NCBI GenBank assembly: GCA_964431805.1
Contig: CAYSKV010000002.1
Coordinates: forward strand, 8,025-72,024
From: an uncultured Gammaproteobacteria bacterium
GTDB taxonomy: Bacteria > Patescibacteriota > Patescibacteriia > Patescibacteriales > GWC2-42-12
Direction: 5' to 3'
Length of the DNA: 64,000 nucleotides
Shown here: one piece after another, positions 1 through 64,000 of the stretch
Numbering within the stretch: the stretch's first letter is position 1
How the letters are laid out: the number at the start of each line of letters is the position of its first letter
The notes under the pieces: model-generated
What the model was told of the DNA's origin: nothing
The model's database searches: none
What the model saw: the letters and a program-made list of their open reading frames with translations, nothing else
Program-made: the position numbers and the translations under genes

Positions 1-3000
1 TTGAGAATTGCCATTCCAACCATCTGTCGGGCCATTAGCTAATGTTTGAAAATTACCATTAAAAATTATGTTGGTGCTGAATTTTGAAATCGGATCAATA
101 TATTCAGTACAACCGGAATTATCAGCTGAGCAAATACCAACCCAATTACCATAATCGTCTGGTATAGGCTGATTTACTAAACCTCCTTTACCGCCTAAAC
201 CTAAAGTTTTAGTATCGCTAAACGCGCAAGGATTATCCGCGGTTTCTAATTGGCAAGTAACTCCAGATGTACAATCTTTATCGCTCAAACAAACTTCACC
301 AGTATTGCCGCCACATCGTTTTACTTTTTTCTTATACCAATTATAAGTTTGACCTGATTCAGTGGCTTTACGCCATTCACAAACTTGATCACCGGGGTCT
401 TTAAAATATTTTTCTCCTTCATTATAAGTAAAAGCCTCGCAGCCGACCGCATCAATACCGCATAAAATTGTATTATATTTGTCTGGATTATCTTTTATAT
501 ATGTATCGCCATAAAGAATAGTATCCTCATATTCATAAGCTTGGCCTAAAAGCGAACAACCTTTGTCTTGGCTACTGCATAATTTGTCTTTATCATAAAC
601 TACATAAGTAAAACTATCGGCTAACACGGTTTTCGTCGTACCAGAATTAACAAAAGTTTCCGTACTAGTAGCAGTTGAATTTTTTGTGTCAATCATTAAT
701 TCGCAACCAACAGCCGATTCAGAACAAAGTTCGGTAAAACTTTTTAAATAATGAGTTTTATTATTTCTGTCCGCATATTTACCGCAGCCTAACATGTATA
801 AAGCGTATGGCGCGCCTGATTGATCGGAGTCGCAGGAAGCCGGCGTTCGCCAAGAATCTTTAATTAAATAATAACGATCAACGATTTCGGTTAAAGTTAT
901 ATTATCTATATAAAAATTTTGCCCGGCGGCTAAAAGCAATATTTCATCAGCCGTTATTGCGTGATCTAAATCAGCTAAATTAGTCTGGAAAATTTGCCAA
1001 TCAATCGTTAAAGAAACCGGGGCGAAATTAGCTTTAGCGCCGCTTGAATTAGTTAAACTTAAATTTAAAAAAGTCGGAGTGCTAGCCTTAGCGACAAAAC
1101 TTAAAACATAAGATTTTCCCGTAATTACCGAGTTACCGGCTAAACGGCTAGCGCTAAATTGGCCGCCGCTTATATATAATGAATTGCCTTTATTATTAGA
1201 ATCTAAATTAATCGCTTCGTTAGATGGCGCGACGGTTGTGCCATTAACGCCTGTCCAATTAGCCGTAGTACCTCCGGAAAAATCATCAGTAAAAATATTT
1301 CTTATATCATTACCCATATTGCCCGTATATTCTCGGCAACCATTTTGCCCGGCTGAACATTTTGCGCCTTGACCGGGTATAGCCATATAAACACAGGATT
1401 TTTCCGTACTATCCCAAACTCCGCCTTTACATGCTAAAGCCGTGTCATCAACTGCGAGAGTTTTTCGGTAAGGATGGCAATCGTCCGAGCAAGAAACAGT
1501 ATTTCTGTATAAATGATAAGAGAGGCCGCCCTGTCGATTATAGAATTGGCGGCAATCAACATTATAAGCTGGATTAGACGGCGATAAATTATAAATTGCT
1601 TCATTACATAATGAAGCATCATCTTCAGTAACAAACGGTTCAGCGCCGCTAGCTTTTAAACTTTCAACTTTTAATTGATAACCTGATTCGTCCGATCCTT
1701 CCCAACTATAAAATTCTCCGCAGCTTGATTCGTTGCCGGTTTTTTTCAAACATTGTCTTAAATAAGTATAATATTCAATGCCTTCACCGCCCCGAGAAAC
1801 TTCATCTAAATTAGTAAACTGACTACAGCCAACCGCTTCAGCCGAACATTTTTTAGCGGTTTTAGGAATAAAATAAGCGTCTCGGCTTAAATCAAAAGCT
1901 GTTTCTTTTTGTACATAAGTATCATAACTAACGCACTCAGCCGGACAATAATCTTCCGGGCTCACCTTGGCCGGAACTTCGCTATCATCTGCCGCGCTAG
2001 TATATAATTCGCAACCTGCTTCTTCGGCTTTACAATTGCGGACGAATTTAGAGCAAGCCGCCGGCGCATCATTTTTTAATGTACCATCTAAAATACCGCC
2101 TGACCCATAACTATAACAAGCACCTTTTAAATAATCAGGTAATAATTTCTCATAAATTAAACCGGTTGAAGCAAATCTATTATATGCGGCATTAACGCCG
2201 GCGTTTCTAATATCAGCATAAGTTTCACCTTTATCAGGGGTTAATCTAATAAAAGCATGACAACCCTGGTCTTCGGCCTGGCAAGTTTCCGCATTTTTAT
2301 TAAAATAAATCTGGTTAGTTTGATCCCAATTAACAGATTTACTGGAAGAATCATAACTTCCGCTAGTAGCATATTTTTTGCAGCCAGCATTAGAGATATT
2401 ACAAAGACTATAATCTAAAGTGTTTTGTAAATATGAAAAGCTATTCTCGCCTAATTTAAAAGTTTGGCAAGTATTTTCTCGCGGTTCGCACGATTTGGAA
2501 TTAAAATCCCAAGTTCTTTTTTCTTCGGTGCAGTAGCCGTAAAGCTGGCAAGCGCCGTCACTTCTTTCTTTAACGCAGGACTGTTCGTCGGCGCAATAAG
2601 CGTCATTTCGTAAAACATTTAAGCTTGAGCCCGCGCCTTCGCCAGAAAATTCTTCTGATAAAATTTGCGCGCCAGCGCCTTCTTTTTTACAATAATTCTG
2701 GGGCGCCTTTAAAACCCAACCGGGATCAACCAAACCATAACACCATGTGCCGGCACTAGAAAAACAATCAACTAAATCTTGTAAATTTTTTGTTCCATTT
2801 ACTAAACCTTGCTGATCTTTTATTTTTTGCGCGGCCACTTCCCAACCAACCGGCAAAATCCTAAACTTTCTTAAAATTATCATTGAGCGATACGGATAAC
2901 CTTCTTTATAGCTAGGCTCTAGCCCGTCCGAAGTAAAACCAAATATTCCATTGCGATTTAAATAACCTTGTTCTATGGCTTGCTTAACCGTTAATTTTTT

Positions 3001-4245
3001 TTCTATGGCTTCTCTAAACTTTTGATCAATTACACAATTAGTCGGTCCGGCTTTACTAGGGTCAGGACACATAGTTAATTCATTTAAAATATCATAATCT
3101 CCTCTAACTTTAAAACTAGCTTCAACTAACTTTTTGAATCTTTCTTCGGCTTCAGAAATACCTCCGCTTTCATTTTGCGCACTTGGATCGGTTAAATTGC
3201 TCGTTACTCTATTTGGGAAATTTGTAACTAAACCTTTTTTCATCCATTGGTCTACTAATTTGCCAATCAAAGTATTAACAAAAACATCAATAGCATCAGC
3301 CACGGCATTCCCAGTATAAGTAGAATAAGCTTGTTTTGAACTTCTTAAAGTATCAGTGCCATACTCTTTAATTAGTACAGCTGGTGTTTTTATATTGCCG
3401 GTAATAGGATCTGTTAAATTTTTATACCCTTCATTTTGCAATCTTTCCTTGGCTGCATTATCAACATCTACATTTATTGATTGAGTCATGCCGGTTTGTA
3501 AAGTTAAGGCTATACCTAAGTCGTTTGACCAAGGATTAAACATATCCTGAAACTTAGGTAAAAAATCTTTATCTTTTAAAGCTGTGTCCCAATTATCTAC
3601 TAATTTACTAAAAGTACAAGCCGGTGCTTTAGGTTTATACGTTCTTTGTAAACCCAAATTTATTTTTAACATAACCGAAGGATTGGGAGTACAAAGATTA
3701 AATTTAACAATACCATTTTGTTTGCCTAAAGTTTCTAAAAATGTCCCGGCCGCATTATCGGCAGTATTTTTTAAATATTCTCCCCAACTCTCGGTGATAA
3801 ACATAGGTTGTTGTCCTTTATCTCCGGTAGCTAAATAAGTAGCAGTATCATAAGCCAAAGTATTTAAAAAGTTTTTTAACATTGCTTTATAAGCTATAGC
3901 AGTTGAACTTTTGAGTTCTTCTAAGGCCTTATCTATAGCCCAAGTTTTAATTTGATCTAATGTTCTATCTACTCCGTTCATTTCTGTTATACATACTTCC
4001 TTCATGCCTGCGCCTAGAGTGGCGCTATCTATTACTTCAATTTTTAACGATCCAGAAGTTTCAGATTGTATACCACCTGCAATTATATCTTCAGTCGACA
4101 TTACTTGACAAGTTTTGTTGCTTCCAAAAAGAGTAGTGGATTGAGCAAGATCTCCAATAGCAGCTTTAACATATACTAATGGTATTAATATTAGAAATAA
4201 AATTATTATAAATAAAATAAATTTTTTAAATTGACAAATTTTCAT
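1..4245 (-). CDS. Very large secreted/cell-surface protein, N-terminal 1415 codons only (3' end lies beyond the left edge). It has an N-terminal membrane anchor/signal, a CBM/LamG-like jelly-roll segment and many C-x5-G-C cysteine-pair motifs
   Basis: Absent from the ORF track because no stop lies inside the window. The reverse complement from ATG at 4245 reads MKICQFKKFILFIIILFLILIPLVYVKAAIGDL. The frame (codons = plus positions 3k+1..3k+3) was open wherever I spot-translated: ~433-465 LCGIDAVGCEA, ~700-730 CSESAVGCE, ~1825-1857 KCSAEAVGCSQ, ~2013-2040 NCKAEEAGCE, ~2262-2294 TCQAEDQGCHA, 1-60 NGNFQTLANGPTDGWNGNSQ. The other frames hold only tiny ORFs over 4.2 kb. Confidence 0.8.
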   Translation of the reverse strand, partial: MKICQFKKFILFIIILFLILIPLVYVKAAIGDLAQSTTLFGSNKTCQVMSTEDIIAGGIQSETSGSLKIEVIDSATLGAGMKEVCITEMNGVDRTLDQIKTWAIDKALEELKSSTAIAYKAMLKNFLNTLAYDTATYLATGDKGQQPMFITESWGEYLKNTADNAAGTFLETLGKQNGIVKFNLCTPNPSVMLKINLGLQRTYKPKAPACTFSKLVDNWDTALKDKDFLPKFQDMFNPWSNDLGIALTLQTGMTQSINVDVDNAAKERLQNEGYKNLTDPITGNIKTPAVLIKEYGTDTLRSSKQAYSTYTGNAVADAIDVFVNTLIGKLVDQWMKKGLVTNFPNRVTSNLTDPSAQNESGGISEAEERFKKLVEASFKVRGDYDILNELTMCPDPSKAGPTNCVIDQKFREAIEKKLTVKQAIEQGYLNRNGIFGFTSDGLEPSYKEGYPYRSMIILRKFRILPVGWEVAAQKIKDQQGLVNGTKNLQDLVDCFSSAGTWCYGLVDPGWVLKAPQNYCKKEGAGAQILSEEFSGEGAGSSLNVLRNDAYCADEQSCVKERSDGACQLYGYCTEEKRTWDFNSKSCEPRENTCQTFKLGENSFSYLQNTLDYSLCNISNAGCKKYATSGSYDSSSKSVNWDQTNQIYFNKNAETCQAEDQGCHAFIRLTPDKGETYADIRNAGVNAAYNRFASTGLIYEKLLPDYLKGACYSYGSGGILDGTLKNDAPAACSKFVRNCKAEEAGCELYTSAADDSEVPAKVSPEDYCPAECVSYDTYVQKETAFDLSRDAYFIPKTAKKCSAEAVGCSQFTNLDEVSRGGEGIEYYTYLRQCLKKTGNESSCGEFYSWEGSDESGYQLKVESLKASGAEPFVTEDDASLCNEAIYNLSPSNPAYNVDCRQFYNRQGGLSYHLYRNTVSCSDDCHPYRKTLAVDDTALACKGGVWDSTEKSCVYMAIPGQGAKCSAGQNGCREYTGNMGNDIRNIFTDDFSGGTTANWTGVNGTTVAPSNEAINLDSNNKGNSLYISGGQFSASRLAGNSVITGKSYVLSFVAKASTPTFLNLSLTNSSGAKANFAPVSLTIDWQIFQTNLADLDHAITADEILLLAAGQNFYIDNITLTEIVDRYYLIKDSWRTPASCDSDQSGAPYALYMLGCGKYADRNNKTHYLKSFTELCSESAVGCELMIDTKNSTATSTETFVNSGTTKTVLADSFTYVVYDKDKLCSSQDKGCSLLGQAYEYEDTILYGDTYIKDNPDKYNTILCGIDAVGCEAFTYNEGEKYFKDPGDQVCEWRKATESGQTYNWYKKKVKRCGGNTGEVCLSDKDCTSGVTCQLETADNPCAFSDTKTLGLGGKGGLVNQPIPDDYGNWVGICSADNSGCTEYIDPISKFSTNIIFNGNFQTLANGPTDGWNGNSQ

Positions 4246-4302
4246 AAATATGATATATTTATATTTAATACTTGTTCTATAAAATTTTTAGGAGGTGTAC
4301 AG

Positions 4303-4635
4303 ATGAAAAAAATAACACAAATGTTAATCTTAATGATTATATTCTGTTTGGGATGTGCTGGACCTGCTGTTCAAATAGGTGCTAGTTTAGCTGGTGACTT
4401 TGCTGCTCATACTTTAAAATCAGTAAATTTTTCTTCTAAACCTAACATCGCTCTTGGTAAAGAAATTGAAAAATACTATTTTGGTAATCATGTAGTAGTA
4501 ATGAGAAATGGCCTTTACAAAAGTGCCCCAGCGACTATTTTTACAGCTTACAAAAATGGACAAGAAATTCGGAGTGTATGTTATGAAGAAAAAAATTCGG
4601 AAGACCGGATAGATATGAATAACTACAACAATTAA
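4303..4635 (+). CDS. Small putative lipoprotein (110 aa)
   Basis: ORF track 4231..4635, trimmed to the internal ATG at 4303. That ATG is preceded by the only strong SD seen in the window (aggaggtgtacagATG). The product starts MKKITQMLILMIIFCLGCAGP, a signal peptide with a lipobox-like L-G-C. Confidence 0.6.
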   Translation: MKKITQMLILMIIFCLGCAGPAVQIGASLAGDFAAHTLKSVNFSSKPNIALGKEIEKYYFGNHVVVMRNGLYKSAPATIFTAYKNGQEIRSVCYEEKNSEDRIDMNNYNN

Positions 4636-5289
4636 TTACTGCCCACTTAATGTTTCCTGAAAACTTTTTAAAAGATCTTCATCGCTAATTTTATCTAAAG
4701 TCGTTTTATCCATGCCTTGCTCTAAAAGTAGTTGCCGTAAACTCGCCGCGTCTAAATTTTTTAAAGCGCTTAATTGATCGCTGGTTAAACTAGCCGTTGT
4801 GCCTGACGAACTTGATGTAGCCGATGAACTAGCGCCGCCTAATTGGTTTAATAAAGTATTGGCCGTACTATCCGTAGCCGCGGTTTGGTCAACCGCAGTA
4901 TTATCTAATAATCCGCTAGTGCAAGTTTTACCTTGCGGACAATTAGGATCATAATCTTTAGCTATTTCATCTCCATCTTTAAATCCGTCGCCGTCAGTAT
5001 CTTCTAAATAAGGTGATGTTGCATAAATATTTAATTCATCATAATCGTTTAAACCATCCGCGTCAGTATCTTTAGCTTTTAAAGCCGCATCGCTATTTTC
5101 TTCTTCGGTAGCGACTTGATTTTGACTAGTCGTACTATTAAACGGACCATAAATATTATTTTTTAACTGCACCATCCATAAAATTACAACCAAAATAGCA
5201 AAAAGCGCCAAACCCGCAACCGCGATTTTTTGGTTTTTATCAATTGGGGAAGGCGTTGGTTTTTCATTAAATGATTCGTTTTCAGGCAT
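4636..5289 (-). CDS. Membrane-anchored protein with thrombospondin type-3-like Ca-binding repeats
   Basis: ORF track, 217 aa. It has an N-terminal TM helix (IAVAGLALFAILVVILWMV), two DxDxDGxxDxxE motifs (DTDADGLNDYDE, DTDGDGFKDGDE) and a Ser/Thr-rich tail. Its stop abuts the stop of the convergent lipoprotein gene (4635/4636). Confidence 0.6.
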   Translation of the reverse strand: MPENESFNEKPTPSPIDKNQKIAVAGLALFAILVVILWMVQLKNNIYGPFNSTTSQNQVATEEENSDAALKAKDTDADGLNDYDELNIYATSPYLEDTDGDGFKDGDEIAKDYDPNCPQGKTCTSGLLDNTAVDQTAATDSTANTLLNQLGGASSSATSSSSGTTASLTSDQLSALKNLDAASLRQLLLEQGMDKTTLDKISDEDLLKSFQETLSGQ

Positions 5290-5304
5290 AGGAACTATAA
5301 TTAA

Positions 5305-5411
5305 TTCTCAATTTCTAATTTCTAATTTCTAAACAATGCTTTAATGTATTAATTTTTAAACATTAAAAAATTGAAAATTGTTTGAAAATTGAAAATTGAA
5401 AATTGAAAATT
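5305..5411. repeat. Long AT-rich compound hairpin built from heptamer repeats ('empty' copy of the family that flanks the four-helix-bundle gene); likely pheT terminator
   Basis: The left arm 5306-5336 (tcaatttctaatttctaatttctaaacaat, 3x aatttct) and right arm 5377-5406 (attgtttgaaaattgaaaattgaaaattga, gaaaatt repeats) are imperfect reverse complements. An inner 8-bp stem is TTTAATGT (5340-5347) / ACATTAAA (5360-5367). The hairpin lies directly downstream of the pheT stop. Confidence 0.7.
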
Positions 5412-5414
5412 ATA

Positions 5415-7871
5415 CTAGAAGTCTCTTATTTTTGCCTCAAACTCTTTTTCTAAATGTTTTATTAATTTTTTCTGCACTTCATCAACTTCTTCTGAAGTTA
5501 ATGTCTTATCGGCTTGATATATAATATGAAAAGCTAAGCTCTTTTTCTCCGCGCCTAGCTTATCGCCTTGATAAACATCAAATAGTTCAACTTCTTTAAT
5601 TAAATCATTAAAGTTTACAATCTGTTTCTTGATATTATTATACAATATTTTTTTATTTACCACAAATGCTAAATCCCGGCTAACAAGAGGATATTTAGAC
5701 GGCTCTTTAAACTGCTTAATCGGGCCGTTTTTTACTTGATTTAATAGCTCGGGTAAACTTATTTCCGCTATAACCGCGGATTTTTTAATACCAAAAGACT
5801 GTTTAATATTTTTTTCAAGTTCAGCTACGAATCCAATATTAGAGCCACCTACCATAATTTTTGCCGAAGCAAATTTATTATATTTTGATACTTCAAATTC
5901 AAAAGCCGCTTCTAAATTTAAAGATTTTAATAAAAATTCTATCACGCCTTTTAATTTTCTGAATAAATCTTCATTCCCATCGCTAGCTAAAGCTATGGCT
6001 AAACGCTTTTCTTGAAAAGGCAATTTTTCGCGGCCGCTATCATCTTTTTTCATTTCTCCTACTTTATTTAAAAACACGCCGCCAATTTCATAAATAGCTA
6101 TTTCAGCTTCTTGCGCTTGATTTGTTTTTATATTTTCTAAAATACCCGGAATTAAACTCGGCCTTAAAATTACTAAATCTTCGGATAACGGATTAGCTAA
6201 TTTAATTACTGAATCAAATTTTAATTTTTCAGCTTGCTGCCGACTAAGAAAAGAATAATTATAGGTTTCAATAAATCCAGCGCCTAGCGACAAAATATTT
6301 TTAATTTTTCTAACCAATAATTTTTCTTCAATCATTAATGGTGGTATTAAATCTATTTTTGGTAGTTCGGCTTTTAAATTATTATAACCATAAATTCTTA
6401 CTACTTCCTCGGCCAAATCTTCCGGTAAACTTACGTCATGTACCGCGCGCCAACTCGGCACAGTTACTTTAAAATGATTACTGCTTACCTTTATTAAAAA
6501 ACCTAGCTTTTCTAAAATTTGTTTAACTTGTTTATTGGTAAACTCATAACCAATAAATTTATTTAGCCAATTTAAATCCAATTCAATCGGTCGTTGATCC
6601 ACCCTGTTAAATAATTTTGCCTTAGGCAAAATTCCGGCTTCGCCGGATTTAACAGGGTAAACTTTATATTTTTTTTCATCAACTAAATTTGTAGCTACAC
6701 TAGCCCCGGGACAAATTTGCAAAATTAATTCTACAGCGCGAGAAATTCCTAACTCACATAAATTCGGATCCAAACCTTTTTCAAAGCGCATAGAAGATTC
6801 TGTTCTAAGACTAAGTTTTTGCGCCGTTTTTCTTACCGAATTAAAATCAAAATTAGCCGCTTCTATTATTATAGAATTCGTCTGATCATTTATTTCGCTT
6901 GTTAGCCCGCCCATAACTCCGGCTACGGCCACAGGTTTTGTTTGATTGGCAATAACTAACATACCCGATTCTAACTTTCTTTTTACGCCATCAAGCGTTT
7001 CAATAATTTCGCCAGTTTTAGAGGTTCTAACTATAATTTTATCAATAAAATTTTTATCAAAAGCGTGTAAAGGCTGGCCTAATTCAAGCATCACATAATT
7101 AGTTACATCCACTATATTATTAATCGGACGCATGCCAGCGGCCGCTAAACGATCTTGCATCCATTTCGGTGAAGGCGCAATTTTTATGCCTTCAATACCA
7201 ATTCCCATATAGCGCGGACATAAAGAAAAATTTTCAATCTTAACATCAAATTTAAAAAATATTTTTTTAGCTTTTAGAATTCCTGCTTTAGGTTGATAAT
7301 TTTTAAACTTAGTATTTAAAAATGCCGAGATATCGCGCGCCATGCCGTAGTGCGACCATAAATCAGCGCGATGGGTAATGCTTTTATTATCAACTTCAAA
7401 AACAACATCATTCAAATTTAAATAATCGCTAAAATTCTGTCCGACTTTAGCTTTGTCTAAAATTAAAATGCCGTTATGATCAGAGCCTAAGCCCAATTCA
7501 TCTTCAGCGCAAAGCATGCCATTTGATTTTACTCCTCTAATTTCTGCTGGCTTTATTTCTAAGCCATTCGGTAAAATCGCTCCGACTAAAGCTACCGGAA
7601 CTAATTGATTAGGTTTTATATTCGGCGCGCCGCAAACGATTTCTAATTTTTCTTTTCCGATATCCACTAAAGCCAACCTTAATCTATCCGCATTCGGATG
7701 AGGTTTAACTTCTAAAATTTTTCCTACGATTACATTTTTATATTTCTCGGCCTGCGCTTCAACTTTTTCTACTTCTACCGTATGTAAAGTTAAACGTTTG
7801 CCCAATTCTAAAGCCGACACTTCTTTAGGAATATCAACAAAATCACGTAACCAATTTAAGGATAGATACAT
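5415..7871 (-). CDS. pheT: Phenylalanine--tRNA ligase beta subunit
   Basis: 818 aa, starting MYLSLNWLRDFV as is typical of PheT. The length and domain order fit PheT (tRNA-binding OB, B3_4, B5, C-terminal anticodon-binding-like). It lies downstream of pheS in the same orientation. Confidence 0.95.
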   Translation of the reverse strand: MYLSLNWLRDFVDIPKEVSALELGKRLTLHTVEVEKVEAQAEKYKNVIVGKILEVKPHPNADRLRLALVDIGKEKLEIVCGAPNIKPNQLVPVALVGAILPNGLEIKPAEIRGVKSNGMLCAEDELGLGSDHNGILILDKAKVGQNFSDYLNLNDVVFEVDNKSITHRADLWSHYGMARDISAFLNTKFKNYQPKAGILKAKKIFFKFDVKIENFSLCPRYMGIGIEGIKIAPSPKWMQDRLAAAGMRPINNIVDVTNYVMLELGQPLHAFDKNFIDKIIVRTSKTGEIIETLDGVKRKLESGMLVIANQTKPVAVAGVMGGLTSEINDQTNSIIIEAANFDFNSVRKTAQKLSLRTESSMRFEKGLDPNLCELGISRAVELILQICPGASVATNLVDEKKYKVYPVKSGEAGILPKAKLFNRVDQRPIELDLNWLNKFIGYEFTNKQVKQILEKLGFLIKVSSNHFKVTVPSWRAVHDVSLPEDLAEEVVRIYGYNNLKAELPKIDLIPPLMIEEKLLVRKIKNILSLGAGFIETYNYSFLSRQQAEKLKFDSVIKLANPLSEDLVILRPSLIPGILENIKTNQAQEAEIAIYEIGGVFLNKVGEMKKDDSGREKLPFQEKRLAIALASDGNEDLFRKLKGVIEFLLKSLNLEAAFEFEVSKYNKFASAKIMVGGSNIGFVAELEKNIKQSFGIKKSAVIAEISLPELLNQVKNGPIKQFKEPSKYPLVSRDLAFVVNKKILYNNIKKQIVNFNDLIKEVELFDVYQGDKLGAEKKSLAFHIIYQADKTLTSEEVDEVQKKLIKHLEKEFEAKIRDF
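6601..6658. repeat. Y-shaped palindromic mini-element, copy 1 (inside the pheT ORF)
   Basis: The outer 12-bp stem is ACCCTGTTAAAT (6601-6612) / ATTTAACAGGGT (6647-6658). The inner hairpins are AATTTTGCC-tta-GGCAAAATT (6613-6633) and CCGGC-ttc-GCCGG (6634-6646). Confidence 0.85.
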
Positions 7872-7880
7872 ATATTAATT

Positions 7881-7911
7881 TTCAATTTCTAATTTTTAAT
7901 TTTTAAACAAT
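7881..7911. repeat. Left arm of the heptamer-repeat inverted repeat flanking the four-helix-bundle gene
   Basis: The sequence ttcaatttctaatttttaatttttaaacaat is nearly identical to the left arm at 5306-5336. Its reverse complement matches 8291-8320 at most positions. Confidence 0.7.
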
Positions 7912-7922
7912 AATTTAATTAC

Positions 7923-8267
7923 TTAATTTTTTAAACTAGAACTTATTTTATTAAAAATAAGCGTTAATTCATGTGCTTCTTTCCATAAAAGTCTTAACTT
8001 TTCAACTTCTTCTTTATTGGTTTGGGCTATAAGTTCAAGCCAATATTTAGTTTCCTGAATTTCTTTTCTACAAATATATATTTTATTTTTAAAATCTTTT
8101 CTTGAAGCAGCTCCATTAGCTTCACAATAATTTGCACCTACGCTAGTTGCCGACCTGATTAATTGTTTGACTATACTTTCGTTTATTATATTCTTATTTA
8201 ATCTTATTAATAATTCGATTATTTCTTTACTAAACTTTTTTGTCCTCTCCTCTAAATCATACTGCAT
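7923..8267 (-). CDS. Four-helix-bundle protein ('23S rRNA intervening-sequence protein' / Avd-like family)
   Basis: 114 aa. The stretch SATSVGANYCEANGAASRKDFKNKIYICRKEIQETKYWLELI matches my recollection of the PF05635/TIGR02436 signature. The gene sits between pheS and pheT. Confidence 0.8.
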   Translation of the reverse strand: MQYDLEERTKKFSKEIIELLIRLNKNIINESIVKQLIRSATSVGANYCEANGAASRKDFKNKIYICRKEIQETKYWLELIAQTNKEEVEKLRLLWKEAHELTLIFNKISSSLKN

Positions 8268-8282
8268 AATTAGGAATTAATT

Positions 8283-8320
8283 CATTGAAAATTGTTTGAA
8301 AATTAGAAATTGAAAATTTT
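8283..8320. repeat. Right arm of the heptamer-repeat inverted repeat flanking the four-helix-bundle gene
   Basis: The sequence cattgaaaattgtttgaaaattagaaattgaaaatttt is nearly identical to the right arm at 5369-5411. Confidence 0.7.
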
Positions 8321-8328
8321 AAATTATT

Positions 8329-9384
8329 CTAGAATTGTTTTAAAAATTTTAAATCACCGCTATGAAATAACCTAATATCATTAATGCCATATTTTAACAT
8401 AGCTAATCTATCTAAACCGTAACCAAAAGCAAAACCTTGATATTTTTTCGGATCAATACCGCCAGCGCGTAAAACGTTAGGATGTACCATGCCGCAACCA
8501 ACAATCTCTAACCAACCCGTTCCTTTACATAAACGACAACCCTTGCCACCGCATAAAAAACAGGAATATTCGCCATTAGATCCAGGTTCAACAAAAGGAT
8601 AAAATTTCGGACGCATTCTAAATTCAGTATCAGGGCCGAATAATTTTTTACCTAAAACTTCTAAAATAGCCTTTAAATTACTAAAATTTATATTTTTATC
8701 TATCATTAAACCTTCTAACTGATAAAAAGTATGTTCGTGGCGAACGTCGGTCGCTTCATTTCTAAAACAACGGCCGGGCACAATGCATTTTATTGGCGCG
8801 CCATATTTTTGCATGGCCCTTATCTGCATAGGCGAAGTTTGCGTGCGCATTAACATATCATACTCGCCTTTAGCATTTTTCTTGTCCTCCGTAGCTTTAG
8901 CGTAGGAGGGATGATCAATATAGAAAGTATCTTGCATGTCGCGAGCTGGATGAAAGGGAGGGATATTTAAAGCCGTAAAATTATAATAATCGCTCTCTAA
9001 TTCCGGTCCATCAAGCACCATAAAACCAAGCGAAGAAAATAAATCTTCTATTTCGTTTTGTAAAATCGTTATAGGATGCAAATGTCCTTGCTTAATTTCT
9101 ACGCCAGGTAAAGTCGCATCAACATAATCAGTCTTAGTATTTTCCCCTAAACTAATTTTAACTTCTTCAAATCTATTTATTAATTCAATTTTTATTTCAT
9201 TAGCTAATCTACCTAAAGTCTTTTTTTCTTCCGCGCTTAAATCAGCCACGCTTCTTAAAATTTTTGTCAGCTCGCCTTTTCTACCAAGATATTTTATTTC
9301 TAAATCACGCAAAATCTCTAGCTTTTTAACTTCAGCTAGTTGATTTAAAATTTCTTGCTTTAGTTTTTGTAATTTAGATTCCAT
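8329..9384 (-). CDS. pheS: Phenylalanine--tRNA ligase alpha subunit
   Basis: ORF track 8329..9417. I prefer the ATG at 9384 (MESKLQKLKQEIL) because the first 11 codons of the longer ORF overlap the upstream gene. Class II motifs are present: FRNEATDVRHEHTFYQLEG and GFAFGYGLDRLAMLKYGI. Confidence 0.93.
   Translation of the reverse strand: MESKLQKLKQEILNQLAEVKKLEILRDLEIKYLGRKGELTKILRSVADLSAEEKKTLGRLANEIKIELINRFEEVKISLGENTKTDYVDATLPGVEIKQGHLHPITILQNEIEDLFSSLGFMVLDGPELESDYYNFTALNIPPFHPARDMQDTFYIDHPSYAKATEDKKNAKGEYDMLMRTQTSPMQIRAMQKYGAPIKCIVPGRCFRNEATDVRHEHTFYQLEGLMIDKNINFSNLKAILEVLGKKLFGPDTEFRMRPKFYPFVEPGSNGEYSCFLCGGKGCRLCKGTGWLEIVGCGMVHPNVLRAGGIDPKKYQGFAFGYGLDRLAMLKYGINDIRLFHSGDLKFLKQF
8886..8909. 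repeat. Short palindromic element (CCTCC..GGAGG, 'AKATEDK' family) inside the pheS ORF
   Basis: The element is cctccgtagctttagcgtaggagg. An 18-nt core, tcctccgtagctttagcg (8885-8902), is identical to 49266-49283 in valS. It is translated as HPSYAKATEDKK. Confidence 0.8.
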
Positions 9385-9817
9385 TTTGATTAATATTATT
9401 TTCTTCTTGAATATCATTAGTGATTTTAGTCTTACTATAACTTAAAAGAAAAAATTCTAAGGCGGATAAGCCAATTATTAAAATAGCTAAATTTAACCAA
9501 CTAAATAAATTTCGTGAAAGCAAAAATAAAGCTGCTATAATAAAACCGGCGAAAAAAAATGACTGGCGAAAAGCGACTTTAACCGTGTTAATAACTAATT
9601 CATGACGAAAAATTATAAATCTAATAATAAAACCGATAATGGCGGTAGCGCCGCTGATTAATAAAAATAAAGATAAATAAAATAGAAAAAAACCAACGCT
9701 ATTAGTAGTTTCCGGGTCAACCGTAAAAACAATATAACCAAACATAACGGCGCATAGCGCCGTCATGAATGACATAACTAATAAATATAAACGTAAAGAC
9801 ATGGGATTAATTTTCAA
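9374..9817 (-). CDS. Small integral membrane protein, unknown function
   Basis: 147 aa with about four hydrophobic helices and no family I recognise. Its stop overlaps the preferred pheS start by 11 nt. Confidence 0.6.
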   Translation of the reverse strand: MKINPMSLRLYLLVMSFMTALCAVMFGYIVFTVDPETTNSVGFFLFYLSLFLLISGATAIIGFIIRFIIFRHELVINTVKVAFRQSFFFAGFIIAALFLLSRNLFSWLNLAILIIGLSALEFFLLSYSKTKITNDIQEENNINQNGI

Positions 9818-9824
9818 TTCTCAA

Positions 9825-9856
9825 TTTTCCCTGCTTAAGGCAGGACAAGCAATTTT
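9825..9856. repeat. CCTGC-hairpin element, intergenic copy
   Basis: The sequence is ttttCCCTGCTtaagGCAGGacaagcaatttt. The same flanks (ATTTTCCCTGCT ... AGCAGGACAAG-AATTTT) recur inside argS at about 44057-44096. Confidence 0.7.
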
Positions 9857-9959
9857 AAAAAAATGCCATTGAAAATTAGATAATTAATAATTCATTGATA
9901 ATTGATAATTTGTAAATTGGTAATTAATAATACTTTAACATTTTATGGCTAAATTTTCA

Positions 9960-10011
9960 ACCCTGTTAAATAAATTTTTAAGAAAAATTTCGCGTAGCGA
10001 TTTAACAGGGT
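9960..10011. repeat. Y-shaped palindromic mini-element, copy 2 (immediately after the helicase stop; probable terminator)
   Basis: The outer stem ACCCTGTTAAAT (9960-9971) / ATTTAACAGGGT (10000-10011) is identical to copy 1. The inner hairpins differ but still pair: AAATTTTT-aag-AAAAATTT (9972-9990) and CGC-gta-GCG (9991-9999). Confidence 0.85.
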
Positions 10012-12974
10012 CAACCTCTAAACTCACAAATTTCCTTAAAATCGCACCAAGCGCATAAGACTCCGGGGTTAGCTTTAAATTTACCCTGATTTATTTCTTT
10101 AATAGTATCAACAATCTTAACTTTTATTTTTTCTAAATCTTTGGCCGAGCCAATAAATTCAACCTCGCTATTATCATCAAGATAATAAAAAGCCAAGGTT
10201 TTAACTTCTTGTTTAAATAATTCCTGAACGGCTAATTGATAAATTAATAACTGCTCTTTATCTTTAAACTCAAGCTTATCTTTAGGTTTACCGGTTTTAT
10301 AATCAACTAGCTTTAAACCTTCTCCGACTTTATCAATCCGGTCAATCGCGCCGCGCACTACATACGAATCTTTACCGTCGGTAATTTTAAGATTAAAGCC
10401 TTTTTCTAGAAATAATGCCGATGGCCAGTTATCTTTATATTTTTCATAAAAACCTTTTAAAATTTCCTGACCTTGTTTTTTTCTTTCCTGCTTTTTCTTT
10501 TTAGATTCAAACCAATCATCAACCCAACTTTCTTCATAAAATTTTAAAATTTCTTCAAAAGTAATATTATCTTTTTTCGCCTTAACTTTATTATCGAATA
10601 AACCGGCCTGGCCTAAGCCCTTTTTCTCGTTAAGTAAAATAAATATTTTTTGCAAAGTTGAATGCAGGGTTTTACCGAAAGAAAATTGCTCTTTACCCAT
10701 AGTAGGAATTTTTAAAATATGGGCAAAACGATATTGATAGGGGCAGGCCGAGTAAGCCGCTAATTGCGAATAAGAAAAGTGAGTAGGAATGGCTATGTCT
10801 TTATCATCTTTAACATTCTTAACTTTTTTAGAAATTTTTAATTTATCATTTACTAATGATTTATTTTCTTCTAACGGTAATTTCTCGTTTCCAATCATAC
10901 CTAACTCTATTAAAAATCTTGATGGTTTCTTTTTAATTTTTCCGCCATAATCCGCCGCCCAAGAAAAATATAAACCAGTTTTAGCTCGCGTCATTGCCAC
11001 ATAAAATAAACGTCGTTCTTCTTCTAAATGCACGTCGCCAACGGTCAAAATTTCTTTAATTAAAGCGTCGGGTAAACTAATTTGCTCATTTCTCGCTATG
11101 GTCGGAAAGCGCTTATCCACTAAATTAGCTATAAAAACATATTTAAATTCTAAGCCTTTAGCGCCATGAACAGTTAAAATTCTAACGGCCTCAGGGCCAA
11201 CTTCTAAATCAGATTCTAAAGCGCCTTCTTCACCGGCTTCTATTTCTAAATTTAATTCAGCTAAAAAGGCTCTAACGCTTTTATCATCTGAAGAACTTTC
11301 AAAATCTTTAACTCGTTTTAAAAATTGATTTAATAAATTTATAGTTTCAAGATTTTTTTGCTCGCCTAAACGACTTAAATATTTTAAATAACCGCTGTCA
11401 TTCATAAAAGCTAAAAAAACTTCGCTGATTGGTTTTTCTCGAGCTAAAATTGAATGTTTAGAAATTAAAGTTAAAACAGCTTTTACTTTTTTTTCTAAAT
11501 CAGCCGAAAATTTTAAAACACTGCCGCTATTTATAACTTCAAAAAGCGACCAGGCCTTTTTATTAGCTAAATGATTAAAATTTACTAATTCTTCGGAAGT
11601 AAAATTAAAAATCGGTAAACTTAATATGCGCCATAAAGCTAAACTTTCATGATAATTATCTAATAATTTTAAATAAGCTACTACGTCCATAATTATCGGT
11701 TTAGCGTAAAGACCGCGCGAAGAACCGAAAATAAAAGGCAGCCCGCGGCGATCAAATTCAGCCATAAAATCATTAGCCGAATCGTTAGCGCGCACTAAAA
11801 CCGCAAAGTCATTTAGACTAACGTTTTTATTTTTATTCTTTAGTTCAATTATTTTATTTGCCACTAATTTTACTTCTCCATCTAAATCAGCGCCTTGTAA
11901 AACTTCAATTACGCCGGCGCCAGAATTTTCAGCGATTAACTTTTTACTTAAATTTTTATCTTTTTTAAATTGCCATTCTAATCGGTTCGGATTGTTTTGC
12001 TTAATAAATTCATAAGACAAATCTAAAATATTTTGTTGGCTGCGATAATTTTTAGTTAAAACTATTTTTTCAGCTTTAGGATAATCTTTGGAAAATTGCA
12101 AAATATTAGACATGGAAGCGCCGCGAAAACGATAAATTGATTGATCGTCATCGCCTACGACCGTTAGATTATTAGTCGGCTCAGCTAAAAGTTTTACTAA
12201 TTCATATTGCGCCCAATTAGTATCCTGAAATTCGTCTACTAAAATATATTTAAACTGCTTTCTATATTTTTCTAAAATCGCTGGGCGTTCGCGAAATAAT
12301 TTTAAGGTGTAGTTTATTAAGTCGCCAAAATCTATGGCGCTATTATCTAATAATAATTGCTGATAAACATGATAAGCATTAGCGATTTCATTAACGCGCG
12401 CAACTTCCTGCTCTACTATTGTCTTGTCAGAAACGCCGGATAACATACCGTCTAAATTTTGCTTTAACCCATCGGCATAATTTAAATAATCGGCCGGCGA
12501 AATATCTTCATCTTTAGCGCGAGAAAAATGTTTTAAGAGAGCGCTAATAAATTTAGTCGGATTGCCTAAGGGGCGATAATAATCTAATTCAAACTTATCT
12601 AAATTCTTTTTTATTAACGCCCATTGCTCAAACTCATTTAACAATTTAAAATCGCCTGGTAGTCCTAAGCTTAAACCATGCTCTTTTAAAATCCGCTCGG
12701 CAAAACTATGAAAAGTTGAAACCCATAAATCAAAATAACCAATCGGCAATAGCGACCCAACCCGATCTTCCATTTCCGCGGCCGCTTTTTCCGTAAAAGT
12801 TAAAGCTAAAACTTCGTCAGATTTAGCTAGGCCTTGTTCAATTAAATAAGCGATGCGCTGGGTAATAACCGTAGTTTTACCGGTACCTGCTCCAGCCACA
12901 ATTAAAAGCGGTCCGTTTTTATGTAAAACTGCTTTTAGTTGTTCTTTATTAAGATTTTCTAATAGATTATTCAT
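10011..12974 (-). CDS. UvrD/PcrA-type superfamily 1 helicase fused to a C-terminal PD-(D/E)XK (AddB/Cas4-like, Cys-cluster) nuclease
   Basis: 987 aa. The N-terminus carries AGAGTGKT (Walker A), DEFQDT and other UvrD-like blocks. The C-terminus carries SACPYQY ... DRIDK ... DYKTGK ... CAWCDFKEIC, consistent with a RecB-family nuclease with 4-Cys ligands. Confidence 0.85.
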   Translation of the reverse strand: MNNLLENLNKEQLKAVLHKNGPLLIVAGAGTGKTTVITQRIAYLIEQGLAKSDEVLALTFTEKAAAEMEDRVGSLLPIGYFDLWVSTFHSFAERILKEHGLSLGLPGDFKLLNEFEQWALIKKNLDKFELDYYRPLGNPTKFISALLKHFSRAKDEDISPADYLNYADGLKQNLDGMLSGVSDKTIVEQEVARVNEIANAYHVYQQLLLDNSAIDFGDLINYTLKLFRERPAILEKYRKQFKYILVDEFQDTNWAQYELVKLLAEPTNNLTVVGDDDQSIYRFRGASMSNILQFSKDYPKAEKIVLTKNYRSQQNILDLSYEFIKQNNPNRLEWQFKKDKNLSKKLIAENSGAGVIEVLQGADLDGEVKLVANKIIELKNKNKNVSLNDFAVLVRANDSANDFMAEFDRRGLPFIFGSSRGLYAKPIIMDVVAYLKLLDNYHESLALWRILSLPIFNFTSEELVNFNHLANKKAWSLFEVINSGSVLKFSADLEKKVKAVLTLISKHSILAREKPISEVFLAFMNDSGYLKYLSRLGEQKNLETINLLNQFLKRVKDFESSSDDKSVRAFLAELNLEIEAGEEGALESDLEVGPEAVRILTVHGAKGLEFKYVFIANLVDKRFPTIARNEQISLPDALIKEILTVGDVHLEEERRLFYVAMTRAKTGLYFSWAADYGGKIKKKPSRFLIELGMIGNEKLPLEENKSLVNDKLKISKKVKNVKDDKDIAIPTHFSYSQLAAYSACPYQYRFAHILKIPTMGKEQFSFGKTLHSTLQKIFILLNEKKGLGQAGLFDNKVKAKKDNITFEEILKFYEESWVDDWFESKKKKQERKKQGQEILKGFYEKYKDNWPSALFLEKGFNLKITDGKDSYVVRGAIDRIDKVGEGLKLVDYKTGKPKDKLEFKDKEQLLIYQLAVQELFKQEVKTLAFYYLDDNSEVEFIGSAKDLEKIKVKIVDTIKEINQGKFKANPGVLCAWCDFKEICEFRG

Positions 12975-12986
12975 GAATTAAGTTTA

Positions 12987-15900
12987 TTAACGATAAAAAA
13001 TAACATCAGAACCACTTGCAAAATCGCTTGTTAAATATCTAATAATCACAACACCTGAGCCACCATCACCGCCATATCCAGGAGTTGCGCCAGCGCATCC
13101 ACCACCACCACCACCAGTATTTAGCGTACCATCTTCTCCATTTCCTGAACCATTACTATTTCCATAACCATCGCCGCCGCCATGCGTGCCAAGGCCGTTA
13201 GTTTTAGTTCCTGCCGTCCATAAAACTCCGCCGCCGCCGCCAGCGTAACCAACTTCAACGCCACTAATAGAATTATTTAACCCCGCGCCTCCATCAGGGG
13301 CATGGTCTTTATCAGGTGGCGTTTGCCCAACAGCGCCCGCTCCGCCGCCAGCACCAGATGGATAAGGCGATTGATGAAATCCTCCATTACCTGACCCATT
13401 ATTACCTTGAGAACCATATACGGCTAAACCACCAAAAGTGTCAGCGCCACCATGAGTTGAACCGCCACCGCCAGAAGCTCCATCTTTACCATTATTTCCA
13501 TTACCACCACCACCGCCGCCGCCATAAGCAGTAATATTATCAAATACGCTATTCGTACCGTTAGCTCCCCCTGCGGAATTATTTCCAGCCACTCCTAAAC
13601 CTCCATCGCCGACTGTTATATTATATGTTTGAGGAGAAACAGCATGCTCAGATTCATAAACATAGCCACCGCCACCGCCACCGCCAGCAGCTCCACCGCC
13701 ACCGCCACCAACAACTAAAACTTCAACATTGCCAGCTTTAGGGAATGTAATTGATCCATTGGAAGTAAAAGTATGAATTGTATAATCACCGTCAATTGTA
13801 ATATCTCCTCCAGCTAAACTATCTGAAGTTTTTGTTTTAAAAATAACTTGACTAGAAATATTAAAATCACTAGTTAAATATTTAATAATAACAATACCTG
13901 AACCGCCGTTGCCACCATTAGAATTAGAGACTCCTGAGCTAGTTGATCCCCCTCCTCCACCACCGCCAGTATTAGCAATTCCGTCGCTACCACTTTGGCC
14001 TACAAGGCCTCCATCGCCACCTCCACCAATCCCGCCTATGCCGCCATTGCTAGATTTACCACCTCCGCCTCCACCACCAGCGTAATAAACAGAAGAACCA
14101 CTTATGGAGTAAGCTAAACCATCGCCACCGTTACCACCCACAGAACTAGTTCTAGTTTGCCCAACAGAATTAGCACCGCCACCTCCGGAACCAGCGCGGT
14201 ATGTTGTAGTATTAGTTAGTGCGTCACCGCCATTATTACCTTGCCCAGATGTTCCTTGTGAGGCTGCAGTGGATTGGCTATATGAATTTGCTGCGCCACC
14301 GCCAGAACCTCCGTCTGCGCCCTTGTTTACGCCAGTTGGATCATCATTATCTGAACCGCCACCGCCACCTCCGATAGCTATTAATGAGTCAAAAATACTA
14401 TTTTCACCATTACTGCCTTTGTTGGAAATTAACGTGGCACCATTACCACCATTTCCAACAGTAACAGTCTTAACTCCAGTAGTTACTGCATAGGAGGCAT
14501 TATAAATTAAACCGCCTGCTCCTCCTCCACCACCGCCATCTCCATTACCACCTAATTCAGCGTGTCCTCCTCCACCACCGCCAGCAACAACTAATACTTC
14601 AACATTTCCACTTTTAGGAAATGTAATAGTTCCGTCAGAAGTAAAAGTATGAATTGTATAGTCACCGTCATAAGTTACATTACCTCCAGTAAGAGCAGAG
14701 GGGTTCGTGCGAAAAATTATTCTTCTACTTAAAGACGTATCATCAAAATCATTATTTAAATATCTAATAATAACTATACCTGAACCGCCTTTACCTCCAG
14801 CTTGAAAACCGGCTCCGCCGCCACCTCCACCCGAACCAGTTCCGTCTGTTCCAGCCGTTCCAGCCGTATCTCTCCAACCGCCATGTCCTCCAATTCCGCT
14901 TCCTCCATCACCGCCACCGCCGCCGTCATAACCTCCTGCTCCACCGCCAGCCGCATAATAAGTCGGCGTTCCGCTTATGCTATTACTTGTTCCATCGCCG
15001 CCATTACCTCCTTGATTGCCAACTCCATTAGCGCCAATAGATCCTGAACCGCCGCCGCCGCCACCACCTAAATTAGAGGCAACTGCTCCTGTCCCTCCAT
15101 TATTTCCTTGAGAAGGCACAGTTGCTGGAGTATTGCCGGAACCGCCTACCCCGCTAAAACATTGTCCGCCGCCGCCTGAACCGCCGTTGTTTCCAGGAGT
15201 GGCACCACTACCACTTGGACCGCCACCAGCTCCGCCGCCAGCCGCAGTAATAGTAGAAAAAATACTAGCTTCACCATTACTCGCCGAGCCTGAACTACCA
15301 GGCCCGCCAGATCCGCCATCGCCAACTGTTATATTATATTCTTGAGCAGAAACGGGAAAAGATGAAACATATCTATAGCCGCCTGCTCCGCCACCACCAG
15401 CTGCATTTCCACCGCCACCACCGCCGCCACCAACCACTAAAACATCTACATTGCCAGCTTTATTAAATGTTATTGTCCCATCAGAAATAAAAGTATGAAC
15501 GGTATAATTACCATAATGACTTATTGTTCCGCCATCAGGATGAGTAGAATTATAAGCATAAGCTATTTGATCGCCAAACTCAAAACGCAAAACATGATTA
15601 CCGGCTTTTTTAGTAAAATTAATAACTTTGCCGTTGCCGGCGCAAAACCAATTTGGATAAAAAATAACATCACCAGCTAAAATTTGTGGATCTTTTTTTT
15701 CTCCGTCGCAAAATAATGACACAAACTCATCATCATCTATTGTCGCCTGATCATTAGGAATTATTTTTAAATCAGCCGTGCCTTTAGTAGAAAATTCAAC
15801 CTCCCAATTTTCTCCTTGTTGAGGATGCGAATGAATATTTAAAACAACTACTTCTATCGTCGGATCTAAAACCACCGGATATTTGGCTTTATCCAACCAT

Positions 15901-16511
15901 TCTTGATTTGGTTTGATAGTTAAAAATCCATCATTAGTTAAATTAGTTTCAACTTCTCCGGTTGAACTTTTTTTATTATCAGCATCAATTAAAAATGGCG
16001 CTGGAATATCAAAAACCCGATAAAGCTGTTCTCCTTTTTTACCTTTAACATAAAAAATGAAATTACCTTCTTTATCTTTTTCAAAATCATAAAAAGTTAA
16101 ATCTATCTGATAAGCAAATTCTTTAGGATGACCGGGCTGTTTTAAAATTATATCTTCTTTTATCTTATCGCTAAATTTTGTTTGCACTATATCAGTATTA
16201 TTAAAAGCATCAATATATTTAATAACATTATCGCTTAATACTTGAGCCTTAGCCTCTAAGGCGCCTAACGGCACGATAGAAAATTCATGATTAAATAATT
16301 TTATTTTTAATTGTCCATTATAAAAGGCGGGCTGTGATATTTCAAGAACAGATTTATTATTAGTAAGAGAATCTTCTTCTAAATTAATAAAAACACTATA
16401 AATTGAAGCGCCTATAGCAAAAACAAAAACGGCCATAACAAAAATAGAAAGAATATTTATTTTCTGTTCTTTAGTAATTTTAAAAATTGATTTTAAAAAC
16501 TTTTTTACCAT
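12987..16511 (-). CDS. Membrane-anchored glycine-rich surface protein with three ~270-aa Gly-rich modules
   Basis: 1174 aa. It has an N-terminal TM (ILSIFVMAVFVFAIGASIY) and a ~330-aa non-repetitive domain. Three modules follow, each starting G[ND]YT[VI]HTF[IT]S.G.ITF.K.GNV.VLVV-GGGGGG and ending GGSG[IV]VII[RK]YL..DF. Confidence 0.85.
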   Translation of the reverse strand: MVKKFLKSIFKITKEQKINILSIFVMAVFVFAIGASIYSVFINLEEDSLTNNKSVLEISQPAFYNGQLKIKLFNHEFSIVPLGALEAKAQVLSDNVIKYIDAFNNTDIVQTKFSDKIKEDIILKQPGHPKEFAYQIDLTFYDFEKDKEGNFIFYVKGKKGEQLYRVFDIPAPFLIDADNKKSSTGEVETNLTNDGFLTIKPNQEWLDKAKYPVVLDPTIEVVVLNIHSHPQQGENWEVEFSTKGTADLKIIPNDQATIDDDEFVSLFCDGEKKDPQILAGDVIFYPNWFCAGNGKVINFTKKAGNHVLRFEFGDQIAYAYNSTHPDGGTISHYGNYTVHTFISDGTITFNKAGNVDVLVVGGGGGGGGNAAGGGGAGGYRYVSSFPVSAQEYNITVGDGGSGGPGSSGSASNGEASIFSTITAAGGGAGGGPSGSGATPGNNGGSGGGGQCFSGVGGSGNTPATVPSQGNNGGTGAVASNLGGGGGGGSGSIGANGVGNQGGNGGDGTSNSISGTPTYYAAGGGAGGYDGGGGGDGGSGIGGHGGWRDTAGTAGTDGTGSGGGGGGAGFQAGGKGGSGIVIIRYLNNDFDDTSLSRRIIFRTNPSALTGGNVTYDGDYTIHTFTSDGTITFPKSGNVEVLVVAGGGGGGHAELGGNGDGGGGGGAGGLIYNASYAVTTGVKTVTVGNGGNGATLISNKGSNGENSIFDSLIAIGGGGGGSDNDDPTGVNKGADGGSGGGAANSYSQSTAASQGTSGQGNNGGDALTNTTTYRAGSGGGGANSVGQTRTSSVGGNGGDGLAYSISGSSVYYAGGGGGGGKSSNGGIGGIGGGGDGGLVGQSGSDGIANTGGGGGGGSTSSGVSNSNGGNGGSGIVIIKYLTSDFNISSQVIFKTKTSDSLAGGDITIDGDYTIHTFTSNGSITFPKAGNVEVLVVGGGGGGAAGGGGGGGYVYESEHAVSPQTYNITVGDGGLGVAGNNSAGGANGTNSVFDNITAYGGGGGGGNGNNGKDGASGGGGSTHGGADTFGGLAVYGSQGNNGSGNGGFHQSPYPSGAGGGAGAVGQTPPDKDHAPDGGAGLNNSISGVEVGYAGGGGGVLWTAGTKTNGLGTHGGGDGYGNSNGSGNGEDGTLNTGGGGGGCAGATPGYGGDGGSGVVIIRYLTSDFASGSDVIFYR
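13021..15513 (-). repeat. Three tandem diverged Gly-rich coding modules (about 15513-14743, 14665-13861, 13795-13021)
   Basis: Boundaries were estimated from the recurring DNA for G[ND]YT.HTF (e.g. aaagtatgaa..gtata at ~15491, ~14642, ~13771) and for VII[RK]YL (~14760, ~13880, ~13040). Confidence 0.7.
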
Positions 16512-16513
16512 TT

Positions 16514-16897
16514 GTCATTGCGAGCGTAAGCGAAGCAATCTCACGAACTATAAATCTTCGCTTAAATCTCGCCATTTTAGATTAACTTTTTTTATTAATT
16601 CTATTTTCTTTTTTCTTGAACCGCTTTTTATTTGTTTTTCTCTAGCAATCGCATCATTAATATTATTAAACATCTCATAATAAACTAATTTATCTGCGTT
16701 ATATTTAGCAGTAAAACTTTGTTTATTTTCTTTTGTTTTATGATAATAATTTCTATTTAATAAATTATTACTTACCCCTGTATATAAAACTGAATTCCAT
16801 CTATTGGTGTTTATATAAACATAATATTGTTTTTCCTCCTTCATATTATCAATTATTATTCGTGGGATTGCTTCGTCGTTTCACTCCTCGCAATGAC
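16514..16897. mobile_element. GIY-YIG nuclease mini-element bounded by ~31-36-bp terminal inverted repeats
   Basis: The left end is gtcattgcgagcgtaagcgaagcaatctcac (16514-16544). The right end, 16862-16897, is the reverse complement of gtcattgcgaggagtgaaacgacgaagcaatcccac. Each end contains an ATTGC..GCAAT hairpin, and the only cargo is the 98-aa GIY-YIG ORF. Confidence 0.6.
16548..16844 (-). CDS. GIY-YIG nuclease family protein (COG2827-like)
   Basis: 98 aa. The sequence YYVYINTNRWNSVLYTGVSNNLLNRNYYH ... KLVYYEMFNNINDAIAREKQIKSGSRKKKIELI fits the small stand-alone GIY-YIG (URI) domain. Confidence 0.8.
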   Translation of the reverse strand: MKEEKQYYVYINTNRWNSVLYTGVSNNLLNRNYYHKTKENKQSFTAKYNADKLVYYEMFNNINDAIAREKQIKSGSRKKKIELIKKVNLKWRDLSEDL

Positions 16898-16910
16898 ATA
16901 AAACCAAAAT

Positions 16911-18191
16911 TTATAACTTTAACATTTTTTCAAACTCTTTTTTATCTTGATACGGCCCAATCACGGCTAAATTTAACTTCTGATTAACAAAAATTTCTTT
17001 AGCGACGCGGCGAATATCTTCAGCGCTAACTTTTTTTATGGTGTTGTAGTATTTTTCCGGCGTTAAAATTTTATCTTTTTTATTTTGCTCTTTAAATAAA
17101 ATCGCCTGCCGAGCGTACCAGTTGGCTAAGCTATCGGATGATTCAAGGTTTAAAGTCGTGCGGCCGATTAAACATTGCTTAACACGATTTAATTCTTCGG
17201 CTCCGACCAATTTTTCGGTTATTTTTTTATATTCGGCTAAAATTATTTTTATGGCTTGATTAATTTTATCTATAGGTACCCCGGCTTGAGTAGTTAAGTA
17301 ACCAGAGTCGGTGTATGGTTCATTATGCGTTCTAACATAATAAGCTAAACCTCGGCGTTCTCTTAACTCGGTAAAAAGCCTGGAGCTCATAGTACCACCT
17401 AAAATTATGGAAATAATTTTGGCCGCAATTTCATCCTTATCGCCGAAAGGATAAGTTCTAACGCCGAGCGATAAATGAGCCTGATCGGTTTTTTTATAAA
17501 ACAAATTAAGATTAGGTTTTGTTTGTTTATCGTTTGTTTTTATTTTTTCCTGGTAATCCTGTTTGGAAAATTTCTTAAAATATTTATTAATTAATTTTAA
17601 AGCTGATGGTTTAAAACCGCCGGATAAACTAATAATTATTTTGTCCGAACTATATTGAGAATTTAAATAATTTAAAATTTGCTGACGATTTAATTGACTA
17701 ATAGTTTCTTTAGTGCCAATCGTATCTCGGCCGGCCGGCGTATCGCCGTAAAGACATTCTTCAAATAAATCTTCTATATAAATAAGCGGATTATCAAGAT
17801 ACATATTAAGCTCTTCTATTATAACTCCCTTTTCGCGATTAATTTCTTCTTCTTCAAATTTTGAATTTAATAACATATCGCTTAAAACATCTAAAGCTAA
17901 TTCGAGTTGGCTGGCTTCGACTTTTATAAAATACCCGGTATATTCTTTGCCGGTAAAAGCATTAAATTCTCCGCCGACACGATCTAACTCCGAAGAAATT
18001 GCTAGCGTAGTCGGACGCTTTAAAGTACCTTTAAAAAACATATGCTCTAGAAAATGAGAAACTCCGCTAATTTGCTTATCTTCGAACCTGGAACCAGTCG
18101 CTATCATAACTAAAACTGTTATAGTTTTAGTACCGGAAATTGGCGCGGTTATCACTTCTAGTTGATTAGATAATTTTGTTATTTTATACAT
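16911..18191 (-). CDS. M16 (pitrilysin) family zinc peptidase
   Basis: 426 aa with the HFLEHMFFKG inverted zinc motif (HxxEH) near the N-terminus and the two-domain length typical of M16B. Confidence 0.85.
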   Translation of the reverse strand: MYKITKLSNQLEVITAPISGTKTITVLVMIATGSRFEDKQISGVSHFLEHMFFKGTLKRPTTLAISSELDRVGGEFNAFTGKEYTGYFIKVEASQLELALDVLSDMLLNSKFEEEEINREKGVIIEELNMYLDNPLIYIEDLFEECLYGDTPAGRDTIGTKETISQLNRQQILNYLNSQYSSDKIIISLSGGFKPSALKLINKYFKKFSKQDYQEKIKTNDKQTKPNLNLFYKKTDQAHLSLGVRTYPFGDKDEIAAKIISIILGGTMSSRLFTELRERRGLAYYVRTHNEPYTDSGYLTTQAGVPIDKINQAIKIILAEYKKITEKLVGAEELNRVKQCLIGRTTLNLESSDSLANWYARQAILFKEQNKKDKILTPEKYYNTIKKVSAEDIRRVAKEIFVNQKLNLAVIGPYQDKKEFEKMLKL

Positions 18192-18201
18192 AAAAATAAA
18201 C

Positions 18202-18240
18202 TGATAAGCTAAGAGGGTTTTTTACTTTAATATTAAATAA
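18202..18240. repeat. Direct repeat copy 1 (with near-palindromic core CTTTAATATTAAA)
   Basis: The sequence tgataagctaagagggttttttactttaatattaaataa resembles 18345-18384 (tgataaggcaagctggggttttgctttaatattaaaataa). Confidence 0.6.
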
Positions 18241-18344
18241 AAATCAACTAATTAATAATCATTAATTAGTAATGTAAAAAATACTATAAAAAATACAAAA
18301 AAATATTTAATTTAAGCTATTTTTTAAAAAATATTATTTTAAAT

Positions 18345-18384
18345 TGATAAGGCAAGCTGGGGTTTTGCTTTAATATTAAAATAA
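18345..18384. repeat. Direct repeat copy 2
   Basis: See 18202-18240. This copy lies directly after the stop of the 193-aa gene, and copy 1 lies directly before the M16 start. Confidence 0.6.
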
Positions 18385-18386
18385 AT

Positions 18387-18968
18387 TTACTTTTCATATT
18401 CTAAAATGGCCTGAAGAACTTTTGAATCTGACTTTAACGGAGTAGCATCGGATATATTACATTGGTAAATAAGAACTTTGCTTTCTGGACCATAAGTTTC
18501 TTTACCTTGTTTAACTAACCGCATATCACCTGTACTAGTAAAAATTTTATTATTTTTAATACTCTCTTTTTGATCATAATCATAATAAACATTATTAATT
18601 ACTACCGGATCAGCATTTACATCAGAGACCTGGCCATAATATACTAAACCATTATCTTTTAAAGTAACCGCATACCAAGTTTGATTTTTATCTGCTCCGC
18701 TAAACCAGTTCTTATTTTTAAAAAATAAAAAATAAAATGCGGCAATAATTATTAAAACCGCTAAAACAAAAACCACGGCTTTAATTAAACCTTGATGTGA
18801 ATTTTTTATTTTAGGCTGACTAATTTTTTTTAAATCTGTTTTAGCTTCAGTAGAATTTTCTTCATTATAAATTTTTTCTAGAGGCGTAACAGGTTTTTTA
18901 ATCATAGCGGCTTTCCTTTGCCGCTCCATTTTACCTCTAAGATCTACCGTTTGTTGAAAATCTGACAT
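18387..18968 (-). CDS. Membrane-anchored protein, unknown function
   Basis: 193 aa with a single TM (AVVFVLAVLIIIAAFYFLFF) and no family I recognise. It is the last gene of the apparent giant-gene operon. Confidence 0.6.
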   Translation of the reverse strand: MSDFQQTVDLRGKMERQRKAAMIKKPVTPLEKIYNEENSTEAKTDLKKISQPKIKNSHQGLIKAVVFVLAVLIIIAAFYFLFFKNKNWFSGADKNQTWYAVTLKDNGLVYYGQVSDVNADPVVINNVYYDYDQKESIKNNKIFTSTGDMRLVKQGKETYGPESKVLIYQCNISDATPLKSDSKVLQAILEYEK

Positions 18969-18983
18969 ATAATTATTTATTAA

Positions 18984-19823
18984 TTAATTTTCTATTAATG
19001 TTGATGGTGCAGTTTCGCTTTCCGTCACTCCATTATTCTCTTCCGGCAACTCAATAATATTAACATTAGTTGGTTCGTCGATAGTTGAAGTTTCTGAAGA
19101 GGTTGGAATTTCCGGTTCAGTGATTTCAGTGTTGGTTGTTTCTTCTGAAGTAGTGGCGGTATCAGTTGAAGTTGCAAAGATTTCCGGATGAGCGGCCACA
19201 TAATCATTGTAGATTTGGGTTAGGTTATCAGTACCGTCATTGGTTGTTTGATTATTGGTAGTTTCTGGGAGATTGAAATTTTCCGGCGCAGGCAGTTCTC
19301 GTTTAACTACCGGATCATAACCGGGGAAAACCGTGGAGGCTAAATCCAGGGTTAAACCGACTAAACCGCTGTATTCAGTAACTTCAATTCTGGTGGTTTG
19401 ACCTTGGGCTTGAGCTAAAATTTGCTCCTCGGTTAATTCTCTGATTCTGGCTTCATAGTGTTTGGCTAAAAATTTAGCCATGTATTCACCAATGTCTTGT
19501 TTGATCCTTTTACTGACTTTCTGGGTGTTTTGGTTTAATTGATATTGCCAGGCATTATCAATGATTACAATATCTAGATAGCTATAGGTGACATAATAGT
19601 ATTTTTCGTCTTGTTCAATAGTTTCAATTTTAAAATCCATGTTGAAGGTAGCTAAATCAACTGAGAGTAGCAGTGTATTATCTATACCCTCTATACTAGT
19701 TTGTTTCTGGCCGATATTTTCCGGACCGGCGGCTAGCGCGCCTCCGCCCACGATTAAAACTATAGCTAGAATGATAATAGTAGCGTTGTTGTATTTTAGA
19801 AAATTTATTATTTTATCAAACAT
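18984..19823 (-). CDS. Membrane-anchored protein with Thr/Glu/Pro-rich tail, unknown function
   Basis: 279 aa with an N-terminal TM (ATIIILAIVLIVGGGALAAG). It starts 9 nt after the giant gene's stop. Confidence 0.6.
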   Translation of the reverse strand: MFDKIINFLKYNNATIIILAIVLIVGGGALAAGPENIGQKQTSIEGIDNTLLLSVDLATFNMDFKIETIEQDEKYYYVTYSYLDIVIIDNAWQYQLNQNTQKVSKRIKQDIGEYMAKFLAKHYEARIRELTEEQILAQAQGQTTRIEVTEYSGLVGLTLDLASTVFPGYDPVVKRELPAPENFNLPETTNNQTTNDGTDNLTQIYNDYVAAHPEIFATSTDTATTSEETTNTEITEPEIPTSSETSTIDEPTNVNIIELPEENNGVTESETAPSTLIEN

Positions 19824-19832
19824 AATGTTTAG

Positions 19833-22800
19833 TTATTTTGTACATCTAAATCCTACATTATTATTTTGTTCTGCAGGACTATGCGATAAGTCAAGACTAT
19901 AGATTCCATCAAACCCTCTAATAAAACCTCTAACAGGAACGTCGCCTGCTCCGGTTAATATTTTACCAATTCCATTATTAGAAGATGTCAAATAATATGC
20001 GGGTTTAAGATATTGTAAAGATTTAAATGACGATATTAAATTATATTCCTGCCATTCATCTGAGAGCGGATTAATTGTATCATCTTGAGTAATATTTGAA
20101 TCTGTCCACTCACTCACCTCGCCCACTAAATTGTTAATCAAGTTATCATTATTTAATTTGTAAGATATGGAAGTGGTGGCGAGTTGCATGCCAGCAATAT
20201 TGGTATCGCTATCATTGTCAGGATTTTGCAAAATATTTTCAGCGATAGTTAACCATTCATTTTCACCAATTAAGTGATAACCCGTGCCTAGAGTTTGGCA
20301 AGCGATTTGAGCTTCGCCCTGAGAGATATTAGTTTTGATTTGGTCTAATTCATCTTTCATTAAATCTGCTTGGACGCAGAAACCAGGCAAGGTGCCATAT
20401 TTAGCTGAGCCAGGCACCCAGACAAAACCGTCTTCGCAATAACCCTCGAAAGCTCCGGCCACAACTTTGCCTTCAACGCCTAAATCAGCCATGGTTTCAT
20501 CAACCGCTGAGTCTAGGGCGTTAGAGCAATAACCGCCGGCGCAGAGCATAATACGACCGTCAACTAACATTGAGCCTGCGACTTTAACTTCACCGCTTTG
20601 AGCTATATTCATAATAGAGACGCCGTTAGCTTGAAAATCTGCGATATCGCCTGAACCTGATTGATTAACTATGAATGCGGTTTTAGTTGAGGAAGCGGTT
20701 ATTTCGGTTAGTTCAACAATCTTAACTTCTGGCTCTTGGCCTGGTTCTGAGACTGAATCTTTACCGATTATGATGCTGCCGTTTTCATCAAACGACATTA
20801 TATTCTCACCATTCTGGTTTTGTAAAAATAGAGCTTGTGGAGTAATACCGCTGGCGGCTTCGGTAAAGCGGAAATTGTTGGCAAAAATTAAATCACCGAC
20901 GTAGGAGTTAGTGGCGTGCAGAGTGCCTAAAACATCTAAATTACTGGCGATGGTTGAAGTACCGGTTCCGCCGACTTCGAGGAGGCCTGAGATATAGGCT
21001 GAATTATATTTATCGCCAGCGAGTAGATAGACTGGGGTGCTTGAACCAACCGTCAGAAGAGCTTGAGGAGAGGTGGTGCCGATGCCGACATTGCCTGAAG
21101 CGTCAATAATGAACGGCGTAGCGTCGGGAGAAGTAGAGTCTTCAACTATAAAACTCGGACCGGTACCGGTGTTGGTGACGGACAATTTAGCGTAAGGAGT
21201 AGTAGAGCCGATGCCAACTTTTCCAGTCGATAAAGTTGTTCCTGTTCCATCCATTCCGGTTGCAAAAATCAGATTGCCAATATTAAGTTGATTACTTGTA
21301 GTTGGAGATGTGAGTTCAACATCTTTTCCAATAAGTATGTTGTTTGCTCCAGAGCCTAAAACTGAACCGGAATCAGAACCGATTACAATATTATAATTGC
21401 CAACAGTTGTTGCTGATGCTTGATAACCAGCAGCATATCCTAAATATGTGCCATAGCTTCCTTGAGCATTTCTACCAGCACCATATCCTAGAGCATTATT
21501 GCTATTGTTGTTTGTAGTAAGACCAAAAAGAGCATGACTACCGAAAGCATTATTAAAAGAATATGAATAATTAGAATTGTTTCTTAAAGCGTTCTGGCCA
21601 AAAGCAGCATTGGATGATCCTGTTTGATTTCCTTGTAAAGTAGCATACCCAAAACCAGCATTGCCAATACCTGAAATTAGCGAGGCAACAGCGCCATTAC
21701 CAAAAGCATCATTATCATTTCCTGTTGTTAAGGCAGCTAAAGCTCCTGAGCCAAAAGCTGATGAAGTTGAACCTCTTGTAACAACAGGCATAGCACCATT
21801 TCCAAAAGCAGTAACATAATTTCCAAGCCTACCAAAAACTACTCCATCACGATAAATTATTCCTGCCGTTGTATTGTTTTTATTATAAATCCAATCAGTA
21901 GCAGTTGTATCCATTGCGCTATTGTCACTATAAGTTGTTGTGGTGTTGTCATTTATGGTTCCAATATAATAAAGGTAATAATAATCTCCGACGGTTCCAG
22001 CCTGCGAGCGATAAATCTTTCTTTTAGTAACTCTTGGATCGGTAGAAGTTGGAATATTTGAAATTGAAACACTGAAATCACTAGCAGAAGTTATTGTAGG
22101 GAAAATAGTATAGGAGGCTCCACCTGTATCTCCATCCGCTGTCCCGAAGGCTACCGCGTAATAATATGTTCCGGCTGGTATTGATCCGGCGCCACTATTA
22201 GTTAGAACCATTCCTTGAGTTTGAGCATTTGTTGGATTAGCCACCGTATCAAAATTAAAGTTTCCTGCTACTTCAAGAGTTTTTGATATTGTTGTGTCAT
22301 ATGACTGCCCGATTTTTACCCTATTGTCATCACGGGCCATGATAATATTATTGCCGGATGAATTATTAACATTAAAACTATAAGTGGATGATGTTGATCC
22401 CGATCCGATTATGCTAAGTCTTGAGGTAGGTGAAGTCGTTCCAATTCCCACATTACCATTACTCGCCACAGTTAAATAAGTTGATGTAGCGGCACCAGCG
22501 GTTGAAGAAGCTACAACGAACAAAGGAGCAGAACCACCCAAAGTATTTTCTACTGATAATTTAGCATAAGGAGAAGTTGTACCGATGCCGACGTTACCAG
22601 ATGTGGAATCTATAGTCATTCTCGCAGTATCATTAGTGAAAAATTGAAGTGGTGTTGCATTATCTGTTCCAAACACCGTTGCATATGTCAAGCCTCCGTT
22701 ACCAAATATTCCTGTTCCCGCACTACTTGAAACCCCAATTCTTCCTGCTCCCAAACCAGCGTTATTAAAAGCAATATAATAACCGGAAGTTGTATCTACT

Positions 22801-25800
22801 CCGATTGTTCCTCCATATGCAGAAATTGATCCAGTGGTTGAAAATGAATTTGCAGTAACTCCTGAATTAAAAGTAAAGTTTACTCCAGAACTTTTTGTTA
22901 TAGAACCATCACCCAAAGAAATACCGCCCGTAGAACCATTTCCAAAAATAGCATTTGAAGTTGAACTTGCTCTAAAAGTACCGGCGACATCTAGCGAATA
23001 ACTTGGATTCGTCGTGCCGATGCCGACATCGCCGGAGTTATCAATTACCATTTTCGTAGTAACTGCTCCGAAGCCGGTGCCGAAGGCCAGACCGGTCGCG
23101 CCCGCGCCGAATGTATAGCCTCTAATATCGGCCAATTCCGAACCCGAGCTGGTGCCGTTGCCCGTGAAGACAATCCGCGGACCGCTACCGACAGTAGCGG
23201 AAGCCACGGCCGCCTGGAGTTTAAGCACATTTTGTCCGCTCGTACTTACCGCCGCCGAGCTATAAACATCCAGCAAGGTATTGGGCGTAGTTGTGCCGAT
23301 CCCGACATTGCCTGAAGCGTCAATAATGAACGGCGTAGCGTCGGGAGAAGTAGAGTCTTCAACTATAAAACTCGGACCGGTACCGGTGTTGGTGACGGAC
23401 AATTTAGCGTAAGGAGTAGTAGAGCCGATGCTGACATCGCCGGAGTTATCAATTACCATTTTCGTAGTAACTGCTCCGAAGCCGGTGCCGAAGGCCAGAC
23501 CGGTCGCGCCCGCGCCGAATGTATAGCCTCTAATATCGGCCAATTCCGAACCCGAGCTGGTGCCGTTGCCCGTGAAGACAATCCGCGGACCGCTACCGAC
23601 AGTAGCGGAAGCCACGGCCGCCTGGAGTTTAAGCACATTTTGTCCGCTCGTACTTACCGCCGCCGAGCTATAAACATCCAGCAAGGTATTGGGCGTAGTT
23701 GTGCCGATACCGACGTTGCCGCTACCTTTCATAACAAAACCAATTGTGTCGACAGTTGAAGTTAAGCCAGCAGAATATCTAAAAGCAATTGCGTCATTAA
23801 TATCATTATTTAATAAATCAAAAACAAAATGATTATTTGCTGCTGATGATAAACGAGTAGCATACGACGTAGAGCCAGGATTTAAACCAGAAACATTAGA
23901 ATATGGATCTATAATTAAACCTCCACCAATTGCTGTTGAAGGGAGTACCGTTATAACATCTGCTCCAATAGTTTCATCTTTTAAATAAAAATTGCCGCCG
24001 TGAGTACGTATACTATAAGAACGAAGGGTTGCATAATTATCATCTAAAGTAATTTTGGGATTATCAGATTGTAGATAAAGTAAACTATTTGGACTCGTCG
24101 TCCCAATTCCCACATTCCCGTTACTAGCTATATATAAACTGCTGGTCGCTGTCCAGGCAGAATTTTGATAAGTTAAAGTTTGCCCGGTTGCGCCGATTGG
24201 CAAAGAATCAATACCTGCCGTAAATAAAGTTGAAGTAGCTACCCACTCAGTAGCTGAACCAGTGGTTTTTAAAATCATACCGTTAGTTCCGGCCGATGAT
24301 AATGAATCATACAATGCTCCGGTTAGAGCCATATTGCCGGCGACTGAGAGAGTTTGATAAGGGGAAGTTGTGCCTACACCAAGATTAGTCCCATCAAATA
24401 CAAAATTAGCGTTATCAGTTAATCTTCCATTTGTTGTAGCAAAAGGAATACGACCAGAAATAAGATCAATCCCATCATTTAAAACAAAACCTTTTCTATC
24501 ACCAACAACACTCCCTGATTGTAACTCTATTCTTCTAACGCCCATCCAACTTTCAGTAGACCATCTATCTGCGAATTTAAATGCGTAATATCGATATGCA
24601 GTATTATTTGTAACATTTATATATTTAGGATCGGCCTGATCTGCTGCAACATGTTGATCAAAAGTAGATTGAGAAGTTGTTAGCTGAGTCCAATTAGTGT
24701 CTATTCCATAAGTAAGTTCAGCAAATGCGTTCGCGTCATTAGAACCCCACAAAGTGAAATTTTTCACACCACCGCCAGTTGATCCTCCGTAATGATGAGC
24801 ATTCTCATAATATATTCTTGTTACTACCATACTTGAACCAAGATCTATATGGAATCGCTGATTAGTGATACTGCCATTTGCCCCTACCCATGAATTATTA
24901 TTTTGTTGACTTCCTGTAACTGATAATGATGGATTAGTAGCATAATAAGGCCAATAAGATGCATCATATATTGATGTTGCTTTGACGTAAGTATCTGAAT
25001 AAGCTAAAGGATAATTTGAAACAAAGCCGTTTGAATTTATTGATCCATAAAATGAATTACCGTCAAATTCTATTGCCCCAGCCTCAGATGTAGCTAATAA
25101 TGTCCCGGCTGTAAATTTAAGCGGAGCAGCCCCGGCGGTAGTGGTTCCTGCCGCTAGATGCAAAAACGCTGATGGAGAGGTAACACCAACCCCAATATTT
25201 CCATTCGCCTCTATATATAAACTCGAAGTCGCAGTCCAGGCAGAATTTTGATAAGTTAAAGTTTGGCCGTTTGTTCCGGTTGGTAAAGTACTAACTCCGG
25301 CCGTGAATAAAGTTGAAGTCGCTACCCACTCAGTAGCCGAACCGGTAGTTTTTAAAATCATGCCGTTAGTTCCGGCTGACGATAATGAATCATAAAATGC
25401 TCCTGTTAAAGCCATGTTGCCAGAAACGGAAAGAGTCTGATAAGGAGAAGTTGTGCCGATGCCGACGTTGCCGGTATTTGTTATGGTTAAAAAAGCATGA
25501 GATGTTGCCGCAGTTTCTCTGTCATGAGCTGATACAGAACTCTTTCTTCCAACTACATAATAATCTGATGATATATTATCATAAGGTCGTCCACTAAACC
25601 ATTCTGTATCGCTACTTCCATTAAACATATACAAACCCTGCCCTCTCTTAACGTCAGCTGAAGTATTTAATACTAAAGCACCGCCATGATAAAGTGATGA
25701 ATTTGTACCAGTAATAGTTAATTCTGGATATAAACCAGAAATTTCCACAGCAGTTGTCGGATTCGTAGTTCCAACGCCCACATTTCCATTACTCGCTACA

Positions 25801-28800
25801 GTTAAATAAGTTGATGTTGCCGCGCCAACGGTTGAAGAAGCAATAGTAAACAATGGCGCTAAACCACCTAAAGTATTTTCTACAGAAAGTTTAGCGTAGG
25901 GAGAAGTTGTACCGATGCCGACATAGCCATTTCCATCTATTGTAAACCGCTCCTGTCGTGTTGAACCATCGCTTGTAAATAGACCTAATTTTCTAGTTCC
26001 CGATCTAGCAATTCCAACGGCTGTTGCATCAATTGTAGATGAACCGCCAGATCCAAAAAACCAACCATCTTGTGTAGCGCCATTAAAATCTCTATCAAAA
26101 ATTGTTCTAGGCTGAGTTTCTGTTGAATAGTAATGAGCCATTTCTCCTGTTGTTGGTATAACCCATACGTGACTAGGTGTCGCTATATCACCAAGCCTAA
26201 TACTTCCATTAACATCCAGCTTATACCCAGGACTAACCGTTCCAATTCCAATATTCCCATTCTGTAATACATTCAAGCTGCCGTTTCCGGCAACTAGCCC
26301 GCCGGCAAAAGTTGAAGTTGCGGTCGTTGAAGTTGCGTTAAAATATTCGGCTACTGCCGGACCTACTACGGAGAGTTTAGCATATGGAGAAGTTGTCCCA
26401 ATTCCGACATTGCCAGTAGCTGTTATTCTCATCCTTTCGGTTGCAGCAGGACCAATAATAATATCCCCACCACCAACTTCAGTTCCTCCCTTTTTAGCTG
26501 TCAGAAATGATGTTGTGCCATCTATTGCTACTGAAATAACAGCGTTATAATGGCTTTCATCTAGGGTATCCTTGTTCGTATCAATTGATATAAATGATTG
26601 CTTGCCAACGCCGATTGAAGAATAAAGGGGGGCAATAACTAAAGCGGCATTTACATCCGAGGCGGTATTCCCTGTTAAAAATTGTGTTCTCGGATAATTA
26701 GCAGAAGGGCTATAGGCAGTAAACACGCCCTTAGCATTCGTTACTTCGCTAGAGATATAAGCTTGGTTCGTTATTAAATCTGACACTGATAACTTATACC
26801 CCGGCGCTGCCGTCCCAATCCCGACATTTCCATTAGTTAGTATAGAAACTCTTTCATTGCCAGCGCCAGAGGCAGAATCAAAGATAGATAATCGTCCGTT
26901 GTCAGAATTTTTAATAGACCAGGTCGAGGTGCCAATGTTTAGTGTGTCGAACCAACCTTCATTCCAACGATACGAAGAAGAGCCAATGTTATAGGTTAAA
27001 TTAGCGCTTGGTAGAATATCTCCAGAAACTGATAATCCTGAGCTAGTGATTGTTCCGGTGGCGGTTAGATTACCGGCAATATAGGCATCGCCGACTACGG
27101 AGAGTCTGGCGAATGGAGAAGTTGTACCGATGCCGAGGTTAGTTCCATTAAATACAAAATCAGCAGTATCAATTAATCTTCCATTGGTTGTTGCAAAAGG
27201 AACACGGCCAGCAACCAAATTAACGCCATCATTCAAAACAATGCCTTTTCTGCTACCAGCTTCATTTTCACCTTCTTGTTGTTGTAATTCTATGCGACGA
27301 ACCGCCATAAAATAAGAACCCCAATTATCTGCAAATTTAAAAGCGTAATATCTATAAGCAGTATTATTTTCAACAGTTATATATTTTGGATCTGGCGTAT
27401 TAGCTGCAACATGTTGTTCAAATTCGGTTTCTAAAGTAGTTAACTGTGTCCAGTTAGTATCATCCCCATAAGTTAAATCATCAAATGCGCTTGAATCGTT
27501 TGACCCCCAAAAAGTGAAATGTCTTACGCCAGCTTCCGTATAGTTTCCACTGTCATGGGCATTCTCATAATATATTTTAGTAACAGTTTTAGCTGAACCT
27601 AAATCAATATGAAATCGCTGATTAGTAGTTGCGCCATTGCTTGCATTCCAATTATCATTATTATCATCGCCAATTAAAGATTTATTTGGATCGGTAGCAA
27701 AATAAGCCATATATTGAGGCGTATTTTCTGATGTTGCTCTAACATAAGTCGCTGATTGTTCAGGCGGATATTGCGTTTGATATTGATATCCGGATGTTAT
27801 GGTTAAATAATAATTATCGCCTAAAAATTCCATAACTCCTGCTTCAGGATCAGTTAATAATGTCCCGGAAGTAAATTTGAGCGGAGCTGTGCCTACTGCG
27901 GAAGTTCCCGCGCCCAAATGCAAACGCGCAGTTGGTTCAGTAGTTCCAATTCCTACATTACCACTGACAATCAAATTATTAGTAACTTCACCATTTAATA
28001 TATTAGTAATTCCATCACTGCTAACTCGTAACATTTCTGATCCATTAAGTGCAACACCAAAGATGGTAGTATGGATAACCTCCTTAATCTGCTCATAACC
28101 ACGGATTATTCCTGTTCTAGTACTCAAGAGCATATCCTTATCTCCGTCATCATCCAGATCAGCAAAAGCAGGTATATTAATACCACCAATAACAGCAATT
28201 GCCCAGTCAGGATTATTTGTCCAAACTGGCGCGGAACCATCTCCAGTATTTTCAAAGCCATAAACACTATTAGCAGCATAAAGCCAGTTACCAATGAATA
28301 AATCCTGATCACCGTCATCATCAAAATCACTCAAAATAGGATAAATTGCGTAGTTAGCAGGTATTGGGATGTTCCAACTCGGCTCGGCCGACCAGCTTGG
28401 TAAAGAAACTGTGCCGATGTTTTCATAGCCAAGTATTATATATGCACCGCCATTATTGTAAAAACCCACCATTAAGTCATAATCACCGTCACCATCCAGA
28501 TCGCCCAGGGTCGGCAAATTCATATCTGTATTGGTGATTACCGGAGTATTCCATTCCGTCTTAAGTGCCCAAGCTGGTGATGTTGCGTTTCCTGTATTTT
28601 CAACGCCATAAGCCATGTCAGCAGTGGTTCCAACTAAAAGATCGAAGTCGCCGTCATTATCAAGATCCGCAACAGTTGGATAGCCCCATGAACCAAAATC
28701 TGTTGGAACATTCCATTCTGGTCTAGCTGTCCAAGTCGGCGATGTTGCGCTTCCCGTATTTTCATAAGCACCAATTATTCCATCTAGATTCATTAATAAA

Positions 28801-31800
28801 TCATAGTCTCCATCATTATCTAAATCAGCCAAAGCTGGGACAACATCCAAGCTTGGTATATTTTCCATATCCCAATCGGTTTGCGCTTCCCATCCTTGAA
28901 AAACCGGTGCTCCCTCTCCCGACTCTGTTGGATTAATATATACCGAACCCTGACCGATTCCTGACCCAGTTGGAGTTCCGGAAAAAGTTGCCAAACCGCT
29001 GACTCCCAAAGTGCCAGCTATATTCAACAAGGAAGTTGGGTTATCAGTTCCAATGCCAATATTGCCTGAAGCAGCAATTCTCATTCTTTCAGAGTTATTT
29101 ATAGAAAAAGCAATTGATTGATTTGCAGTGTCTGGAAAATAAATATTATCCAGATAAAAAGTATTGGCCGAATCAGCATTAACTATAGTAATGATAATTT
29201 GATCAATTGCATCCTTGCTGGCATTGACTACTCCGGAAATATCCCAGGTAATATTTTGAAAAGCATTTGCCGAAGTCAAATCAGGAGTGATTTCAGTGGT
29301 TGTGCCTCCGCTGTCATGTAAACCAATTTTTATATTTGATCCGGTGCGATTGGATCTCAGATCGAAATAGATAGTATTTATATTTGAGAGATTCAGGGGA
29401 ACATCTAATGTTCTAGTCAATGTTTTATTCAAGCTGTCTGTAATAGTAGCCTCGCCTCTTAAGGAATATGATCCCTGAGTTTTTATAGTTGATTCTGCAT
29501 AAGCAACCAGATTAGTATCGGAACTTCCATATTCAATGTGCAGCCTGGGAGCTGTGGAAACACCTGCTTCATAGGAATTAGCTGCATATATATAATTTCC
29601 CGAAGTTGATAAATTATCATGATCATCAAAAAATAGCGCCAGATTAGTCACTGCTCCCAAATCAGCAATTTCCTGGATCACACTGGAAATATCCGGAGAA
29701 TTATTCCAGCTACTTGCTGTCCAAGTTGCATCATCCCAGCCGACCTGAGCTGTTGTAATGTTATTATTATTAGCTCCGCCTACTATTGTTCCACGCCTGG
29801 TTTGGTAGTCTGACAAACTGGAAAAGGTGCTTGCTGAAGTGCTTAGTTCTCCGGTTATTTTGGATTTTGTGCCACTGCCGCCAATCTGAGGCAAGCCCCT
29901 AACTGCATAGAAACTTAGATAGGCACTTGTTATAGTAACTCCTTCAGGAATATTAACTCCGGCGAAACGCAAACCAGAACCTACTCTATCAATTGAAGCG
30001 AATGATTCCAGTGTTCCGGCTCCTGCTAAGCCTATGCTGGTATCAAAGAGCCAAGAACCTGAATTATAATATCCTAAACCATCATCTGTGTCTGCGCTTA
30101 CTTGTGCGTCAATTGTGCCGGTAGGTCCGGAGTTTTCACTTTCATAATCTGTCGGATTTTCTGCATTGTCAATAAAATCACCCGCTGATTGGGTGGTTAA
30201 AGAAATACTATTCCCAGCAGTAGTTAGTAAACCAGCCGAATTAATATAAAGACCTTCCGTTCCAACACCTAATCTATTATTTACATAATCCCAATAAAAA
30301 TTAGGGTTGTCTTGCGCAAGATTACCATCAGCATCAATGAATAAAACTGATTCAGGGGTACCATAAATAACTTCATTACCGATAGCAAGTATGCCTAAAG
30401 TCGAAGTCGCTACCCATTGCGTTGTTAAACCGGTAGTTTGCAAAACCATACCATTCGTTCCGGCGGCTGACAAAGAATCATAAAATGCTCCGGTCAAAGC
30501 CATATTACCGGCGACGGATAACGATTGAAATGGAGAGGTTGTGCCGATTCCGATGTTGCCGTTTGAATCAATCCTCATCCATTCTGTGCCGGCAGTAGAA
30601 AATTTTAGTTGGTCGTTATCAGCGCCGGCAGAATCTTCGGCAGTTATTTTTGTATCTTGATCAACGTCAATCACGCCGCCGAGTGATCCCCAGGAAGTAT
30701 TACCATAACCTTCAAATTGAGAAGTTTCTGAATTATATCTAATAGCGCCGGTGATTGAAGTCGGACGCTCGGCCGTTGTACCAACCGGTATAATTAAACC
30801 ATCAGTACCAACAATATGAAAAATAGTTTGTGGGCTCGTTGTCCCAATTCCCACATTCCCACCGTCTAAAATGGTAAAGACTTCGTTAGCGCCATCAAAG
30901 AGGTTAATAATATCTCCATCACCGTCTTGTCTTACGGTTAGAGCTGTAGTTGAGCTGGCAGAATTAAGGGTTAATTCTCTGAGGTTAAGAATCATTTGGT
31001 CGGTGGTTGAACTATTGCCAAAAGTTAGAATGTCGTTGATGGTATCAATGTTGATGTTGTCATTAGTCCCGTCGCCCACGGTTAGAGCTGAAGTTGAGGC
31101 TACATCTAAATCTAGAGCGCCGTTTAAATCTATGTCGCCATTAAACTGAGAGGTGCCAGAATGGTTTAAGCTTCCGGTAATCGTCACTATGTCGTCGCTG
31201 GTGTTAACCGAGAAAGTGTCGTTAGTGCCGTCACCCACGGTTAGGGCCAGGCCATTTTGGTCTATGTTTAAGAGATTATTTAAATCAACCATGCCAGCGA
31301 TTAAAACATGTTCGCCGTTTAGATAAGTGTCACCGGCTACGGTTAGGCCGCCTTCGCCGGCTGATAGGCTTTGCGAACCGACTGGCCCGGTAGAGCCTAA
31401 ACTCGGAACTTCAGTATGGCCGGCTGAGAAAGTGCCGGTGACATAAGTGTTGTTGTTGATTATTTGAGTACCGGTGATTAATGAACCGTCGGTAATAGTA
31501 ACTCCGTTTAGTTTAATTGAACCGGTCACTATTAGATCTTTTACTGTTAGAGCAGAATTAAATACTGCGTCCCCTAGAAATTCGCTAGCGCCTGAAACAG
31601 TTAGTTTGTCTTTTAGTTTAGTCGCACCAGAGACATTTAATGCGCCGCCGACAGTGGTATCGCCGATGATGGAGAGATTTTTGGGGGTGGGAGCAACTAC
31701 CTGCCTTACTGGTGAACTATTTTGGACTATGGTAGTTTGATTAACTATTTTTTCTGTGGTGGTTGGAGATTGTTCAACCGCCTGTCCCGTACCGGCCTTA

Positions 31801-33464
31801 CCACTACCAATTTCAATTAAATAATATTTGGCATATTTATTTTTAAGAGATTTTGGAAAAATTATATCTATAAATTTAGAATACAGATCATGAAGCGACC
31901 ATAAAGAACGACCGGCTTCGCTAGTTAAATAATTTTTGCCGTTACTATTATACTCTTGAATTGAACCTCCGATTTGTTGCGCTGAATTATTAGTTTGATT
32001 AATTGCGTTTCCTGCCTGGGCTAATTTAGCTTGGCCGTTTTTTGAAACTAACCCAACGCCTTTAGCCGTGGCCAAAGTAAGCTTGGCTAATTTACGACCA
32101 AAGTCTAAAGATAATTCTTTTTGTCGATCGCCTAAGTCTTCTAAAACTACGCTTGCATTATATTTTGTTTGATTAATAACTTCTTGCCCGCGTCGCGAAG
32201 TTGTATTAGCTAAAGCTAAAAGGCGTGGCATCGGCGAAGAAGTAAAAGAAGCAGTTTCCGATACGCCCGCAACCTTGCCTTGTCTTTTATTTGATTCGGT
32301 TTGTTCTGGTTTAGAATTAACTTCTTGTATTAAATAAGCTATTTCACCAACCGATTCACCTTGATAATTTACAAAACTTTTTAAAATAGCTAAACTGCTC
32401 TGACCAAAATTTACAATTTCATCTGGTAAAATTGTTAAACCTAAATTTAAACCGCTAAATTCATTTTTAGCTAACTGAAAAAGCGGATTAACATTTTTTT
32501 GATATTGAACCTGCCAAAAACCAGTAATAAATAATGCCTGATCTTTTACCGCGCCTAATTTTAAGGCTAAAATCTGATTGCGGCGCTTAAAATTATTTTC
32601 TAATTTTAAGCTTGAAGCGCTAATACGGTCAGCTAAAGTTAAAAACAAGCTATCTAAAGAATTCTTGCTTTCCTGAACTAATTCTTTGCCTGGAATTATT
32701 TTATTAGCGCCAATTTTAATACTGGGAGTAAAAACATTAAAAGAAATTAAAGCCAAAACAATAATAATGGTTACTAAGGCGGTTTTAAACAAACGAGGAA
32801 AAAAACTTAAATTTTTCTTATTAGAAAAAAATTCTTTTTCAGTTTTTATTTTTTTAACGACAGAGCCTTGCTGAGTTAAAAAATCTTTAGCTTCTTGATG
32901 TAAATTTTCTTGCCATTTAACTTTAAGCCTAATTTCCGGTTCAACAAAGTCGGCGATAAATTTAGCTTCGGGAGTAATAATTTTATTATTTAAAATTTCC
33001 TCTAGCTTATTTAATGAAATTTCGTCTGCGGTATAACCTTTTTCTTTAACACTTTTTTGAACAATTTTATTTTCCTCGTCAACCTTTTTAACGGCAGAAT
33101 CTATTTTTTCTTGTTTAGTTTGATCGGCAAATTTTTCTTTGACCGCCCGCTCAACTAAATTATCAATCTGACTTTTTAATTTAGCCGAAGCTACAGACTC
33201 GGAAATAAGTTGTTTATTAGAAACTTTATTAGACGACAATTCTTGAACCGCTTCCGAAGATAGTCTTTTTTCGTCTCGAGCATGCAGCCCTAAATATTGA
33301 TCAAACCATTCTTTAGTCGAATAATATTTATTACCAATTTTTTTAGCCTTTAATTTTTTTCGTTGCACTAAAATAGAAACATAGCCAAAACTATAAGAAC
33401 TAGCCTCGGCTATCCTTTTTAAAGGTATTAGTTTTTTGTAATCATCAGATTGTGAGCGACGCAT
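19833..33464 (-). CDS. Giant (4543 aa) mosaic cell-surface protein. Domain order: N-terminal HTH-like segment, TM anchor, beta-helix/tail-fibre-like repeats, FG-GAP/VCBS-like Asp repeats, two discoidin-like modules, YadA-head-like repeats, C-terminal FGE-sulfatase/C-type-lectin-like domain
   Basis: A single uninterrupted 13.6-kb ORF in the track. Motifs read from the translation: IPLKRIAEASSYSFGYVSILVQRKKLKAKKIG (N-terminus); LFKTALVTIIIVLALISFNVF (TM); about 20 copies of GN[VI]GIGTT[ST]P; five DLD[ND]DGD[YF]DL-type repeats; NQRFHIDLGS...IYYENAH...NTAYRYYAFKFAD (twice); AFGxxA repeats; C-terminal ..GYHLIGENEWLTIAENI..VSEWT..NVGFRCTK. Confidence 0.85.
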   Translation of the reverse strand: MRRSQSDDYKKLIPLKRIAEASSYSFGYVSILVQRKKLKAKKIGNKYYSTKEWFDQYLGLHARDEKRLSSEAVQELSSNKVSNKQLISESVASAKLKSQIDNLVERAVKEKFADQTKQEKIDSAVKKVDEENKIVQKSVKEKGYTADEISLNKLEEILNNKIITPEAKFIADFVEPEIRLKVKWQENLHQEAKDFLTQQGSVVKKIKTEKEFFSNKKNLSFFPRLFKTALVTIIIVLALISFNVFTPSIKIGANKIIPGKELVQESKNSLDSLFLTLADRISASSLKLENNFKRRNQILALKLGAVKDQALFITGFWQVQYQKNVNPLFQLAKNEFSGLNLGLTILPDEIVNFGQSSLAILKSFVNYQGESVGEIAYLIQEVNSKPEQTESNKRQGKVAGVSETASFTSSPMPRLLALANTTSRRGQEVINQTKYNASVVLEDLGDRQKELSLDFGRKLAKLTLATAKGVGLVSKNGQAKLAQAGNAINQTNNSAQQIGGSIQEYNSNGKNYLTSEAGRSLWSLHDLYSKFIDIIFPKSLKNKYAKYYLIEIGSGKAGTGQAVEQSPTTTEKIVNQTTIVQNSSPVRQVVAPTPKNLSIIGDTTVGGALNVSGATKLKDKLTVSGASEFLGDAVFNSALTVKDLIVTGSIKLNGVTITDGSLITGTQIINNNTYVTGTFSAGHTEVPSLGSTGPVGSQSLSAGEGGLTVAGDTYLNGEHVLIAGMVDLNNLLNIDQNGLALTVGDGTNDTFSVNTSDDIVTITGSLNHSGTSQFNGDIDLNGALDLDVASTSALTVGDGTNDNINIDTINDILTFGNSSTTDQMILNLRELTLNSASSTTALTVRQDGDGDIINLFDGANEVFTILDGGNVGIGTTSPQTIFHIVGTDGLIIPVGTTAERPTSITGAIRYNSETSQFEGYGNTSWGSLGGVIDVDQDTKITAEDSAGADNDQLKFSTAGTEWMRIDSNGNIGIGTTSPFQSLSVAGNMALTGAFYDSLSAAGTNGMVLQTTGLTTQWVATSTLGILAIGNEVIYGTPESVLFIDADGNLAQDNPNFYWDYVNNRLGVGTEGLYINSAGLLTTAGNSISLTTQSAGDFIDNAENPTDYESENSGPTGTIDAQVSADTDDGLGYYNSGSWLFDTSIGLAGAGTLESFASIDRVGSGLRFAGVNIPEGVTITSAYLSFYAVRGLPQIGGSGTKSKITGELSTSASTFSSLSDYQTRRGTIVGGANNNNITTAQVGWDDATWTASSWNNSPDISSVIQEIADLGAVTNLALFFDDHDNLSTSGNYIYAANSYEAGVSTAPRLHIEYGSSDTNLVAYAESTIKTQGSYSLRGEATITDSLNKTLTRTLDVPLNLSNINTIYFDLRSNRTGSNIKIGLHDSGGTTTEITPDLTSANAFQNITWDISGVVNASKDAIDQIIITIVNADSANTFYLDNIYFPDTANQSIAFSINNSERMRIAASGNIGIGTDNPTSLLNIAGTLGVSGLATFSGTPTGSGIGQGSVYINPTESGEGAPVFQGWEAQTDWDMENIPSLDVVPALADLDNDGDYDLLMNLDGIIGAYENTGSATSPTWTARPEWNVPTDFGSWGYPTVADLDNDGDFDLLVGTTADMAYGVENTGNATSPAWALKTEWNTPVITNTDMNLPTLGDLDGDGDYDLMVGFYNNGGAYIILGYENIGTVSLPSWSAEPSWNIPIPANYAIYPILSDFDDDGDQDLFIGNWLYAANSVYGFENTGDGSAPVWTNNPDWAIAVIGGINIPAFADLDDDGDKDMLLSTRTGIIRGYEQIKEVIHTTIFGVALNGSEMLRVSSDGITNILNGEVTNNLIVSGNVGIGTTEPTARLHLGAGTSAVGTAPLKFTSGTLLTDPEAGVMEFLGDNYYLTITSGYQYQTQYPPEQSATYVRATSENTPQYMAYFATDPNKSLIGDDNNDNWNASNGATTNQRFHIDLGSAKTVTKIYYENAHDSGNYTEAGVRHFTFWGSNDSSAFDDLTYGDDTNWTQLTTLETEFEQHVAANTPDPKYITVENNTAYRYYAFKFADNWGSYFMAVRRIELQQQEGENEAGSRKGIVLNDGVNLVAGRVPFATTNGRLIDTADFVFNGTNLGIGTTSPFARLSVVGDAYIAGNLTATGTITSSGLSVSGDILPSANLTYNIGSSSYRWNEGWFDTLNIGTSTWSIKNSDNGRLSIFDSASGAGNERVSILTNGNVGIGTAAPGYKLSVSDLITNQAYISSEVTNAKGVFTAYSPSANYPRTQFLTGNTASDVNAALVIAPLYSSIGVGKQSFISIDTNKDTLDESHYNAVISVAIDGTTSFLTAKKGGTEVGGGDIIIGPAATERMRITATGNVGIGTTSPYAKLSVVGPAVAEYFNATSTTATSTFAGGLVAGNGSLNVLQNGNIGIGTVSPGYKLDVNGSIRLGDIATPSHVWVIPTTGEMAHYYSTETQPRTIFDRDFNGATQDGWFFGSGGSSTIDATAVGIARSGTRKLGLFTSDGSTRQERFTIDGNGYVGIGTTSPYAKLSVENTLGGLAPLFTIASSTVGAATSTYLTVASNGNVGVGTTNPTTAVEISGLYPELTITGTNSSLYHGGALVLNTSADVKRGQGLYMFNGSSDTEWFSGRPYDNISSDYYVVGRKSSVSAHDRETAATSHAFLTITNTGNVGIGTTSPYQTLSVSGNMALTGAFYDSLSSAGTNGMILKTTGSATEWVATSTLFTAGVSTLPTGTNGQTLTYQNSAWTATSSLYIEANGNIGVGVTSPSAFLHLAAGTTTAGAAPLKFTAGTLLATSEAGAIEFDGNSFYGSINSNGFVSNYPLAYSDTYVKATSIYDASYWPYYATNPSLSVTGSQQNNNSWVGANGSITNQRFHIDLGSSMVVTRIYYENAHHYGGSTGGGVKNFTLWGSNDANAFAELTYGIDTNWTQLTTSQSTFDQHVAADQADPKYINVTNNTAYRYYAFKFADRWSTESWMGVRRIELQSGSVVGDRKGFVLNDGIDLISGRIPFATTNGRLTDNANFVFDGTNLGVGTTSPYQTLSVAGNMALTGALYDSLSSAGTNGMILKTTGSATEWVATSTLFTAGIDSLPIGATGQTLTYQNSAWTATSSLYIASNGNVGIGTTSPNSLLYLQSDNPKITLDDNYATLRSYSIRTHGGNFYLKDETIGADVITVLPSTAIGGGLIIDPYSNVSGLNPGSTSYATRLSSAANNHFVFDLLNNDINDAIAFRYSAGLTSTVDTIGFVMKGSGNVGIGTTTPNTLLDVYSSAAVSTSGQNVLKLQAAVASATVGSGPRIVFTGNGTSSGSELADIRGYTFGAGATGLAFGTGFGAVTTKMVIDNSGDVSIGSTTPYAKLSVTNTGTGPSFIVEDSTSPDATPFIIDASGNVGIGTTTPNTLLDVYSSAAVSTSGQNVLKLQAAVASATVGSGPRIVFTGNGTSSGSELADIRGYTFGAGATGLAFGTGFGAVTTKMVIDNSGDVGIGTTNPSYSLDVAGTFRASSTSNAIFGNGSTGGISLGDGSITKSSGVNFTFNSGVTANSFSTTGSISAYGGTIGVDTTSGYYIAFNNAGLGAGRIGVSSSAGTGIFGNGGLTYATVFGTDNATPLQFFTNDTARMTIDSTSGNVGIGTTSPYAKLSVENTLGGSAPLFVVASSTAGAATSTYLTVASNGNVGIGTTSPTSRLSIIGSGSTSSTYSFNVNNSSGNNIIMARDDNRVKIGQSYDTTISKTLEVAGNFNFDTVANPTNAQTQGMVLTNSGAGSIPAGTYYYAVAFGTADGDTGGASYTIFPTITSASDFSVSISNIPTSTDPRVTKRKIYRSQAGTVGDYYYLYYIGTINDNTTTTYSDNSAMDTTATDWIYNKNNTTAGIIYRDGVVFGRLGNYVTAFGNGAMPVVTRGSTSSAFGSGALAALTTGNDNDAFGNGAVASLISGIGNAGFGYATLQGNQTGSSNAAFGQNALRNNSNYSYSFNNAFGSHALFGLTTNNNSNNALGYGAGRNAQGSYGTYLGYAAGYQASATTVGNYNIVIGSDSGSVLGSGANNILIGKDVELTSPTTSNQLNIGNLIFATGMDGTGTTLSTGKVGIGSTTPYAKLSVTNTGTGPSFIVEDSTSPDATPFIIDASGNVGIGTTSPQALLTVGSSTPVYLLAGDKYNSAYISGLLEVGGTGTSTIASNLDVLGTLHATNSYVGDLIFANNFRFTEAASGITPQALFLQNQNGENIMSFDENGSIIIGKDSVSEPGQEPEVKIVELTEITASSTKTAFIVNQSGSGDIADFQANGVSIMNIAQSGEVKVAGSMLVDGRIMLCAGGYCSNALDSAVDETMADLGVEGKVVAGAFEGYCEDGFVWVPGSAKYGTLPGFCVQADLMKDELDQIKTNISQGEAQIACQTLGTGYHLIGENEWLTIAENILQNPDNDSDTNIAGMQLATTSISYKLNNDNLINNLVGEVSEWTDSNITQDDTINPLSDEWQEYNLISSFKSLQYLKPAYYLTSSNNGIGKILTGAGDVPVRGFIRGFDGIYSLDLSHSPAEQNNNVGFRCTK
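21085..21214. repeat. 130-bp exact repeat (copy A') inside the giant gene
   Basis: By eye, the stretch ccgacattgcctgaagcgtcaataatgaacggcgtagcgtcggg...gagccgatgc is identical to 23302-23431. Confidence 0.85.
23025..23708. repeat. Perfect tandem duplication X-A-X (period 408 bp) inside the giant gene; the X block is conspicuously GC-rich
   Basis: By eye, 23025-23300 is identical to 23433-23708 (276 bp). This also explains the two identical antisense 61-aa ORFs in the track (23045.. and 23453..). The 130-bp block 23302-23431 between them recurs at 21085-21214. Confidence 0.9.
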
Positions 33465-33804
33465 GGGGATGTATCGTTTTGAGCTTACTTTTTATTTTTT
33501 CAGCTCGGGAACTATAATTAATATATTTATTTAATTTTAGAGCAAACTTACTTTAATGATTATCAAATGCTTATCAATTTTATGTCTTTATTATAACATA
33601 AAAACGCCTAAAATTATATGTTTTATTTGGTTTAAAATGTTTAAACTATTATTTTAATCTTATACTTTAAAATGTCACCACTTTTTAATGCAAAACTGAT
33701 TAGATAGCTATTACTTTTAGACTTACATTAGGTTAAATTTTAAGGCTTAATTTTAAAACTGCTTTTTAAAAAAAATTGATCGCACACAAACATAAATCTA
33801 ATAA

Positions 33805-33834
33805 ACAAAAAATCGCCATGAGCTCGGCGATTTA
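33805..33834 (-). terminator. Rho-independent terminator after the O-antigen-ligase-like gene
   Basis: The minus strand reads AAATCGCC-gagctcat-GGCGATTT followed by TTTGTTTAT. Confidence 0.6.
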
Positions 33835-33877
33835 TTAAAACATTTTTTAATTGATTTATCCACAGCTAAAGACTTCT

Positions 33878-35218
33878 TTAAACGACATCGTTAAATTTTA
33901 AACTTTTTCTTTTTTCGCTTTCTACCATCCCTAGAATAAACCAAAAAAATAATATACCAAAATGTAAACTAAAGAGCCAATGATCAATAGACATTAAAAT
34001 AATCAATACAATTAAACTTGTGACTGCTACGTTATTACGAAAATTAAAACATCTTAAAATTAAATATATTATTAACCCAAGAAAAAATAATAACCCGAAG
34101 ATTCCGGTCTCCGCCCATATCAATAAAAACACATTATGAGTTGGTTGATAATAAAAATTTTCTTGATTTGGTATTTGGCGGCTTAAAGCTAGGGTGTAAT
34201 TACCTAAACCAACTCCGGTTATCGGATATTTTTTTATTATCCCTATAGCCTCGTGATATGAAGCAACTCTTTCTACTTTTGATTTTATTTCTAGCCGCGA
34301 ATTATTCGTTAATCTAGTTATAACTAATTCGTTGTATTGAAAAAATAAAATACCAATTAAAATACTGGAAAATAAAATAGCGGTTAGCATTTCTTTCTGT
34401 GATTTTAAATCTCGCCTGATTAGAAAACTGATTAACATAAAAAATCCTCCAGCTAAAACCGCTAACCAGGCTCCGCGAGAAAAACTAAAAAATAAAGCCA
34501 CGGAAAATATTGCTAAAAATATCCAATTAACTATTTTAAAAAATTTAACATTAAAAATTTGTCTTGCAACCATCTGTCCAATTAACAATAATATTCCGAT
34601 CGCTAAAATGCCGCCTAACATATTCGGATGATCAAGTCCGCCATAAGCTCTTAACCATCTTTCGCCAATACCGTCTCTGGCTACAAATTCAACCACCGAA
34701 GTTCCGAGTTGCGCCGGATCATGCGTAGCTAAACCTAACCACTTATTAGAAAAACTTGATTGATTAAAAAATTGCCAGATACCTAAAATCGCTTGTAAAA
34801 AAATTCCAGCGAGCGCCGCGTAAATCAATTTTAATTTTTCATAATTAACGTTCGCAATAAGCCAAAACAATCCCACGCCTAATATTAACCAACTAAATTT
34901 ATATAAAGCCAATAATTTATTGGCCGCCAATAAGCCGGAAATAGCTGAAATTAATAAAAATCCGCCTAAAAACCAGTCAATAACTCTACTATTATGAGAA
35001 TCCAAACCATTTTCATTGCGGGTTTGGCCAGCGACCAAGGAATAAAATACCCAAACAACATATAGTAATAAAACTAAAATCAATAATATATCTACTCCAT
35101 ATAAACTATACGTTTGATATTCATTAAAGCCGGCTTTAATAATCCAGCGGGTTTGCAAAGGCAATAAAAAAACTAATAAATATAAACCGTATTCAATTGT
35201 TTTAGAAAAATATTTCAT
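33878..35218 (-). CDS. O-antigen ligase / Wzy-like polytopic membrane protein
   Basis: 446 aa with about 10-12 TM helices and a central loop ..FSFSRGAWLAVLAGGFF.. typical of the Wzy_C/O-antigen ligase family. Confidence 0.65.
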   Translation of the reverse strand: MKYFSKTIEYGLYLLVFLLPLQTRWIIKAGFNEYQTYSLYGVDILLILVLLLYVVWVFYSLVAGQTRNENGLDSHNSRVIDWFLGGFLLISAISGLLAANKLLALYKFSWLILGVGLFWLIANVNYEKLKLIYAALAGIFLQAILGIWQFFNQSSFSNKWLGLATHDPAQLGTSVVEFVARDGIGERWLRAYGGLDHPNMLGGILAIGILLLIGQMVARQIFNVKFFKIVNWIFLAIFSVALFFSFSRGAWLAVLAGGFFMLISFLIRRDLKSQKEMLTAILFSSILIGILFFQYNELVITRLTNNSRLEIKSKVERVASYHEAIGIIKKYPITGVGLGNYTLALSRQIPNQENFYYQPTHNVFLLIWAETGIFGLLFFLGLIIYLILRCFNFRNNVAVTSLIVLIILMSIDHWLFSLHFGILFFWFILGMVESEKRKSLKFNDVV

Positions 35219-35222
35219 AATT

Positions 35223-36164
35223 CTACATTAGCCTCTTCATGGTTTCGCTAAATTTATTACGATATTCTTCTCGCCTATCATTCGCGTGCAATTTAATAAC
35301 TTGATCATTAATTACTACTCGGCTATCCTGATTCATTAAATTTTTTAACTGCGGCGGCAGCCATCTTAGTTGTAATTCTTTAAATTGCGGCTCTAAACCA
35401 CCGATAAATAAACTGACTAAATCATGATAAAATTCTGATAACACTGGCTTAACCCGCCTTTGATTTAAAGAGTTAATCGGCTGCCAATTAGGTAAATACT
35501 CTTTTAGCCATAAATTAGCGCCAATAAATTTTTCATAAACTCCGCCATTATCAAAAATTGGCGTTAGTCCGGCCAGCCAATAAATAAAATAAATATCATT
35601 GCTATTTAAAGCTTCTTTATCTTTAAGCATCAATCCGTTAAGATCCATAGCCTTCGCGCCCACATAAAAACTTAAACAAATTTTATCGCGCGACTTACCT
35701 GGCCGCGGCCTTAAACCCAATATTTTAGTAACGCCAGCGCAAAAAAATCTAGTCAGCCAAATTTGTTTATCTTCGGTAATAATAAAAAAATCAATATCGC
35801 TATTATCCTTTAGATTATGCGCCCCGAGTAAATTACCAATCGCAATCATTTTTATCCAAGGAATAAATTTAAAAATTTTTGAAGCTAGCATGGCGCGCTT
35901 AAATTTTCTATCGGTAAAATTATAACGACTCAATCTTTCTTTAATATTTTTTTCTTGACCGACTAAAAAGTAAAAACCATTACTGGTTTCAATCTTGTCT
36001 ATTCCGTCGTCCAATACTTTCATTACTTCAACTAGCTCGCATTTTAAACTTAAATTAAGCCAAACTTCTTTTAAAGTTAGCGGATAATCAAACATATCAA
36101 AAAAAGCAACCACTTTTATGATCGCCTCCTTTAAATTAGAATTATTTTCCATGCTGTTGTTCAT
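35223..36164 (-). CDS. Hypothetical protein with putative minimal nucleotidyltransferase (Pol-beta superfamily) motif
   Basis: 313 aa. The stretch IGNLLGAHNLKDNSDIDFFII fits G[GS]-x9-13-D-x-D. The overall family is not recognised. Confidence 0.4.
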   Translation of the reverse strand: MNNSMENNSNLKEAIIKVVAFFDMFDYPLTLKEVWLNLSLKCELVEVMKVLDDGIDKIETSNGFYFLVGQEKNIKERLSRYNFTDRKFKRAMLASKIFKFIPWIKMIAIGNLLGAHNLKDNSDIDFFIITEDKQIWLTRFFCAGVTKILGLRPRPGKSRDKICLSFYVGAKAMDLNGLMLKDKEALNSNDIYFIYWLAGLTPIFDNGGVYEKFIGANLWLKEYLPNWQPINSLNQRRVKPVLSEFYHDLVSLFIGGLEPQFKELQLRWLPPQLKNLMNQDSRVVINDQVIKLHANDRREEYRNKFSETMKRLM

Positions 36165-36170
36165 AATAAT

Positions 36171-37262
36171 TTATTCAACCTGCGGTTTATCAACGGCTAA
36201 TGGTTCAATTTTTGCTTCTCCGCCTGTTATTTTCGCTACATCCTTATCAATTAAATTAAATTGTTTATGGGCGTTATTATAATGGCTTACCGTAGTTGAT
36301 AAGCTAGAGCCAACTTTTTTAAAATACTCATCGTAGCCATATAAATGCCTGCCCAACTTTTCAACTCCGCTTCTAATTTCTTTAGCGCTTTCCTCAATTT
36401 GCATAGCGCGAAGTCCTTGCATAACGGTTTGCAAATAAGCTAAAAATGACGTGGGCGAAACAATAATTACTTTATATTCTCCAGCGGCTCGCTGAATTAA
36501 ACTATTGGTATCTTCATCATGCAGCATGCCAACTTTATTTACTAATAAATCATAGTAAATTGATTCATGCGGTATAAACATAAAAGCAAAATCCATAGTT
36601 TTTTCTCCTGGCTTAATATATTTTGCCGTTTCTTTTATGCGCTGCTTTAAATCATTAACAAATATTTTTTCCAACCGCGCTCTTTCGGTTTCATTTCTTT
36701 CTTCTACTAAACGATTATAATTTTCTAAAGAAAATTTTGAATCAATCGGAATAACTTTATCTTTAACAAAAACTACCGCATCAACTATATCTCCATTTTT
36801 AAATTTATATTGCATTTCATAACTTCCTGGCGGTAAAACATTTTTTAAAAGCGTTTCAAGATAATACTCCCCTAAAATTCCTCTCTGCTTGGGATTTTTT
36901 AAAATATCCTGCAAATTTTGCAATTGGGCGGAAAAATTTACTACTTGTTTATTAGTCTCTTCTAATTTTGTTAGTCCGGCAACAACATCAGCAATTTGCT
37001 TAGCCGACTGTCCGCTTATTCCCTGAACCGTTCTTATGGTTTGATTAATTTGTTCTTGGGTCGCTCGATGGGTTTCTGATAATTTACTATCTATGGTTTG
37101 GCGAAGTTCTTTATTCTGCTCTCCGATCATAGCCAATCTCTCACTCATAACCGCTAATTTTTCATTATCGCCCCCATCCTTACGTTTTATTAGCAAAAAA
37201 ATCACTATAGTCAAACCTAAAGTTAAAATAATAAAAAACAAAATAAATAGATAATTTTCCAT
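36171..37262 (-). CDS. rmuC: DNA recombination protein RmuC
   Basis: 363 aa with an N-terminal TM, a coiled coil and a C-terminal block (..FAFMFIPHESIYYDLL..VIIVSPTSFLAYLQTV..) typical of RmuC. Confidence 0.8.
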   Translation of the reverse strand: MENYLFILFFIILTLGLTIVIFLLIKRKDGGDNEKLAVMSERLAMIGEQNKELRQTIDSKLSETHRATQEQINQTIRTVQGISGQSAKQIADVVAGLTKLEETNKQVVNFSAQLQNLQDILKNPKQRGILGEYYLETLLKNVLPPGSYEMQYKFKNGDIVDAVVFVKDKVIPIDSKFSLENYNRLVEERNETERARLEKIFVNDLKQRIKETAKYIKPGEKTMDFAFMFIPHESIYYDLLVNKVGMLHDEDTNSLIQRAAGEYKVIIVSPTSFLAYLQTVMQGLRAMQIEESAKEIRSGVEKLGRHLYGYDEYFKKVGSSLSTTVSHYNNAHKQFNLIDKDVAKITGGEAKIEPLAVDKPQVE

Positions 37263-37351
37263 AAAATAAGCCTAAAAATTATATTATTACCCTATCATCT
37301 TTTATAAAAACTTTCAACAAAGCTAATTTTATAAATATTTTATTAATTAAA

Positions 37352-37385
37352 TAAAAAGGCCCGGAAACAAAATTGTTTCCGGGCT
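37352..37385 (-). terminator. Rho-independent terminator
   Basis: A perfect 12-bp stem GCCCGGAAACAA / TTGTTTCCGGGC (37359-37370 / 37373-37384) is followed on the minus strand by CTTTTTATTT. It lies 15 nt after the stop at 37399. Confidence 0.75.
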
Positions 37386-37398
37386 GAAATTATTTTAG

Positions 37399-38115
37399 TT
37401 AGAATGGATAAACCACTCCGGCTATCACTTCATCTTTGCTCACATTAACGAACGGCAAAATTTTAAATTTAGGGTTTTTATAAAGCCTGTATATGGTGAA
37501 CGCTGTATGAGCTAATAATAGCGCCTTAACGAAATCAGTATTTATACCATTCTCGCGCATCATTATAAAATCTTTATAACCGGCCTCAGAAATACTATCA
37601 ACAATTATATAGGCTATATTGTTAATAGCATAAAATGCGGTATAGCCTATAGTAAAAGCATTAATAGTATCTGTCGCGAAGATTAATTCTTGACCTAAGC
37701 CTTGCGCGCCGAAACCCGCAATGGAAATGTTGCGATGTTTTGATCGAGCAGAAGGGCTAAATATAAGATTTCCTTCATCATCTATAAAATCTAATTTTAC
37801 ATTCTCAGCGCGAGCCACTATTATATGACCAGCCTCATGAACAACTTCACTAGTAACACCGCCAAGCATAAACAGAGCAATAAATTTTTGAATCTCTTTC
37901 GCTTGCTCGTCTTCCAATGATCTTTTATCTTGCTTAAAATCTACTCCGCTACTTTGAGGTTTGTTTATTTCTTCTCGCGACCATATTTCTGCGCTATAAC
38001 TCATGCTGTCAGCGTATGTATCATCTCCTATTGGTACTGACGCTGAACAAAGAGTAGAAAACAAACAGACCAGACTAACTGCGACAACAATTACTGCAAA
38101 AATTTTCTCTTTCAT
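37399..38115 (-). CDS. Putative membrane/secreted zinc metalloprotease-like protein (HExxH)
   Basis: 238 aa with an N-terminal signal/anchor (IFAVIVVAVSLVCLFSTLCSA), the stretch LGGVTSEVVHEAGHIIVA with HExxH, and later hydrophobic segments. The family is not recognised. Confidence 0.45.
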   Translation of the reverse strand: MKEKIFAVIVVAVSLVCLFSTLCSASVPIGDDTYADSMSYSAEIWSREEINKPQSSGVDFKQDKRSLEDEQAKEIQKFIALFMLGGVTSEVVHEAGHIIVARAENVKLDFIDDEGNLIFSPSARSKHRNISIAGFGAQGLGQELIFATDTINAFTIGYTAFYAINNIAYIIVDSISEAGYKDFIMMRENGINTDFVKALLLAHTAFTIYRLYKNPKFKILPFVNVSKDEVIAGVVYPF

Positions 38116-38278
38116 CTCCCTTCACCTCTATATTTTATTTTATTCAATTATTTTATATTTTTATCTTTTATTAGCCATAAAATTAGCTAAAAAAAAGTCT
38201 TTTGTTAATGAACTATTAACTTGATAAACTATCATATTCTCTATTTTTCGTCAATTAAAATTTATTTTCCTTGCTTTC

Positions 38279-38307
38279 TTGCCAGGAATACTTTTTTAAT
38301 GTATAAT
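38279..38307 (+). promoter_or_regulatory. Candidate sigma-70-type promoter of uvrA
   Basis: TTGCCA (38279-38284), a 17-nt spacer, then TATAAT (38302-38307), about 50 nt upstream of the uvrA ATG. Confidence 0.5.
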
Positions 38308-38357
38308 TGATTGCATTGTTTTAAATAACTCGGTTATTAATATAATATTTATTATCT

Positions 38358-41228
38358 ATGTCCAACTCAATCAAAATTAAAGGTGCTCGCGTTCATAATT
38401 TAAAAAATATTGACATAGAAATTCCACGCGATAAATTAGTGGTTTTAACCGGCTTATCCGGTTCGGGAAAATCGTCTTTGGCTTTTGATACTATTTATGC
38501 CGAAGGCCAACGCCGTTACGTTGAATCTTTATCCGCTTACGCCCGACAATTTATCGGCCAAATGAATAAACCTGACGTTGATTCTATTGACGGTTTATCG
38601 CCGGCTATTTCCATTGACCAAAAATCAACTTCGCATAACCCTCGCTCAACCGTCGGCACGATTACCGAAATTTACGATTATTTACGCCTGCTTTATGCTC
38701 GCATCGGCGTGCCTCATTGTCCGACTTGCGGTGACAAAATTAAACCCATGTCGATTGATGAAATTATCAGCCAAATTACCGCTGGCTTCCTAAATCAAAA
38801 TATTATAATTTTAGCCCCTTTAATTAAAGATAAAAAAGGAGAACACAAAGGTTTATTAGACGGCGTAGCTAAAGCCGGCTACTCTCGCTTAAGATATGAC
38901 AAGGTTATTTATTCTTTAGAAGAAGTTCGTGATTTAAATGTTGACAAACAAAAAAAACATAATGTAGAAATCGTGATTGACCGATTAACTGTTAGTAAAG
39001 ACAAAGAAGATTTGGCGCGATTAACCGAGAGCGTGGAAAAAGCTTTGGAATTAGGTAACGGTCTAGTTACAGTTTCCGCCTCTCTTATAAAAAACGAACA
39101 AAAAGAATTAAATCGCGAAATTACTTTTTCTAAACTTTCCGCCTGTTCTAAATGCGGCATTAATCTGCCAGAACTTGAACCGCGCAATTTCTCTTTTAAT
39201 TCACCGCATGGCGCTTGCCCTGACTGCTCTGGATTAGGCACAAAATTAGAAATTGACCCAAAATTAATTATTAATTATAATTTAACCTTAGCTCAAGGCG
39301 CAATTAGGCCCTGGGCTCATAGCACGGCTGGCGGACAAGGCTGGATGATGCGTATCTTAGGAACGGTTGCTGAGGCTCAAGGCTTTGATTTAAATACTCC
39401 AATTAAAGATCTAACTAAAAAACAATTAGATATTGTGCTTTATGGTTCTGGCGAAAAAAACTATAACGTTGATTATCAAAGCGACCGTTTTTCCGGCGAA
39501 TTAACTACCGAATTTGAAGGCGTTATCCCTAATTTAGAACGTCGCTTTCAACAAACCGAATCAGATTATGTTAGAAAAGAAATTGAGCAATACATGAGAG
39601 TTTTAGTCTGCCCAACTTGCGGCGGCAAACGTTTAAAACCGGAAATGTTAGCCGTAAAAATTGCGGATATGTCAATTTACGACATCTCGTCAAAAACTAT
39701 TGACCAAGAAAAAAAATTCTTTAACGAACTAACTAATTCAAAAACAATTTCCGCGCGCGATAAAAAAATTGCTACTCAAATTTTAAAAGAAATTTGCGCT
39801 CGCTTAGATTTTTTATCTAACGTCGGTTTAGATTATCTAACTCTTGGAAGAACGGCGAATACTTTATCCGGTGGCGAAGCTCAACGCATTAGATTGGCTA
39901 CGCAAATCGGCTCGGCTTTAATGGGCGTAATTTATATTTTAGATGAACCATCTATCGGTTTACATCAGCGAGACAATAATAAATTAATCGGCACGCTTAA
40001 AAAACTGCGCGACTTAGGCAATACCGTAATTGTAGTTGAACATGACGAAGCGACTATGCTAGAAGCTGACTGGCTGGTTGATATCGGCCCAGGCGCTGGC
40101 GAGCATGGCGGTCAAATCGTAGCTCAAGGCACGCCGCTAACCATAAAGAAAAACGCTAAATCTTTAACCGGGCAATACCTAAACGGAAAAAAATTTATTC
40201 CGGCGCCGGTTCAATATCGCGCTGGCAGCGGTAAAAAATTAACTATTATAAAAGCGAGTGAGCATAATCTAAAAAATATTGACGTAGAATTTCCTTTGGG
40301 CATGCTTATCGCCATAACCGGCGTTTCCGGATCAGGTAAATCAACTTTAATGACCGACATTTTAGCTAACGCCCTAAACCAAAAACTTTACCGCGCTAAA
40401 CAAGTACCAGGTAAACACGAAGCAATTAAAGGCTTGGAAAATATTGATAAAGTAATCAATATTGATCAATCGCCTATTGGTCGAACGCCGCGTTCTAATC
40501 CGGCGACTTATACCGGCGCCTTTACACCGATTCGGGATTTATTTGCCTCTCTGCCTGAAGCTAAAATCAGAGGTTATAAAACTGGGCGTTTTTCTTTTAA
40601 CGTTCCTGGCGGACGTTGTGAAGCTTGCGGTGGCGACGGTATGGTTAAAATAGAAATGCAATTTTTACCCGATGTTTATGTTGAATGCGAAGTCTGCCAC
40701 GGTAAAAGATATAATAAAGAAGCTCTAGAAATTCATTACAAAGAAAAAAATATTTCTGACGTTTTAAATATGACGGTTGAAGAGGGTTTGGAATTTTTTA
40801 AAAATATCCCGGCGATTGAACAAAAACTTTTTACTTTAAACCAAGTTGGTTTAAGCTATGTTAAACTCGGACAATCCGCCACTACTTTATCCGGCGGCGA
40901 AGCGCAAAGAGTAAAATTAGCGACCGAACTATCCCGCCGTGCTACCGGAAAAACTTTATATATTCTTGATGAACCAACGACCGGCTTGCATTTTGATGAT
41001 ATTAAAAAACTTCTACATGTTTTAAATCAATTAGTTGATAAAGGCAACACAGTTTTAATTATTGAACATAATTTAGATGTTATTAAATCAGTTGATTGGA
41101 TAATTGATCTCGGGCCAGAAGGCGGCGACAAAGGCGGCGAAATCGTGGCCCAAGGCACACCTCGACAAGTTGCCAATAACAAGAAATCATATACTGGCCA
41201 ATATTTATCTAAAGTACTCAAAAAATAA
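38358..41228 (+). CDS. uvrA: Excinuclease ABC subunit A
   Basis: 956 aa, starting [54 protein letters not shown]. It has two ABC modules, zinc-finger Cys motifs ([27 protein letters not shown]) and two LSGGE signatures. Confidence 0.98.
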
Positions 41229-41269
41229 AAATTACACTGGGTAATATTTAATAAAAATTCTAAAAAAAT

Positions 41270-41296
41270 AAGCTTCTTTTTTAAAAAAAGAAGCTT
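41270..41296. terminator. Bidirectional hairpin terminator (uvrA on +; candidate minus-strand transcript on -)
   Basis: The hairpin AAGCTTCTTTTT-tta-AAAAAGAAGCTT is flanked by A-run/T-run on both sides. Confidence 0.6.
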
Positions 41297-41300
41297 TAAT

Positions 41301-41742
41301 GTTTTGGCGAGGAGCCCCTACTAAAAGAAGTTGTGGAGCAAAGCTTAACGAGTAGGAAAAGCGATGCCTTCTTAAGACAGTAGAGACCCCTCAAAATTTT
41401 TAGGGAAGGAGCCTGCTGCTGAAAGGACTGTGGTGAAACCCTTTGCCGGGGAAAGCCACAAAATACAGCAGACTCCTTAAAATTCAGCGCGCCTAAGGCA
41501 GTTAGGCTATATTATAATCAGGGGTTAATAAGGGGTTATTATGATGATTATAATAATTACCGAATTTTTTATTTGGTTAAACGGCTGGTCTGGCGGCTTC
41601 ATGGCAAACCGCCAGACCGAACAGCATATTACGCCGCACCACAAAAGATTCTATCGCTGCAGAAGGTGGTTGGTTAGACCATGCGCGTTACCCGTTACGC
41701 GCGGACAGCAACAGAACCCCACCCATTAAAAGATCAATATTA
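41301..41742. ncRNA. GC-rich, ORF-poor, stem-rich region: candidate structured RNA(s), family not identified (minus strand slightly favoured)
   Basis: The region is visibly richer in G+C than other intergenic DNA. Stems: CTACT..AGAAG (41318-41330) / CTTCT..AGTAG (41368-41383); AAGGAGCCTGCTG (41406-41418) / CAGCAGACTCCTT (41466-41478, one C.A mismatch); GCCTAA (41491-41496) / TTAGGC (41502-41507); GGTCTGGCGG (41587-41596) / CCGCCAGACC (41609-41618); GCGCGT (41683-41688) / ACGCGC (41697-41702). It sits between convergent genes, with a promoter at 41750-41777 (-) and a terminator at 41270-41296. Confidence 0.45.
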
Positions 41743-41749
41743 ATTTAAA

Positions 41750-41777
41750 ATAATACTCTATATACGCCTTTTGTCAA
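41750..41777 (-). promoter_or_regulatory. Candidate promoter firing into the GC-rich region on the minus strand
   Basis: The minus strand reads TTGACA (41777-41772), a 16-nt spacer, then TATTAT (41755-41750). It lies immediately after the stop of the AAA+ ATPase gene. Confidence 0.4.
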
Positions 41778-41779
41778 TA

Positions 41780-43123
41780 CTATCTATAAAATAACAAAAA
41801 ATACGTAAGCGGCATTATATTAATGCCGTTTTTATTTTCCAGCTTATCCTTAGTAATAATTATGCCTTTTTTAAATCCAGCTTGTTTAAAAATATTAAAA
41901 TCCGCTTGGCTAATTTCTTGATTATACCTAATTAAGATGGGTGTGACATTTTCTCCCTGCTTAACTAAAAAATTTATTTCTTTCTTTTTAATATTATCGC
42001 GCCAATAATTTATTTTTATTTCTTCATTTTTAATTAATTGACTAAAAATTACATTTTCCACTAAAGCGGCAAAAACTTGATTATTATGCAAGCGTTCTCG
42101 CGCTAATTTATAATAATTAAGCGAACCGTGAGTATAAGAATAAAAAAGCCAAAAAATAAATGGATCTTGAAAATAAACTTTTTTGGCTTTACGACTCCCC
42201 GCGGAGTCGTCAGCCTGAAAAACTGTTTTAACCGTAAACATTGATTCTAAAATATTTAAATACTCAGCCACGGTTAGATGAGTTTTAGCTTTGGTTTTAT
42301 GAGTTAAAGTTTTATAACCTAGGGGCTGGCCTAAATTTAAAATTAATTTTTCCATTATTTGCCTAGTTAAAATTATATCACGGCCTAATTCAGCCACATA
42401 AGTTAAAAACCAATGCAAAAAACTACTATAAATATTTTGCCTGATAGTTCCATTCTCTTTATAATCATTAATAGCGGAAATAAAACCTCCGGTTAAAAGA
42501 TAAATATCTAAATAATATTCAAGTTTATGTTGGGATTTTAAATAATTTTCTTGGTTTAAATTTTTAAAAATCCCCGGATTGATTAAATTAATAAATTCGC
42601 CAAAAGTTAAAGTGCTTATAGTTATATTTTTAACATAGCTAACTTTAATTTTAGCATCAATAAAAGACGAGGAAGATAAAATAACCGTTGTGTTAATTAA
42701 TTTGCCAGCTCTAATTAAATAATCTATGCCTTTCTGCCAATTTTTTATCATGGTAATTTCATCGATAAAAATATAATGTCGCGCCTTACTTTCCGCCTTT
42801 GAATTTAAAAATAACTTAATCATTTCGTTAAGCTGCTCATAGCTATCAAGATTATGGCAAGAATAAAAAAAGATATTATTCGGATTAACCTTATCTTCTT
42901 CAATTAATTTTTTAATAGCCAACTTTAATAAAGTGGTTTTACCGGCGCCCTTAACTCCGCAAAAACAATAACGTTCATCTTTATCTAAATTAATCTTATC
43001 TAAAACTGCTGGTTGCCATTTTAAAATTTGACGTTCATATTGTTCAATCACTGGATCAAACTTTAAATTTTCGCCGCGCCACCAAGTATTTTGAATAGAA
43101 AGTAATTCTAAATTTAAATCCAT
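41780..43123 (-). CDS. AAA+ ATPase of the AAA_14/DUF4143 (COG1373) type
   Basis: 447 aa with Walker A GVKGAGKTTLLK and Walker B-like YIFIDEIT. The length and C-terminal half are typical of DUF4143 ATPases. Confidence 0.7.
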   Translation of the reverse strand: MDLNLELLSIQNTWWRGENLKFDPVIEQYERQILKWQPAVLDKINLDKDERYCFCGVKGAGKTTLLKLAIKKLIEEDKVNPNNIFFYSCHNLDSYEQLNEMIKLFLNSKAESKARHYIFIDEITMIKNWQKGIDYLIRAGKLINTTVILSSSSFIDAKIKVSYVKNITISTLTFGEFINLINPGIFKNLNQENYLKSQHKLEYYLDIYLLTGGFISAINDYKENGTIRQNIYSSFLHWFLTYVAELGRDIILTRQIMEKLILNLGQPLGYKTLTHKTKAKTHLTVAEYLNILESMFTVKTVFQADDSAGSRKAKKVYFQDPFIFWLFYSYTHGSLNYYKLARERLHNNQVFAALVENVIFSQLIKNEEIKINYWRDNIKKKEINFLVKQGENVTPILIRYNQEISQADFNIFKQAGFKKGIIITKDKLENKNGINIMPLTYFLLFYR

Positions 43124-43137
43124 ATATTAAATTAACT

Positions 43138-43752
43138 TTATTTTATTTCATTCTTGATATGTCTTCTAATATACCAAGCTGCTCCTAATAATATAACTAT
43201 TACGATAACAAAATCAAATCTATGAAAGTAAACTCCGAGCGTATCCCAATTATCACCTAATTTTTTGCCAACATAAGCTAAAGCATAACACCACGGCAAA
43301 GAACCTAAAAAAGTATAAACAACAAACTTTGTAAAATTCATTTTAGCGATACCAGCCGGTAAAGATATAAAAGTACGCACTACTGGCAAAAGGCGTGATA
43401 AAAAAATCGCGCTTGAACCGTATTTATTAAAAAATTTATCGGCTAAATCAAGGTCACGTCTTGAAACTAAAATATATCTACCGTATTTTTCAATAAATAA
43501 ACGTCCGCCATAAATACCAATCACATAAGCCACAATTGAACCGACTACGCAACCTAAGGCTCCGGCCAAAGTAACACCAAGCAAACTAAATCTACCCTGA
43601 GCCACCAAAAATCCAGCGAACGGCATAATTATTTCCGAAGGTAAAGGTATGCAAGCGCTTTCAATCGCCATCATTAAACCAACGCCGAAATAACCGAGCG
43701 TTGAAATAATATTAACCACAAAATGTGTCACCAAGTTTATAATGAAGCTCAT
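43138..43752 (-). CDS. DedA family membrane protein
   Basis: 204 aa. The sequence ..GYFGVGLMMAIESACIPLPSEIIMPFAGFLV.. and ..LLPVVRTFISLPAGIAKMNFTKF.. matches the DedA/SNARE-associated family. Confidence 0.8.
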   Translation of the reverse strand: MSFIINLVTHFVVNIISTLGYFGVGLMMAIESACIPLPSEIIMPFAGFLVAQGRFSLLGVTLAGALGCVVGSIVAYVIGIYGGRLFIEKYGRYILVSRRDLDLADKFFNKYGSSAIFLSRLLPVVRTFISLPAGIAKMNFTKFVVYTFLGSLPWCYALAYVGKKLGDNWDTLGVYFHRFDFVIVIVILLGAAWYIRRHIKNEIK

Positions 43753-43768
43753 TAATTTAAATTTAATT

Positions 43769-45502
43769 TTACATCTCCTCCATCGTCTCTATACCTAATA
43801 AATCCAAACCATTTTTTAATATTTGCTCAACCGCCATAATTAAAACTAATCTAGCTTGTCTAATTTCAATTTTAGCTTTTAAAACCGGCACCGCATGATA
43901 ATAATCATTTAGTTCCTGGGCTAATTCAAATAAATATTTAGTAATTTCCGCTGGATCATAATTTTTTCCAGCCGTCATTACAATTTCCGGATACTTAGCT
44001 AATTTATTTATTAACTCTAATTCTTTAGGCTCGGATAAATTTTTAAAATCAATTGATTTTCCCTGCTCTCGCGATGCGAAGCAGGACAAGAATTTTTTAA
44101 TTTCAGCTTTGCGCAAAATGCTTTGTATCCTAGCGCTGGTATATTGTAAATAGGCCGCCGTATAACCGTCAAAACGCAAGGCTTGATTAATATCAAAAGT
44201 AATTACTTTATTGGCGCCAACTTTAAGCATCTCGAATTTTAAAGCGCCATTAACTATTTTATTTACCGTTTCATTAATTTTTTTCTCACTCCAATTTTTA
44301 TGCCGTTTTTTAGTTTCGCTCATAGCTTTTTTAAAAGCTTGGATACGTAAATCTTCGTAGGTTATAACATTGCCGGTGCGTGACGACATCATACCATCAG
44401 GCAATTTAACAAACTCATAACCTAAATGTTTCATTTCTTTCTTATAACCTAACAACTCTAAAATTTTAAATAGTTGTTTAAAATATAAACTTTGTCTAAC
44501 GTCAACTACGTAAATTGATTTATCAATTTTATATTTTTTAAATTTTTCCTCGGCTAACGGCAAATCGGCCACCGGATATAAAGCCGTGCCGTCGCCTCTT
44601 AATATAACGAGTACGCCTAAATCATATTTATTTAAATCAGCGATAACCGCGCCTTGGCTTTTTATAAAAAAATGCTTGGCATAAAGCTTAGCTACCATAT
44701 CTAAGCCCTTATCTATGGTTTCGCTTTCATAAAAAATATGTTCAAATTTAACATCCAATTCTTTATAAATCTTATTAAAACCATCAATACTCCATTTTCT
44801 GGTCTTTTGCCAGGCTTTATAATTCGCTCCACTTTTCCCTTCAATCTTTTTCATAATTTCCGCTACTTCAGTTTTAGCGGTTTCATTATTTTCTAATTCC
44901 TGGCAAGCGCGAACATAAACTTTGCCTAAAAAATAACCTTTATTTAAGGGTAATTTTTCTTTTTTAAAAAATTTATCTAATGCCCATAAAGTTTTTGCCG
45001 CATGAATGCCAAAATCATTAATATAAGAAACCGGAATGGCTTTATAACCGTTAGCGTTTAAAATTTTAGTAATCGCGTCGCCATAACAAATATTTCGTAA
45101 ATGCCCAACATGATATTCTTTGTGCGTATTGGCGTTAGAAAATTCAATCATGGCTTTTTTATTCTGACCAACATTATTTATGCCATACTTATTTTTATTT
45201 TTTAATATATCTTCAATTACGCCCTGCGCTAGTTTAGCTTTATTAAAAGTAAAATTTAAAAATGGGCCAACAGCTTTAATCGCTATTACCGTATCATTCA
45301 TTTTAATTCTGCCAACTAAAAACTCGCCGACTTCTACGGCGGTTTTATTAAGTTCTCTAGCTAAATTAAAGCAAGGCAAACTCAAATCGCCGAACGCCGG
45401 ATTTGGCGGATAAACTAAATCGGATGCCTTAATTATTTTCTTTTTTAAAGCCTCATTAATCGCATCAGCAATATTTTGTTTTATTTTATCTAAAGCAGAC
45501 AT
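43769..45502 (-). CDS. argS: Arginine--tRNA ligase
   Basis: 577 aa with a HIGH-type motif (NANTHKEYHVGHLRN), an ArgRS N-terminal domain and a DALR-type anticodon-binding C-terminus ending ..ETMEEM. Confidence 0.93.
   Translation of the reverse strand: MSALDKIKQNIADAINEALKKKIIKASDLVYPPNPAFGDLSLPCFNLARELNKTAVEVGEFLVGRIKMNDTVIAIKAVGPFLNFTFNKAKLAQGVIEDILKNKNKYGINNVGQNKKAMIEFSNANTHKEYHVGHLRNICYGDAITKILNANGYKAIPVSYINDFGIHAAKTLWALDKFFKKEKLPLNKGYFLGKVYVRACQELENNETAKTEVAEIMKKIEGKSGANYKAWQKTRKWSIDGFNKIYKELDVKFEHIFYESETIDKGLDMVAKLYAKHFFIKSQGAVIADLNKYDLGVLVILRGDGTALYPVADLPLAEEKFKKYKIDKSIYVVDVRQSLYFKQLFKILELLGYKKEMKHLGYEFVKLPDGMMSSRTGNVITYEDLRIQAFKKAMSETKKRHKNWSEKKINETVNKIVNGALKFEMLKVGANKVITFDINQALRFDGYTAAYLQYTSARIQSILRKAEIKKFLSCFASREQGKSIDFKNLSEPKELELINKLAKYPEIVMTAGKNYDPAEITKYLFELAQELNDYYHAVPVLKAKIEIRQARLVLIMAVEQILKNGLDLLGIETMEEM
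44062..44085. repeat. CCTGC-hairpin element, copy inside the argS ORF
   Basis: The element cctgctctcgcgatgcgaagcagg forms the stem CCTGCT/AGCAGG plus TCGC/GCGA. Its flanks match the intergenic copy at 9825-9856. It is translated as KKFLSCFASREQGKSIDF. Confidence 0.7.
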
Positions 45503-45505
45503 AAT

Positions 45506-46312
45506 TTATAAAATAACTTTTTTAACTTCTTTCAGTTCTCTTCCTAAAAACTTTTTCCCTAATTCTTTAAATTTTTTAACATCATCGGTCGTATAAAAAA
45601 CTAATTTTTTATTTTTCTCTAATTTTTTTTCAATTTCCTCGTGCCGTTTTAAATAATTTACTAACTTTCCCGCCATGACGAGCACTGGATTAACTATTTT
45701 AACTCTTTTTCCCATAAAAGAAGAAATATGGCGTTCCAGCGTTGGATAATGCGTGCAACCTAGAATTAATGTATCAATTTGCTTCACTTTTAATGGCCGT
45801 AAATATTTTTTTAAAATCATTTTAGTTTCAATCTTATCCGTCCAACCTTCCTCAATCAAAGGCACAAGTAAAGGGCAGGCCTGCTGATAAATTTCTAAAT
45901 CGGCTCTTAGTTTTTTTAATTCTTTTTGATAAACTCCGGAATTAATTGTAATAGTCGTCCCAATAACGCCAAGTTTATGACAATTGCTTAATTCTACTGC
46001 TGTTTCCACGGCTGGCACTACGACCCCCAGAACTCTCTTATCCGAATAAAATTTTGGTAAATACTCCTGCTGAATTCGCCTTAAAGCTTTAACCGAAACC
46101 GTATTACAAGCTAAAATTATTAATTCGCAACCCTGTTTAAATAAAAAATCAATCGCTTGTTTTGTATATTCATAAATTACTTCATCAGATTTATTGCCGT
46201 ACGGAGCGCGCGCATTATCGCCTAAATAAATATAATTATAGCTAGGCAAAACACGTAAAAATTCTTTTAAGACGGTTAAGCCGCCAAATCCTGAATCAAA
46301 AACTCCAATCAT
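45506..46312 (-). CDS. murI: Glutamate racemase
   Basis: 268 aa with IGVFDSGFGGLTV, ..IILACNTVS.. and ..LILGCTHYP.. (the two catalytic Cys motifs). Confidence 0.93.
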   Translation of the reverse strand: MIGVFDSGFGGLTVLKEFLRVLPSYNYIYLGDNARAPYGNKSDEVIYEYTKQAIDFLFKQGCELIILACNTVSVKALRRIQQEYLPKFYSDKRVLGVVVPAVETAVELSNCHKLGVIGTTITINSGVYQKELKKLRADLEIYQQACPLLVPLIEEGWTDKIETKMILKKYLRPLKVKQIDTLILGCTHYPTLERHISSFMGKRVKIVNPVLVMAGKLVNYLKRHEEIEKKLEKNKKLVFYTTDDVKKFKELGKKFLGRELKEVKKVIL

Positions 46313-46317
46313 AAAAT

Positions 46318-47547
46318 CTACTTTAAAATTACTTTAACAAATCCTCTTTTACCTTTTTGCAATAGCACGCCCTGTTTTGTAATTTCAATTTTTGTATTTA
46401 TATCTTTTATAATATTTCCATCTACTTTAACTGCACCCTGCTCTACAAGTCTCCTGGCTTCACTTTTGCTCTGAACCAATTTTGATTCAACTAATAAATT
46501 TAATATATTTTTTCCTAATATTAAATTAACCTTTTCCGGAATTATTATTTCGATAGGTTTGTCGGGCGCTTCTTTTTTCTGCACAGTCTTTACAAAATAT
46601 TCCTCAGCAGCCGCGACCTTTTTCTCGCCATGATTAATTTTTGTTATTTCATAAGCCAAACGCATTTTTATATCACGCGGATTTAATCCTTTTTTAATTT
46701 GCTCGACTATACCCTTAACTTCGGCTGATGACAAATTAGTGCATAATTCTAAACCAGCTTCAAGTACTCCATCCGGCCAGGACATAACCTGCCCATACAT
46801 ATTTTCCGGCGTTTCGTCCAAATTAACAATATTACCTTCAGTCTTGCCCATTTTCTTGCCGCTAGCATCAACTAATAATTTCATAGTCAAAACAAACTTT
46901 TCTTTGTTTTTCATGGCTTTCATTAAATCGCGGCCGCAAAGCATATTAAATGTCTGATCATTGCCGCCGACTTCCAAATCAACATCCATAACTACGCTGT
47001 CATAAGCTTGCGCTACTGGATAGAGAAATTCATGTAAATAAATAGGCTTTTCTGCTTTTATTCTTTCTTGAAACATATCGCGAGCAAACATTTGTTGCGC
47101 CGTAAAATTAGAAGTCACTTCAATCAAATCTTTAAAACTTAATTTATCATGCCATTTACTGTTATACATTATTTTAGCCGGATTAGCGCCGCTAAATTTT
47201 ATATAAGCGCTGGCTTGTTTTTTATAATTTTTTGCGTTAGCCAAAACTTCTTTACGAGTTAATTTTTTTCTGGCCGCGGTTTTATCGGTCGGATCGCCGA
47301 TCATACCAGTAAAATCACCGACTAAAAATATTATTTCATGCCCTAATTCTTGAAATTGACCTAATTTCATTAAAGAAATAGCGTTGCCGATATGTAAGGC
47401 CGGCGCACTTGGATCAAAACCGCAATAAATCTTAATTCTTTTTCCGGATAATAAAATTTTTTCAAAAGCTTCGCGATTAGGATAAATATTTTCTACTCCG
47501 CGCATTAAAACTTCCTGAACTTTATTTTTATCGGTTATTATTTTCAT
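46318..47547 (-). CDS. tyrS: Tyrosine--tRNA ligase
   Basis: 409 aa with HIGN (HIGH motif), KMGKT (KMSKS motif) and a C-terminal S4-like domain (SKSEARRLVEQGAVKVDG). Confidence 0.9.
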   Translation of the reverse strand: MKIITDKNKVQEVLMRGVENIYPNREAFEKILLSGKRIKIYCGFDPSAPALHIGNAISLMKLGQFQELGHEIIFLVGDFTGMIGDPTDKTAARKKLTRKEVLANAKNYKKQASAYIKFSGANPAKIMYNSKWHDKLSFKDLIEVTSNFTAQQMFARDMFQERIKAEKPIYLHEFLYPVAQAYDSVVMDVDLEVGGNDQTFNMLCGRDLMKAMKNKEKFVLTMKLLVDASGKKMGKTEGNIVNLDETPENMYGQVMSWPDGVLEAGLELCTNLSSAEVKGIVEQIKKGLNPRDIKMRLAYEITKINHGEKKVAAAEEYFVKTVQKKEAPDKPIEIIIPEKVNLILGKNILNLLVESKLVQSKSEARRLVEQGAVKVDGNIIKDINTKIEITKQGVLLQKGKRGFVKVILK

Positions 47548-47582
47548 ATTTTTATTTAATATATTATATTTTGAAAGGTTAA

Positions 47583-48995
47583 TTATACTCTTACTTGTTT
47601 AGCTGCAATAGGCGCATTTTTTTTAATCGCTGGATTTAAAAATTCTAACCTGGAGATTGGTTGATTTGTTTCTTTGGCAATATCAGCTAAAGTTATCTGC
47701 TTACTTTTATTATTAGGAATTTTTATTTCTGTGCCGGTTTTTAAATTTTTTACCGCCGCGGGGTTAGCTTCAACTAATTTTTTAGGATCAATTTTAAACT
47801 TCTGGGCAATTCTAAATAAATTTTTATCAAAATATTTAGCCGTATATACATTATATCTAGGAGCTGATGGCTTAACTTCTTTTATATGAAAATGAATTGG
47901 ATCTTTTTGCTCTTTAGCTAAACCTTCATCAATTAATTCCATAATGGCATAATATTTTGCCGGATAATTTAAATTCTCCGAAAAACCGCTAACTTCCTTA
48001 TCGAACATGGCCTGCTTTCTTTTTTTGCTAAAAGGCACAATTAAAATTTCACCGGCTTTTATGTTTCTATAATTACTAATTTTATTACAACTAGCTAATT
48101 CAGCCGCGCTAACATCGCTTTGGGCCGCAATAGCTTCTAAAGTTTCTCCTCTTTGAACTTTTCTGGTATAGCTATCTAAACTTTTGATATCATCTTTAGC
48201 CGCATTTAATTTATTTTCAATAAATTTTAAAAACCCTTCGTAAGAAACTTTAAGTTTTTCTTGAGCTGATTCTTTTAAATACTGCCAAATAAAACCGCCA
48301 TTATATCCGGACAATGCCAACGACCAATCTTTAGTCGCTTTATATAAATCGCTTAATAAATCAGCGCAAGCTCGCGCGCTAGCTAATGGATCTTTTCTTT
48401 CATCATAATCAACACTTACTTTTAAATCATAAAGCTTAGCGGTTTTCGGCATAAATTGATAAGGTCCGGCCGCGCCCGATCTTGATACGGCATTAGGTTG
48501 CCAATGCGATTCAGGAATGGCTAAAAATATAAATTCTTTAGGCACGCCTTTTTCAGCGAATATTTTTTCTAAATAGGGTTGCCAGCAACCTATTTCTTCA
48601 TAAGCATTAATTAAACTTTCTCTTAATTTTGGATTATTACGATATTTTTCTTTCCAATTATTTTTTATAGCCTCAACGGTTTTTAAATTAAATTCTATCG
48701 GCCCTTCTTTTTCTAAATTTAAAATTTCTTGCGAAGATATGCTATCTTGAGTTTCAATTTCTTTTTGTTCTTCGGTCGGCTCTTCTATAATTTCAGATTT
48801 TTCTTTCTCTTCTTTATCGGCTTCATCGCCAAAATTATTAATAAAATAATCTACACCTTTACCAACGGCTACAGCGCCGGCAACCGCGAACATACCTTTT
48901 AAAAAACCTCGGCGAGTTATTTTGCCTTCTTCTTTTATATGTTCAATTTTCTTTGGTTTTTCAACCGGTTTAAAAAAATTATTTTCTAATCTCAT
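47583..48995 (-). CDS. Exported lytic transglycosylase (SLT domain) with LysM repeats and a Tat-like signal
   Basis: 470 aa. It has TRRGFLKGMFAVAGAVAVG (a twin-arginine motif), the SLT block AIPESHWQPNAVSRSGAAGPYQFMP, and LysM-like repeats (e.g. VQRGETLEAIAAQSDVSAAELASCNKISNYRNIKAGEILIVP). Confidence 0.8.
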   Translation of the reverse strand: MRLENNFFKPVEKPKKIEHIKEEGKITRRGFLKGMFAVAGAVAVGKGVDYFINNFGDEADKEEKEKSEIIEEPTEEQKEIETQDSISSQEILNLEKEGPIEFNLKTVEAIKNNWKEKYRNNPKLRESLINAYEEIGCWQPYLEKIFAEKGVPKEFIFLAIPESHWQPNAVSRSGAAGPYQFMPKTAKLYDLKVSVDYDERKDPLASARACADLLSDLYKATKDWSLALSGYNGGFIWQYLKESAQEKLKVSYEGFLKFIENKLNAAKDDIKSLDSYTRKVQRGETLEAIAAQSDVSAAELASCNKISNYRNIKAGEILIVPFSKKRKQAMFDKEVSGFSENLNYPAKYYAIMELIDEGLAKEQKDPIHFHIKEVKPSAPRYNVYTAKYFDKNLFRIAQKFKIDPKKLVEANPAAVKNLKTGTEIKIPNNKSKQITLADIAKETNQPISRLEFLNPAIKKNAPIAAKQVRV

Positions 48996-49006
48996 TATTT
49001 TATTTA

Positions 49007-51688
49007 TTATTTACTCTTTAAACTTTTTAATTCTGCCTGCCAATTTTTCAATTTTTCTTTTTCTTTTTTTACTATTTCAGCCGGCGCTTTATTCGTAAAT
49101 TCCTTATTAGCTAGTCTAACTTTAGCCGAAGCAATTATTTTTTCTAAATTAGCAATTTCTTTTTCTATTCTTATTTTTTCTTTGGCCACATCAACCGCGC
49201 CTAATAAATATATTTCAATATCACCAACAGCAACGTAAATTGCATCAGATAATTTTTCTCCTTTATCCTCCGTAGCTTTAGCGAAGGGGGGCTTTTCTAA
49301 AACTTTAAGTTCATTAATGCCTGTTCGCAAATTTTTGATTAAATGCGCTTGTGATTCAATTAATTCTTTTTGATTGCCCGCATAAATTACTGCTTCTATT
49401 TTTTTAGCTGGTTCAACATTATTTTCAGCGCGCGCATTACGAATTGCAATAATAATTTCTTGAATAGTTTTTGTTTCTATAAAATCAGAACTCTTATTAA
49501 ATTGTTCCAATATTTCTTTATAATTATCTAGCTGCGGATATTTTTCTGTTAATAATAAAGTTTTATTCTCCATTTCTTGCCAAATTTTCTCAGTTACAAA
49601 TGGAATAAAAGGATGCCATAATTTTAATAAATCATTTAAAATTACTGATAATATTTGTCCCTTAGAAGAATTCTTTTCGAACTTACACACCTCTAAGTAC
49701 CAATCCGCTAAATCATCCCAAGTAAATCCTCTTAATATTTCTTTCGCTTGTGAAAAACGATAATTATTTAAATCATCGTCAACTGTCCATATCAAATTTC
49801 TCGTCTCAAATAAAATCCATTTATCAAACAAAGTTAAATCATTTAAATCAAATTTGTAATTAGTAGTTTGTAATTCGTAATTCGTAATTATATATCTTGA
49901 AATATTCCATAATTTATTAACCATATTTCTCGCTCCCTCAACTTTCTCTTCATAAAATTTTGAGTCATTGCCCGGAGCAATGCCGCCAATTAAACTTAAA
50001 CGCAAAGCATCGGTGCCAAATTTAGAAATAACTTCAATCGGATCAATATTATTACCTGATGATTTAGAAAATTTCTTGCCCGACTCGCTTCTTAACATGC
50101 CATGAATATAAACATCTCTAAACGGAATTTGATCTAAAGCATAAGTCGACATTAAAATCATTCTAGCCATCCAGAAAAATAAAATTTCATAACCCATCTG
50201 CATCCAGCTCGTTGGATAAAAATTTTGTTCCCAATTTTTTTCCGGCCAACCTAAAGTAGAAAATGTCCAAAGCCCGGAAGAAAACCAAGTGTCTAAAGTG
50301 TCTTCATCTTGAACCCAATCTTTTCCATCTGGCGCATCAGAACCGACAAATATCTCCTCTCCTTTATACCAAACTGGAATTCTATGCCCCCACCAAATTT
50401 GGCGAGAAATACACCAATCACGTAAATTATCTATCCAATTTAAATAAACTTTTTCAAACCTTTCTGGTGTAATTTTTACTTTTTGATCTTTATCTCCATT
50501 ATGCCCATTCGTAACCGCTTCACGCATTAAATCTTTTAAACTTTTATCTTTGTTAGGAATCTTTTTATTAACATCAATAAACCACTGCGTCATTGGTAAA
50601 ACTTCAATCGCGTCGCTAAAGCGATCGGAAGTGCCGACGTTTTGTATTATGTCTTCTTCTTTTTCTAATAATTTTTCTTTTTTAAGCCAGGCAACAAATT
50701 TTTCTCGCGCTTCTAAAACCGAGAGGCCAGAATACTCTTTCCCGGCGGCTTCAGCCATTTTACCGTTTTGATCAATTACTGAAATTAAAGCGATTGGATC
50801 GTTTTTGGCTTTCTGTTTTTCATACATTTCAAAATCAACCATACTATGCGCCGGTGTAACTCCGACCGCGCCGGTGCCAAAAGTTTCATCAACCGCTTCG
50901 TCAGCAATAATTTTTATTTCTAAAGGTTTAACCGCGCCGACATCAACCGTAAAAATTTGTCCAATATATTTTTTATACCTTTTGTCGTTAGGATTTACCG
51001 CCACGGCCGTATCGCCAAGTTTTGTTTCCGGTCGAGTTGTGGCTACGGCGATGGGAAAATCTTTAGCATATTTAAATGTATAAAATTTAGCCGGCCTTTC
51101 TACATGCACGAGTTCGTCATCAGAACAGGTTGATTGCCCCCTAACCGACCAATTAACTACGCGATTACCTCTATATATTAATCCATCGTTGTACATTTTT
51201 ATAAATACTTCATTAACCGCCTGACTTCTTTTTTCATCAAAAGTATAAGCTAGACGCGACCAATCGCAACTAGTTCCCATTTTTTTAATTTGTTTTAAAA
51301 TTGTGGATTTAGATTCTTCGGCATACTCGCGAATTTTTTCTAACAATTTTTCACGACCTAATTCTTGACGCGGATTTTTTATGCCCTGCTCTACTAATAC
51401 TTTTTCTACTTTAGCCTGCGTAGCTACGGCCGCATGATCAGTACCAGGAAGTAATAATACTTTTTTACCATTCATTCTCTGATAACGAGCCATTATATCC
51501 ATTAAAGAATTTTCCAAAGCATGTCCAAGATGAAGCACGCCAGTAACATTCGGCGGCGGCATCATTATAGAGTATGGATCACCCTCTAAATTATCCGGAT
51601 TAAAAAAACCCGATTTCTCCCATTTGGTGTAAATCGCATCTTCATAATCAGCCGAATTATATGTTTTTGGTAATTCCTTATTTAACAT
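49007..51688 (-). CDS. valS: Valine--tRNA ligase
   Basis: 893 aa with PPNVTGVLHLGHAL (HIGH), KFSKSSGN (KMSKS), an editing-domain insertion and a C-terminal coiled coil. Confidence 0.96.
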   Translation of the reverse strand: MLNKELPKTYNSADYEDAIYTKWEKSGFFNPDNLEGDPYSIMMPPPNVTGVLHLGHALENSLMDIMARYQRMNGKKVLLLPGTDHAAVATQAKVEKVLVEQGIKNPRQELGREKLLEKIREYAEESKSTILKQIKKMGTSCDWSRLAYTFDEKRSQAVNEVFIKMYNDGLIYRGNRVVNWSVRGQSTCSDDELVHVERPAKFYTFKYAKDFPIAVATTRPETKLGDTAVAVNPNDKRYKKYIGQIFTVDVGAVKPLEIKIIADEAVDETFGTGAVGVTPAHSMVDFEMYEKQKAKNDPIALISVIDQNGKMAEAAGKEYSGLSVLEAREKFVAWLKKEKLLEKEEDIIQNVGTSDRFSDAIEVLPMTQWFIDVNKKIPNKDKSLKDLMREAVTNGHNGDKDQKVKITPERFEKVYLNWIDNLRDWCISRQIWWGHRIPVWYKGEEIFVGSDAPDGKDWVQDEDTLDTWFSSGLWTFSTLGWPEKNWEQNFYPTSWMQMGYEILFFWMARMILMSTYALDQIPFRDVYIHGMLRSESGKKFSKSSGNNIDPIEVISKFGTDALRLSLIGGIAPGNDSKFYEEKVEGARNMVNKLWNISRYIITNYELQTTNYKFDLNDLTLFDKWILFETRNLIWTVDDDLNNYRFSQAKEILRGFTWDDLADWYLEVCKFEKNSSKGQILSVILNDLLKLWHPFIPFVTEKIWQEMENKTLLLTEKYPQLDNYKEILEQFNKSSDFIETKTIQEIIIAIRNARAENNVEPAKKIEAVIYAGNQKELIESQAHLIKNLRTGINELKVLEKPPFAKATEDKGEKLSDAIYVAVGDIEIYLLGAVDVAKEKIRIEKEIANLEKIIASAKVRLANKEFTNKAPAEIVKKEKEKLKNWQAELKSLKSK
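49267..49290. repeat. Short palindromic element ('AKATEDK' family) inside the valS ORF
   Basis: The element is cctccgtagctttagcgaaggggg. The 18-nt core 49266-49283 is identical to 8885-8902 in pheS. It is translated as EKPPFAKATEDKG in the same frame as in pheS. Confidence 0.8.
49854..49888. repeat. Five tandem heptamers inside the valS ORF
   Basis: The array is ttgtaat tagtagt ttgtaat tcgtaat tcgtaat, translated on the minus strand as ITNYELQTTNYKF. It resembles the intergenic heptamer arrays (gaaaatt / ttgataa / ttgtaaa) at 5377-5411, 8291-8320 and 9880-9935. Confidence 0.65.
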
Positions 51689-51824
51689 CTAAAAATATTA
51701 TAATAATATAGCTAAAATTAGCCAAATCAATTAAAATAAACTATAAATAATTTTAACAAATTTATATTCTAAGAATAACAAAATTACCCTTACTTTGCAA
51801 GAAAAAAACAACTTTTTAATCCTC

Positions 51825-51853
51825 TTGACACCATGTTTCAGATGAGATATATT
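51825..51853 (+). promoter_or_regulatory. Candidate sigma-70-type promoter of the DHH gene
   Basis: TTGACA (51825-51830), a 17-nt spacer, then TATATT (51848-51853), 22 nt upstream of the ATG at 51875. Confidence 0.5.
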
Positions 51854-51874
51854 AATTAATTGACTTAAAGCCCT

Positions 51875-53071
51875 ATGCAACTAAACGGTCAAAGCACAAA
51901 CATGTTAACTCAAGAACAACAAATTTTTGAACAAATCAAAAAAGCTTCCAATATTTTAATTACTTTTAAAAAAACTTGGAATGGTGACTCCGTGGCTTCG
52001 GCTTTGGCCATGTTTTTATTTTTAAAAAAAATGGATAAAAACGTTGAAGTCATAGCAGAAAAATTCAGCTTAAATAAACTTTATTCATTCTTGCCAGGCT
52101 ATACGGAAATAAAACATAAATTAGATAATTTGCGTAAATTTATTATTTCCTTAGACGTAACTAATACTAAGGTAAGTCAAATAAAATATACTCAAGAAAA
52201 AAATCAATTAAATTTTATTATCTCGCCTAAAGATGGCTTTTTTAATTCATCGGATATAACTTCAGGTGCTAGCGGTTTTAAATACGATTTAATTATTACA
52301 GTCGATACTCCCGACTTAGAATCTTTAGGCACTATCTATGATAATGACACTGAATTTTTTTACCAAACTCCAATTATCAATATTGATCATAGTTCAAATA
52401 ACGAAGGTTATGGCCAAATTGATTTTATTGAACTTACGGCGGTAGCGACTTCAGAAATTATTTTCTCGTTGTTTGAAAGCTTTGGCCGCGATCTAATAGA
52501 CGAAAATATCGCCACTTGCCTTTTAACCGGTATGATCGCTGAAACTAAAAGTTTTAAAACTAACAATGTTACTCCGCACGCGCTTTTAATCGCCTCTCAA
52601 CTAATGTCTTTAGGCGCTAGACGCGAAGAAATCGTTAATTATCTTTATCGTTCAAAAAGCATAAATGTTTTAAAACTCTGGGGACGCGTTTTAGCTAGAC
52701 TGTCTAGTAGCTTAGATAATAAATTGGTTTGGTCAACTCTTTCTTCGGCTGATTTTTTAAAAACTAACTCTACGGAGAAAGATTTAACCGATGTTATAGA
52801 TGAATTAATCGTTAGCATTCCGCAAGCTAAAGTTATAGCCATTATTTATGAAAATAAAAATGTTAACGAAGAAGCTAAAAACGAACCAATTAAAGAAACT
52901 AATTTATTGCTTTACACTATAAAAAACATTGATTCATTAGCGCTATTAAAAGAATTCAACCCAACCGGAACAAAAAGCTTAGCTCGCGCGATTATTAATT
53001 TACCTATCGCGGAAGCAGAAACAACTATTATTAATGCGATTCAAGACAAGTTAAATAAATTACCGTTATAG
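51875..53071 (+). CDS. DHH-family phosphoesterase (NrnA-like), motifs partly degenerate
   Basis: 398 aa with ..WNGDSVASALAM.., ..IITVDTPD.. and ..NIDHSSNNEGYG.. in the order of DHH motifs I-III. The C-terminal DHHA1-like half has no clear GGGH. Confidence 0.6.
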   Translation: MQLNGQSTNMLTQEQQIFEQIKKASNILITFKKTWNGDSVASALAMFLFLKKMDKNVEVIAEKFSLNKLYSFLPGYTEIKHKLDNLRKFIISLDVTNTKVSQIKYTQEKNQLNFIISPKDGFFNSSDITSGASGFKYDLIITVDTPDLESLGTIYDNDTEFFYQTPIINIDHSSNNEGYGQIDFIELTAVATSEIIFSLFESFGRDLIDENIATCLLTGMIAETKSFKTNNVTPHALLIASQLMSLGARREEIVNYLYRSKSINVLKLWGRVLARLSSSLDNKLVWSTLSSADFLKTNSTEKDLTDVIDELIVSIPQAKVIAIIYENKNVNEEAKNEPIKETNLLLYTIKNIDSLALLKEFNPTGTKSLARAIINLPIAEAETTIINAIQDKLNKLPL

Positions 53072-53106
53072 CCCTTGAAAAAAACTAAACTTAGTGTTAA
53101 ATTAAT

Positions 53107-53134
53107 AAAAAGGATTGACTCCTTTTTTTGTTTT
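53107..53134 (+). terminator. Weak hairpin terminator after the DHH gene
   Basis: AAAAAGGA-ttgac-TCCTTTTT followed by TTTGTTTT. Confidence 0.4.
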
Positions 53135-53141
53135 AGGCTGG

Positions 53142-53215
53142 GGGCGTGTAGCTCAGCTGGTTAGAGCACGGCTCTTATAAAGCCGGGGTCGATGGTTCAA
53201 GTCCATCCACGCCCA
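53142..53215 (+). tRNA. tRNA-Ile, anticodon UAU
   Basis: Hand-folded cloverleaf. Acceptor GGGCGTG/CACGCCC; D arm GCTC-AGCTGGTTA-GAGC; anticodon stem CGGCT/AGCCG with loop C-T-TAT-A-A (anticodon at 53176-53178); variable loop GGGTC; T arm GATGG-TTCAAGT-CCATC; discriminator A. CCA is not encoded (the gene is followed by CCT). Confidence 0.85.
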
Positions 53216-53232
53216 CCTTTAAAATAATATTT

Positions 53233-53306
53233 GGACAATTAGCTCAGTTGGTTAGAGCGCCACATTGACATTGTGGAGGCCACAGGTTCGAGTCCTGTAT
53301 TGTCCA
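53233..53306 (+). tRNA. tRNA-Val, anticodon GAC
   Basis: Hand-folded cloverleaf. Acceptor GGACAAT/ATTGTCC; D arm GCTC-AGTTGGTTA-GAGC; anticodon stem CCACA/TGTGG with loop T-T-GAC-A-T; T arm ACAGG-TTCGAGT-CCTGT; discriminator A. Confidence 0.9.
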
Positions 53307-53362
53307 CCCTTGTTAAATATTGTAATAAACATTATAATATTTATATAACTTCTAAAAATAAT

Positions 53363-53827
53363 ATGGCAAATTTTTTTAAAAAACTATCTGGCATTGATGA
53401 CAAAGAAAAAAATATAGATGAACAGGAACAATATGAAGATGAATTATTAGATGAGGAAGATCTGCCTTCAGGAGAATGGCTTGGTGGAGATTATGACGAA
53501 GGTCAGCTTTCAATTGACGTTTTTCAAAACCCAAATAGCATTATTGTTAAATCAACCATCGCCGGTGTTAAACCTGACGATATTGATATTTCAATTAACA
53601 ACGACATGCTGACCATCAGAGGTCGAAGAGAAATCCAGGAACAAATTTCTGAAGAAAATTATTTAATTAAAGAATGTTATTGGGGTGGTTTTTCCCGTTC
53701 TATTATTTTACCGGTAGAAGTTGAGGTAGAAAAAGTTGAGGCCTCTTTAGATAATGGCGTTTTAACCGTAATTTTGCCAAAAGCCAAAAGCGCCAAACAA
53801 TTTTCCATTAAAGTAAGAGAGAAATAA
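53363..53827 (+). CDS. Hsp20/alpha-crystallin family small heat-shock protein
   Basis: ORF track 53273..53827, trimmed to the ATG at 53363 (MANFFKKLSG) because the longer ORF overlaps tRNA-Val. The alpha-crystallin core is LSIDVFQNPNSIIVKSTIAGVKPDDIDISINNDMLTIRG...GGFSRSIILPVEVEVEKVEASLDNGVLTVILPK. Confidence 0.85.
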   Translation: MANFFKKLSGIDDKEKNIDEQEQYEDELLDEEDLPSGEWLGGDYDEGQLSIDVFQNPNSIIVKSTIAGVKPDDIDISINNDMLTIRGRREIQEQISEENYLIKECYWGGFSRSIILPVEVEVEKVEASLDNGVLTVILPKAKSAKQFSIKVREK

Positions 53828-53830
53828 ATT

Positions 53831-54046
53831 ATGTTAATTAAATTAACCGTTGACCGCTTCGAAGGAGATAAGGCCGTTTTAATAACTAGCGACGGCTCAA
53901 AGATTGTTTGGCCAAAAAACAAATTATCAGCCGACGTCCATGAAGGCGCAACTTTAAGCTTTGATATTGTAGAAGCGGCCGAACGGGAAAAACGAGATAA
54001 ACAAACAGCTAAAGATATAATAAACGAGATAATTCAAAACTCATAA
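53831..54046 (+). CDS. DUF3006-like small protein
   Basis: 71 aa, starting MLIKLTVDRFEGDKAVLITSDGSKIVWPKNKLSADVHEGATLSFDI, the pattern I associate with DUF3006. Confidence 0.6.
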   Translation: MLIKLTVDRFEGDKAVLITSDGSKIVWPKNKLSADVHEGATLSFDIVEAAEREKRDKQTAKDIINEIIQNS

Positions 54047-54069
54047 GATTTATTATTAACACACCTAAA

Positions 54070-55953
54070 ATGCCGGAGATTATTAATGGCCAAACAGACA
54101 AGGATAAATCACGATGGTTGCTTACGCTGGCAATCATTTTTTTTATCTTACTGATTCTAACCGCATCAGGCTTATTTATCTTTGATAAAATTTATCAAAA
54201 TAAAATTTACCCAAACATTTTTATAGGCAACTTAAATCTTGGCGGTAAAACTATCGAACAAGCTAAAGAATTAGTTAATGCAGAAATTAATAAAATTAGC
54301 CAAACCGGCGTAGTTTTTTCTTATAAAGATAAGCAAACAACCATAACGCCAGTTATTGCTTCGGCTGACGCTGATTTAGCCATTCAAATTATTAATTTTA
54401 ACACTGATTTAACAACTGAAGCGGCTTTAAATTACGGCCGACATAATAATTTTTTTATAGACCTAGAAAAAAAATTATCTTTATTAATAAGTAAAAAACG
54501 ATTACCGCTAATAATTTCTATTAATCAAGACCCGGCTGAAAAAATATTAAAAGATGCTTTTATTGAAGCTTACCAACCAGCCGAAGATGCTAAATTAGTG
54601 GTAACAAAAACTCAAACTTCAGGCGTTTATGAATTTAGCATAACTAATGAAAAAATGGGTAAAATTATAGATTACAAAGAAGCAATTGAACAAATGTTAA
54701 ATAATCTCTCTAATCTTAATAGCCAGGAAATAAAACTTTTCACCACAACAGAATATCCAAAAATTTTAGCCAAAGATGCTTTAAATATAGAAAGTAAGGC
54801 CAAAACTATTTTAGCCGGTGCGCCTATAACTTTAATCTATGTCGATAAAAAATGGACGATTGAACAAGATCAACTAGCCGACCTTCTAGCTTTAAAATTA
54901 AATAATTCTGCTAATGATAAAGTAGGCGTCGGCTTGGATAAAATAAAAACTAGCGCTTACTTAAAAGAGCAAATCGCTTCGCAAATAGATCAAAAACCAA
55001 TTGAAGCAAAATTTGAAATTAATAATAATAAGGTCAGTGAATTTCAAAACGGTCAAAGTGGCTTAGCGCTTAATATAGAAGCGACTATTGCAAAAATGGA
55101 AAATGAAATTACTAATTTAAAACCAATCGAACTAGTAGTTGAAGCTCAACCGGTTTTAGTTAACGCCGGTAACATAAACAACTTTGGCATTAAAGAAATA
55201 ATTGGCGTTGGTACTTCAAATTTTAGCGGCTCACCGACTAACCGCCGACATAATATTAAAGTAGGAGCCGCCGCGGTTAACGGCACGCTAATAAAACCAG
55301 GGGAAGAATTTTCTCTACTAAAAACTTTAGGCGAAGTTGACGGCACCACTGGTTATCTTCAAGAATTAGTTATTAAAGAAGGTAAAACCATACCCGAATA
55401 CGGCGGCGGCTTATGTCAGATAGGCACTACAGTATTTAGGGCGGCCGTCGCGAGCGGTTTACCAATAACTATGAGACGCAATCACTCTTACCGCGTTTCC
55501 TATTACGAACCGGCTGGCACCGACGCTACAATTTATGATCCTTGGCCAGATTTTCGTTTTATTAATGACACGGCGAATTACATTTTAATCCAACAAAAAT
55601 TTTCCGGCGACACTATTTCATTTGAATTCTGGGGAACTAAAGATGGACGTCTAGTCGAAAATACTAAACCTACAATTTATAACATTGTAAAACCAGCGCC
55701 AACTAAAATTATCGAGACTACGGATTTAAAGCCAGGTATAAAAAAATGCACGGAGCACGCTCATAATGGCGCTGATGCCTACTTTGATTATAAAGTTACT
55801 TACTCAAACGGAGAAATTAAACAAGAAAGATTTTCTTCTCATTATGTGCCCTGGCAAGAAGTCTGTTTGCTCGGAGTAGAAAAATTAACCGCGCCGCCAG
55901 ATACTACTGCAACTTCCACTGCAACTTCCACACTAAAAACTATAACTAACTAA
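54070..55953 (+). CDS. VanW family protein (membrane-anchored)
   Basis: 627 aa with an N-terminal TM and the C-terminal VanW block ..EYGGGLCQIGTTVFRAAVASGLPITMRRNHSYRVSYY... Confidence 0.8.
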   Translation: MPEIINGQTDKDKSRWLLTLAIIFFILLILTASGLFIFDKIYQNKIYPNIFIGNLNLGGKTIEQAKELVNAEINKISQTGVVFSYKDKQTTITPVIASADADLAIQIINFNTDLTTEAALNYGRHNNFFIDLEKKLSLLISKKRLPLIISINQDPAEKILKDAFIEAYQPAEDAKLVVTKTQTSGVYEFSITNEKMGKIIDYKEAIEQMLNNLSNLNSQEIKLFTTTEYPKILAKDALNIESKAKTILAGAPITLIYVDKKWTIEQDQLADLLALKLNNSANDKVGVGLDKIKTSAYLKEQIASQIDQKPIEAKFEINNNKVSEFQNGQSGLALNIEATIAKMENEITNLKPIELVVEAQPVLVNAGNINNFGIKEIIGVGTSNFSGSPTNRRHNIKVGAAAVNGTLIKPGEEFSLLKTLGEVDGTTGYLQELVIKEGKTIPEYGGGLCQIGTTVFRAAVASGLPITMRRNHSYRVSYYEPAGTDATIYDPWPDFRFINDTANYILIQQKFSGDTISFEFWGTKDGRLVENTKPTIYNIVKPAPTKIIETTDLKPGIKKCTEHAHNGADAYFDYKVTYSNGEIKQERFSSHYVPWQEVCLLGVEKLTAPPDTTATSTATSTLKTITN

Positions 55954-55980
55954 AAACCGCTTCCATTTAGAAGCGGTTTT
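55953..55980 (+). terminator. Rho-independent terminator of the VanW gene
   Basis: AAAACCGCTTC (55953-55963) - cattta - GAAGCGGTTTT (55970-55980), starting at the stop codon. Confidence 0.75.
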
Positions 55981-55985
55981 ACAAT

Positions 55986-56133
55986 AAAAAAAGACCGACT
56001 TGAGCGGGCAGGCAAGAAAATTTCTACAAGGCGAAGCATAGTTCGTAAACCATGTTATGCCTTATAAGAAGATCCCCATGCTTGTCGTGCCTAACCCGCT
56101 TAAATCGGCCTTTCTTATGTAATTTTTAAGTGA
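55986..56133 (-). ncRNA. Candidate ~150-nt structured sRNA (family unknown) with its own promoter and a long closing stem plus U-run
   Basis: On the minus strand, AAGAAAGGCCGATTTAAGCGGG (56116-56095) pairs with CCCGCTCAAGTCGGTCTTTTTT (56008-55987). That is 22 positions with 1 mismatch and a few G.U pairs, ending in a run of 7 U (55992-55986). Inner stems are AGGCA/TGCCT, AAGGC/GCCTT and the apical hairpin CATGG-tttacgaa-CTATG. There is no ORF, and the region is G+C-rich relative to its flanks. Confidence 0.5.
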
Positions 56134-56139
56134 TTTTAT

Positions 56140-56168
56140 AGTCTATCATAATTAAATGGTCTTGTCAA
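56140..56168 (-). promoter_or_regulatory. Candidate promoter of the sRNA candidate (minus strand)
   Basis: The minus strand reads TTGACA (56168-56163), a 17-nt spacer, then TAGACT (56145-56140). Its -35 overlaps the palindrome CTTGTCAAG shared with the divergent uvrB promoter. Confidence 0.4.
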
Positions 56169-56190
56169 GTCATTTGATTTTTGCTATGCT
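56162..56190 (+). promoter_or_regulatory. Candidate promoter of uvrB
   Basis: TTGTCA (56162-56167), a 17-nt spacer, then TATGCT (56185-56190), about 30 nt upstream of the ATG at 56222. Confidence 0.4.
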
Positions 56191-56221
56191 TAGTTAGTTA
56201 AAAACACCTAATTAAATTTTC

Positions 56222-58039
56222 ATGCCAAAATTTGTACTAAAAAGTAAATTTAAACCAACCGGCGATCAGCCAGAAGCTATCGCTAAACTTGTTAATGGCA
56301 TAAAAAAAGGTTATCGCGATCAAACTTTGCTTGGTGTAACCGGCTCAGGTAAAACTTTTACTATGGCTGGAATAATTGAAAAAATTCAAAAACCTACTTT
56401 AATAATTTCCCATAATAAAACTTTAGCTGCTCAACTTTATGGCGAGTTTAAAAAATTTTTTCCTAATAATGCTGTACATTATTTTGTTTCTTATTATGAC
56501 TACTACCAACCAGAAGCCTATATTCCGCAAACTGATACTTACATAGAAAAAGAAGCAACTATCAATGAAGAAATTGATCGCTTGCGTCATGCCGCCACTC
56601 AATCTTTATTAAACCGCGAAGATGTTTTAATTGTAGCCAGCGTTTCTTGCATTTATGGGTTAGGAGATAAAGAAGACTATCGAGCGATGAGCAAAAATTT
56701 TTCAGTCGGACAGAAAATAAAAAGAAATCAACTGCTAAGAGAATTGGTCGCCATTCAATATGTGCGTGATGAAATAGAATTTAAACGCGGCAGTTTTCAG
56801 GTTAAAGGCGAAATAATTAACATCCACCTAGCTACTGGCGAAGCCGTGGTTAAAATTATAATGTTCGGCGACATAATTCAAAAAATTTCTCTTTTATCAG
56901 GCCGTTTAATCAAAGGGAAACCCGTTATTAAATTAGTAAAAGGCGGCGAGGCAGAAACTAAATCTATAACCATTCTGCCAACTAAGCATTTTATGACACC
57001 GCGAGAAAAAATAGAGCAGGCTTTAATAAACATTCGCCAAGAACTTAAATTAAGGCTCGCGGAATTAAGAAAACAAGGAAAAGAGATTGAAGCTTATCGT
57101 TTAGAGAAGAAAACAAATTATGATTTAGAAATGATAGAAGAAGTTGGCTATTGCAATGGCATAGAAAATTATTCTAGGCATTTCGCTGGACGGGCTCCTG
57201 GATCGCCGCCGGAAACCTTAATTGATTTCTTCCCTAAAGACTATTTAATGTTTGTTGATGAATCGCATGTTAGCATACCGCAAATTCGCGGTATGTATGC
57301 CGGCGACCAATCACGCAAACAAACCTTAATTGATTTTGGCTTCCGCTTGCCTAGCGCTCGCGATAACCGACCATTTAATTTTAAAGAATTCAACAGTAAA
57401 ATTAATCAAGCTATTTATGTTAGCGCTACGCCGTCTGATTATGAAATAAAAAAATCTAAACAAATTGTTGAACAACTAATTAGACCGACCGGATTATTAG
57501 ATCCAGAAATTGAAGTTAGGTCGAGCCAAAACCAAATCCAAGATTTAATAAAAGAAATAAAAATTAGAACCGCTAAAAGCCAGCGAACATTAGTCACAAC
57601 TTTAACTAAGCGTATGGCCGAAGAATTATCTAATTACTTGGCTGAACAAAAAATTAAAGCCGCTTATCTTCATAGTGAAATCGAAACTTTAGAACGAGTT
57701 GATATTTTACGCGATTTACGTTTAGGTAAATATGATGTTCTAGTCGGCATTAACCTTCTACGCGAAGGCTTGGACTTACCGGAAGTTTCGCTCGTAGCTA
57801 TTTTAGACGCGGATATGTCAGGTTTTCTGCGCACCGAAACATCCTTAATTCAAACCATGGGACGCGCCGCGCGCCATCTTAAGGGTAAGGTTATTATGTA
57901 CGGCGATAAAATTACTCCGGCTATGCGTTATGCTATTAATGAAACTAAACGCCGCCGCCGTTATCAAGAAAATTACAACAAAAAACACGGCATTACGCCG
58001 CGCCAAATTACTGCCGAATTTCATGAAAGCATAATTTAA
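56222..58039 (+). CDS. uvrB: Excinuclease ABC subunit B (short form, apparently lacking the C-terminal UVR domain)
   Basis: 605 aa, starting [27 protein letters not shown]. It has GVTGSGKTF (Walker A), a DESH box (FVDESHV) and helicase motifs through GRAARH. It ends ..[21 protein letters not shown]. Confidence 0.95.
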
Positions 58040-58040
58040 T

Positions 58041-59318
58041 TTAAACAAATTGCGCTTTACTTCTTAATTTTCTATGATACCCAATCGCAAAACGATGCGC
58101 TTCGTCACGTACTCGTTTAATTAAATGTAAAGCTGGCGAAGCTAAAGGTAAAACTAATGGTTTATTTTCTCCGGGAAAAAATAATTTATCAGCCGCTAAA
58201 GCCGATCTTAAACCCTCTCCCTTAGAAATAGCAATAAGAGAAATTGTTAACCCTCTTTTTTTTATAATTTGACTAGCGACATTTAATTGCGCCTTACCGC
58301 CGTCAACAATAATTAAATCTGGCAACGGCCAATCATTAGCAAATCTTCTTTCTAAAATTTCTTTTAACATACCAACGTCATTAGCTTGACCTTGGCCGAT
58401 TTTAATTTTAAATTTTCTATACTGATTTTTATCAGCTTCGCCATCGCTAAATACTACCATTGACCCAACGGCGTTTTTACCAAAAATATTAGCGATATCA
58501 TAACCTTCTATTCTTTTCGGCGCTTTTAGCAATCCAATTATTTTTGCCAATTCCACTACATCATTAGCATATTTTTCTCCCACGCTTAGAACTCTTGAAC
58601 TATCTAGCACTTGCTTCATATTTTTTAATTCAAATTTCAGCTTATTCAACTCCTCTTCTCCATTATTTTTTTTCTCTAATTTTTTAATTCTTATTTCTAA
58701 ATTTTTAATTACATTTTTCTTTTTACCTTCTAAAAATAATATGAGCGGTTTAATCACTAACTTTAGATACTCTGCTCGATTAATTTTACCGGCGCAAATT
58801 CCTAAACAACGACCGATTTGATAATAAAAGCAGGGCCGCTTTTGCGTTTTTTTCATATTGCAATAAGGAAAAATTTTTCTAAGCGCGCGAACGGTTTCTC
58901 TGGCCGCTCGGGAACTTACGAACGGTCCAAAATATCTTCCAGTTTTATCAACGGTTCTGGTTAAAAATACGCCGGGGATTTCATCGCTAAGCGATATTTT
59001 AATATAAATAAATCTTTTATCATCTCGTAAAGTTACATTGTATTGTGGCTGGAATTTTTTTACTAAATTAGATTCTAGAAGCAAGGCTTCAATTTCGCTA
59101 TCAGTTTCTACCCATTTAATTTTAACTATTTGCTTTAACATAGAATATTTAGCCGGAGTATGATTAGCGCTTTTTTGCCAATAAGACAATACACGATTTT
59201 TTAAATTTGCCGCTTTGCCAATATAAATAATTTCGCCTTTGCTATTGTAAAACTGATAGCTGCCAGGCGAAGTTGGAATATTTAATTTTTTTACATTTTC
59301 TATAGTCATAAATTTCAA
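58041..59318 (-). CDS. uvrC: Excinuclease ABC subunit C (short form, apparently lacking the C-terminal (HhH)2 domain)
   Basis: 425 aa with an N-terminal GIY-YIG (GSYQFYNSKGEIIYIGKAANLKNRVLSYW), a Cys motif (CFYYQIGRCLGICAG) and a C-terminal endonuclease domain (IEGYDIANI...IIVDGGKAQL...RDEAHRFAIGYHRKLR). The ORF ends 8 aa later. Confidence 0.9.
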   Translation of the reverse strand: MKFMTIENVKKLNIPTSPGSYQFYNSKGEIIYIGKAANLKNRVLSYWQKSANHTPAKYSMLKQIVKIKWVETDSEIEALLLESNLVKKFQPQYNVTLRDDKRFIYIKISLSDEIPGVFLTRTVDKTGRYFGPFVSSRAARETVRALRKIFPYCNMKKTQKRPCFYYQIGRCLGICAGKINRAEYLKLVIKPLILFLEGKKKNVIKNLEIRIKKLEKKNNGEEELNKLKFELKNMKQVLDSSRVLSVGEKYANDVVELAKIIGLLKAPKRIEGYDIANIFGKNAVGSMVVFSDGEADKNQYRKFKIKIGQGQANDVGMLKEILERRFANDWPLPDLIIVDGGKAQLNVASQIIKKRGLTISLIAISKGEGLRSALAADKLFFPGENKPLVLPLASPALHLIKRVRDEAHRFAIGYHRKLRSKAQFV

Positions 59319-59352
59319 CGAAATTTATTCTAACATAACATTATTTTATATA

Positions 59353-59385
59353 AAAAACAACTCACCTAAAATGAGTTGTTTTTAT
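59353..59385 (-). terminator. Hairpin terminator after the ferredoxin gene
   Basis: AAAAAACAACTCA-cctaaaa-TGAGTTGTTTTT. On the minus strand the stem is followed by TTTTTTAT. Confidence 0.6.
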
Positions 59386-59398
59386 AATTTCTAATTTT

Positions 59399-59575
59399 CT
59401 ATTTTACTTCAATCGCTTGCACCGGGCAACTCTCAGCCGCATTTTTAGCGCAGGGTGCTCCTGCTTGATTAATAATTTCCGCTTTGCCTTCAGCGCCTAA
59501 TTTAAAGACAGCTGGGCATAAAGCTTCACAAGTCCCGCAACCAATACACAAATCTTTATTTATTTTTACAGACAT
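59399..59575 (-). CDS. Small single-cluster ferredoxin
   Basis: ORF track 59399..59590, trimmed to the ATG at 59575 (MSVKINKDLCIGCGTCEALCP ... AAESCPVQAIEVK). The CxxCxxC...CP pattern fits small [4Fe-4S]/[3Fe-4S] ferredoxins. Confidence 0.75.
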   Translation of the reverse strand: MSVKINKDLCIGCGTCEALCPAVFKLGAEGKAEIINQAGAPCAKNAAESCPVQAIEVK

Positions 59576-59585
59576 AATAAGTATA

Positions 59586-59642
59586 ATCAAATAAAAATTT
59601 TATGGCCGTAGAGCTTTGCTCGCTATAAAATTTTTATTTGAT
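59586..59642. repeat. 18-bp perfect inverted repeat with GC-rich loop in the ferredoxin leader
   Basis: ATCAAATAAAAATTTTAT (59586-59603) / ATAAAATTTTTATTTGAT (59625-59642). The loop ggccgtagagctttgctcgct resembles the ccgtagctttagcg core of the pheS/valS element. Confidence 0.75.
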
Positions 59643-59688
59643 ACATTATATTTTTTGAAAATATTAAAAACTTTTTTTGAAAAAGTTT

Positions 59689-60498
59689 TTAAAGGGTTAA
59701 GAATTTTTTTACTTCTTCAACTAATTTTGCCGGCGTAATCATTGATTTTAACAAATAAGAAGCCGCCCCTAATTTTTTAGCTCGCTTAATGTCGCCGTCT
59801 TGAGCGCTATTAGATAAAATTATAATCGGCACATTTTTAGTGTTATCATCAGACTTTAAAGCTTTAATAGCTTCATAACCATTCATAGCCGGCATAACCA
59901 TATCCAGAAGAATAATATCAAACTTTTTTTGTCTAGCTAATTTTAGGCCCCAAGCGCCATTGCGCGCCACTTCAATTTGAAAACCTTCTTTATCAAAACG
60001 CATCTTATACATATTAATAATCGCCTCTTCATCTTCAATCAATAAAATTTTTGCTTGTTTTTTTTCTATATTTGCAATTTCAAAATCTTTATCATGAATT
60101 ACCTTGTTCTTTTTATTATTGCCTAATGCGCCCTGACTAAAAACAACATTAATTTTTTCCATTAGCTGGCTCGGGGTCATATTGGCTTTTATAAAATAGC
60201 CATCAGCCCCAGTTTTTTTGCCAGTCTTAATTTCATTCTCTTGGCCCAAATTAGAAAAAATAAAAACTTTGATATTTTTAGTGGCTGCGTCTTTTTTTAA
60301 TTCAGCTAATACTTTAAAACCATCCATGCCTGGTAAAACTAAATCTAAGAGTATTAAATCAGGTTTCTCTTTTTTCGCTAATTCCAACCCTTCTGAGCCA
60401 TCGCGCGCCACAACGGCTTGATAACCTTCATGTTCGAATTTGAGTTTGTACATGTCTGACAAAAATTGCTCATCTTCGACAATTAATATTTTAGGCAT
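59689..60498 (-). CDS. Response regulator with two tandem receiver (REC) domains and no output domain
   Basis: 269 aa. REC1 is KILIVEDEQFLSDMY...PDLILLDLVLPGMDGFKVL...IFSN. REC2 is KILLIEDEEAIINMY...FDIILLDMVMPAMNGYEAI...ILSN. Confidence 0.85.
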   Translation of the reverse strand: MPKILIVEDEQFLSDMYKLKFEHEGYQAVVARDGSEGLELAKKEKPDLILLDLVLPGMDGFKVLAELKKDAATKNIKVFIFSNLGQENEIKTGKKTGADGYFIKANMTPSQLMEKINVVFSQGALGNNKKNKVIHDKDFEIANIEKKQAKILLIEDEEAIINMYKMRFDKEGFQIEVARNGAWGLKLARQKKFDIILLDMVMPAMNGYEAIKALKSDDNTKNVPIIILSNSAQDGDIKRAKKLGAASYLLKSMITPAKLVEEVKKFLTL

Positions 60499-60514
60499 AT
60501 AATTAATTTAATTT

Positions 60515-63166
60515 TTATACCCAAGTAACACAAGCCACTTTATCTGAAGCTTCTTTAAATCTCATTAATCTAACGCCCTGTGTATCGCGGCCTAACTGGC
60601 TAACTGTTTTAAAAGTTAATCTTATAACCTGGCCTTTTTCCGAAATAATAATCAAATCTTTATCAGCCATGGTTTCAGCATTGACTATAAAAGCGTTAAT
60701 CAATTTTCCGGTTTTAGAAGTTACTTTAGCCGTCTTAATGCCTGAGCCGCCTCGACCCTGTAATTTATATAAACCAATCGGCGTTCGTTTACCAAAACCA
60801 TTTTCCGAAATAGCTAAAAGCTGATATTTTTTCATTTTTTCTTTATCATTTTTTATTACACCCATACCGACGACCGTATCATCTTTTTTCTTTAATCTAA
60901 TACCGCGAACTCCGGCCGCATTACGTCCCATATCTCGAACATCCTTTTCTTTAAACCTAATAGCCTGGCCTTGAGCCGTAACTAATTCAATATGATCATC
61001 ACCGTCGGTCGGTTTTACCCAAATTAAAGAGTCATCTTCTTTTATTTTAATAGCGATAAGACCTGAACGCCTAACATTCGAAAAAGCGTCTATCTCAACT
61101 TTCTTAACCAAACCTTTTTCGGTGGCAAAAAATAGATATTTACTCTTAGCTAATTTATCTAAAGGTAAAACTGAGGTAATTTTTTCTCCGCCGGCTAGCT
61201 GCAAAAAATTAACGATTGGCGTGCCTTTGGCCGTTCTAGCAGCTTGCGGGATTTCATAGGCTTTAAGCTGAAAAACTCTACCTTTAGTCGTAAAAAATAA
61301 TAAATCATTATGAGTTAAGGTGGTAAACATAAACTCTACCATATCTTCTTCCTTGGTAGTTAAACCAATAACGCCTTTGCCCCCTCGTCCCTGAACCTTA
61401 AAAGTATCTGGCGTGGTTCGTTTAATATAACCGTCTCGCGTCATCATAACCACAGCCTCTTCGTTCGGCACTAAATCTTCTACGGAAAATTCCTTAACGC
61501 CATGAGCTACTACCTTAGTTCTTCTATCATCCCCGAATTTTTCGGCTAAATCTTTTATTTCTTTCTTTATGATATCTTTTATTTTAACCGCTGACTTTAA
61601 AATTGATTCTAAATCTTTAATTAATGTTTTCTTCTCTTTTAATTCATTCTCTATTTTTAATCTTTCCAGATTAGCTAAAGTTGATAGCTTCATGTCTAAA
61701 ATCGCTATAGTCTGGCGTTCCGACAACTTAAATTTCTTCATTAAATTCACTTTAGCTACCTCTTTATCTTTTGAAGCTTTAATAATTTTAATAACCGCAT
61801 CAATATTATTTAAAGCAATCATTAAACCTTCTAAAATATGGGCTCGTTCACGCGCTTTATCTAAATCAAATTGCGTTCGGCGCTTAACAACTTCAGTGCG
61901 ATGTTTAATATACTCTTCTAAAACCATCTTTAAAGTTAAAACTTTAGGTTGAATACCATCTACTAAAGCTAACATGTTAACATGAAAGGTTTCTTGAAGC
62001 TGGGTCATTTTAAATAGACTGTTTAAAATCTTTTTAGGATAAGCGTCTTTCTTTAAATCCACTACCACTCTAACGCCATCTTTATCCGATTCATCACGCA
62101 AATCTTTTATGCCTTCTATTTTTTTATCTTTTACTAATTCGGCAATTTTTTCTACTAAAGTAGCTTTATTAATCTGGTAAGGAATTTCACTAATAACAAT
62201 TTGAAACATGCCATTTTTATTTTCTACAACTTCGGCTACGCCGCGCATAACAATGCCACCCTTACCAGTCGCATAAGCCTGCAAAATATCTTTTTGGTTA
62301 TAAATTACTCCGCCAGTCGGAAAATCAGGCCCTTTAACAAACTGCATTAAATCTTCAACCGTAGCTTCAGGATCACTAATTAAATGAGTAATCGCATCAG
62401 CCAACTCTCTTAAATTATGTGGCGGTATATTTGTAGCCATACCGACCGCGATACCCATAGTGCCATTTAAAAGTAGATTCGGTAATTTAGCCGGCATAAC
62501 GCGCGGTTCCTGATGAGAACCGTCATAATTTGGCACAAAATCAACAGTATTTTTATCAAGATCAAATAATAATTCCTCAGAAATAGCTGATAATTTAGCC
62601 TCGGTATAACGCATGGCCGCGGCATGATCGCCGTCCATAGAACCAAAATTTCCCTGACCGCGAACTAAAGGATAGCGCATAGAAAAATCTTGCGCCATAC
62701 GCACCATTGATTCATAAGCCGCGCTATCGCCATGCGGATGATATTTACCTAAAACTTCTCCGACGACGGTAGCCGATTTTCTAAACTTACCTCCAGCCCT
62801 AAGTCCGATATTCCACATAGCATATAAAATTCGGCGATGGACAGGCTTTAAACCATCACGAACGTCAGGCAAGGCGCGCGAAACAATCACGCTCATAGCA
62901 TAATCCAAATATGACTTACGCATCTCATCGTTTAGCGCCTGTGGTTCAACTGTACCATAAATAGTTTTTTCTCTTTTAGTAACTGTTAAATTAGCGATTG
63001 AACCAACGCCATTTTTACCTTCCTGCTCTATTATTTCTGGTACTACTTCAACTTTCTTTTTTGGTGATTCAATTTCTACTATTTTTTCTGGTTTAGCTTT
63101 TTTAATTTCAACTTTTTTCTTGATTGGTTTTTCGATCTTTTTTTTCTTCAATATTTTTTTAGGCAT
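60515..63166 (-). CDS. gyrA: DNA gyrase subunit A with a Lys-rich N-terminal extension
   Basis: 883 aa with [30 protein letters not shown], the active-site region [10 protein letters not shown] and a C-terminal beta-pinwheel with GyrA-box-like QGRGGKG. About 55 extra N-terminal residues ([28 protein letters not shown]..) are present. Confidence 0.93.
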
Positions 63167-63178
63167 ATTTAAAATTTT

Positions 63179-63643
63179 TTATTTATTATTACTTATTGTA
63201 CTACTTGCCGTCGTGCTGGTTGCGATCGTACTAGATGCTACATCGTTTATTAATTTTTCTTTTAGCAAATTAATTTGTTCGTTCGATAACTCAGGTTCTT
63301 CTGGGTTTGTATTTTGCGCAACGGTTTGCGCTTGTTTAATTTCCGCCATGCCTTGTTTTATCTGGCCTAATGTTTTACTTAGTTCAGTTCTAGTTTGTTC
63401 CCAATTAAATGAACTCTTATTAACATTATTTGAATTCATTTTAAATTGATATCTTAGATTAAAAATCCAGGCTACAAAAAAAATCATCATAAAGCAAGCC
63501 ACGCCAACTCGCATTAACATTATTTTTTCCTTTTCTATTTCTTCATTAGTTTTTTTTTCTAAAACTGTATTGTTAGATATTTTATTTATTTTTTTGTCTT
63601 TTTGAATCTTAACTTTCAATTTTTTTTGCCCTTTTTTCGGCAT
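63179..63643 (-). CDS. Membrane-anchored protein, unknown function
   Basis: 154 aa with a Lys-rich N-terminus, one TM (MLMRVGVACFMMIFFVAWIF) and a Ser/Thr-rich tail. Confidence 0.55.
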   Translation of the reverse strand: MPKKGQKKLKVKIQKDKKINKISNNTVLEKKTNEEIEKEKIMLMRVGVACFMMIFFVAWIFNLRYQFKMNSNNVNKSSFNWEQTRTELSKTLGQIKQGMAEIKQAQTVAQNTNPEEPELSNEQINLLKEKLINDVASSTIATSTTASSTISNNK

Positions 63644-63790
63644 AAAATTACGCTTAAAAATCGCTTCTAAAAAGCGGTTAATTCTACTTAAATTATAACA
63701 AAAAAAATTTAAAAAGTAAACACTTTTTATTATAAAAAATAATATAATAATATACCTTATTTTAAGGCTAATGTTAAATAAAAATATATT

Positions 63791-63819
63791 AAAAAACTCT
63801 GGCCTAAGCCAGAGTTTTT
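63791..63819 (-). terminator. Rho-independent terminator
   Basis: AAAAAACTCTGGC-ctaa-GCCAGAGTTTTT. On the minus strand it is followed by a T-run, and it lies 25 nt after the stop at 63844. Confidence 0.7.
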
Positions 63820-63843
63820 ATACTCTATATATATTACATTTTT

Positions 63844-64000
63844 CTACCTCCCCGCCCCGCCATAAGCAACCGCTCTGACAATGTTCCAGGCTAAAGCATT
63901 AACCGGACTATGTTCATAGATCCATTTGAAAGTTGTAATAGCGGTTTGTTCGCTCATTAGGTTTCTGGGTCTGGGCATTAAACCATAGGCCATAACCATA
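63844..64000 (-). CDS. 3' end of an unidentified gene entering from the right edge
   Basis: The minus-strand frame is open from base 63999 to TAG at 63846-63844 and reads ..MVMAYGLMPRPRNLMSEQTAITTFKWIYEHSPVNALAWNIVRAVAYGGAGR*. A terminator follows. The track does not list it (edge-truncated or under 60 aa). Confidence 0.5.
   Translation of the reverse strand, partial: MVMAYGLMPRPRNLMSEQTAITTFKWIYEHSPVNALAWNIVRAVAYGGAGR

Follow-up and report, generated by a model that had tools for sequence, protein, structure and literature searches.

The stretch of DNA analysed here, referred to as the window, is 64,000 nucleotides long and contains two copies of a nested, Y-shaped palindrome (the Y element). 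Copy 1 lies within the open reading frame (ORF) of pheT, and copy 2 adjoins the 3′ end of a gene for a UvrD/PcrA-type helicase (Table 1). In both copies the outer arms ACCCTGTTAAAT and ATTTAACAGGGT form a 12-bp stem around two small hairpins, which in copy 2 are AAATTTTT-aag-AAAAATTT and CGC-gta-GCG. This is the arrangement given in a preliminary description of the window, which had reported the stem and two hairpins inside pheT as well as a second copy with the same outer stem and other, still pairing, inner hairpins. A covariance-model search of the 64-kb window yielded these two Y elements; a weak match at 59224-59284, located within an ORF and sharing only the common part AATTTCGCC...GGCGAA, was rejected as a chance similarity.

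Table 1. Positions of the two Y elements, their parts and the associated genes in the window
Feature	Position	Strand	Remarks
pheT ORF, 818 aa, host of copy 1	5415-7871	-	five PheT domains all intact
60 nt gained relative to the empty orthologous site	6600-6659	-	20 codons, PheT residues 405-424, YPVKSGEAGILPKAKLFNRV
Y element copy 1, 58-nt core	6601-6658	.	nested palindrome, covariance-model match 85.8 bits
Left outer arm ACCCTGTTAAAT of copy 1	6601-6612	.	identical left arm precedes full-length GIY-YIG genes
Long inner hairpin AATTTTGCC-tta-GGCAAAATT of copy 1	6613-6633	.	9 bp, triloop
Short inner hairpin CCGGC-ttc-GCCGG of copy 1	6634-6646	.	5 bp, triloop
Right outer arm ATTTAACAGGGT of copy 1	6647-6658	.	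encodes nuclease Y-L-T-G in full-length elements
Y element copy 2, 52-nt core	9960-10011	.	arms ACCCTGTTAAAT / ATTTAACAGGGT as in copy 1
UvrD/PcrA-type helicase ORF	10011-12974	-	last base of copy 2 falls within the TGA stop (10011-10013)

The 12-mer arm occurs four times in the window, compared with 0.58 occurrences expected, and none of 100 shuffled sequences reached four. Whichever strand is folded, each copy gives a three-way junction in which no junction base is left unpaired. The fold energies were -30.4 kcal/mol for copy 1 and -16.3 kcal/mol for copy 2 (z = -7.0 and -4.7, respectively). None of 200 shuffles folded as well, which removes the concern of the preliminary description that the pairing might be no better than in shuffled controls.

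Comparison of PheT proteins showed that the 20-residue segment encoded by copy 1 is absent from close orthologues; it lies in the linker between the B3_4 (residues 218-387) and B5 (429-496) domains. Orthologous DNA was also compared: the pheT site is filled in the window and empty in a relative (L121), with a net gain of 60 nt. The site of copy 2 is a clean presence/absence difference of the same kind, filled in the window and empty in L121 (net gain of 54 nt), and L123 carries a diverged copy at that site. Since both copies are absent at the matching sites of a close relative, both are insertions. To judge from the aligned sequences, the 58-base palindrome is an in-frame insertion into the essential gene pheT, and the segment of about 19 residues for which an insertion had been proposed comprises 20. 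Copy 1 is tolerated because the core plus two nucleotides makes 60 nt and preserves the reading frame, because the frame in use has no stop codon, and because the insert sits between domains.

The Y-element family

Exact 12-bp arms placed 20-50 nt apart were found in Patescibacteria and in several further phyla, on more than 120 genome contigs in all and with several carrier contigs per MAG, and a covariance model added copies with variant arms. The further copies anticipated in the preliminary description therefore exist, and their inner hairpins differ in sequence while remaining paired. The units are 45-83 nt long, and 88 of 129 copies form a perfect junction without an unpaired base. Most inner stems are perfect Watson-Crick helices closed by minimal 3-nt loops; triloops dominate, loops are mostly TTT/TTC/TCT or AAA/GAA/AGA, and some copies have loops of the C(UUCG)G type. 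The long hairpin usually opens with AATT(T/C), a start seen in 38 of 91 oriented copies and also in the leader of the full-length element described below. The earlier statement that the architecture is conserved and the sequence is not needs correcting in this respect, as this start and the loop types recur. The interior is found in both orientations, in a flip/flop-like manner.

Most copies are intergenic, and 18 of 129 (14%) are genic. Genic Y elements are filtered for reading frame: their length equals 1 modulo 3 in 17 of 18 cases, compared with 45 of 111 non-genic copies (p = 1.4e-5). Twelve copies lie between other modules in an intergenic mosaic that keeps one polarity with respect to the neighbouring genes, the Y element occupying the centre; this may point to further roles, possibly at the RNA level. 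All-against-all clustering of the ORFs from 120 genome loci and one viral locus revealed no enriched protein family near the copies (the best was present at 8 of 120 loci), and a linked transposase was rejected on this basis. As to phage carriage, the motif was found in one viral contig only.

Several other identities were considered and rejected. Some loci from WOR-3 and Stahlbacteria resembled a CRISPR-like array, in that their interiors, about 40 nt long, were unstructured and their flanks repeated; L065 and a tandem-repeat search showed dispersed single copies and no array. Searches of Rfam 15 with gathering and permissive thresholds returned only tRNAs and chance microRNA/snoRNA matches. 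An integron attC hairpin carries R'' (RYYYAAC) 5′ and R' (GTTRRRY) 3′ at its open end. In the Y element the 5′ member is GTTAAAT and the 3′ member ATTTAAC, and the two border the junction instead of the open end. For attC, as for a likeness to Xer/dif (TGTTAAAT of the XerD arm), the order and orientation of the half-sites are wrong and the spacer is far too long. String searches of the literature with 11- and 12-mers found only primers and unrelated matches, among them one to Picrophilus pPO1, explained by a 5'RACE primer and the one place on the plasmid that it targets. A search for literature on MITEs or palindromic elements in Patescibacteria, or on three-way-junction repeats, found nothing relevant.

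The GIY-YIG nuclease gene and its arms

The same arms bracket a larger unit of about 290 bp, which reads TTY - ACCCTGTTAAAT - 18-21-nt leader (AATTTT...) - 84-aa GIY-YIG ORF - ATTTAACAGGGT - RAA. The right arm supplies the last four codons of the nuclease, Y-L-T-G, and the flanking RAA completes the stop codon. Loci L125-L129 have the layout TTY-arm-leader-ATG...GGG TRA, and in L123 the GIY-YIG ORF lies between arm variants and ends in TAT TTC ACG GGG TGA; the C-terminus of the 84-aa family is RLKSY[L/F]TG. A metagenome scan for exact arms 250-275 nt apart returned at least 120 contigs. Among the matches listed, 83 contained an intact ORF of 84-92 aa, and 82 ended in KSYLTG. The nuclease matched PF01541 GIY-YIG (E about 1e-15) and, more weakly and in an overlapping region, PF10544 T5orf172, with no separate extra domain; its closest solved structures are the UPF0213 proteins 1zg2 and 1ywl (E about 1e-6). 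Gene-bearing units and short elements co-vary in their arms: the variants ACCCCG/CGGGGT and GTGAAAT/ATTTCAC are present in both, and 12 compensatory positions were found in 21 variant-arm copies. The interiors of Y elements match the full-length leader over the first 6 nt or so only. Beyond the reach of the preliminary description was that, on sequence grounds, the arms of Y elements form the two termini of a small gene for a GIY-YIG nuclease. The 12-bp arms are nearly invariant across phyla partly because the right arm is nuclease coding sequence, and also because the inverted ends must match.

The 64-kb window contains no full-length gene of the 84-aa subfamily, and no matching nuclease gene was found in the 8 kb examined near non-Patescibacteria copies, for instance around L039 on a 4.1-Mb Desulfatiglandales contig. 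The window does have a GIY-YIG type of its own, with NTS-like flanks and about 35-38% identity to the 84-aa family.

On one contig (L129), two full-length copies that share about 95% identity across 302 aligned nt are accompanied by a solo right end. The two neighbours of the GIY-YIG gene in L123 and L125 are also present in L124, but without the nuclease gene between them. Nuclease genes themselves contain nested short elements, one MAG has the same interior at different loci (L012, L016 and L027), and presence/absence differences were seen between relatives with 87-89% PheT identity. Polymorphic sites, repeated interiors, nesting and multi-copy full-length units are the behaviour expected of a mobile unit. 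The suggestion in the preliminary description of a mobile structured mini-element that enters genes in frame, in the manner of Rickettsia palindromic elements (RPEs), is supported by the empty sites, by the further copies with their pairing inner hairpins and by the frame-preserving lengths of the genic copies.

The net gain was core plus 2 nt in every filled/empty comparison. The flanks have the consensus TTY...RAA, an inverted and not a direct repeat. Two nested cases are better explained by replacement of a 4-nt target than by simple insertion, and a possible 2-6-nt duplication was seen at copy 2, alone among the compared copies. A single integration rule was rejected: a 2-nt duplication, blunt insertion between TT and RA, and 4-nt replacement each fit some of the four filled/empty pairs, and none fits all of them cleanly.

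Comparison with known repeat systems

RPEs, reportedly described by Ogata et al. in 2000, are said to be short palindromic repeats that enter protein genes in frame, essential ones included, and add a peptide at tolerant positions. The Y element is likewise a palindromic repeat in frame within pheT and absent from orthologues, and its genic copies are with one exception of frame-preserving length. It differs from RPEs in its hosts, Patescibacteria and others, in its shorter unit (RPEs are roughly 100-150 nt long), in sequence and in its Y-shaped nesting. With REP/REPIN-RAYT systems it shares non-autonomous palindromic doublets, a cognate nuclease gene flanked by the same repeats and a proposed action on single-stranded hairpins, and as one module of an intergenic mosaic in some Patescibacteria it resembles BIMEs. 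However, the arm-flanked enzyme is of the GIY-YIG and not the HUH Y1 type, and the Y element spans phyla, where a REP is confined to one species, and also occurs in genes. The inverted terminal repeats of the parvovirus AAV share with the Y element the order A-B-B'-C-C'-A', an outer stem around two small hairpins, with flip/flop; this is an analogy of shape only, since sequence, host and replication mode are unrelated.

The closest described system appears to be that of the Ssn nucleases, with hairpin repeats termed Ssn-related motifs (SRM/NTS) on either side of their genes (Chenal et al., Nat Commun 2025, PMC11893778), the likeness being one of protein type and layout. Ssn GIY-YIG nucleases cut single-stranded DNA site-specifically, adjoining cognate hairpin repeats that flank their own genes, and are inactive on dsDNA and RNA; the genomes listed as having more than 300 SRM repeats include Rickettsia (PMC11893778). 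As in that system, the protein is small and single-domain (84 aa here, 94 aa in the Neisseria meningitidis enzyme, about 90-100 aa for the Ssn type in general). Its gene has the cognate repeat on either side, arms being present at both ends in L123 and L125-L129; further copies of this repeat lie scattered as orphans, and the repeat-gene-repeat layout resembles an insertion sequence. The two systems differ in several respects. The SRM consensus HGTCWYN(0-2)YYVSBRHN(0-5)WNVSBRGN(0-2)RNCYNB was matched by none of 129 Y elements, 10-nt flanks included, and not once in the window. Ssn genes lie between two complete hairpins, whereas the gene here lies between two mutually pairing half-sites, the right one being its last four codons and the first base of its stop codon. 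The orphans here are branched three-way junctions and not simple hairpins, and the proportion of copies that are genic and in frame, 14%, compares with 2% reported for NTS (PMC11893778). The hosts, Patescibacteria and other uncultivated phyla, are not discussed in that work, nor is the motif. The preliminary description knew of no such family for this kind of genome; a related class, that of the Ssn nucleases, was described in 2025.

Proposed origin of Y elements and alternative explanations

We consider it likely that the Y element, as a DNA palindrome of the MITE or REPIN kind, is non-autonomous and belongs to a small GIY-YIG mobile unit whose nuclease may mobilise it. Short Y elements would have retained the arms, with two small hairpins in place of the gene. 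By analogy with Ssn enzymes, the arms could pair in single-stranded DNA and, with the two inner hairpins, form a compact three-way junction; a nuclease supplied by a full-length copy elsewhere in the genome may then bind the invariant stem and nick near its base, and the nick would lead to copying or reinsertion at TTGA/TTTGAA-like sites. A stronger version is put forward tentatively, with more doubt than confidence: the unit of about 290 bp may be an autonomous transposon with the single-domain GIY-YIG single-stranded-DNA nuclease as its only transposase and Y elements as its hairpin-shaped non-autonomous derivatives, integration adding the core plus 2 nt without a conventional duplication and allowing the interior to flip or flop. 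If this were true, the enzyme would represent a new class of prokaryotic transposase, and the unit would be among the smallest self-mobilising units known.

The repeats could instead be the targets of a domesticated nuclease that is not a transposase. They would have spread by recombination, transformation or template switching, and the enzyme would restrict or modulate incoming or replicating single-stranded DNA bearing the motif, as proposed for Neisseria NTS/SsnA. We regard this as unlikely. In its favour, the Neisseria Ssn/NTS system modulates transformation, and transposition was not demonstrated there (PMC11893778); no target-site duplication rule covers all copies of the Y element; and orthologous sites in diverged genomes hold copies with different interiors, which suggests long residence. 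Against it stand the recent presence/absence differences between relatives, the identical interiors at separate loci of one MAG, the short elements nested in nuclease genes, and the multi-copy full-length units with their polymorphic positions.

A structured RNA (a processing site, riboregulator or mRNA stabiliser) whose junction is selected at the RNA level would account for the very stable fold, the compensatory changes, the UUCG-type loops and the mosaic of fixed polarity, and is nonetheless quite improbable. There is no orientation bias relative to transcription (33 long-first and 30 short-first copies; 17 T/G and 25 C/A), both strands fold equally, inner stems are mostly perfect Watson-Crick helices with 3-nt loops, no Rfam family matches even at permissive thresholds, and the nuclease coding sequence explains the arm sequence. 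The lack of orientation bias and of an Rfam match favours a palindrome at the DNA level over a strand-specific RNA. It is extremely improbable that the Y element is an ordinary MITE moved by an insertion sequence that shares its terminal inverted repeats and encodes a DDE transposase. Although inverted repeats of 12-15 bp on a small, dispersed and mostly intergenic element would suit such a MITE, no protein family recurs nearby, 83 of the 120 listed arm pairs 250-275 nt apart hold an intact GIY-YIG ORF and not a transposase, and target-site duplications are inconsistent. That the palindrome arose by chance, or that the segment is a native and conserved part of PheT, has only the AT-rich composition of the window in its favour; it is refuted by the shuffle controls for arms and fold and by the orthologues without the segment, and hundreds of copies exist at other places.

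The link between Y elements and a nuclease-bearing unit provides a concrete candidate enzyme-substrate pair for the old question of what moves short palindromic repeats, translated ones included. The near-invariant arms make the substrate easy to define (window positions 6598-6661, or any of the more than 120 copies), and the candidate enzymes are the 84-aa proteins, for example P0221 from L129. Should the nuclease prove to cut the single strand in its folded form, the Ssn enzymes would be extended to Patescibacteria and to a branched DNA substrate, which would also be of interest for single-stranded-DNA tools. For the organisms themselves, the finding means that core genes of small-genome Patescibacteria, pheT for one, can absorb repeated in-frame insertions, and annotators and phylogeneticists should mask such inserted segments.

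Insertion of two Y elements in the window

The Y element is a short palindrome in which 12-bp outer arms enclose a long and a short inner hairpin, and the sequences of the nested palindrome and of its second copy are exactly those of the preliminary description. The window contains the arm 12-mer four times where 0.58 occurrences are expected, and none of 100 shuffles reaches that count. Both copies, read on either strand, fold into a three-way junction without an unpaired junction base, with energies of -30.4 kcal/mol (copy 1, z = -7.0) and -16.3 kcal/mol (copy 2, z = -4.7). None of 200 shuffles folded equally well. A covariance model built from nine copies detected only these two in the window.

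Features of the window and of related loci
Feature	Locus	Position	Strand	Description	Basis
Y element copy 1	window	6601-6658		ACCCTGTTAAAT / AATTTTGCC-tta-GGCAAAATT / CCGGC-ttc-GCCGG / ATTTAACAGGGT	sequence read
Y element copy 2	window	9960-10011		copy-1 arms enclosing AAATTTTT-aag-AAAAATTT and CGC-gta-GCG	sequence read
pheT ORF	window	5415-7871	minus	818 aa; hosts copy 1, translated as YPVKSGEAGILPKAKLFNRV	
UvrD-type helicase ORF	window	10011-12974	minus	first base of its TGA stop is the end of copy 2	
pheS-pheT spacer gene	window	7923-8267	minus	114-aa four-helix bundle, PF05635 (23S rRNA intervening-sequence protein)	
Extra AT-rich DNA	window	9818-9935		downstream of copy 2; about 116 nt, AATTATCAATTA-type repeats; absent from L121	
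Glycine-rich ORF	window	12987-16511	minus	1174 aa, mostly GGGGGG... and GNGGxGG runs; three TIHTFTSDGTITFPKAGNVEVLVVGGGGGG-like module repeats	
98-aa GIY-YIG gene	window	16548-16844 (region 16512-16911)	minus	single domain, different subfamily	
pheT of a relative	L123	8810-11260		further short in-frame inserts	
Long Y version	L028	4881-5004		124 nt	
Long Y version	L032	5172-5319		148 nt	
WOR-3/Stahlbacteria copies	L065	4732-4795, 6127-6191, 6375-6437		exact 12-bp arms	

Copy 1 lies within pheT just before the B5 domain, as first described: the insert comprises residues 405-424, between B3_4 (218-387) and B5 (429-496), and all five domains are intact in the protein carrying it. The proposed alignment with PheT orthologues revealed that proteins of 87% identity lack this segment, being exactly 20 residues shorter and reading ...YKL-DQG... 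at the insertion point. In L121, a contig from a relative, pheT reads AAA TAT AAA TTA GAT CAA; the window, longer here by a net 60 nt, reads AAA TAT AAA GTT T[58 nt]G GAT CAA. The same contig covers the helicase 3' end (TTTAGAGGTTGAAAATTTAG), relative to which the window has gained 54 nt inside GGTTGA, which equals the 52-nt core with 2 nt added and can also be read as a duplication of at most 6 nt. Both copies are insertions. In L123, from the closest relative, a diverged copy occupies the helicase site and a palindromic insert of a different kind lies near the pheT site.

In all four comparisons of filled and empty sites the net gain was the core plus 2 nt (58 to 60, 52 to 54, 46 to 48 and 37 to 39), which predicts that only cores with a length of 1 mod 3 are tolerated within genes. 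Such lengths were found in 17 of 18 genic copies versus 45 of 111 non-genic ones (Fisher p = 1.4e-5). Empty sites are TTGA/TTTGAA-like, and the consensus flanks repeat each other in inverted rather than direct orientation; one integration rule for all four pairs was sought and none fits.

Other small inserts were observed in the same region. Besides the pheT of L123, five PheT proteins (P0001, P0004, P0006, P0008 and P0010) carry short in-frame inserts (TPLIPLLKGGGRG, SPLPPFYKGG, APLQRGGAGG and longer ones) at several positions, including beside the site used in the window. The two inserts compared at the DNA level are both nested palindromes, from a separate family with C/G runs (CCCCCTT...AAGGGGG) of which the window contains none. 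The pheS-pheT spacer looks like a site where small selfish genes settle, since its content differs among relatives: L121 has no gene, L123 a GIY-YIG gene, and L124, like the window, a 23S_rRNA_IVP gene. The extra DNA downstream of copy 2, to which a stretch in L123 is related (caattacgaattacgaatta...), could be a promoter region or one more small insert.

The wider family of Y elements

One genome per species was scanned for the exact arms at a spacing of 20-50 nt, and at least 120 contigs matched, providing the further copies for which a search had been suggested. Together with the filled and empty sites, these contigs support the original idea of a mobile structured mini-element that enters genes in frame. 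Judged by record titles, the hosts among the matches listed belong to many Patescibacteria classes and to Omnitrophota, WOR-3, Desulfobacterota, Bacteroidota and Cloacimonadota; one match is on a Desulfatiglandales contig of 4.1 Mb, a size that excludes a mis-binned piece of a Patescibacteria genome. Only one viral contig had the motif.

The 129 copies among the matches listed are 45-83 nt long (mode 58), and 88 have two inner hairpins with zero unpaired junction bases. The long hairpin usually has 8-9 bp and in many copies begins with AATT(T/C), the short one is 4-6 bp and GC-rich, and the loops are mostly triloops of the TTT/TTC/TCT or AAA/GAA/AGA kinds. The claim that architecture is conserved and sequence is not holds insofar as interiors vary yet pair, but has to be softened, as some interior sequence is conserved. 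The flanks prolong the inverted repeat as TTY...RAA, with T/G or C/A usual at the +/-1 positions, and the covariance model found about 14 additional copies with variant arms at other loci. Eighteen of the 129 copies lie inside long ORFs, nearly always in the phase xAC CCT GTT AAA. Non-genic copies are mostly located between co-directional genes; about 15 ORFs have their end inside the element or at its first base, and these copies thus supply the upstream gene's stop codon.

No orientation bias relative to the transcribed strand was found (hairpin order 33:30, flank classes 17:25), and no Rfam family matched, even at permissive thresholds. Combined with perfect stems on both strands and 3-nt loops, this points to a DNA-level palindrome, not a strand-specific RNA. 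No protein family recurred beside the copies, the best occurring at 8 of 120 loci among the matches listed.

Several variants were also seen. In the long versions of L028 and L032 the same arms enclose one inner hairpin expanded by 70-100 nt, with no nuclease ORF remnant seen. The WOR-3/Stahlbacteria copies (L065, L031, L073, L019, L044 and L076) all retain the exact 12-bp arms, but the roughly 40 nt between them are unstructured, and the conserved flanks, which include ATCTG(C/T)G, are longer; a CRISPR array was ruled out and no associated gene was identified at these loci. In some Patescibacteria (L004, L024, L038, L074, L080, L081, L084, L110, L055, L091, L109 (two copies)), Y is the middle module of a nested-palindrome mosaic of about 250 nt, which resembles enterobacterial BIME mosaics and fills entire intergenic regions between unrelated genes with constant polarity: stop-TAA-AGGGCTTTGTC-[hairpin]-ACAAAACCTTT / Y / GCTGAATTTTAT-[hairpin]-ATAAAATTCGC-ATG. 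The mosaic context is shared, and the Y interiors differ and are sometimes flipped (L004 versus L074).

The arm-flanked GIY-YIG nuclease gene

A GIY-YIG ORF in L123 is bracketed by TTT-ACCCCGTGAAAT and ATTTCACGGGGT-GAA, which are compensatory arm variants, and its last codons, TAT TTC ACG GGG TGA, are the right arm. A short element is nested in this ORF and interrupts it; for the 84-aa protein as reconstructed, thousands of homologues exist, the majority exactly 84 aa long, with the C-terminus RLKSY[L/F]TG. The canonical arm ATTTAACAGGGT followed by RA reads TAT TTA ACA GGG TRA, and the DNA at four distinct family members has the layout TTY - arm - AATTTTAAATTTT... - ATG ... GGG TAA/TGA. When metagenomes were scanned for the exact arms at a distance of 250-275 nt, at least 120 contigs matched. 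Among the matches listed, 83 of 120 have an intact 84-92-aa ORF between the arms, ending in KSYLTG in 82 cases and stopping at TAA (46), TGA (35) or TAG (2); the leader starts with AATTTT in 40, as does the long hairpin of Y elements. The arms are near-invariant across phyla because one codes for the conserved C-terminus and the other has to keep pairing with the first. Twelve arm positions are compensatory in the 21 variant short elements, and the variants are mainly ACCCCG/CGGGGT and GTGAAAT/ATTTCAC, those bracketing genes that end in Y-F-T-G.

Several findings point to mobility of the system as a whole. L129 contains two full-length copies that share about 95% identity across 302 aligned nt, as well as a solo right end; a 37-nt mini-element interrupts one of the two. 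In L124, the two neighbours of the GIY-YIG gene of L123 and L125 have no such gene between them. One MAG has identical interiors at separate loci in both orientations (L012, L016, L027). Among the metagenome matches listed, the unit's flanks are of two kinds, TTC...AAA (31) and its reverse complement TTT...GAA (27), and Watson-Crick combinations are few, indicating that within an asymmetric frame the interior lies either way round; a flip of this kind is also seen in short elements (21 versus 10). With the TTY/RAA flank, a stop codon results in either orientation.

Relation to known systems

Among described systems the nearest is the Ssn family, whose members consist of a single GIY-YIG domain, are about 94 aa long and cleave ssDNA beside a cognate hairpin repeat, NTS/SRM, which flanks the gene and has hundreds of dispersed copies (PMC11893778). 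Its authors remark that the order repeat-gene-repeat is IS-like and draw a parallel to REP/RAYT, and the paper makes no mention of Patescibacteria (PMC11893778). The two systems share protein size, single-domain architecture, a gene bracketed by its own repeat, and orphan repeats. However, the published SRM consensus fits none of 129 Y elements. The gene here sits between two half-sites that are complementary to one another, and the right one is part of its coding sequence; orphan copies have a branched structure, and 14% of copies are genic and in frame versus 2% reported for NTS (PMC11893778). The solved structures nearest to the 84-aa nuclease are UPF0213 proteins.

The 98-aa GIY-YIG gene of the window has inverted hairpin-containing ends (TGTCATTGCGAGGAGTGAAACGACGAAGCAATCC upstream, GATTGCTTCGCTTACGCTCGCAATGACA downstream), which resemble the Neisseria NTS frame (GTCATT-stem-loop-stem-AATC) but do not fit the strict SRM pattern; homologues occupy other intergenic sites in L123 and L124.

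The comparison with Rickettsia palindromic elements made at the outset is borne out for behaviour, and the likeness may go further, because Rickettsia is listed among SRM-rich genomes (PMC11893778). GIY-YIG genes are among those predicted in an mSystems paper to have been transferred from Patescibacteria to other bacteria, consistent with the cross-phylum spread.

The arms are common to the genes and the short elements and co-vary, and insertion polymorphisms are present. The best explanation is that the Y element is a non-autonomous Y-shaped palindrome, the partner of an Ssn-like GIY-YIG mini-unit; we infer that the nuclease would recognise and mobilise it on folded single-stranded DNA. This provides a defined candidate pair of enzyme and substrate with which to test the movement of short palindromic repeats and the way in which they become translated inside essential genes.

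Follow-up and report, generated by a model that had tools for sequence, protein, structure and literature searches.

Why a small gene and two arrays of short repeats are located between pheS and pheT, and whether gene and repeats belong together, is the question raised by this locus. The window, i.e. the complete stretch of 64 kb of DNA that was analysed, contains the following features relevant here:

8329–9417, minus strand: pheS, the upstream host gene (Pfam Phe_tRNA-synt_N and tRNA-synt_2d)
8268–8331, minus strand: transcript-5´ arm, detected as inverted repeat; a like sequence is found upstream of close homologues of the enclosed gene elsewhere
7923–8267, minus strand: four-helix-bundle (4HB) ORF of 114 amino acids, PF05635/TIGR02436 (23S rRNA IVS-protein family)
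7871–7922, minus strand: transcript-3´ arm, detected as inverted repeat and by TRF; kept downstream of homologues
5415–7871, minus strand: pheT, the downstream host gene (Pfam tRNA_bind, B3_4, B5, tRNA_synthFbeta and FDX-ACB)
5302–5412, no strand: solo hairpin between pheT and the next gene, of the same family as the cassette arms
about 9809–9931, no strand: third heptamer hairpin, a variant built of GATAATT-type units, the loop of which contains a small GC hairpin

The cassette, consisting of the 4HB gene and its two arms, fills the gap between the host genes exactly, from the stop codon of pheS to the start codon of pheT, and the 4HB gene is oriented like both of them. The 5´ arm begins at the pheS stop codon (8329–8331) and ends 7 nucleotides short of the ATG of the ORF; on the minus strand it reads AATTTTC AATTTCT AATTTTC AAACAAT TTTCAATGAATTAATT. 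The 3´ arm runs from 2 nucleotides past the ORF's stop to the start codon of pheT (7869–7871) and reads, on the same strand, AATTAAATT ATTGTTT AAAAATT AAAAATT AGAAATT GAAAATT. An initial annotation of this DNA had described the ORF as bracketed by imperfect reverse complements, which was confirmed: the pair 7871–7911/8291–8331 is 80% complementary over 41 nucleotides, the pair 7877–7923/8272–8318 77% over 47 nucleotides, and the cassette arms are the top-ranked inverted repeat within 1500 nucleotides in the whole window. TRF reported period-7 arrays at 5305–5332, 5367–5411, 7875–7906 (4.6 copies) and 9868–9931.

Joined by a tetraloop, the two arms fold with -25.5 kcal/mol compared to -12.3 +/- 2.9 kcal/mol for dinucleotide shuffles (z -4.6), and none of 300 shuffles was as good. 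The resulting stem is A/U-rich and contains bulges. The minimum-energy fold of the 481-nucleotide region includes a long-range stem of 20 bp, the overall fold being not significant (z -1.25). Chance similarity of low-complexity sequence as the origin of the arms is ruled out by the rank of the inverted repeat, the shuffle tests and the conservation across loci. Searched at up to E 1, the hairpins have no match in Rfam, and the only Rfam matches above the gathering cutoff in the window are two tRNAs; no rRNA gene is present.

The assignment of the ORF to the IVS-protein/Avd-like family, likewise made by the initial annotation, was upheld by profile searches, which gave scores above the cutoffs for both PF05635 (E 2e-17, 63.8 bits, cutoff 33.8) and TIGR02436 (E 1.2e-22, 80.2 bits, cutoff 24), and by an Avd-like predicted fold. 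The protein is basic (pI 9.2) and contains the family motif R38-x3-S42-x3-N46-x2-E49, the four residues of which are invariant or nearly so among 20 homologues. The conserved motif of PF05635 has been given as GxxRxxxSxxxNxxE (PMC3936711); its leading G is absent in the 114-amino acid protein, which has Q35 three residues before R38. An AlphaFold2 model shows four helices (pLDDT 87.7), and the best structural matches found by Foldseek were 2RLD (E 6e-5, TM 0.68–0.82) and 2GSC (TM up to 0.84), followed by the Avd structures 4DWL and 8UB7 (TM 0.65–0.67). Similarity to 2RLD is also found at the sequence level (phmmer, E 3.6e-14), whereas phmmer detects none to Avd; homology between PF05635 and Avd has been stated before (PMC10053308). 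Avd is likewise a small, basic protein, has a four-helix-bundle fold related to the predicted one and works in a ribonucleoprotein. Membership of the cassette in a DGR was nevertheless rejected, since no reverse transcriptase is found nearby: neither a reverse transcriptase nor template or variable repeats adjoin the 4HB gene, the neighbours being pheS, pheT, a helicase, a membrane ORF and a TSP3 protein. According to searches of Pfam, NCBIfam, PADLOC and PHROGs, the protein lacks transposase and nuclease domains; PADLOC gave no match at all, PHROGs a single marginal match to a family without assigned function, and no relative was found on viral contigs. More than 3000 relatives of this PF05635 subfamily are found at E 1e-5 or better. 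Between cassettes, dN is 0.09–0.29 and dS is saturated, resulting in a dN/dS of about 0.12 or lower; judged from these values the 4HB protein is under strong purifying selection.

Comparison of the pheS-pheT junction in related genomes shows that the site is normally tight and that its content varies. In 49 of 67 metagenomic relatives the spacing is at most 30 nucleotides. The same cassette with ORF and arms is found at this site in L007 (pheS 84% identical), a different PF05635 gene with different arms in L110 (89%) and a GIY-YIG gene in L141 (82%); L145 contains a NUDIX gene that is flanked by heptamer arms as well, and L154 a bare hairpin. Since most relatives have a tight junction and close relatives differ in what is located there, the cassette is an insertion into the normally tight pheS-pheT junction. 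The landing of an IVS-like cassette in the pheST operon, which the initial annotation had proposed, thus agrees with the spacers of the relatives, and where the same ORF is found at the site (L007) the arms are present too. The point at which the sequences of L013 and L008 part coincides exactly with the outer limit of the 3´ arm. No target-site duplication could be recognised when filled and empty junctions were compared, the flanks being AT-rich.

Gene and arms are also found together elsewhere. Close CPR homologues, with 64–87% identity, are surrounded by nearly the same arms in at least eight unrelated gene contexts, and in all eight contexts that have gene calls both neighbours are read in the same direction as the gene (pheS/pheT, T4SS-pilin genes, giant ORFs, NIF3/amino-acid kinase, pilin genes, T2SSF/pilin and glpX/aldolase). 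AATTTTC-type arms were present at all 11 close CPR homologues with flanks that could be read and at one homologue with only 49% identity, so that each close homologue examined has them. Arm identity between cassettes is 88–89%, compared to 56% at synonymous third positions, and the arms are, by this comparison, constrained in sequence and not in pairing alone. Recent horizontal spread as the cause of this conservation is ruled out by the saturated synonymous sites, and this saturation implies that the CPR cassettes are old and not recently spreading copies.

The arms also occur without the gene. The solo hairpin downstream of pheT has arms of 36 nucleotides (5302–5337/5377–5412) that are 81% complementary and 39 nucleotides apart, and as RNA it folds with -26.5 kcal/mol (z -5.5). 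It can be aligned over its full length with the filled element from which the ORF has been removed, with 46 of 51 positions identical on the 5´ side and 50 of 58 on the 3´ side; the alignment score of 165 compares to 78 +/- 6 for shuffles and bears out the earlier proposal that a single inverted-repeat family comprises the filled and the empty form. The loop still contains the end of the ORF, i.e. its last codons with the stop codon, and the hairpin thus has the appearance of a filled cassette reduced by an internal deletion. It is present in L110 and absent in L007. The hairpin at about 9809–9931, located between a UvrD-like helicase gene and a membrane ORF, is absent at the corresponding place in L007. 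Heptamer-pattern matches in the window number 25 (10.8 +/- 3.7 expected) and cluster only at three places, the cassette and these two hairpins; the cassette holds the only 4HB gene of the window. ORF-less hairpins far outnumber filled ones: of 74 arm matches in CPR-type genomes only six have a 4HB gene inside. A census of elements using a strict two-core regular expression missed most solo hairpins and was not used. Solo hairpins fill many intergenic spacers, ending 0–15 nucleotides from start codons, and single arms are read in frame inside rsmA and valS. The presence of heptamer arms without a 4HB gene, around other cargo and inside coding sequences implies that the arms have a life of their own.

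PF05635 genes bracketed by inverted heptamer arrays are also found in cyanobacteria, Chloroflexota and a GC-rich bacterium, and the heptamer is a different one in each case (TAATTCG, GCAATTC, AAGTCGG, AATTCAA, ATTTTAG, ATGAATT and GGTAGGA across phyla). In most loci the two arrays flanking the gene are reverse complements of each other; the heptamer changes and the complementarity is kept, which amounts to covariation across the family. In 12 plasmid loci, period-7 arrays make up 26% of the sequence up to 150 nucleotides from the gene compared to 1.5% elsewhere, an 18-fold enrichment beside non-CPR 4HB genes; arrays are located on both sides of the gene in ten of these loci, and in nine of the 12 the gene is co-oriented with both annotated neighbours. 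On one Nostoc plasmid, two 4HB paralogues have different heptamers, GCAATTC and TAATTCG. The length of the arrays is stereotyped, mostly about 31–34 nucleotides or 4.4–4.9 copies. The heptamer-array design is therefore, on comparative grounds, general for the PF05635 family across phyla, and the recurrence of a gene inside a hairpin in several bacterial phyla implies that intervening sequences of the rRNA type also occur inside ordinary operons. We found no description in the literature of PF05635 genes outside rRNA that are flanked by inverted heptamer arrays.

The closest known counterparts are the 23S IVSs with an S23p ORF, as found in Leptospira, Coxiella burnetii, Brucella and Xanthomonas. 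They share with the cassette the protein family, the sense ORF in the loop, terminal inverted repeats, tandem heptamers in an arm and the existence of short versions without ORF. In the Coxiella IVS, the S23p ORF is located in sense orientation in the loop of a 28-bp stem of terminal inverted repeats, the 5´ arm contains tandem heptamers (GACAGAT) and RNase III cuts at the first of them (PMC4990558); the likeness to an IVS claimed for the cassette thus extends to stem, ORF and heptamers. The 23S IVS is regarded as a selfish element (PMC4990558). In the CPR, PF05635 ORFs have been reported within insertions of both 16S and 23S rRNA (PMC11270868). The two differ in their host, which is helix 25 or 45 of 23S rRNA for the IVSs and the pheS-pheT operon for the cassette, and in the fate of the protein, which is under strong purifying selection here whereas the ORF of Coxiella is decaying.

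We consider it fairly probable that the locus is a stem-loop cassette of the IVS type, in which a 4HB gene and its inverted heptamer arrays have entered an mRNA operon instead of an rRNA. The PF05635 gene would travel together with its two arrays, and the unit would have been inserted between pheS and pheT in an ancestor of this CPR (Falkowbacteria-like) lineage. Since the 4HB gene points in the same direction as pheS and pheT, it is most likely transcribed within their operon. In the transcript the arms are predicted to pair, giving a long A/U stem with the ORF as its loop and placing the pheS stop beside the pheT start. By analogy with the 23S rRNA IVSs this stem is probably a substrate of RNase III, and cleavage would free the 4HB message and separate the pheS from the pheT message. 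Processing by RNase III has been demonstrated for the 23S IVSs and is proposed for the cassette by analogy only; this applies equally to the uncoupling of pheS and pheT suggested by the initial annotation, the family, the filled and empty forms, the insertion and the architecture having stood. A crude motif search identified no RNase III gene in the 64-kb window, the sole match being a spurious EFLGDA inside a 4552-amino acid ORF. Both the protein and the arm sequences have been kept by selection, which suggests that the arms are sequence-specific cis elements that might be bound by the 4HB protein. The hairpins at 5302–5412 and about 9809–9931 belong to the same element family, and at least the former looks like a copy that has lost the ORF.

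A mobile element acting at the DNA level, of the foldback or MITE type, would have the heptamer arrays as terminal repeats and the RNA stem as a by-product; it might move with the help of a transposase encoded elsewhere, through hairpin or cruciform intermediates, or when arrays recombine homologously following natural transformation, and the 4HB gene would be a passenger or would serve mobility or maintenance. Foldback transposons of eukaryotes have long inverted terminal arrays of short tandem sub-repeats, and most copies lack an ORF while some have one in the loop; they belong to another domain of life and are not homologous, so that the likeness is one of architecture only. Comparable too are REPIN-RAYT systems and pairs of MITEs with autonomous elements, in which a gene is likewise located between inverted repeat copies, the repeat is dispersed as many hairpins without ORF, and presence varies between relatives. 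The variation and exchange of cassettes at one site in close relatives, the prevalence of ORF-less copies (six of 74 arm matches hold the gene), the deletion-like solo copy, the single arms in coding sequences and the divergence of L013 and L008 exactly at the outer arm end would all fit such an element. Strand-specific signals of RNA pairing were also not observed: counts of G-U versus A-C mismatches in the stems of 22 ORF-less hairpins show no G-U bias on the sense strand (73 vs 88), and 12 cassettes show no asymmetry between sense and antisense folding (p 0.2), so that the pairing could be selected at the DNA level. In contrast to the REPIN-RAYT and MITE pairs, however, the cassette has tandem heptamers as repeats, and its protein contains no HUH/Y1 or other transposase domain and no nuclease domain. 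A clear target-site duplication could not be recognised in the AT-rich flanks. The saturated synonymous sites speak against a recent burst, the arms abut stop and start codons precisely, and the co-orientation in 8/8 CPR contexts and 9/12 plasmid loci is not needed by a DNA transposon. We regard a DNA-level element as unlikely.

Somewhat less doubtful, though still improbable in our view, is a pairing of protein and cognate repeat, in which each PF05635 paralogue would recognise the heptamer array around its gene, in RNA or in DNA. The gene would be autoregulated, and the ORF-less hairpins would form a regulon controlling how operon mRNAs are processed, how stable they are or how their translation is coupled. 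Arms that evolve far slower than synonymous sites, the distinct heptamers of the two Nostoc paralogues, the uniform array length, the basic protein and the presence of the fold relative Avd in a ribonucleoprotein (8UB7) argue for it, as do heptamer arrays at start codons in Beggiatoaceae, cyanobacteria and Bacteroidetes, which have been proposed to form a post-transcriptional network and for which no factor is known (PMC4679880). A correlation of protein type and heptamer type would also follow from common descent of whole cassettes, however, and in Coxiella the ORF is seemingly unexpressed and decaying while the IVS persists (PMC4990558). That the 4HB gene is an ordinary small gene among the generic terminator, promoter or translation signals of an AT-rich genome, its inverted layout being incidental, we consider very improbable. 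Solo hairpins close to start codons in many spacers, the promoter-like hexamers in the arms (e.g. TTGAAA) and the NUDIX gene with similar flanks could be explained in this way, but the 64 kb contain just three such hairpins, the sole 4HB gene being inside one of these, arms are present at all CPR cassettes examined, arrays are strongly enriched beside 4HB genes outside the CPR, and most relatives have no spacer at all between pheS and pheT. A G+C-rich stem with a T run behind it is not present, and a promoter and terminator scan of the locus was uninformative in DNA of this composition.

A very large family, known mainly from rRNA IVSs and as relative of Avd, has members that are hairpin-wrapped cassettes in transcription units, in this reduced CPR genome even between the genes for both subunits of an essential tRNA synthetase. 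If the locus is an IVS-type cassette, as we favour, IVSs would be recast as stem-loop elements that invade operons in general. A stem that is processed would provide a natural means of splitting or re-coupling polycistronic messages. A testable link would also be provided between three puzzles: the function of the IVS proteins, the origin of over-represented intergenic heptamers and the tolerance of small genomes for insertions in tightly coupled operons.

Bacterial heptamer repeats have been described as tandem intergenic units of 7 nucleotides that are often located near start codons and sometimes form inverted pairs (PMC4692102, PMC4679880); the texts of both papers do not contain the terms IVS or four-helix-bundle protein. 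Examples are the cyanobacterial STRR, GGGAATC of Xanthomonas and TAACTGA of Beggiatoaceae, and the cassette likewise has tandem 7-nucleotide units in an intergenic position; in contrast to the described repeats, its arrays form a complementary pair around one gene family. On the Nostoc plasmids such arrays directly bracket 4HB genes. It is possible, and we propose it tentatively, that the PF05635 proteins are the missing partners of bacterial heptamer repeats, each being located between its own inverted arrays, with solo hairpins as targets or non-autonomous copies and the 23S IVS as the special case of a landing in rRNA. The heptamers that would be covered are those of the cyanobacterial STRR, of Xanthomonas and of Beggiatoaceae as well as the AATTTTC hairpins of the CPR.

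All genes around the cassette lie on the minus strand, and the window has a G+C content of 35.6% (ORF calls; Pfam labels were taken via the identical contig L001). In transcription order they are:

10011-12974, minus: UvrD/PD-(D/E)XK helicase
9374-9817, minus: membrane ORF
8329-9417, minus: pheS
7923-8267, minus: 114-aa ORF, between pheS and pheT
5415-7871, minus: pheT
4636-5289, minus: TSP3-repeat protein

The 114-aa ORF is the only PF05635/TIGR02436 gene in the window and matches PF05635 with an E-value of 2e-17 and TIGR02436 with 1.2e-22, both far over the curated cutoffs. An AlphaFold2 model of the protein, calculated with an alignment of 20 homologues, is a four-helix bundle (4HB, pLDDT 87.7), and the top structural matches were 2RLD ('S23 ribosomal protein family') and XCC0516 (2GSC), followed by Avd (4DWL, and 8UB7, which is a DGR ribonucleoprotein; TM 0.65-0.67). 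The protein is basic with a computed pI of 9.2. Elsewhere in the window a stop-free frame of 4552 codons (19836-33491, minus) is presumably a giant protein gene; giant ORFs also adjoin homologous cassettes in the contigs L014-L021.

The initial annotation placed the ORF between heptamer inverted-repeat arms that occur in a filled and an empty form, an observation borne out by the arms, their folding and the alignment of the hairpin at 5302-5412. The imperfect inverted repeat bracketing the ORF has the arm pairs 7871-7911/8291-8331 (41 nt, 80% complementary) and 7877-7923/8272-8318 (47 nt, 77% complementary), and across the window it ranks first among inverted repeats within 1500 nt. Read on the transcribed strand, the 5' arm, AATTTTC AATTTCT AATTTTC AAACAAT TTTCAATGAATTAATT, starts at the pheS stop codon and stops 7 nt short of the ATG of the ORF; the 3' arm, AATTAAATT ATTGTTT AAAAATT AAAAATT AGAAATT GAAAATT, begins 2 nt past the ORF stop codon and reaches the pheT ATG. 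Joined by a tetraloop, the arms fold with -25.5 kcal/mol vs -12.3 +/- 2.9 in shuffles (z -4.6). Over all 481 nt, the fold of lowest energy includes the 20-bp long-range stem, the fold as a whole being not significant (z -1.25).

The empty form at 5302-5412 has 36-nt arms located 39 nt apart (RNA folding z -5.5). Aligned to the filled element without its ORF, it is identical at 46/51 and 50/58 positions, with a score of 165 vs 78 +/- 6 in shuffles, and its loop keeps the last codons and the stop codon of the ORF. By this alignment it appears to descend from a filled copy through internal deletion. A third, more diverged heptamer hairpin is located at ~9809-9931.

With pheS as query, metagenome contigs gave 80 loci, in 67 of which pheT could be located. 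The pheS-pheT spacer is 30 nt or shorter in 49 of these 67, typically TAA-N(1-24)-ATG. Judged by this comparison, the cassette is an insertion into the pheS-pheT junction; the site is a hotspot, with many different states in closer relatives.

Contents of the pheS-pheT junction in individual contigs
L007, Falkowbacteria MAG (pheS 84%): same cassette, protein 84% identical
L110, closest genome, 83-89% nucleotide identity (pheS 89%): other PF05635 gene, 123 aa, at 3995-4445
L141 (pheS 82%): GIY-YIG gene in a G+C-rich inverted repeat, nested in heptamer-arm remnants
L145 (pheS 68%): NUDIX gene (157 aa) between 25-nt perfect heptamer-type inverted repeats, 1634-2246
L154 (pheS 57%): bare heptamer hairpin
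L188 (pheS 91%, partial pheS): G+C-rich palindrome, then NIF3 gene
L162 (pheS 64%): NIF3 gene

The PF05635 gene of L110 (E-value 1.5e-28) is just 43% identical over 42 aa to the 114-aa protein and its arms differ from those in the window (21 nt, 86% complementary), and this junction points to a cassette replacement or an independent insertion. Since a NUDIX hydrolase gene lies between heptamer repeats in L145, the hairpin cargo is not always a 4HB gene. The G+C-rich palindromes form a second family, TTGTCATTGCGAG...GCAATCTC / GAGATTGC...CTCGCAATGACAA (L141 2835-3321; L142 2058-2183; L188 521-700), found at the same junction around a small GIY-YIG gene in L141 and ORF-less in L188.

The protein has 3025 relatives at an E-value of 1e-5 or better, the best 120 of which are 69-100% identical and labelled Falkowbacteria, Moranbacteria, Parcubacteria or Patescibacteria. 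Eight of the best relatives were looked up in their genomic places, which were pheS/pheT, T4SS-pilin genes, giant ORFs, NIF3/amino-acid kinase, type IV pilin genes, T2SSF/pilin and glpX/aldolase. At all eight places the 4HB gene points the same way as the genes on either side, from which spacers of ~40-120 nt separate it, and nearly identical arms are present in all eight as well as in four more cassettes found via the arm sequence (5' consensus ...AATTTTCAATTTCTAATTT(T/C)(C/T)AAACAAT, 3' consensus ATTGTTT(G/A)(A/G)AAATT(A/G)(G/A)AAATTGAAAATT).

Between these cassettes dN is 0.09-0.29 and dS is saturated, thus the copies are old and not recently spread; dN/dS is ~0.12 or lower, and the 4HB protein is therefore functional. 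The 28 nt of each arm beside the core have a mean identity of 88-89%, compared with 56% at synonymous third positions (chance 30-38%), suggesting that the arm sequence is constrained beyond pairing alone. The comparisons thus show protein and arms both to be under purifying selection, where homogenisation against a constrained repeat family could be an alternative cause of the arm conservation. Two cassette contigs, L013 and L008, have the upstream gene and the entire cassette in common and diverge exactly past ...GAAAATTGAAAATTA, downstream of the 3' arm; either a rearrangement took place where the arm ends, or the assembly made a join at a repeat. In two contigs a second PF05635 gene lies less than 2 kb from the cassette (L227 4322-4357, L222 1-144); one of the two is bAvd-like and has 8-nt instead of 7-nt repeats (CAAGCAAA) ahead of the gene.

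Most hairpins of this type are solo, that is, ORF-less. The 18-nt arm core TTTCAAACAATTTYCAAT matched at least 119 stretches in a scan of one genome per species, at least 74 of them preceded by AATT-phased heptamers, nearly all in CPR genomes or CPR-like bins. A partner arm is 22-110 nt off in most of the matches listed, and only 6 of the at least 74 listed heptamer-preceded matches enclose a 4HB gene. Co-directional genes flank 22 of the 25 solo hairpins with two identifiable neighbours, and many hairpins occupy the spacer up to 0-15 nt from the stop and start codons. The solo hairpin 3' of pheT is common to the window and L110; L007 lacks both solo hairpins of the window, thus they are polymorphic. 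No Rfam family covers these hairpins. Several of the listed matches carry the label 'Gammaproteobacteria' in third-party bins, and CPR-type genes and hairpins are found in many contigs of such bins titled 'uncultured Gammaproteobacteria', 'Planctomycetia' or 'Bdellovibrionales' (including L024, L027, L050, L067, L074, L110, L114, L117, L118, L130 and L133), for which the record titles look unreliable.

The design extends beyond CPR bacteria. A tblastn search of plasmids gave 29 records, mostly cyanobacterial. Of the 12 loci read, 10 have period-7 arrays both before and after the 4HB gene, and for most of these 10 the unit downstream is reverse-complementary to the one upstream. The unit itself varies by lineage, for example:

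Nostoc C052 and Dolichospermum: TAATTCG x4.7 / AATTACG x4.7
Planktothrix: AATCGTA / ACGATTT
N. punctiforme: AAGTCGG / ACTTCCG
N. flagelliforme: AATTCAA / AATTTTG
Gloeocapsa: ATTTTAG / AAATCTA
Chlorohelix (Chloroflexota): ATGAATT / TCATAAT

Exceptions are Nostoc UHCC 0870 (a long non-heptamer inverted repeat around the gene), Bernardetia (arrays in direct orientation) and Pseudanabaena (a complex arrangement). Period-7 arrays make up 26% of the bases within 150 nt of the 4HB gene vs 1.5% in the rest of these loci. Along 50 kb of a N. flagelliforme plasmid, 7 is the commonest tandem period; its two 4HB genes have perfect inverted pairs of ~33 nt, with GCAATTC for one and TAATTCG for the other, and two inverted pairs are ORF-less. 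In the metagenome contig L167 (57% G+C), GGTAGGA repeats surround the 4HB gene, with CTCCTACC copies downstream. As far as sequences tell, the heptamer-array design is general for the PF05635 family, and complementarity of the arrays is shown to be maintained while the heptamer changes between lineages. Many plasmid 4HB genes lie in operons (drmD/MmeI, helicase/methylase, DUF1156/HEPN, csx2/cas1), and PF05635-type genes noted earlier between cmr3 and cmr2 (PMC3936711) and, in Flavobacterium, between gmk and nadD (PMC5524665) fit this placement. Cassettes of cyanobacterial and Chloroflexota plasmids are found within defence operons (L229, L231, L232, L233, L235, L236, L237), namely drmD/MmeI, helicase/methylase, DUF1156/Swt1-HEPN, csx2/cas1 and cas2/cas1.

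The 23S rRNA intervening sequence (IVS) of Coxiella, studied by experiment, has a 28-bp terminal stem, carries an S23p ORF within its loop and includes two or three GACAGAT heptamers, at the first of which RNase III cuts (PMC4990558). The cassette is like such IVSs in every testable feature except location and, being outside rRNA, is not a strict member of that class. Membership in the DGR Avd group was rejected because no reverse transcriptase is near the cassette. PF05635 ORFs have been reported within CPR rRNA insertions and termed 'functionally uncharacterized' (PMC11270868). In Xanthomonas, Nostoc, Beggiatoaceae and Bacteroidetes, heptamer repeats with no function assigned are over-represented between genes (PMC4692102, PMC4679880); these two papers do not mention IVS or four-helix-bundle proteins. 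The literature searched, covering few subscription journals, contains no description of PF05635 genes with inverted heptamer arrays outside rRNA.

The comparisons show a PF05635 gene and inverted heptamer arms as a unit at a junction that is tight in most relatives, and ORF-less copies, at least one apparently derived from a filled copy. We consider it rather probable that this is an IVS-type stem-loop cassette in the pheST operon. Given the co-orientation in all eight CPR contexts, the 4HB gene would lack an evident promoter of its own and would be read within the pheST transcript. Pairing of the arms would draw the stop codon of pheS close to the start codon of pheT. RNase III might cut the stem as in rRNA IVSs, which would free the mRNA of the 4HB gene and part pheS from pheT; this step, by analogy, has about an even chance of being correct.

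The pairing might also take place in DNA, in a foldback or MITE-like element. Among mismatches in 22 solo hairpins oriented by neighbour genes, G-U was counted 73 times in sense and 88 times in antisense, and when 12 cassettes are oriented by their ORF, folds of the sense strand do not exceed those of the antisense strand in stability (p 0.2). With no asymmetry between strands, the transcript is therefore not singled out as the selected molecule. In its population structure the cassette is similar to REPIN-RAYT and MITE systems, but it is without a transposase. It might also be possible that the 4HB protein binds its own heptamer arrays as cognate repeats, with the solo hairpins as targets. 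Neither alternative is exclusive of an IVS-type cassette.

Heptamers also occur within coding regions. In two CPR-type genomes a single arm, made up of AATTTTC x3-4 and then TTTCAAACAATTTYCAAT, is found in frame within rsmA/ksgA (core at ~330-347 of locus L100, minus, and at 3581-3598 of L024), in the variable loop ahead of VANLPYNIT, read as ...IIFNFQFSIFKQFSISNFQ..., with no partner arm nearby in either. In the window an in-frame period-7 array of 5.6 copies (49851-49889, AATTACG/AATTCGT type) lies within valS (49007-51688, minus) and is translated as ...ITNYELQTTNYKF...; its unit is the same heptamer as beside the 4HB genes of Nostoc and Dolichospermum.

Follow-up and report, generated by a model that had tools for sequence, protein, structure and literature searches.

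A 30-nt palindromic repeat resembling REP and RPE elements, in frame within pheS and valS of a Patescibacteria genome

Two aminoacyl-tRNA synthetase genes, pheS and valS, lie in a 64,000-nt stretch of DNA, referred to here as the window, which is part of a 124-kb contig and whose proteins have their closest named relatives in Candidatus Falkowbacteria and other Patescibacteria. Both genes contain the same palindromic 18-mer. This raises the question of whether the shared sequence is a protein motif, a functional nucleic acid signal, or a repeat that has entered both genes. The initial annotation had proposed a short, RPE-like palindromic DNA repeat settled in tolerant parts of essential enzymes.

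Two in-frame copies in the window

The window contains the 18-mer TCCTCCGTAGCTTTAGCG exactly twice (8885-8902 and 49266-49283, plus-strand coordinates), as originally described, and a search of the window allowing up to 3 mismatches found no third match. In shuffled versions of the window, 0.02 matches were expected and none of 100 shuffles reached two. With a G+C content of 56%, TCCTCCGTAGCTTTAGCG is the sole G+C-rich dispersed exact repeat of 16 nt or longer outside two internally repetitive gene regions; the remaining dispersed 16- and 17-mers have a G+C content of at most 38%, nearly all of them at most 25%. The shared reading frame was confirmed, since the two genes translate as HPSYAKATEDKK (pheS) and KPPFAKATEDKG (valS) with the common peptide AKATEDK, and the arms are as described, with CCTCC pairing with GGAGG in pheS and with GGGGG in valS. 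The initial annotation was correct about this 18-nt core but not about its extent, as the real unit is 30 nt long, TCCTCCTT-CGCTAAAGCTACGGAGGA-CAAG, and lies on the minus strand at both sites (Table 1, where the valS unit is given in the register of the pheS copy). The pheS unit matches the cross-phylum consensus at 28 of 30 positions.

Table 1. Features of the window, with position and strand, and host genes of in-frame copies at loci of other genomes
Feature	Position	Strand	Remarks
pheS host gene	8329-9417	-	ORF, confirmed by Pfam; annotated start probably at 9384
pheS unit, CCCTCCTACGCTAAAGCTACGGAGGACAAG	8881-8910	-	Frame reading PSYAKATEDK; exact 30-nt insertion relative to orthologue L119
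GIY-YIG gene	16548-16844		Flanked by inverted TGTC-ATTGCG-type hairpins, tags outward
valS host gene	49007-51688	-	ORF, confirmed by Pfam
valS unit, CCCCCCTTCGCTAAAGCTACGGAGGATAAA	49262-49291	-	Frame reading PPFAKATEDK; left arm degraded
AlaRS (L001)			In-frame AKATEDK copy
Glycosyltransferase (L019)			In-frame AKATEDK copy
TGT (L024)			In-frame AKATEDK copy
UDP-glucose dehydrogenase (L033)			In-frame AKATEDK copy
FtsK (L050)			In-frame AKATEDK copy
Ser/Thr kinase (L063)			In-frame AKATEDK copy
Helicase (L074)			In-frame AKATEDK copy
PilB (L078)			In-frame AKATEDK copy
DnaX (L097)			In-frame AKATEDK copy

Comparison with orthologues revealed that both sites also exist in an empty state. The PheS proteins listed at 85 to 93% identity read FYIDH-KNAKGEYD, are 10 residues shorter, and have no insert; among the proteins compared, PSYAKATEDK was found only in the window and in one 96%-identical protein. 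At the DNA level, the pheS gene of locus L119, which is 91.5% identical to that of the window, lacks exactly 30 nt and has the empty site GATCAT^AAAAAT, while L120 carries the identical unit CCCTCCTACGCTAAAGCTACGGAGGACAAG between GATCAT and AAAAAT, as in the window. No target-site duplication was present at the pheS junction when the window and L120 were compared with L119, and the borders cannot be shifted. Similarly, the 10-residue insert is missing from all 43 of the 43 nearest ValS proteins, and two valS orthologues (L121 and L122; 87% identical) show a 30-nt gap with the empty site TTAGAA^AA(G/A)GGT, which leaves a border ambiguity of at most 3 nt.

The PheS copy is located in the class II core (catalytic) domain, in a loop between ..DTFYID and LMRTQTSP, and the inserted segment corresponds to a gap in 4P71 and 2RHQ, which are the closest of the solved PheRS structures in the alignments shown. 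An AlphaFold2 model of PheS, built from a shallow alignment, had a mean pLDDT of 56.6, with values below 50 around the insert, too low for the model to be relied on. By the domain limits from Pfam, the ValS copy (approximately residues 799-808) lies in a linker that follows the Anticodon_1 domain (622-767) and precedes the C-terminal coiled-coil arm (833-891).

In related genomes, this unit and other short repeats have entered the PheS loop repeatedly, making it a hotspot. The pheS gene of L135 contains two units, one at the same junction as the window copy, from which it differs by compensatory changes (including T-A to C-G), and a second six codons downstream of the first. In L136, a single unit is present at a junction one codon upstream, and further units occupy the PheS loop in P0057 and P0078. 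Short repeat families of the NPLNPPLQGG and TRTNADK types are also found in the PheS loop of related CPR genomes. Together with the gap in the two solved structures, this repeated occupancy agrees with the earlier suggestion that the PheS site is variable in length. Furthermore, the empty allele L119 and the filled allele L120 are equally close to the window (91.5 and 91.1%, respectively), and a relative with only 76% identity is filled at exactly the same junction, which implies precise excision or site-precise reinsertion. Either process implies that an enzyme acts seamlessly and that the changes are not random indels. Same-junction occupancy beside empty near relatives points to an active and precise insertion and excision chemistry that could be studied.

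Distribution and fold of the unit

To survey other genomes, CGCTAAAGCTACGGAGGA was used as the query in a scan of one genome per species (185,579 species genomes; 596 Gb). At least 118 loci carry the 18-mer, compared with approximately 17 expected for a random 18-mer, and about 95% of the listed loci also have the left arm, which was not part of the query, and hence the same 30-nt unit. In a weight matrix from 117 occurrences, information was high only between positions -8 and +21 relative to the query and fell to approximately 0 bits just outside. The unit borders defined in this way coincide with those defined independently by the filled and empty pheS sites. In the flanks, no conserved target sequence was detected in the 117 occurrences, with approximately 0 bits at -9 to -25 and from +22 onward. 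This absence of a conserved flank target, unlike the situation in IS200/IS605, speaks against a mobile unit.

Among the matches listed, at least seven phyla are represented: Patescibacteria, Bacteroidota, Verrucomicrobiota, Planctomycetota, Proteobacteria, Acidobacteriota, and Cloacimonadota. Sumerlaeota and Kiritimatiellia are also among them. The listed Patescibacteria include Nomura-, Davies-, Doudna-, Taga-, and Saccharibacteria, Gracilibacteria, Peribacteria, and Paceibacterota, and the listed Proteobacteria include Gamma-, Alpha-, and Deltaproteobacteria as well as Bdellovibrionales. Nearly all listed matches are in metagenome-assembled genomes; the full unit is also present in the chromosome of an isolate, Lacibacter sp. 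MH-610 (CP116002). Closed MAG chromosomes with the unit include OY969416, OY970359, and OZ246408. The exact 18-mer occurs at 1 to 4 loci per assembly among the matches listed, and twice in the 64-kb window. Such low numbers of exact copies per genome are another observation that goes against a mobile unit. About 25 to 30 of the 118 listed loci, each at most 8 kb long, hold additional variant copies, suggesting that the family is multicopy and diverse. Only 4 matches were found in viral contigs, so phages are not an obvious vector.

The copies are enriched between genes, with about two-thirds of the roughly 120 listed copies being intergenic according to crude gene calls. Relative to flanking genes, 23 intergenic copies are co-oriented, 16 antisense, 11 convergent, and 8 divergent. 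This lack of bias speaks against an RNA signal with a direction, and a terminator was dropped as a candidate for this reason. Several copies adjoin tRNA 3' ends. Tandem arrays are few (L075, L089, and L104), and other copies are mostly solitary; a CRISPR repeat was rejected on these grounds and because the spacers of the three arrays repeat one another. An origin as a fragment of rRNA or tmRNA was provisionally set aside. Within genes, in-frame AKATEDK copies beyond the window reside in genuine genes of other phyla (Table 1). Four of the six frames of the unit are open, reading SSFAKATEDK, PPSLKLRRT, VLRSFSEGG, and SSVALAKE. Units of this kind account for many small lineage-specific insertions in CPR proteins and for recurrent spurious peptides in metagenome annotations, which appear here as translations of the unit in other frames (SFAKATEDK, LKLRRT, RSFSEGG, and VALAKE).

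The consensus, TCCTCCTT CGCTAAAGCTAC GGAGGA CAAG, folds into a hairpin whose outer stem, TCCTCC/GGAGGA, has 6 bp and is followed by a 3x3 internal loop that has a T-A pair at its center, an inner GC/GC (or GCT/AGC) stem, and an A-rich loop. Its predicted folding energy is -10.4 kcal/mol as sense RNA (z, -3.4) and -13.4 kcal/mol as antisense RNA (z, -4.0). Read on the opposite strand, the unit becomes CT-TGTC-CTCCGTAGC-TTTA-GCGAAGGAG-GA and consists of a tag, an imperfect stem of 9 bp, a loop of 4 nt, and a short tail. The CTCCGTAGC/GCGAAGGAG stem starts with C-G followed by T-A and is interrupted by two conserved mismatches, G.A (or Y.Y), and the last two bases of the tag pair with the GA tail. 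The tag is TGTC (GGA-CA) in approximately 60 to 70% of units, CGTC (GGA-CG) in approximately 15%, and TATC (GGA-TA) in approximately 24% (matrix positions +18/+19). In an ungapped alignment of 48 distinct variants, covariation preserves the hairpin: of the 10 pairs, 9 show compensatory changes, and the paired cells make up 90.6% of the total, whereas none of 500 shuffles matched the observed values and slid controls were 35 to 49% paired. Examples of compensatory variants are TCCGCC/GGCGGA, GTCACC/GGTGAC, GCCTGC/GCAGGC, and GCTAAAGC versus GCCAAGGC; the unpaired T7, C9, T18, and C20 are conserved. In both window copies the stems are weakened by C.A mismatches, which in itself runs against the reading as a mobile unit; in the valS stem, these mismatches are on the mRNA strand, and the other strand has G.U wobbles. 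The window copies may therefore be inert, decaying relics.

A probable mobile repeat and its alternatives

The pheS and valS sites are likely copies of a discrete, selfish DNA unit of the REP/RPE type, a mobile palindrome of 30 nt. The orthologue gaps and the copies in other phyla bear out the original proposal of a short palindromic repeat in tolerant parts of essential enzymes, and near-identical copies in at least seven phyla favor a selfish element resembling REPs and RPEs over a protein motif. That frame and peptide are alike in two aminoacyl-tRNA synthetases is what a convergent or conserved AKATEDK motif would predict. However, this reading is refuted by the empty orthologue sites of PheS and ValS, in protein and in DNA, and most other copies are noncoding or are read in other frames (LKLRRT, VLRSFSEGG, and SSVALAKE). 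An 18-nt identity by chance is excluded by the shuffles, the repeat survey, and the species-genome scan, and we consider motif and coincidence alike to be almost certainly wrong. Since nearly all listed matches come from metagenome-assembled genomes, an artefact of assembly or sequencing (a chimeric read or an adapter, for example) might be suspected, but it is scarcely credible: an independent assembly from ENA (L120) has the same filled pheS allele, the unit keeps the reading frame of essential genes, it occurs in full in at least one isolate chromosome (that of Lacibacter), and its variants carry compensatory changes.

Alternatively, the hairpin could be a functional RNA or DNA signal under selection, such as an mRNA stabilizer, a pause site, a Shine-Dalgarno (SD)/anti-SD device, or a protein-binding site. 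Consistent with this, the stem is kept by compensatory changes, including the T-A to C-G change between the window and L135 units at the same pheS junction, the arms TCCTCC and GGAGGA resemble anti-SD and SD sequences, and GGAGGA lies just upstream of a start codon in L011 and L114. In contrast, the unbiased orientation relative to transcription, the patchy presence in near-identical orthologues, the degraded stems of the window copies, and the unrelated flanking contexts all argue against such a signal. No Rfam family matches the unit either: in the window only tRNAs reached the threshold, and in nine unit-rich loci no match with an E value of at most 1 overlapped a unit except a weak ARRPOF match over the L045 unit (E value, 0.43; 21.5 bits versus a threshold of 127.2), which was taken as chance. 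We therefore regard a functional signal as improbable.

If the unit is a mobile repeat, it would have been inserted seamlessly into pheS and valS, without target duplication. It may move as a folded single-stranded DNA hairpin, a mode of mobility that is established for IS200/IS605 and has been suggested for REPs and RAYTs, and by the same precedents the hairpin could be recognized in trans by a structure-specific nuclease or transposase. With a length of 30 nt, no stop in frame, and an encoded hydrophilic decapeptide (P-S/P-Y/F-A-K-A-T-E-D-K), copies in the variable loop of PheS or the interdomain linker of ValS would be tolerated and persist, and copies elsewhere in genes would presumably be removed by selection. 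The near identity of the 30-nt sequence across phyla calls for a horizontally spread mobilizing enzyme or a widely conserved host factor.

Across the listed loci, no transposase or nuclease was found consistently beside the units, which weighs against their mobility. All-against-all clustering of ORFs near units likewise revealed no shared family beyond a 4-member GIY-YIG cluster and housekeeping genes, and Y1 transposases or RAYTs are absent from the top neighbor families in the listed loci. A search of the window and the loci with an IS200 TnpA query found no Y1 transposase, a weak test on genome fragments only. Searches by phmmer with the four-helix-bundle protein of the window and with GIY-YIG proteins gave sporadic matches only.

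Small GIY-YIG nuclease genes, the one recurrent neighbor of a mobile type, nevertheless raise a further alternative, in which the unit is a terminal repeat or nonautonomous derivative of a miniature GIY-YIG cassette and the GIY-YIG protein mobilizes TGTC/CGTC-tagged hairpins, much as RAYTs serve GTAG REPs. Among small ORFs no more than 400 nt from a unit, GIY-YIG is the commonest Pfam family (5 of 118 listed loci). In the Bacteroidota loci L046, L128, and L130/L132, a GIY-YIG gene encoding 80 to 86 aa is enclosed by a pair of inverted units whose tags face outward, and this cassette is inserted at the 3' end of a tRNA, with a duplication of approximately 21 nt; in L107 a unit is 29 nt from a GIY-YIG gene. 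The GIY-YIG genes of L119 and L120, like that of the window (Table 1), are located between inverted TGTC-ATTGCG-type hairpins with outward tags. The lack of a known transposase for CGTC REPs (PMC3733652) would also fit. On the other hand, a GIY-YIG gene adjoins the unit in only 2 of approximately 120 unbiased loci, the two-unit cases represent one lineage and one tRNA site, 5 of 8 inverted unit pairs in metagenomes have no GIY-YIG gene, the hairpins beside the window's GIY-YIG gene belong to a different family, and the co-location could reflect shared safe intergenic sites. We therefore consider the cassette possible but unlikely. The evidence for GIY-YIG as a partner of tagged hairpins is co-location, for this unit in one lineage, and the partnership is correspondingly doubtful. 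Similarly doubtful is the broader proposal that TGTC/CGTC-tagged 30-nt hairpins form a cross-phylum family and that small GIY-YIG nucleases, which are free-standing, cut and paste them seamlessly, excising them precisely and reinserting them at exact sites. If true, it would be a previously unrecognized partnership of REPs with a nuclease, would answer what mobilizes CGTC REPs and RPE-4/-6-type elements, and would explain the spread of one 30-nt sequence between phyla and into essential genes. Full-text literature searches returned nothing relevant linking GIY-YIG with REPs.

Comparison with known repeat systems

The mobile repeat proposed here has counterparts among REPs, of which Di Nocera, De Gregorio, and Rocco (2013; PMC3733652) distinguished two superfamilies, one with a GTAG tag and one with a CGTC tag. 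CGTC REPs have a CGTC, TGTC, or CCTC tag, an 8- to 9-bp stem whose positions 1 and 2 are complementary A/T, a 4- to 5-nt loop, and a short unpaired tail with the consensus CCA; they are known from several phyla, count Rickettsia RPE-4 and RPE-6 and Neisseria dRS3 among their members, have no dedicated transposase, and have documented intragenic copies, some of them in tRNA synthetase genes (PMC3733652). The 30-nt unit is an imperfect palindrome with a stem-loop, within the 20 to 40 nt typical of REPs in general, and it carries a tag of the CGTC or TGTC/CCTC type at one end. It further resembles CGTC REPs in stem and loop length (its 4-nt loop is TTTA/TAAA), in its short tail, in that the listed copies are mostly intergenic, with additional in-frame genic copies, including copies in tRNA synthetase genes, and in its presence in several phyla. 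The analogy to RPEs drawn at the outset gains support from this architecture, given the membership of RPE-4 and RPE-6 in the superfamily (PMC3733652). In contrast to CGTC REPs, the stem of the unit begins with C-G and T-A rather than two A/T pairs and carries two conserved mismatches, its tail is GA and pairs with the tag, units are mostly single rather than head-to-head dimers, and the same 30-nt sequence is near-identical in at least seven phyla. The peptides ATEDK, LKLRRT, and SFSEGG do not appear in the supplementary text of PMC3733652, including its list of intragenic REPs. Because of the differing stem start and tail and the absence of these peptides, the unit is filed as a new REP/RPE-like family that resembles CGTC REPs and is not a proven member of their superfamily. 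Near identity of the unit across phyla is atypical of REPs and stands against a mobile REP. Full-text literature searches found nothing relevant on the peptide or DNA strings of the unit or on REPs in Patescibacteria.

GTAG REPs and their RAYTs (REP/BIME of Escherichia coli and REPINs of Pseudomonas) share with the unit a 20- to 40-nt imperfect palindrome, a 4-nt tag, and insertion without target duplication, and GTAG-3 REPs also share the order of an outer stem, unpaired trinucleotides, and GC-NNNN-GC. The unit differs in having no GTAG tag, no RAYT found in the genome fragments searched, and no REPIN dimers, and it is not species specific. Its apparent copy number per genome is also much lower; classical REPs are present in hundreds of copies. 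IS200/IS605 mini-elements (PATEs) are likewise hairpin based and insert and excise seamlessly without target duplication, but they have two different ends and a fixed 4- to 5-nt target on the 5' side, whereas the unit is a single hairpin. A derivation from IS200/IS605 was rejected since a fixed target would be expected and the flank information is approximately 0 bits. A MITE (50 to 500 bp, with terminal inverted repeats and a duplication) was rejected on the basis of the 30-nt length of the unit and the absence of a target duplication at pheS.

Ogata et al. are said to have described in 2000 the Rickettsia RPE-1, which is reportedly about 100 to 150 bp long, restricted to Rickettsia, and inserted in frame in genes. 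Like the unit, RPE-1 is selfish palindromic DNA that is read in frame within essential genes, at surface or variable positions where it is tolerated; unlike RPE-1, the unit is 30 nt long and is spread over many phyla, with a member of the Patescibacteria as the host in the window. Selfish palindromes in frame in essential genes are thus already known from Rickettsia RPEs and some REPs, and so is the REP/RPE kind to which the unit is assigned. What is new is the family itself, its near identity across phyla, and a possible link to GIY-YIG nucleases. The present case extends such colonization to a CPR (Patescibacteria) genome, where filled and empty alleles are cleanly distinguished and the unit measures only 30 nt.

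Repeats within coding sequence

In the PheS loop after DTFYI, further short repeat families were seen in the homologues P0010, P0021, P0025, P0027, P0035, P0040-P0052, P0055 and P0103. These repeats are NPLNPPLQGG-type units, present in P0055 as three copies in tandem, and one TRTNADK-type insert. In Patescibacteria genomes this loop serves generally as a sink for miniature repeats. Separately, large coding sequences with internal repeats occupy two regions of the window (12900-15600 and 20000-31000). In one of these the repeats are Gly-rich and of the GGTGGCGG type; in the other they are long and 80-99% identical. G+C content is 0.40-0.43 in both regions, above the 0.31-0.37 of the remaining window.

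Units at gene ends and the slot between pheS and pheT

At five loci from other genomes (L031, L127 and the Bacteroidota loci L046, L128 and L130), tRNA genes are directly adjoined, exactly at their 3' ends, by units or unit-flanked cassettes, and a duplication of about 21 nt of the tRNA end (GCGGAGAGGGAGGGATTCGA) was found in the cassette cases. At the leuS locus L114, the duplicated gene start (ATGGAAAAATATAATCAC..) is about 28 nt long and diverged from the real start. The leuS ATG lies 9 nt downstream of the unit's GGAGGA, a placement like that of a Shine-Dalgarno sequence.

The arms around the window's 23S_rRNA_IVP gene are composed of heptamer repeats. In the close relatives L119 and L120, GIY-YIG cassettes take the place of this gene in the pheS-pheT intergenic slot, so small selfish gene cassettes use the slot as a landing pad.

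Features of the window and of loci from related or other genomes
Feature	Location	Strand	Context
23S_rRNA_IVP (four-helix-bundle) gene	window 7923-8267	minus	between pheS and pheT
inverted A+T-rich arms, 47 nt each	window 7877-7923 and 8272-8318		either side of 23S_rRNA_IVP gene (whole element 7877-8318)
GIY-YIG gene, 98 aa	window 16548-16844	minus	between inverted TGTC-tagged hairpins (whole 16513-16898)
TGTC-tagged hairpin TGTCATTGCGAGGAG..GAAGCAATCCC	window 16864-16898		one flank of GIY-YIG gene
TGTC-tagged hairpin GAGATTGCTTCGC..GCTCGCAATGACA	window 16513-16542		other flank, inverted
hairpin TGTC-ATTGCGGGC..CCCGCAAT	L120 5409-5433		within UvrD-like helicase gene (3030-6290)
perfect palindrome TGTCATTGCGGGCCCCGGGCCGCAATGACA	L136 1436-1463		immediately upstream of pheS; tags at both sides
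region holding the unit	L114 ~2820-2900		unit between real leuS start and its diverged duplicate

Tagged hairpins and REPs

Both hairpins around the window's GIY-YIG gene carry outward-pointing tags, and in L119 and L120 inverted TGTC-tagged hairpins with their tags outward likewise bracket three GIY-YIG genes. The palindrome in the relative L136 may represent an "empty" form of the GIY-YIG cassette ends. The window hairpins look like CGTC-1-type repetitive extragenic palindromes (REPs). Published work has reported repair helicase genes as a frequent location of REPs, and the hairpin in the UvrD-like helicase gene of L120 fits this placement.

Follow-up and report, generated by a model that had tools for sequence, protein, structure and literature searches.

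The window, the 64,000-nt stretch of DNA analysed here, carries two copies of a Y-shaped palindromic element. Copy 2, the subject of this study, occupies positions 9960..10011 (52 bases; neither copy nor any of its parts is assigned a strand) and is defined by its sequence, its folds and its absence from a close relative, L122. It abuts a minus-strand gene (10011..12974) for a 987-aa, AddA-like UvrD-helicase/PD-(D/E)XK nuclease that matches PF00580 (1.6e-83), PF13361 and PF12705. The last paired base of the element, T10011, doubles as the third base of this helicase gene's TGA stop (10013-10011, minus strand). Copy 1 lies at 6601..6658 inside pheT (5415..7871, minus strand; 818 aa, with Pfam matches), where it forms an in-frame insert in a PheT linker between the B3_4 and B5 domains and is translated as the 20 residues YPVKSGEAGILPKAKLFNRV.

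Copy 2 consists of a 50-nt core, CCCTG...CAGGG (9961-10010), plus the A9960/T10011 pair. Its left arm, ACCCTGTTAAAT (9960..9971), matches the terminal inverted repeat of a GIY-YIG unit family described below, and the parent-unit counterpart of its right arm, ATTTAACAGGGT (10000..10011), encodes ..Y-L-T-G. Between the arms lie hairpin 1, AAATTTTT-AAG-AAAAATTT (9972..9990), of an "AATT-type" that is similar in sequence to AATTTTAAATT, the left subterminal stretch of the GIY-YIG unit, and hairpin 2, CGC-GTA-GCG (9991..9999), a GNA triloop closed by C·G. Copy 1 has the same arms, ACCCTGTTAAAT at 6601-6612 and ATTTAACAGGGT at 6647-6658, around the hairpins AATTTTGCC-TTA-GGCAAAATT (6613-6633) and CCGGC-TTC-GCCGG (6634-6646). 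Read directly, the two copies thus have an identical outer stem of 12 bp in the same orientation, enclosing differing perfect hairpins of which the AT-rich one comes first on the plus strand; the earlier note, made from the letters alone, had described this stem, the hairpins of both copies and the base shared with the stop codon correctly. Within the 64 kb, the two arm pairs account for all four exact occurrences of the 12-mer. Shuffled windows contained on average about 0.5 arm pairs when up to two mismatches were allowed (n = 20 shuffles), compared with the two exact copies found. As a separate observation, an arm of copy 2 holds an outward -35-like TTAACA, 18 nt from TAAAAT and facing the downstream gene.

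We folded both strands of both copies as RNA and as DNA. The results showed a predicted perfect three-way junction for all four strands, with zero unpaired bases at the junction and z-scores of -4.5 to -7.0 as RNA and -6.7 to -9.6 as DNA; copy 2 as RNA gave -16.3 kcal/mol (z = -4.5). In the comparison with shuffled controls that had been proposed for both copies, 0 of 200 shuffles folded as well as either copy. Given the arms and the two hairpins, either strand is predicted to fold to a perfect three-way (Y) junction once it is single-stranded. Rfam gave no match to the element at the gathering score and only noise at E <= 10 (mir-4659, 14.5 bits against a cut-off of 92), and no tRNA or tmRNA was found at the copy 2 site. 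Hammerhead, twister and other three-way-junction ribozymes were rejected as identities, the junction having no unpaired conserved nucleotides.

Occupied and empty insertion sites

We compared both loci with those of relatives. The nearest PheT homologues measure 816, 798, 798 and 870 aa, and alignment showed that the two 798-aa proteins (P0002 and P0003) lack exactly the 20 residues YPVKSGEAGILPKAKLFNRV. L122, which is syntenic with the window over the helicase gene, a 142-aa ORF, pheS and pheT, has neither copy 1 nor copy 2. At copy 1 it is 60 nt (20 aa) shorter than the window. At the helicase end, the empty site in L122 reads TTTAGAGGTTGAAAATTTAG and the gene strand of the window reads TTTAGAGGTTGA-(50-nt core CCCTG...CAGGG)-TTGAAAATTTAG; occupation has lengthened the site by 54 nt, namely the 50-nt core and a second TTGA. 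These results show that copy 2 inserted into a TTGA overlapping the helicase stop, producing TTGA-core-TTGA with the stop codon preserved. On the plus strand, the occupied/empty alignment places the two direct repeats, TCAA (TTGA on the gene strand), at 9957..9960 and 10011..10014. Copy 2 lies flush with the helicase stop because the second TTGA, which the insertion produced, carries the stop codon.

A third relative, L123, has a decayed copy at the same helicase-end site, with the right arm ATTTAATGGGG and the hairpins TAC-TAT-GTA and AATTTTT-GCA-AAAAATT. Both hairpins are altered relative to copy 2 and both have retained their pairing. The inner hairpins of the two window copies had been called compensatory in the earlier note; this description applies only against the orthologous L123 copy, as the two window copies are mainly two different members of the family. 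Contigs from the same population (99.7-99.9% identity to the window) contained both copies unaltered.

Two more pairs of occupied and empty sites were found inside GIY-YIG genes, again with a gain of the core plus 4 nt, which brings this net gain to four of four comparisons. Together, the comparisons show that Y copies have arisen by insertion and that relatives differ in carrying them. Identical flanks (TTGA/TTGA) were present only at copy 2. At the other three sites the flanks changed from TAGA to TTTA..TGGA, from TGAA to TTCA..TAGA and from TTTG to CTCG..TAAA, the original tetranucleotide differing from both new flanks; the junction rule is thus inconsistent, which counts against the explanation preferred below. 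No single flank rule (target duplication, insertion 3' of the target or hairpin-templated correction) fitted all four pairs. Among the at least 251 copies collected below, 4-nt direct repeats were enriched (10 versus 3.0 expected), yet they form a minority, and perfect complementarity of the flanks was depleted (20 versus 50.6 expected; 251 copies). A conserved T·G/C·A flank mismatch at position +/-2, found in 151 of 251 copies, likewise counts against the explanation that we prefer.

The dispersed family and its GIY-YIG parent unit

We searched a collection of one genome per species with the exact-arm pattern CCCTGTTAAAT-N20-50-ATTTAACAGGG and ran a degenerate arm pattern on metagenome contigs, each search yielding at least 120 loci. 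The genome and metagenome contigs together gave at least 251 distinct Y copies, so the motif search for further family members that had been suggested at the outset returned many. Hosts among the matches listed included many Patescibacteria classes, Desulfobacterales, WOR-3, Omnitrophota, Bacteroidota, Cloacimonadota and others. This list of phyla may be inflated by errors in MAG binning; the Desulfobacterales evidence, which includes a single-cell genome and a 4.1-Mb contig, is robust. Viral contigs gave a single match, which ruled out a phage-borne element.

A family member measures 45-70 nt and has arms of 11-15 bp, TTYA-CCCYGTKAAAT ... ATTTMACRGGG-TRAA, with two hairpins of free sequence between them. 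Two clean, abutting hairpins were present in 93 of 126 distinct interiors; their median stem is 5 bp, their loops are mostly TTC/GAA and TTT/AAA, and their sequence is otherwise free, tracking the G+C content of the host. About one third of Y copies start or finish the interior with AATT. Both orders of the inner hairpins occur, and the order showed no relation to the asymmetry of the flanks. Of 1108 base pairs in the inner stems, 1085 (98%) were Watson-Crick, 4 were G·T, 13 were A·C and 6 were other pairs. In an RNA under selection, one strand would be expected to be rich in G·U pairs; the scarcity of G·T, together with the equal folding of both strands, therefore argues for a palindrome at the DNA level and not for a selected RNA. 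These findings show that the inner hairpins are constrained as DNA palindromes. With regard to position, 21 of 132 copies (16%) lay inside long ORFs and 8 of 132 directly after the end of an ORF, in agreement with the early suggestion that one family serves both as an in-frame coding insert and as a structure 3' of genes. Y copies also sit within GIY-YIG genes, at two different sites. Clustering of the genes near 120 loci revealed no recurrent neighbour protein as a partner; only conserved housekeeping-type clusters, which we take to be ribosomal, recurred.

In L123, an arm-like pair, TTTA-CCCCGTGAAAT ... ATTTCACGGGG-TGAA, flanks a small GIY-YIG gene. We reconstructed the protein from L123 and used it as the query of a homologue search. 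The search returned more than 3900 homologues at 75-96% identity to the L123 protein, nearly all of exactly 84 aa. The motif SY[LF]TG (...RLKSY(F/L)TG) was present in 14 of 14 homologues read; it formed the C-terminal end in 10 of them, the remaining four (P0209, P0239, P0135 and P0162) extending beyond it. In a 26-sequence alignment, R77, L78, K79, S80, Y81 and G84 were invariant, as were Y5, R26 and E62, the candidates for the catalytic tyrosine, arginine and glutamate. The codons of SYLTG-stop, TCN TAT TTA ACA GGG TGA, are identical to the right arm with its flank. The protein is a GIY-YIG domain (Pfam PF01541, 1.9e-15) whose closest solved structure, both by sequence and by a predicted model (pLDDT 77.5), is the UPF0213 protein BH0048; on this comparison we class it as a UPF0213/Slx1-like putative nuclease.

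We then aligned the nine units for which DNA was at hand (L123, L124, L125, L127 twice, L128, L129 and L132 twice). The parent unit spans about 330 bp, and its sole gene encodes the 84-aa single-domain GIY-YIG protein. In all nine, TT(T/C)A-CCCYGTKAAAT-AATTTTAAATT stands about 10-20 nt before the ATG, and the gene ends in ..TCT TAT TT(A/C) ACN GGG T(G/A)A; the arms of unit 1 of L127 are exactly CCCTGTTAAAT/ATTTAACAGGG. At position 7 of the left arm, the four units with a Leu codon (TTA) have T and the five with a Phe codon (TTC) have G, without exception (9/9). This position thus follows the Leu/Phe codon, indicating that the two repeats covary. Gene-less copies from the degenerate scan had the arm pairs (T,A) in 97 cases, (G,C) in 19 and a non-complementary combination in 4 (Fisher P = 5e-18). 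Deletion intermediates with interiors of 73 and 87 nt retain the subterminal AATTTTAAATT of the unit, and the hairpins of a long Y copy, L060, are palindromised subterminal sequences of the unit. At the sequence level, these results show that Y copies share their terminal repeats with a unit that encodes a predicted nuclease.

Probable selfish DNA and rival explanations

The explanation that we prefer, with a probability of about 0.7, is that copy 2 is a non-autonomous (MITE- or REP-like) member of a widespread palindromic family that is mobilised via an arm-sharing GIY-YIG unit, any effect on mRNA being a by-product. In this model, the GIY-YIG nuclease would be supplied in trans and would recognise the arms or the junction once the DNA is single-stranded and folded, by analogy with Ssn/NTS and with the action of Slx1-type enzymes on branched DNA. 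It would then, as Ssn and Slx1-type enzymes suggest, nick the stem at its base, and host replication or repair would complete the mobilisation. The added 3' stem and the outward -35-like TTAACA would affect the helicase mRNA only as by-products. SLX1-lineage GIY-YIG enzymes are described as structure-selective nucleases (PMC9071465).

Several findings count against this explanation besides the flanks. A search of the 64-kb window, and of 1.65 Mb of sequence surrounding about 250 Y copies, turned up no 84-aa unit. The unit and Y copies occurred in one genome in few cases, namely L123, L124, L127 and the MAG JAUSEG01 (L003 and L128). Since neither the window nor the surroundings of other Y copies hold the 84-aa unit, trans-mobilisation is argued from few co-occurrences. 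The step from nicking to insertion also meets the objection that GIY-YIG nucleases hydrolyse DNA and that none is known to perform strand transfer.

One rival, which we judge unlikely, is that the Y repeats are domesticated recognition sites, marking the points at which ssDNA that is incoming or being replicated is restricted or modulated by an ssDNA nuclease, and are not primarily selfish. SsnA in Neisseria provides a precedent from Ssn/NTS (PMC11893778), and the window itself has a classical Ssn-type unit at 16512-16897, a GIY-YIG gene with SRM-like flanks. Conservation of the arms across phyla would also fit such a role, as would the conserved flank mismatch, which gives the repeat a direction. 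However, copies disrupt GIY-YIG genes themselves, are tolerated in essential genes such as pheT only as in-frame inserts and are polymorphic between close relatives, all of which indicates parasite-like behaviour.

The earlier note had read copy 2 as positioned like a transcription terminator or mRNA 3' stabiliser. Under an RNA-level explanation of this kind, the Y stem would be an intrinsic terminator or a REP-like 3' stabiliser against exonucleases. The position directly after the helicase stop, the stable RNA fold (-16.3 kcal/mol, z = -4.5) and the placement of eight among 132 family members immediately 3' of an ORF are in line with it; REPs are also reported to stabilise upstream mRNA (PMC3733652). 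The gene-strand sequence after the copy 2 stem is TGAAAATTTAGCC. No T-tract follows the stem, and a terminator scan of 9300-10400 left the element unflagged. In L122, where the element is missing, only 38 nt separate the helicase gene from the next gene, indicating that a terminator is not needed there. The antisense strand folds identically, G·T makes up only 4 of 1108 inner pairs, 16% of copies lie within ORFs, and the arms are already accounted for by the GIY-YIG unit. We consider this explanation distinctly unlikely: copy 2 is most probably selfish DNA that was not made to end transcription, although an incidental effect on mRNA 3' ends is possible.

A conventional transposase could instead mobilise the element, either an ssDNA enzyme of the REP/RAYT or IS200/IS605 (HUH) type or a DDE transposase, with the GIY-YIG gene as trapped cargo. 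IS608 inserts 3' of a target tetranucleotide, and the gain of core plus 4 nt with a specific end tetranucleotide resembles such IS200/IS605 insertion; an ssDNA fold also brings the ends of the element together. Against this, no transposase or RAYT gene recurred near the 120 loci, the GTAG or CGTC tag is absent, and the inner hairpins, which an HUH enzyme would have to read, are free in sequence. Moreover, in more than 3900 GIY-YIG homologues the right arm belongs to the codons of an invariant C-terminus, which points to gene and arms being one old unit. Mobilisation by such a transposase is therefore very unlikely.

A tyrosine-recombinase site, Xer/dif-like or integron attC-like, is extremely improbable: the resemblances serve as leads only (TGTTAAAT corresponds to the eight outermost nucleotides of the XerD arm in E. 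coli, and GTTAAAT/ATTTAAC fit the attC R'/R'' consensus), the arms are reversed for both dif and attC (the TTAAAT ends point inward, in the order GTTRRRY...RYYYAAC), the perfect stems have no 6-8-bp central region and no extrahelical bases, and no integrase lies in the neighbourhood.

Relation to known repeats and mobile elements

Selfish DNA mobilised via a GIY-YIG unit, as we prefer to read copy 2, has its nearest counterpart in Ssn/NTS. Each Ssn protein is a nuclease made of one GIY-YIG domain and binds the NTS hairpins on either side of its own gene (Chenal et al. 2025, PMC11893778). They cut only ssDNA, adjacent to the hairpin repeats; the authors remarked on the IS-like architecture and raised mobility of the repeats as a hypothesis only (PMC11893778). 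In both systems, a small single-domain GIY-YIG gene is bracketed by inverted repeats in an IS-like architecture, and dispersed gene-less copies fold as ssDNA hairpins. The 84-aa protein is 32% identical to the protein of the SRM-flanked, Ssn-type unit in the window (E = 7e-6). It appears to fall outside the cd10448 clade of Ssn enzymes, which are single-domain proteins of about 90-100 aa, and has UPF0213 BH0048 as its nearest solved structure. The Y-repeat consensus is unrelated to CGTCATTCCCGCG..GCGGGAATCYRG, and where an SRM repeat would have the consensus CGTCATTCCCGCGMAVGCGGGAATCYRG the unit shows the arms TTYACCCYGTKAAAT. The gene of the unit stands between two half-sites of one palindrome, whereas an Ssn gene has a complete hairpin on either side. 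In addition, the right repeat of the Y unit is coding, the dispersed Y copies are three-way junctions, and 16% of Y copies lie in ORFs, compared with 2% of NTS.

With MITEs, the Y copies have in common that they are short, non-coding and numerous, share terminal inverted repeats with a gene-carrying relative (9/9 units), and display insertion polymorphism, one clean 4-nt target duplication and nested insertions. In contrast to usual MITEs, they are far smaller (45-70 nt), their interior is made of two perfect hairpins, their target-duplication rule is inconsistent, and in place of a transposase gene the gene-carrying relative has one for a GIY-YIG nuclease. We conclude that the copy 2 family is a variant of the Ssn/NTS or MITE type.

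Three further systems show partial likenesses. REP elements stabilise upstream mRNA, and REP/BIME-RAYT and IS200/IS605-PATE systems resemble the Y family in being tiny palindromes that act as folded ssDNA, are inserted beside a tetranucleotide, have their orientation marked by small asymmetries and often lie at gene ends; the Y family differs in its Y shape, as opposed to a single imperfect hairpin, and in having no HUH/Y1 transposase and no GTAG/CGTC tag. Rickettsia palindromic elements (RPEs), compared here by description, are likewise palindromic repeats in frame in essential protein genes and, like copy 1 in PheT, are translated as an extra peptide. With a length of about 100-150 bp, RPEs are restricted to Rickettsia and have no link to a GIY-YIG unit. 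The third system, the ITR of parvoviruses, is taken up last.

A literature search of incomplete coverage, extending to GIY-YIG genes with inverted repeats, UPF0213/YhbQ proteins and palindromic in-frame inserts in Patescibacteria, found no published description of the Y element, and a search with the arm sequence returned primers and chance matches only, including a Picrophilus pPO1 primer. We suggest tentatively, as a possibility that we would stop short of calling probable, that the unit (15-bp inverted repeats plus the 84-aa gene) and its Y derivatives constitute a class of prokaryotic mobile element that has not been described before and that may be the smallest among the autonomous ones. 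Such an element would move through folded, three-way-junction ssDNA cut by a GIY-YIG nuclease selective for both structure and sequence, without a transposase, and would have spread over many phyla, including in frame into essential genes.

If our reading is true, the occupied and empty sites are direct evidence that such repeats move, which was a hypothesis only in the Ssn work. The GIY-YIG/repeat pairing known from Ssn/NTS then extends to a second protein clade, to a perfect three-way-junction repeat and to very many uncultivated lineages, and the mobility of a nuclease-only element becomes experimentally approachable. The arms would then account for recurrent "mystery" inserts of 15-20 residues in conserved CPR proteins, and also for apparent 3'-UTR structures that are open to mis-annotation as terminators or ncRNAs. 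The nuclease clade may further yield new ssDNA- or junction-specific enzymes.

Finally, the parvovirus (AAV) ITR offers a structural analogy only, its sequence, size, biology and enzyme (HUH Rep) being unrelated to those of the Y element. Its T/Y fold consists of an outer stem around two small internal palindromes, and the occurrence of the Y inner hairpins in both orientations relative to the flank asymmetry is like its "flip/flop".

Insertion sites in and beside pheT

We compared the pheS-pheT region of the window with two related contigs, L122, a syntenic relative carrying neither copy of the Y element, and L123, a third relative with a decayed copy at the helicase end. The results showed that a gene for a four-helix-bundle 23S_rRNA_IVP protein lies between pheS and pheT on the minus strand (gene 7923-8267 within 7872-8328) and is bordered on both sides by the 16-bp inverted repeats TTCAATTTCTAATTTT. 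Because this site holds the IVP gene in the window, a gap of only 8 nt in L122 and an Ssn-type GIY-YIG gene in L123, the pheS/pheT intergenic site is a landing pad for various small single-gene cassettes.

The PheT linker that carries copy 1, between the B3_4 and B5 domains, is an insertion hotspot for two or more element families. Alignment of the window PheT with its homologues (A1) revealed further short in-frame inserts at common positions (TPLIPLLKGDGRG, PSINSGQ, ISTPRLAGEKSLKG...), whose coding sequence comes from other palindromic repeats such as CCCCCTTTTAAAGGGGG (A1; L123 10045-10090).

Surroundings of copy 2

An AT-rich segment of about 110 nt is inserted between copy 2 of the Y element and the following gene (window 9806-9950). 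This insertion bears the inverted repeats ATTAATTTTCAATT.. / ..AATTGGTAATTAAT, is missing in L122 and takes an altered form in L123. A promoter-like match (10/12) was found on the minus strand at 9940-9969, with -35 TTAACA supplied by the arm of the Y element and -10 TAAAAT, and is directed toward the downstream 147-aa ORF (9374-9817).

Y-element variants and GIY-YIG nucleases

In a WOR-3/Stahlbacteria subclass, the Y arms are unchanged and the interior is a conserved 40 nt that forms no hairpins (L012, L016, L020, L027, L055 and L081; as the reverse complement in L050, L063, L065, L086 and L111), with direct AACCACAGA repeats on the flanks. Longer conserved repeats of about 170 nt surround a central Y element in Desulfobacterales (L074, L088, L115, L036 and others). 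At 1150-1300 of contig L043, the loop of an SRM hairpin contains a Y element, and an Ssn-type GIY-YIG gene adjoins.

The window itself contains a classical Ssn-type unit (16512-16897), which shares a genome with the Y elements. Its gene (16548-16844, minus strand) encodes a 98-aa single-domain GIY-YIG protein and has NTS/SRM-like hairpin repeats on both sides, GTCATTGCGAGG...CGAAGCAATCC and the inverse. Other small GIY-YIG genes, in contigs L132 (4300-4640) and L108 (7290-7600), lie between different inverted repeats that likewise begin with CCCTG or CCCG (CCCTGCACCTTAATT/AATTAAGGTGCAGGG; CCCGTTAGGGA/..CTAACGGGA), suggesting that nuclease/repeat pairs form a wider set.

Other features of the window

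A single open reading frame of 4543 aa occupies 19833-33464 on the minus strand, and a neighbouring ORF (12987-16511) contains a Gly_rich_2 domain. A tRNA-Ile with anticodon UAU (53142-53217), an uncommon means of reading AUA, adjoins tRNA-Val(GAC).
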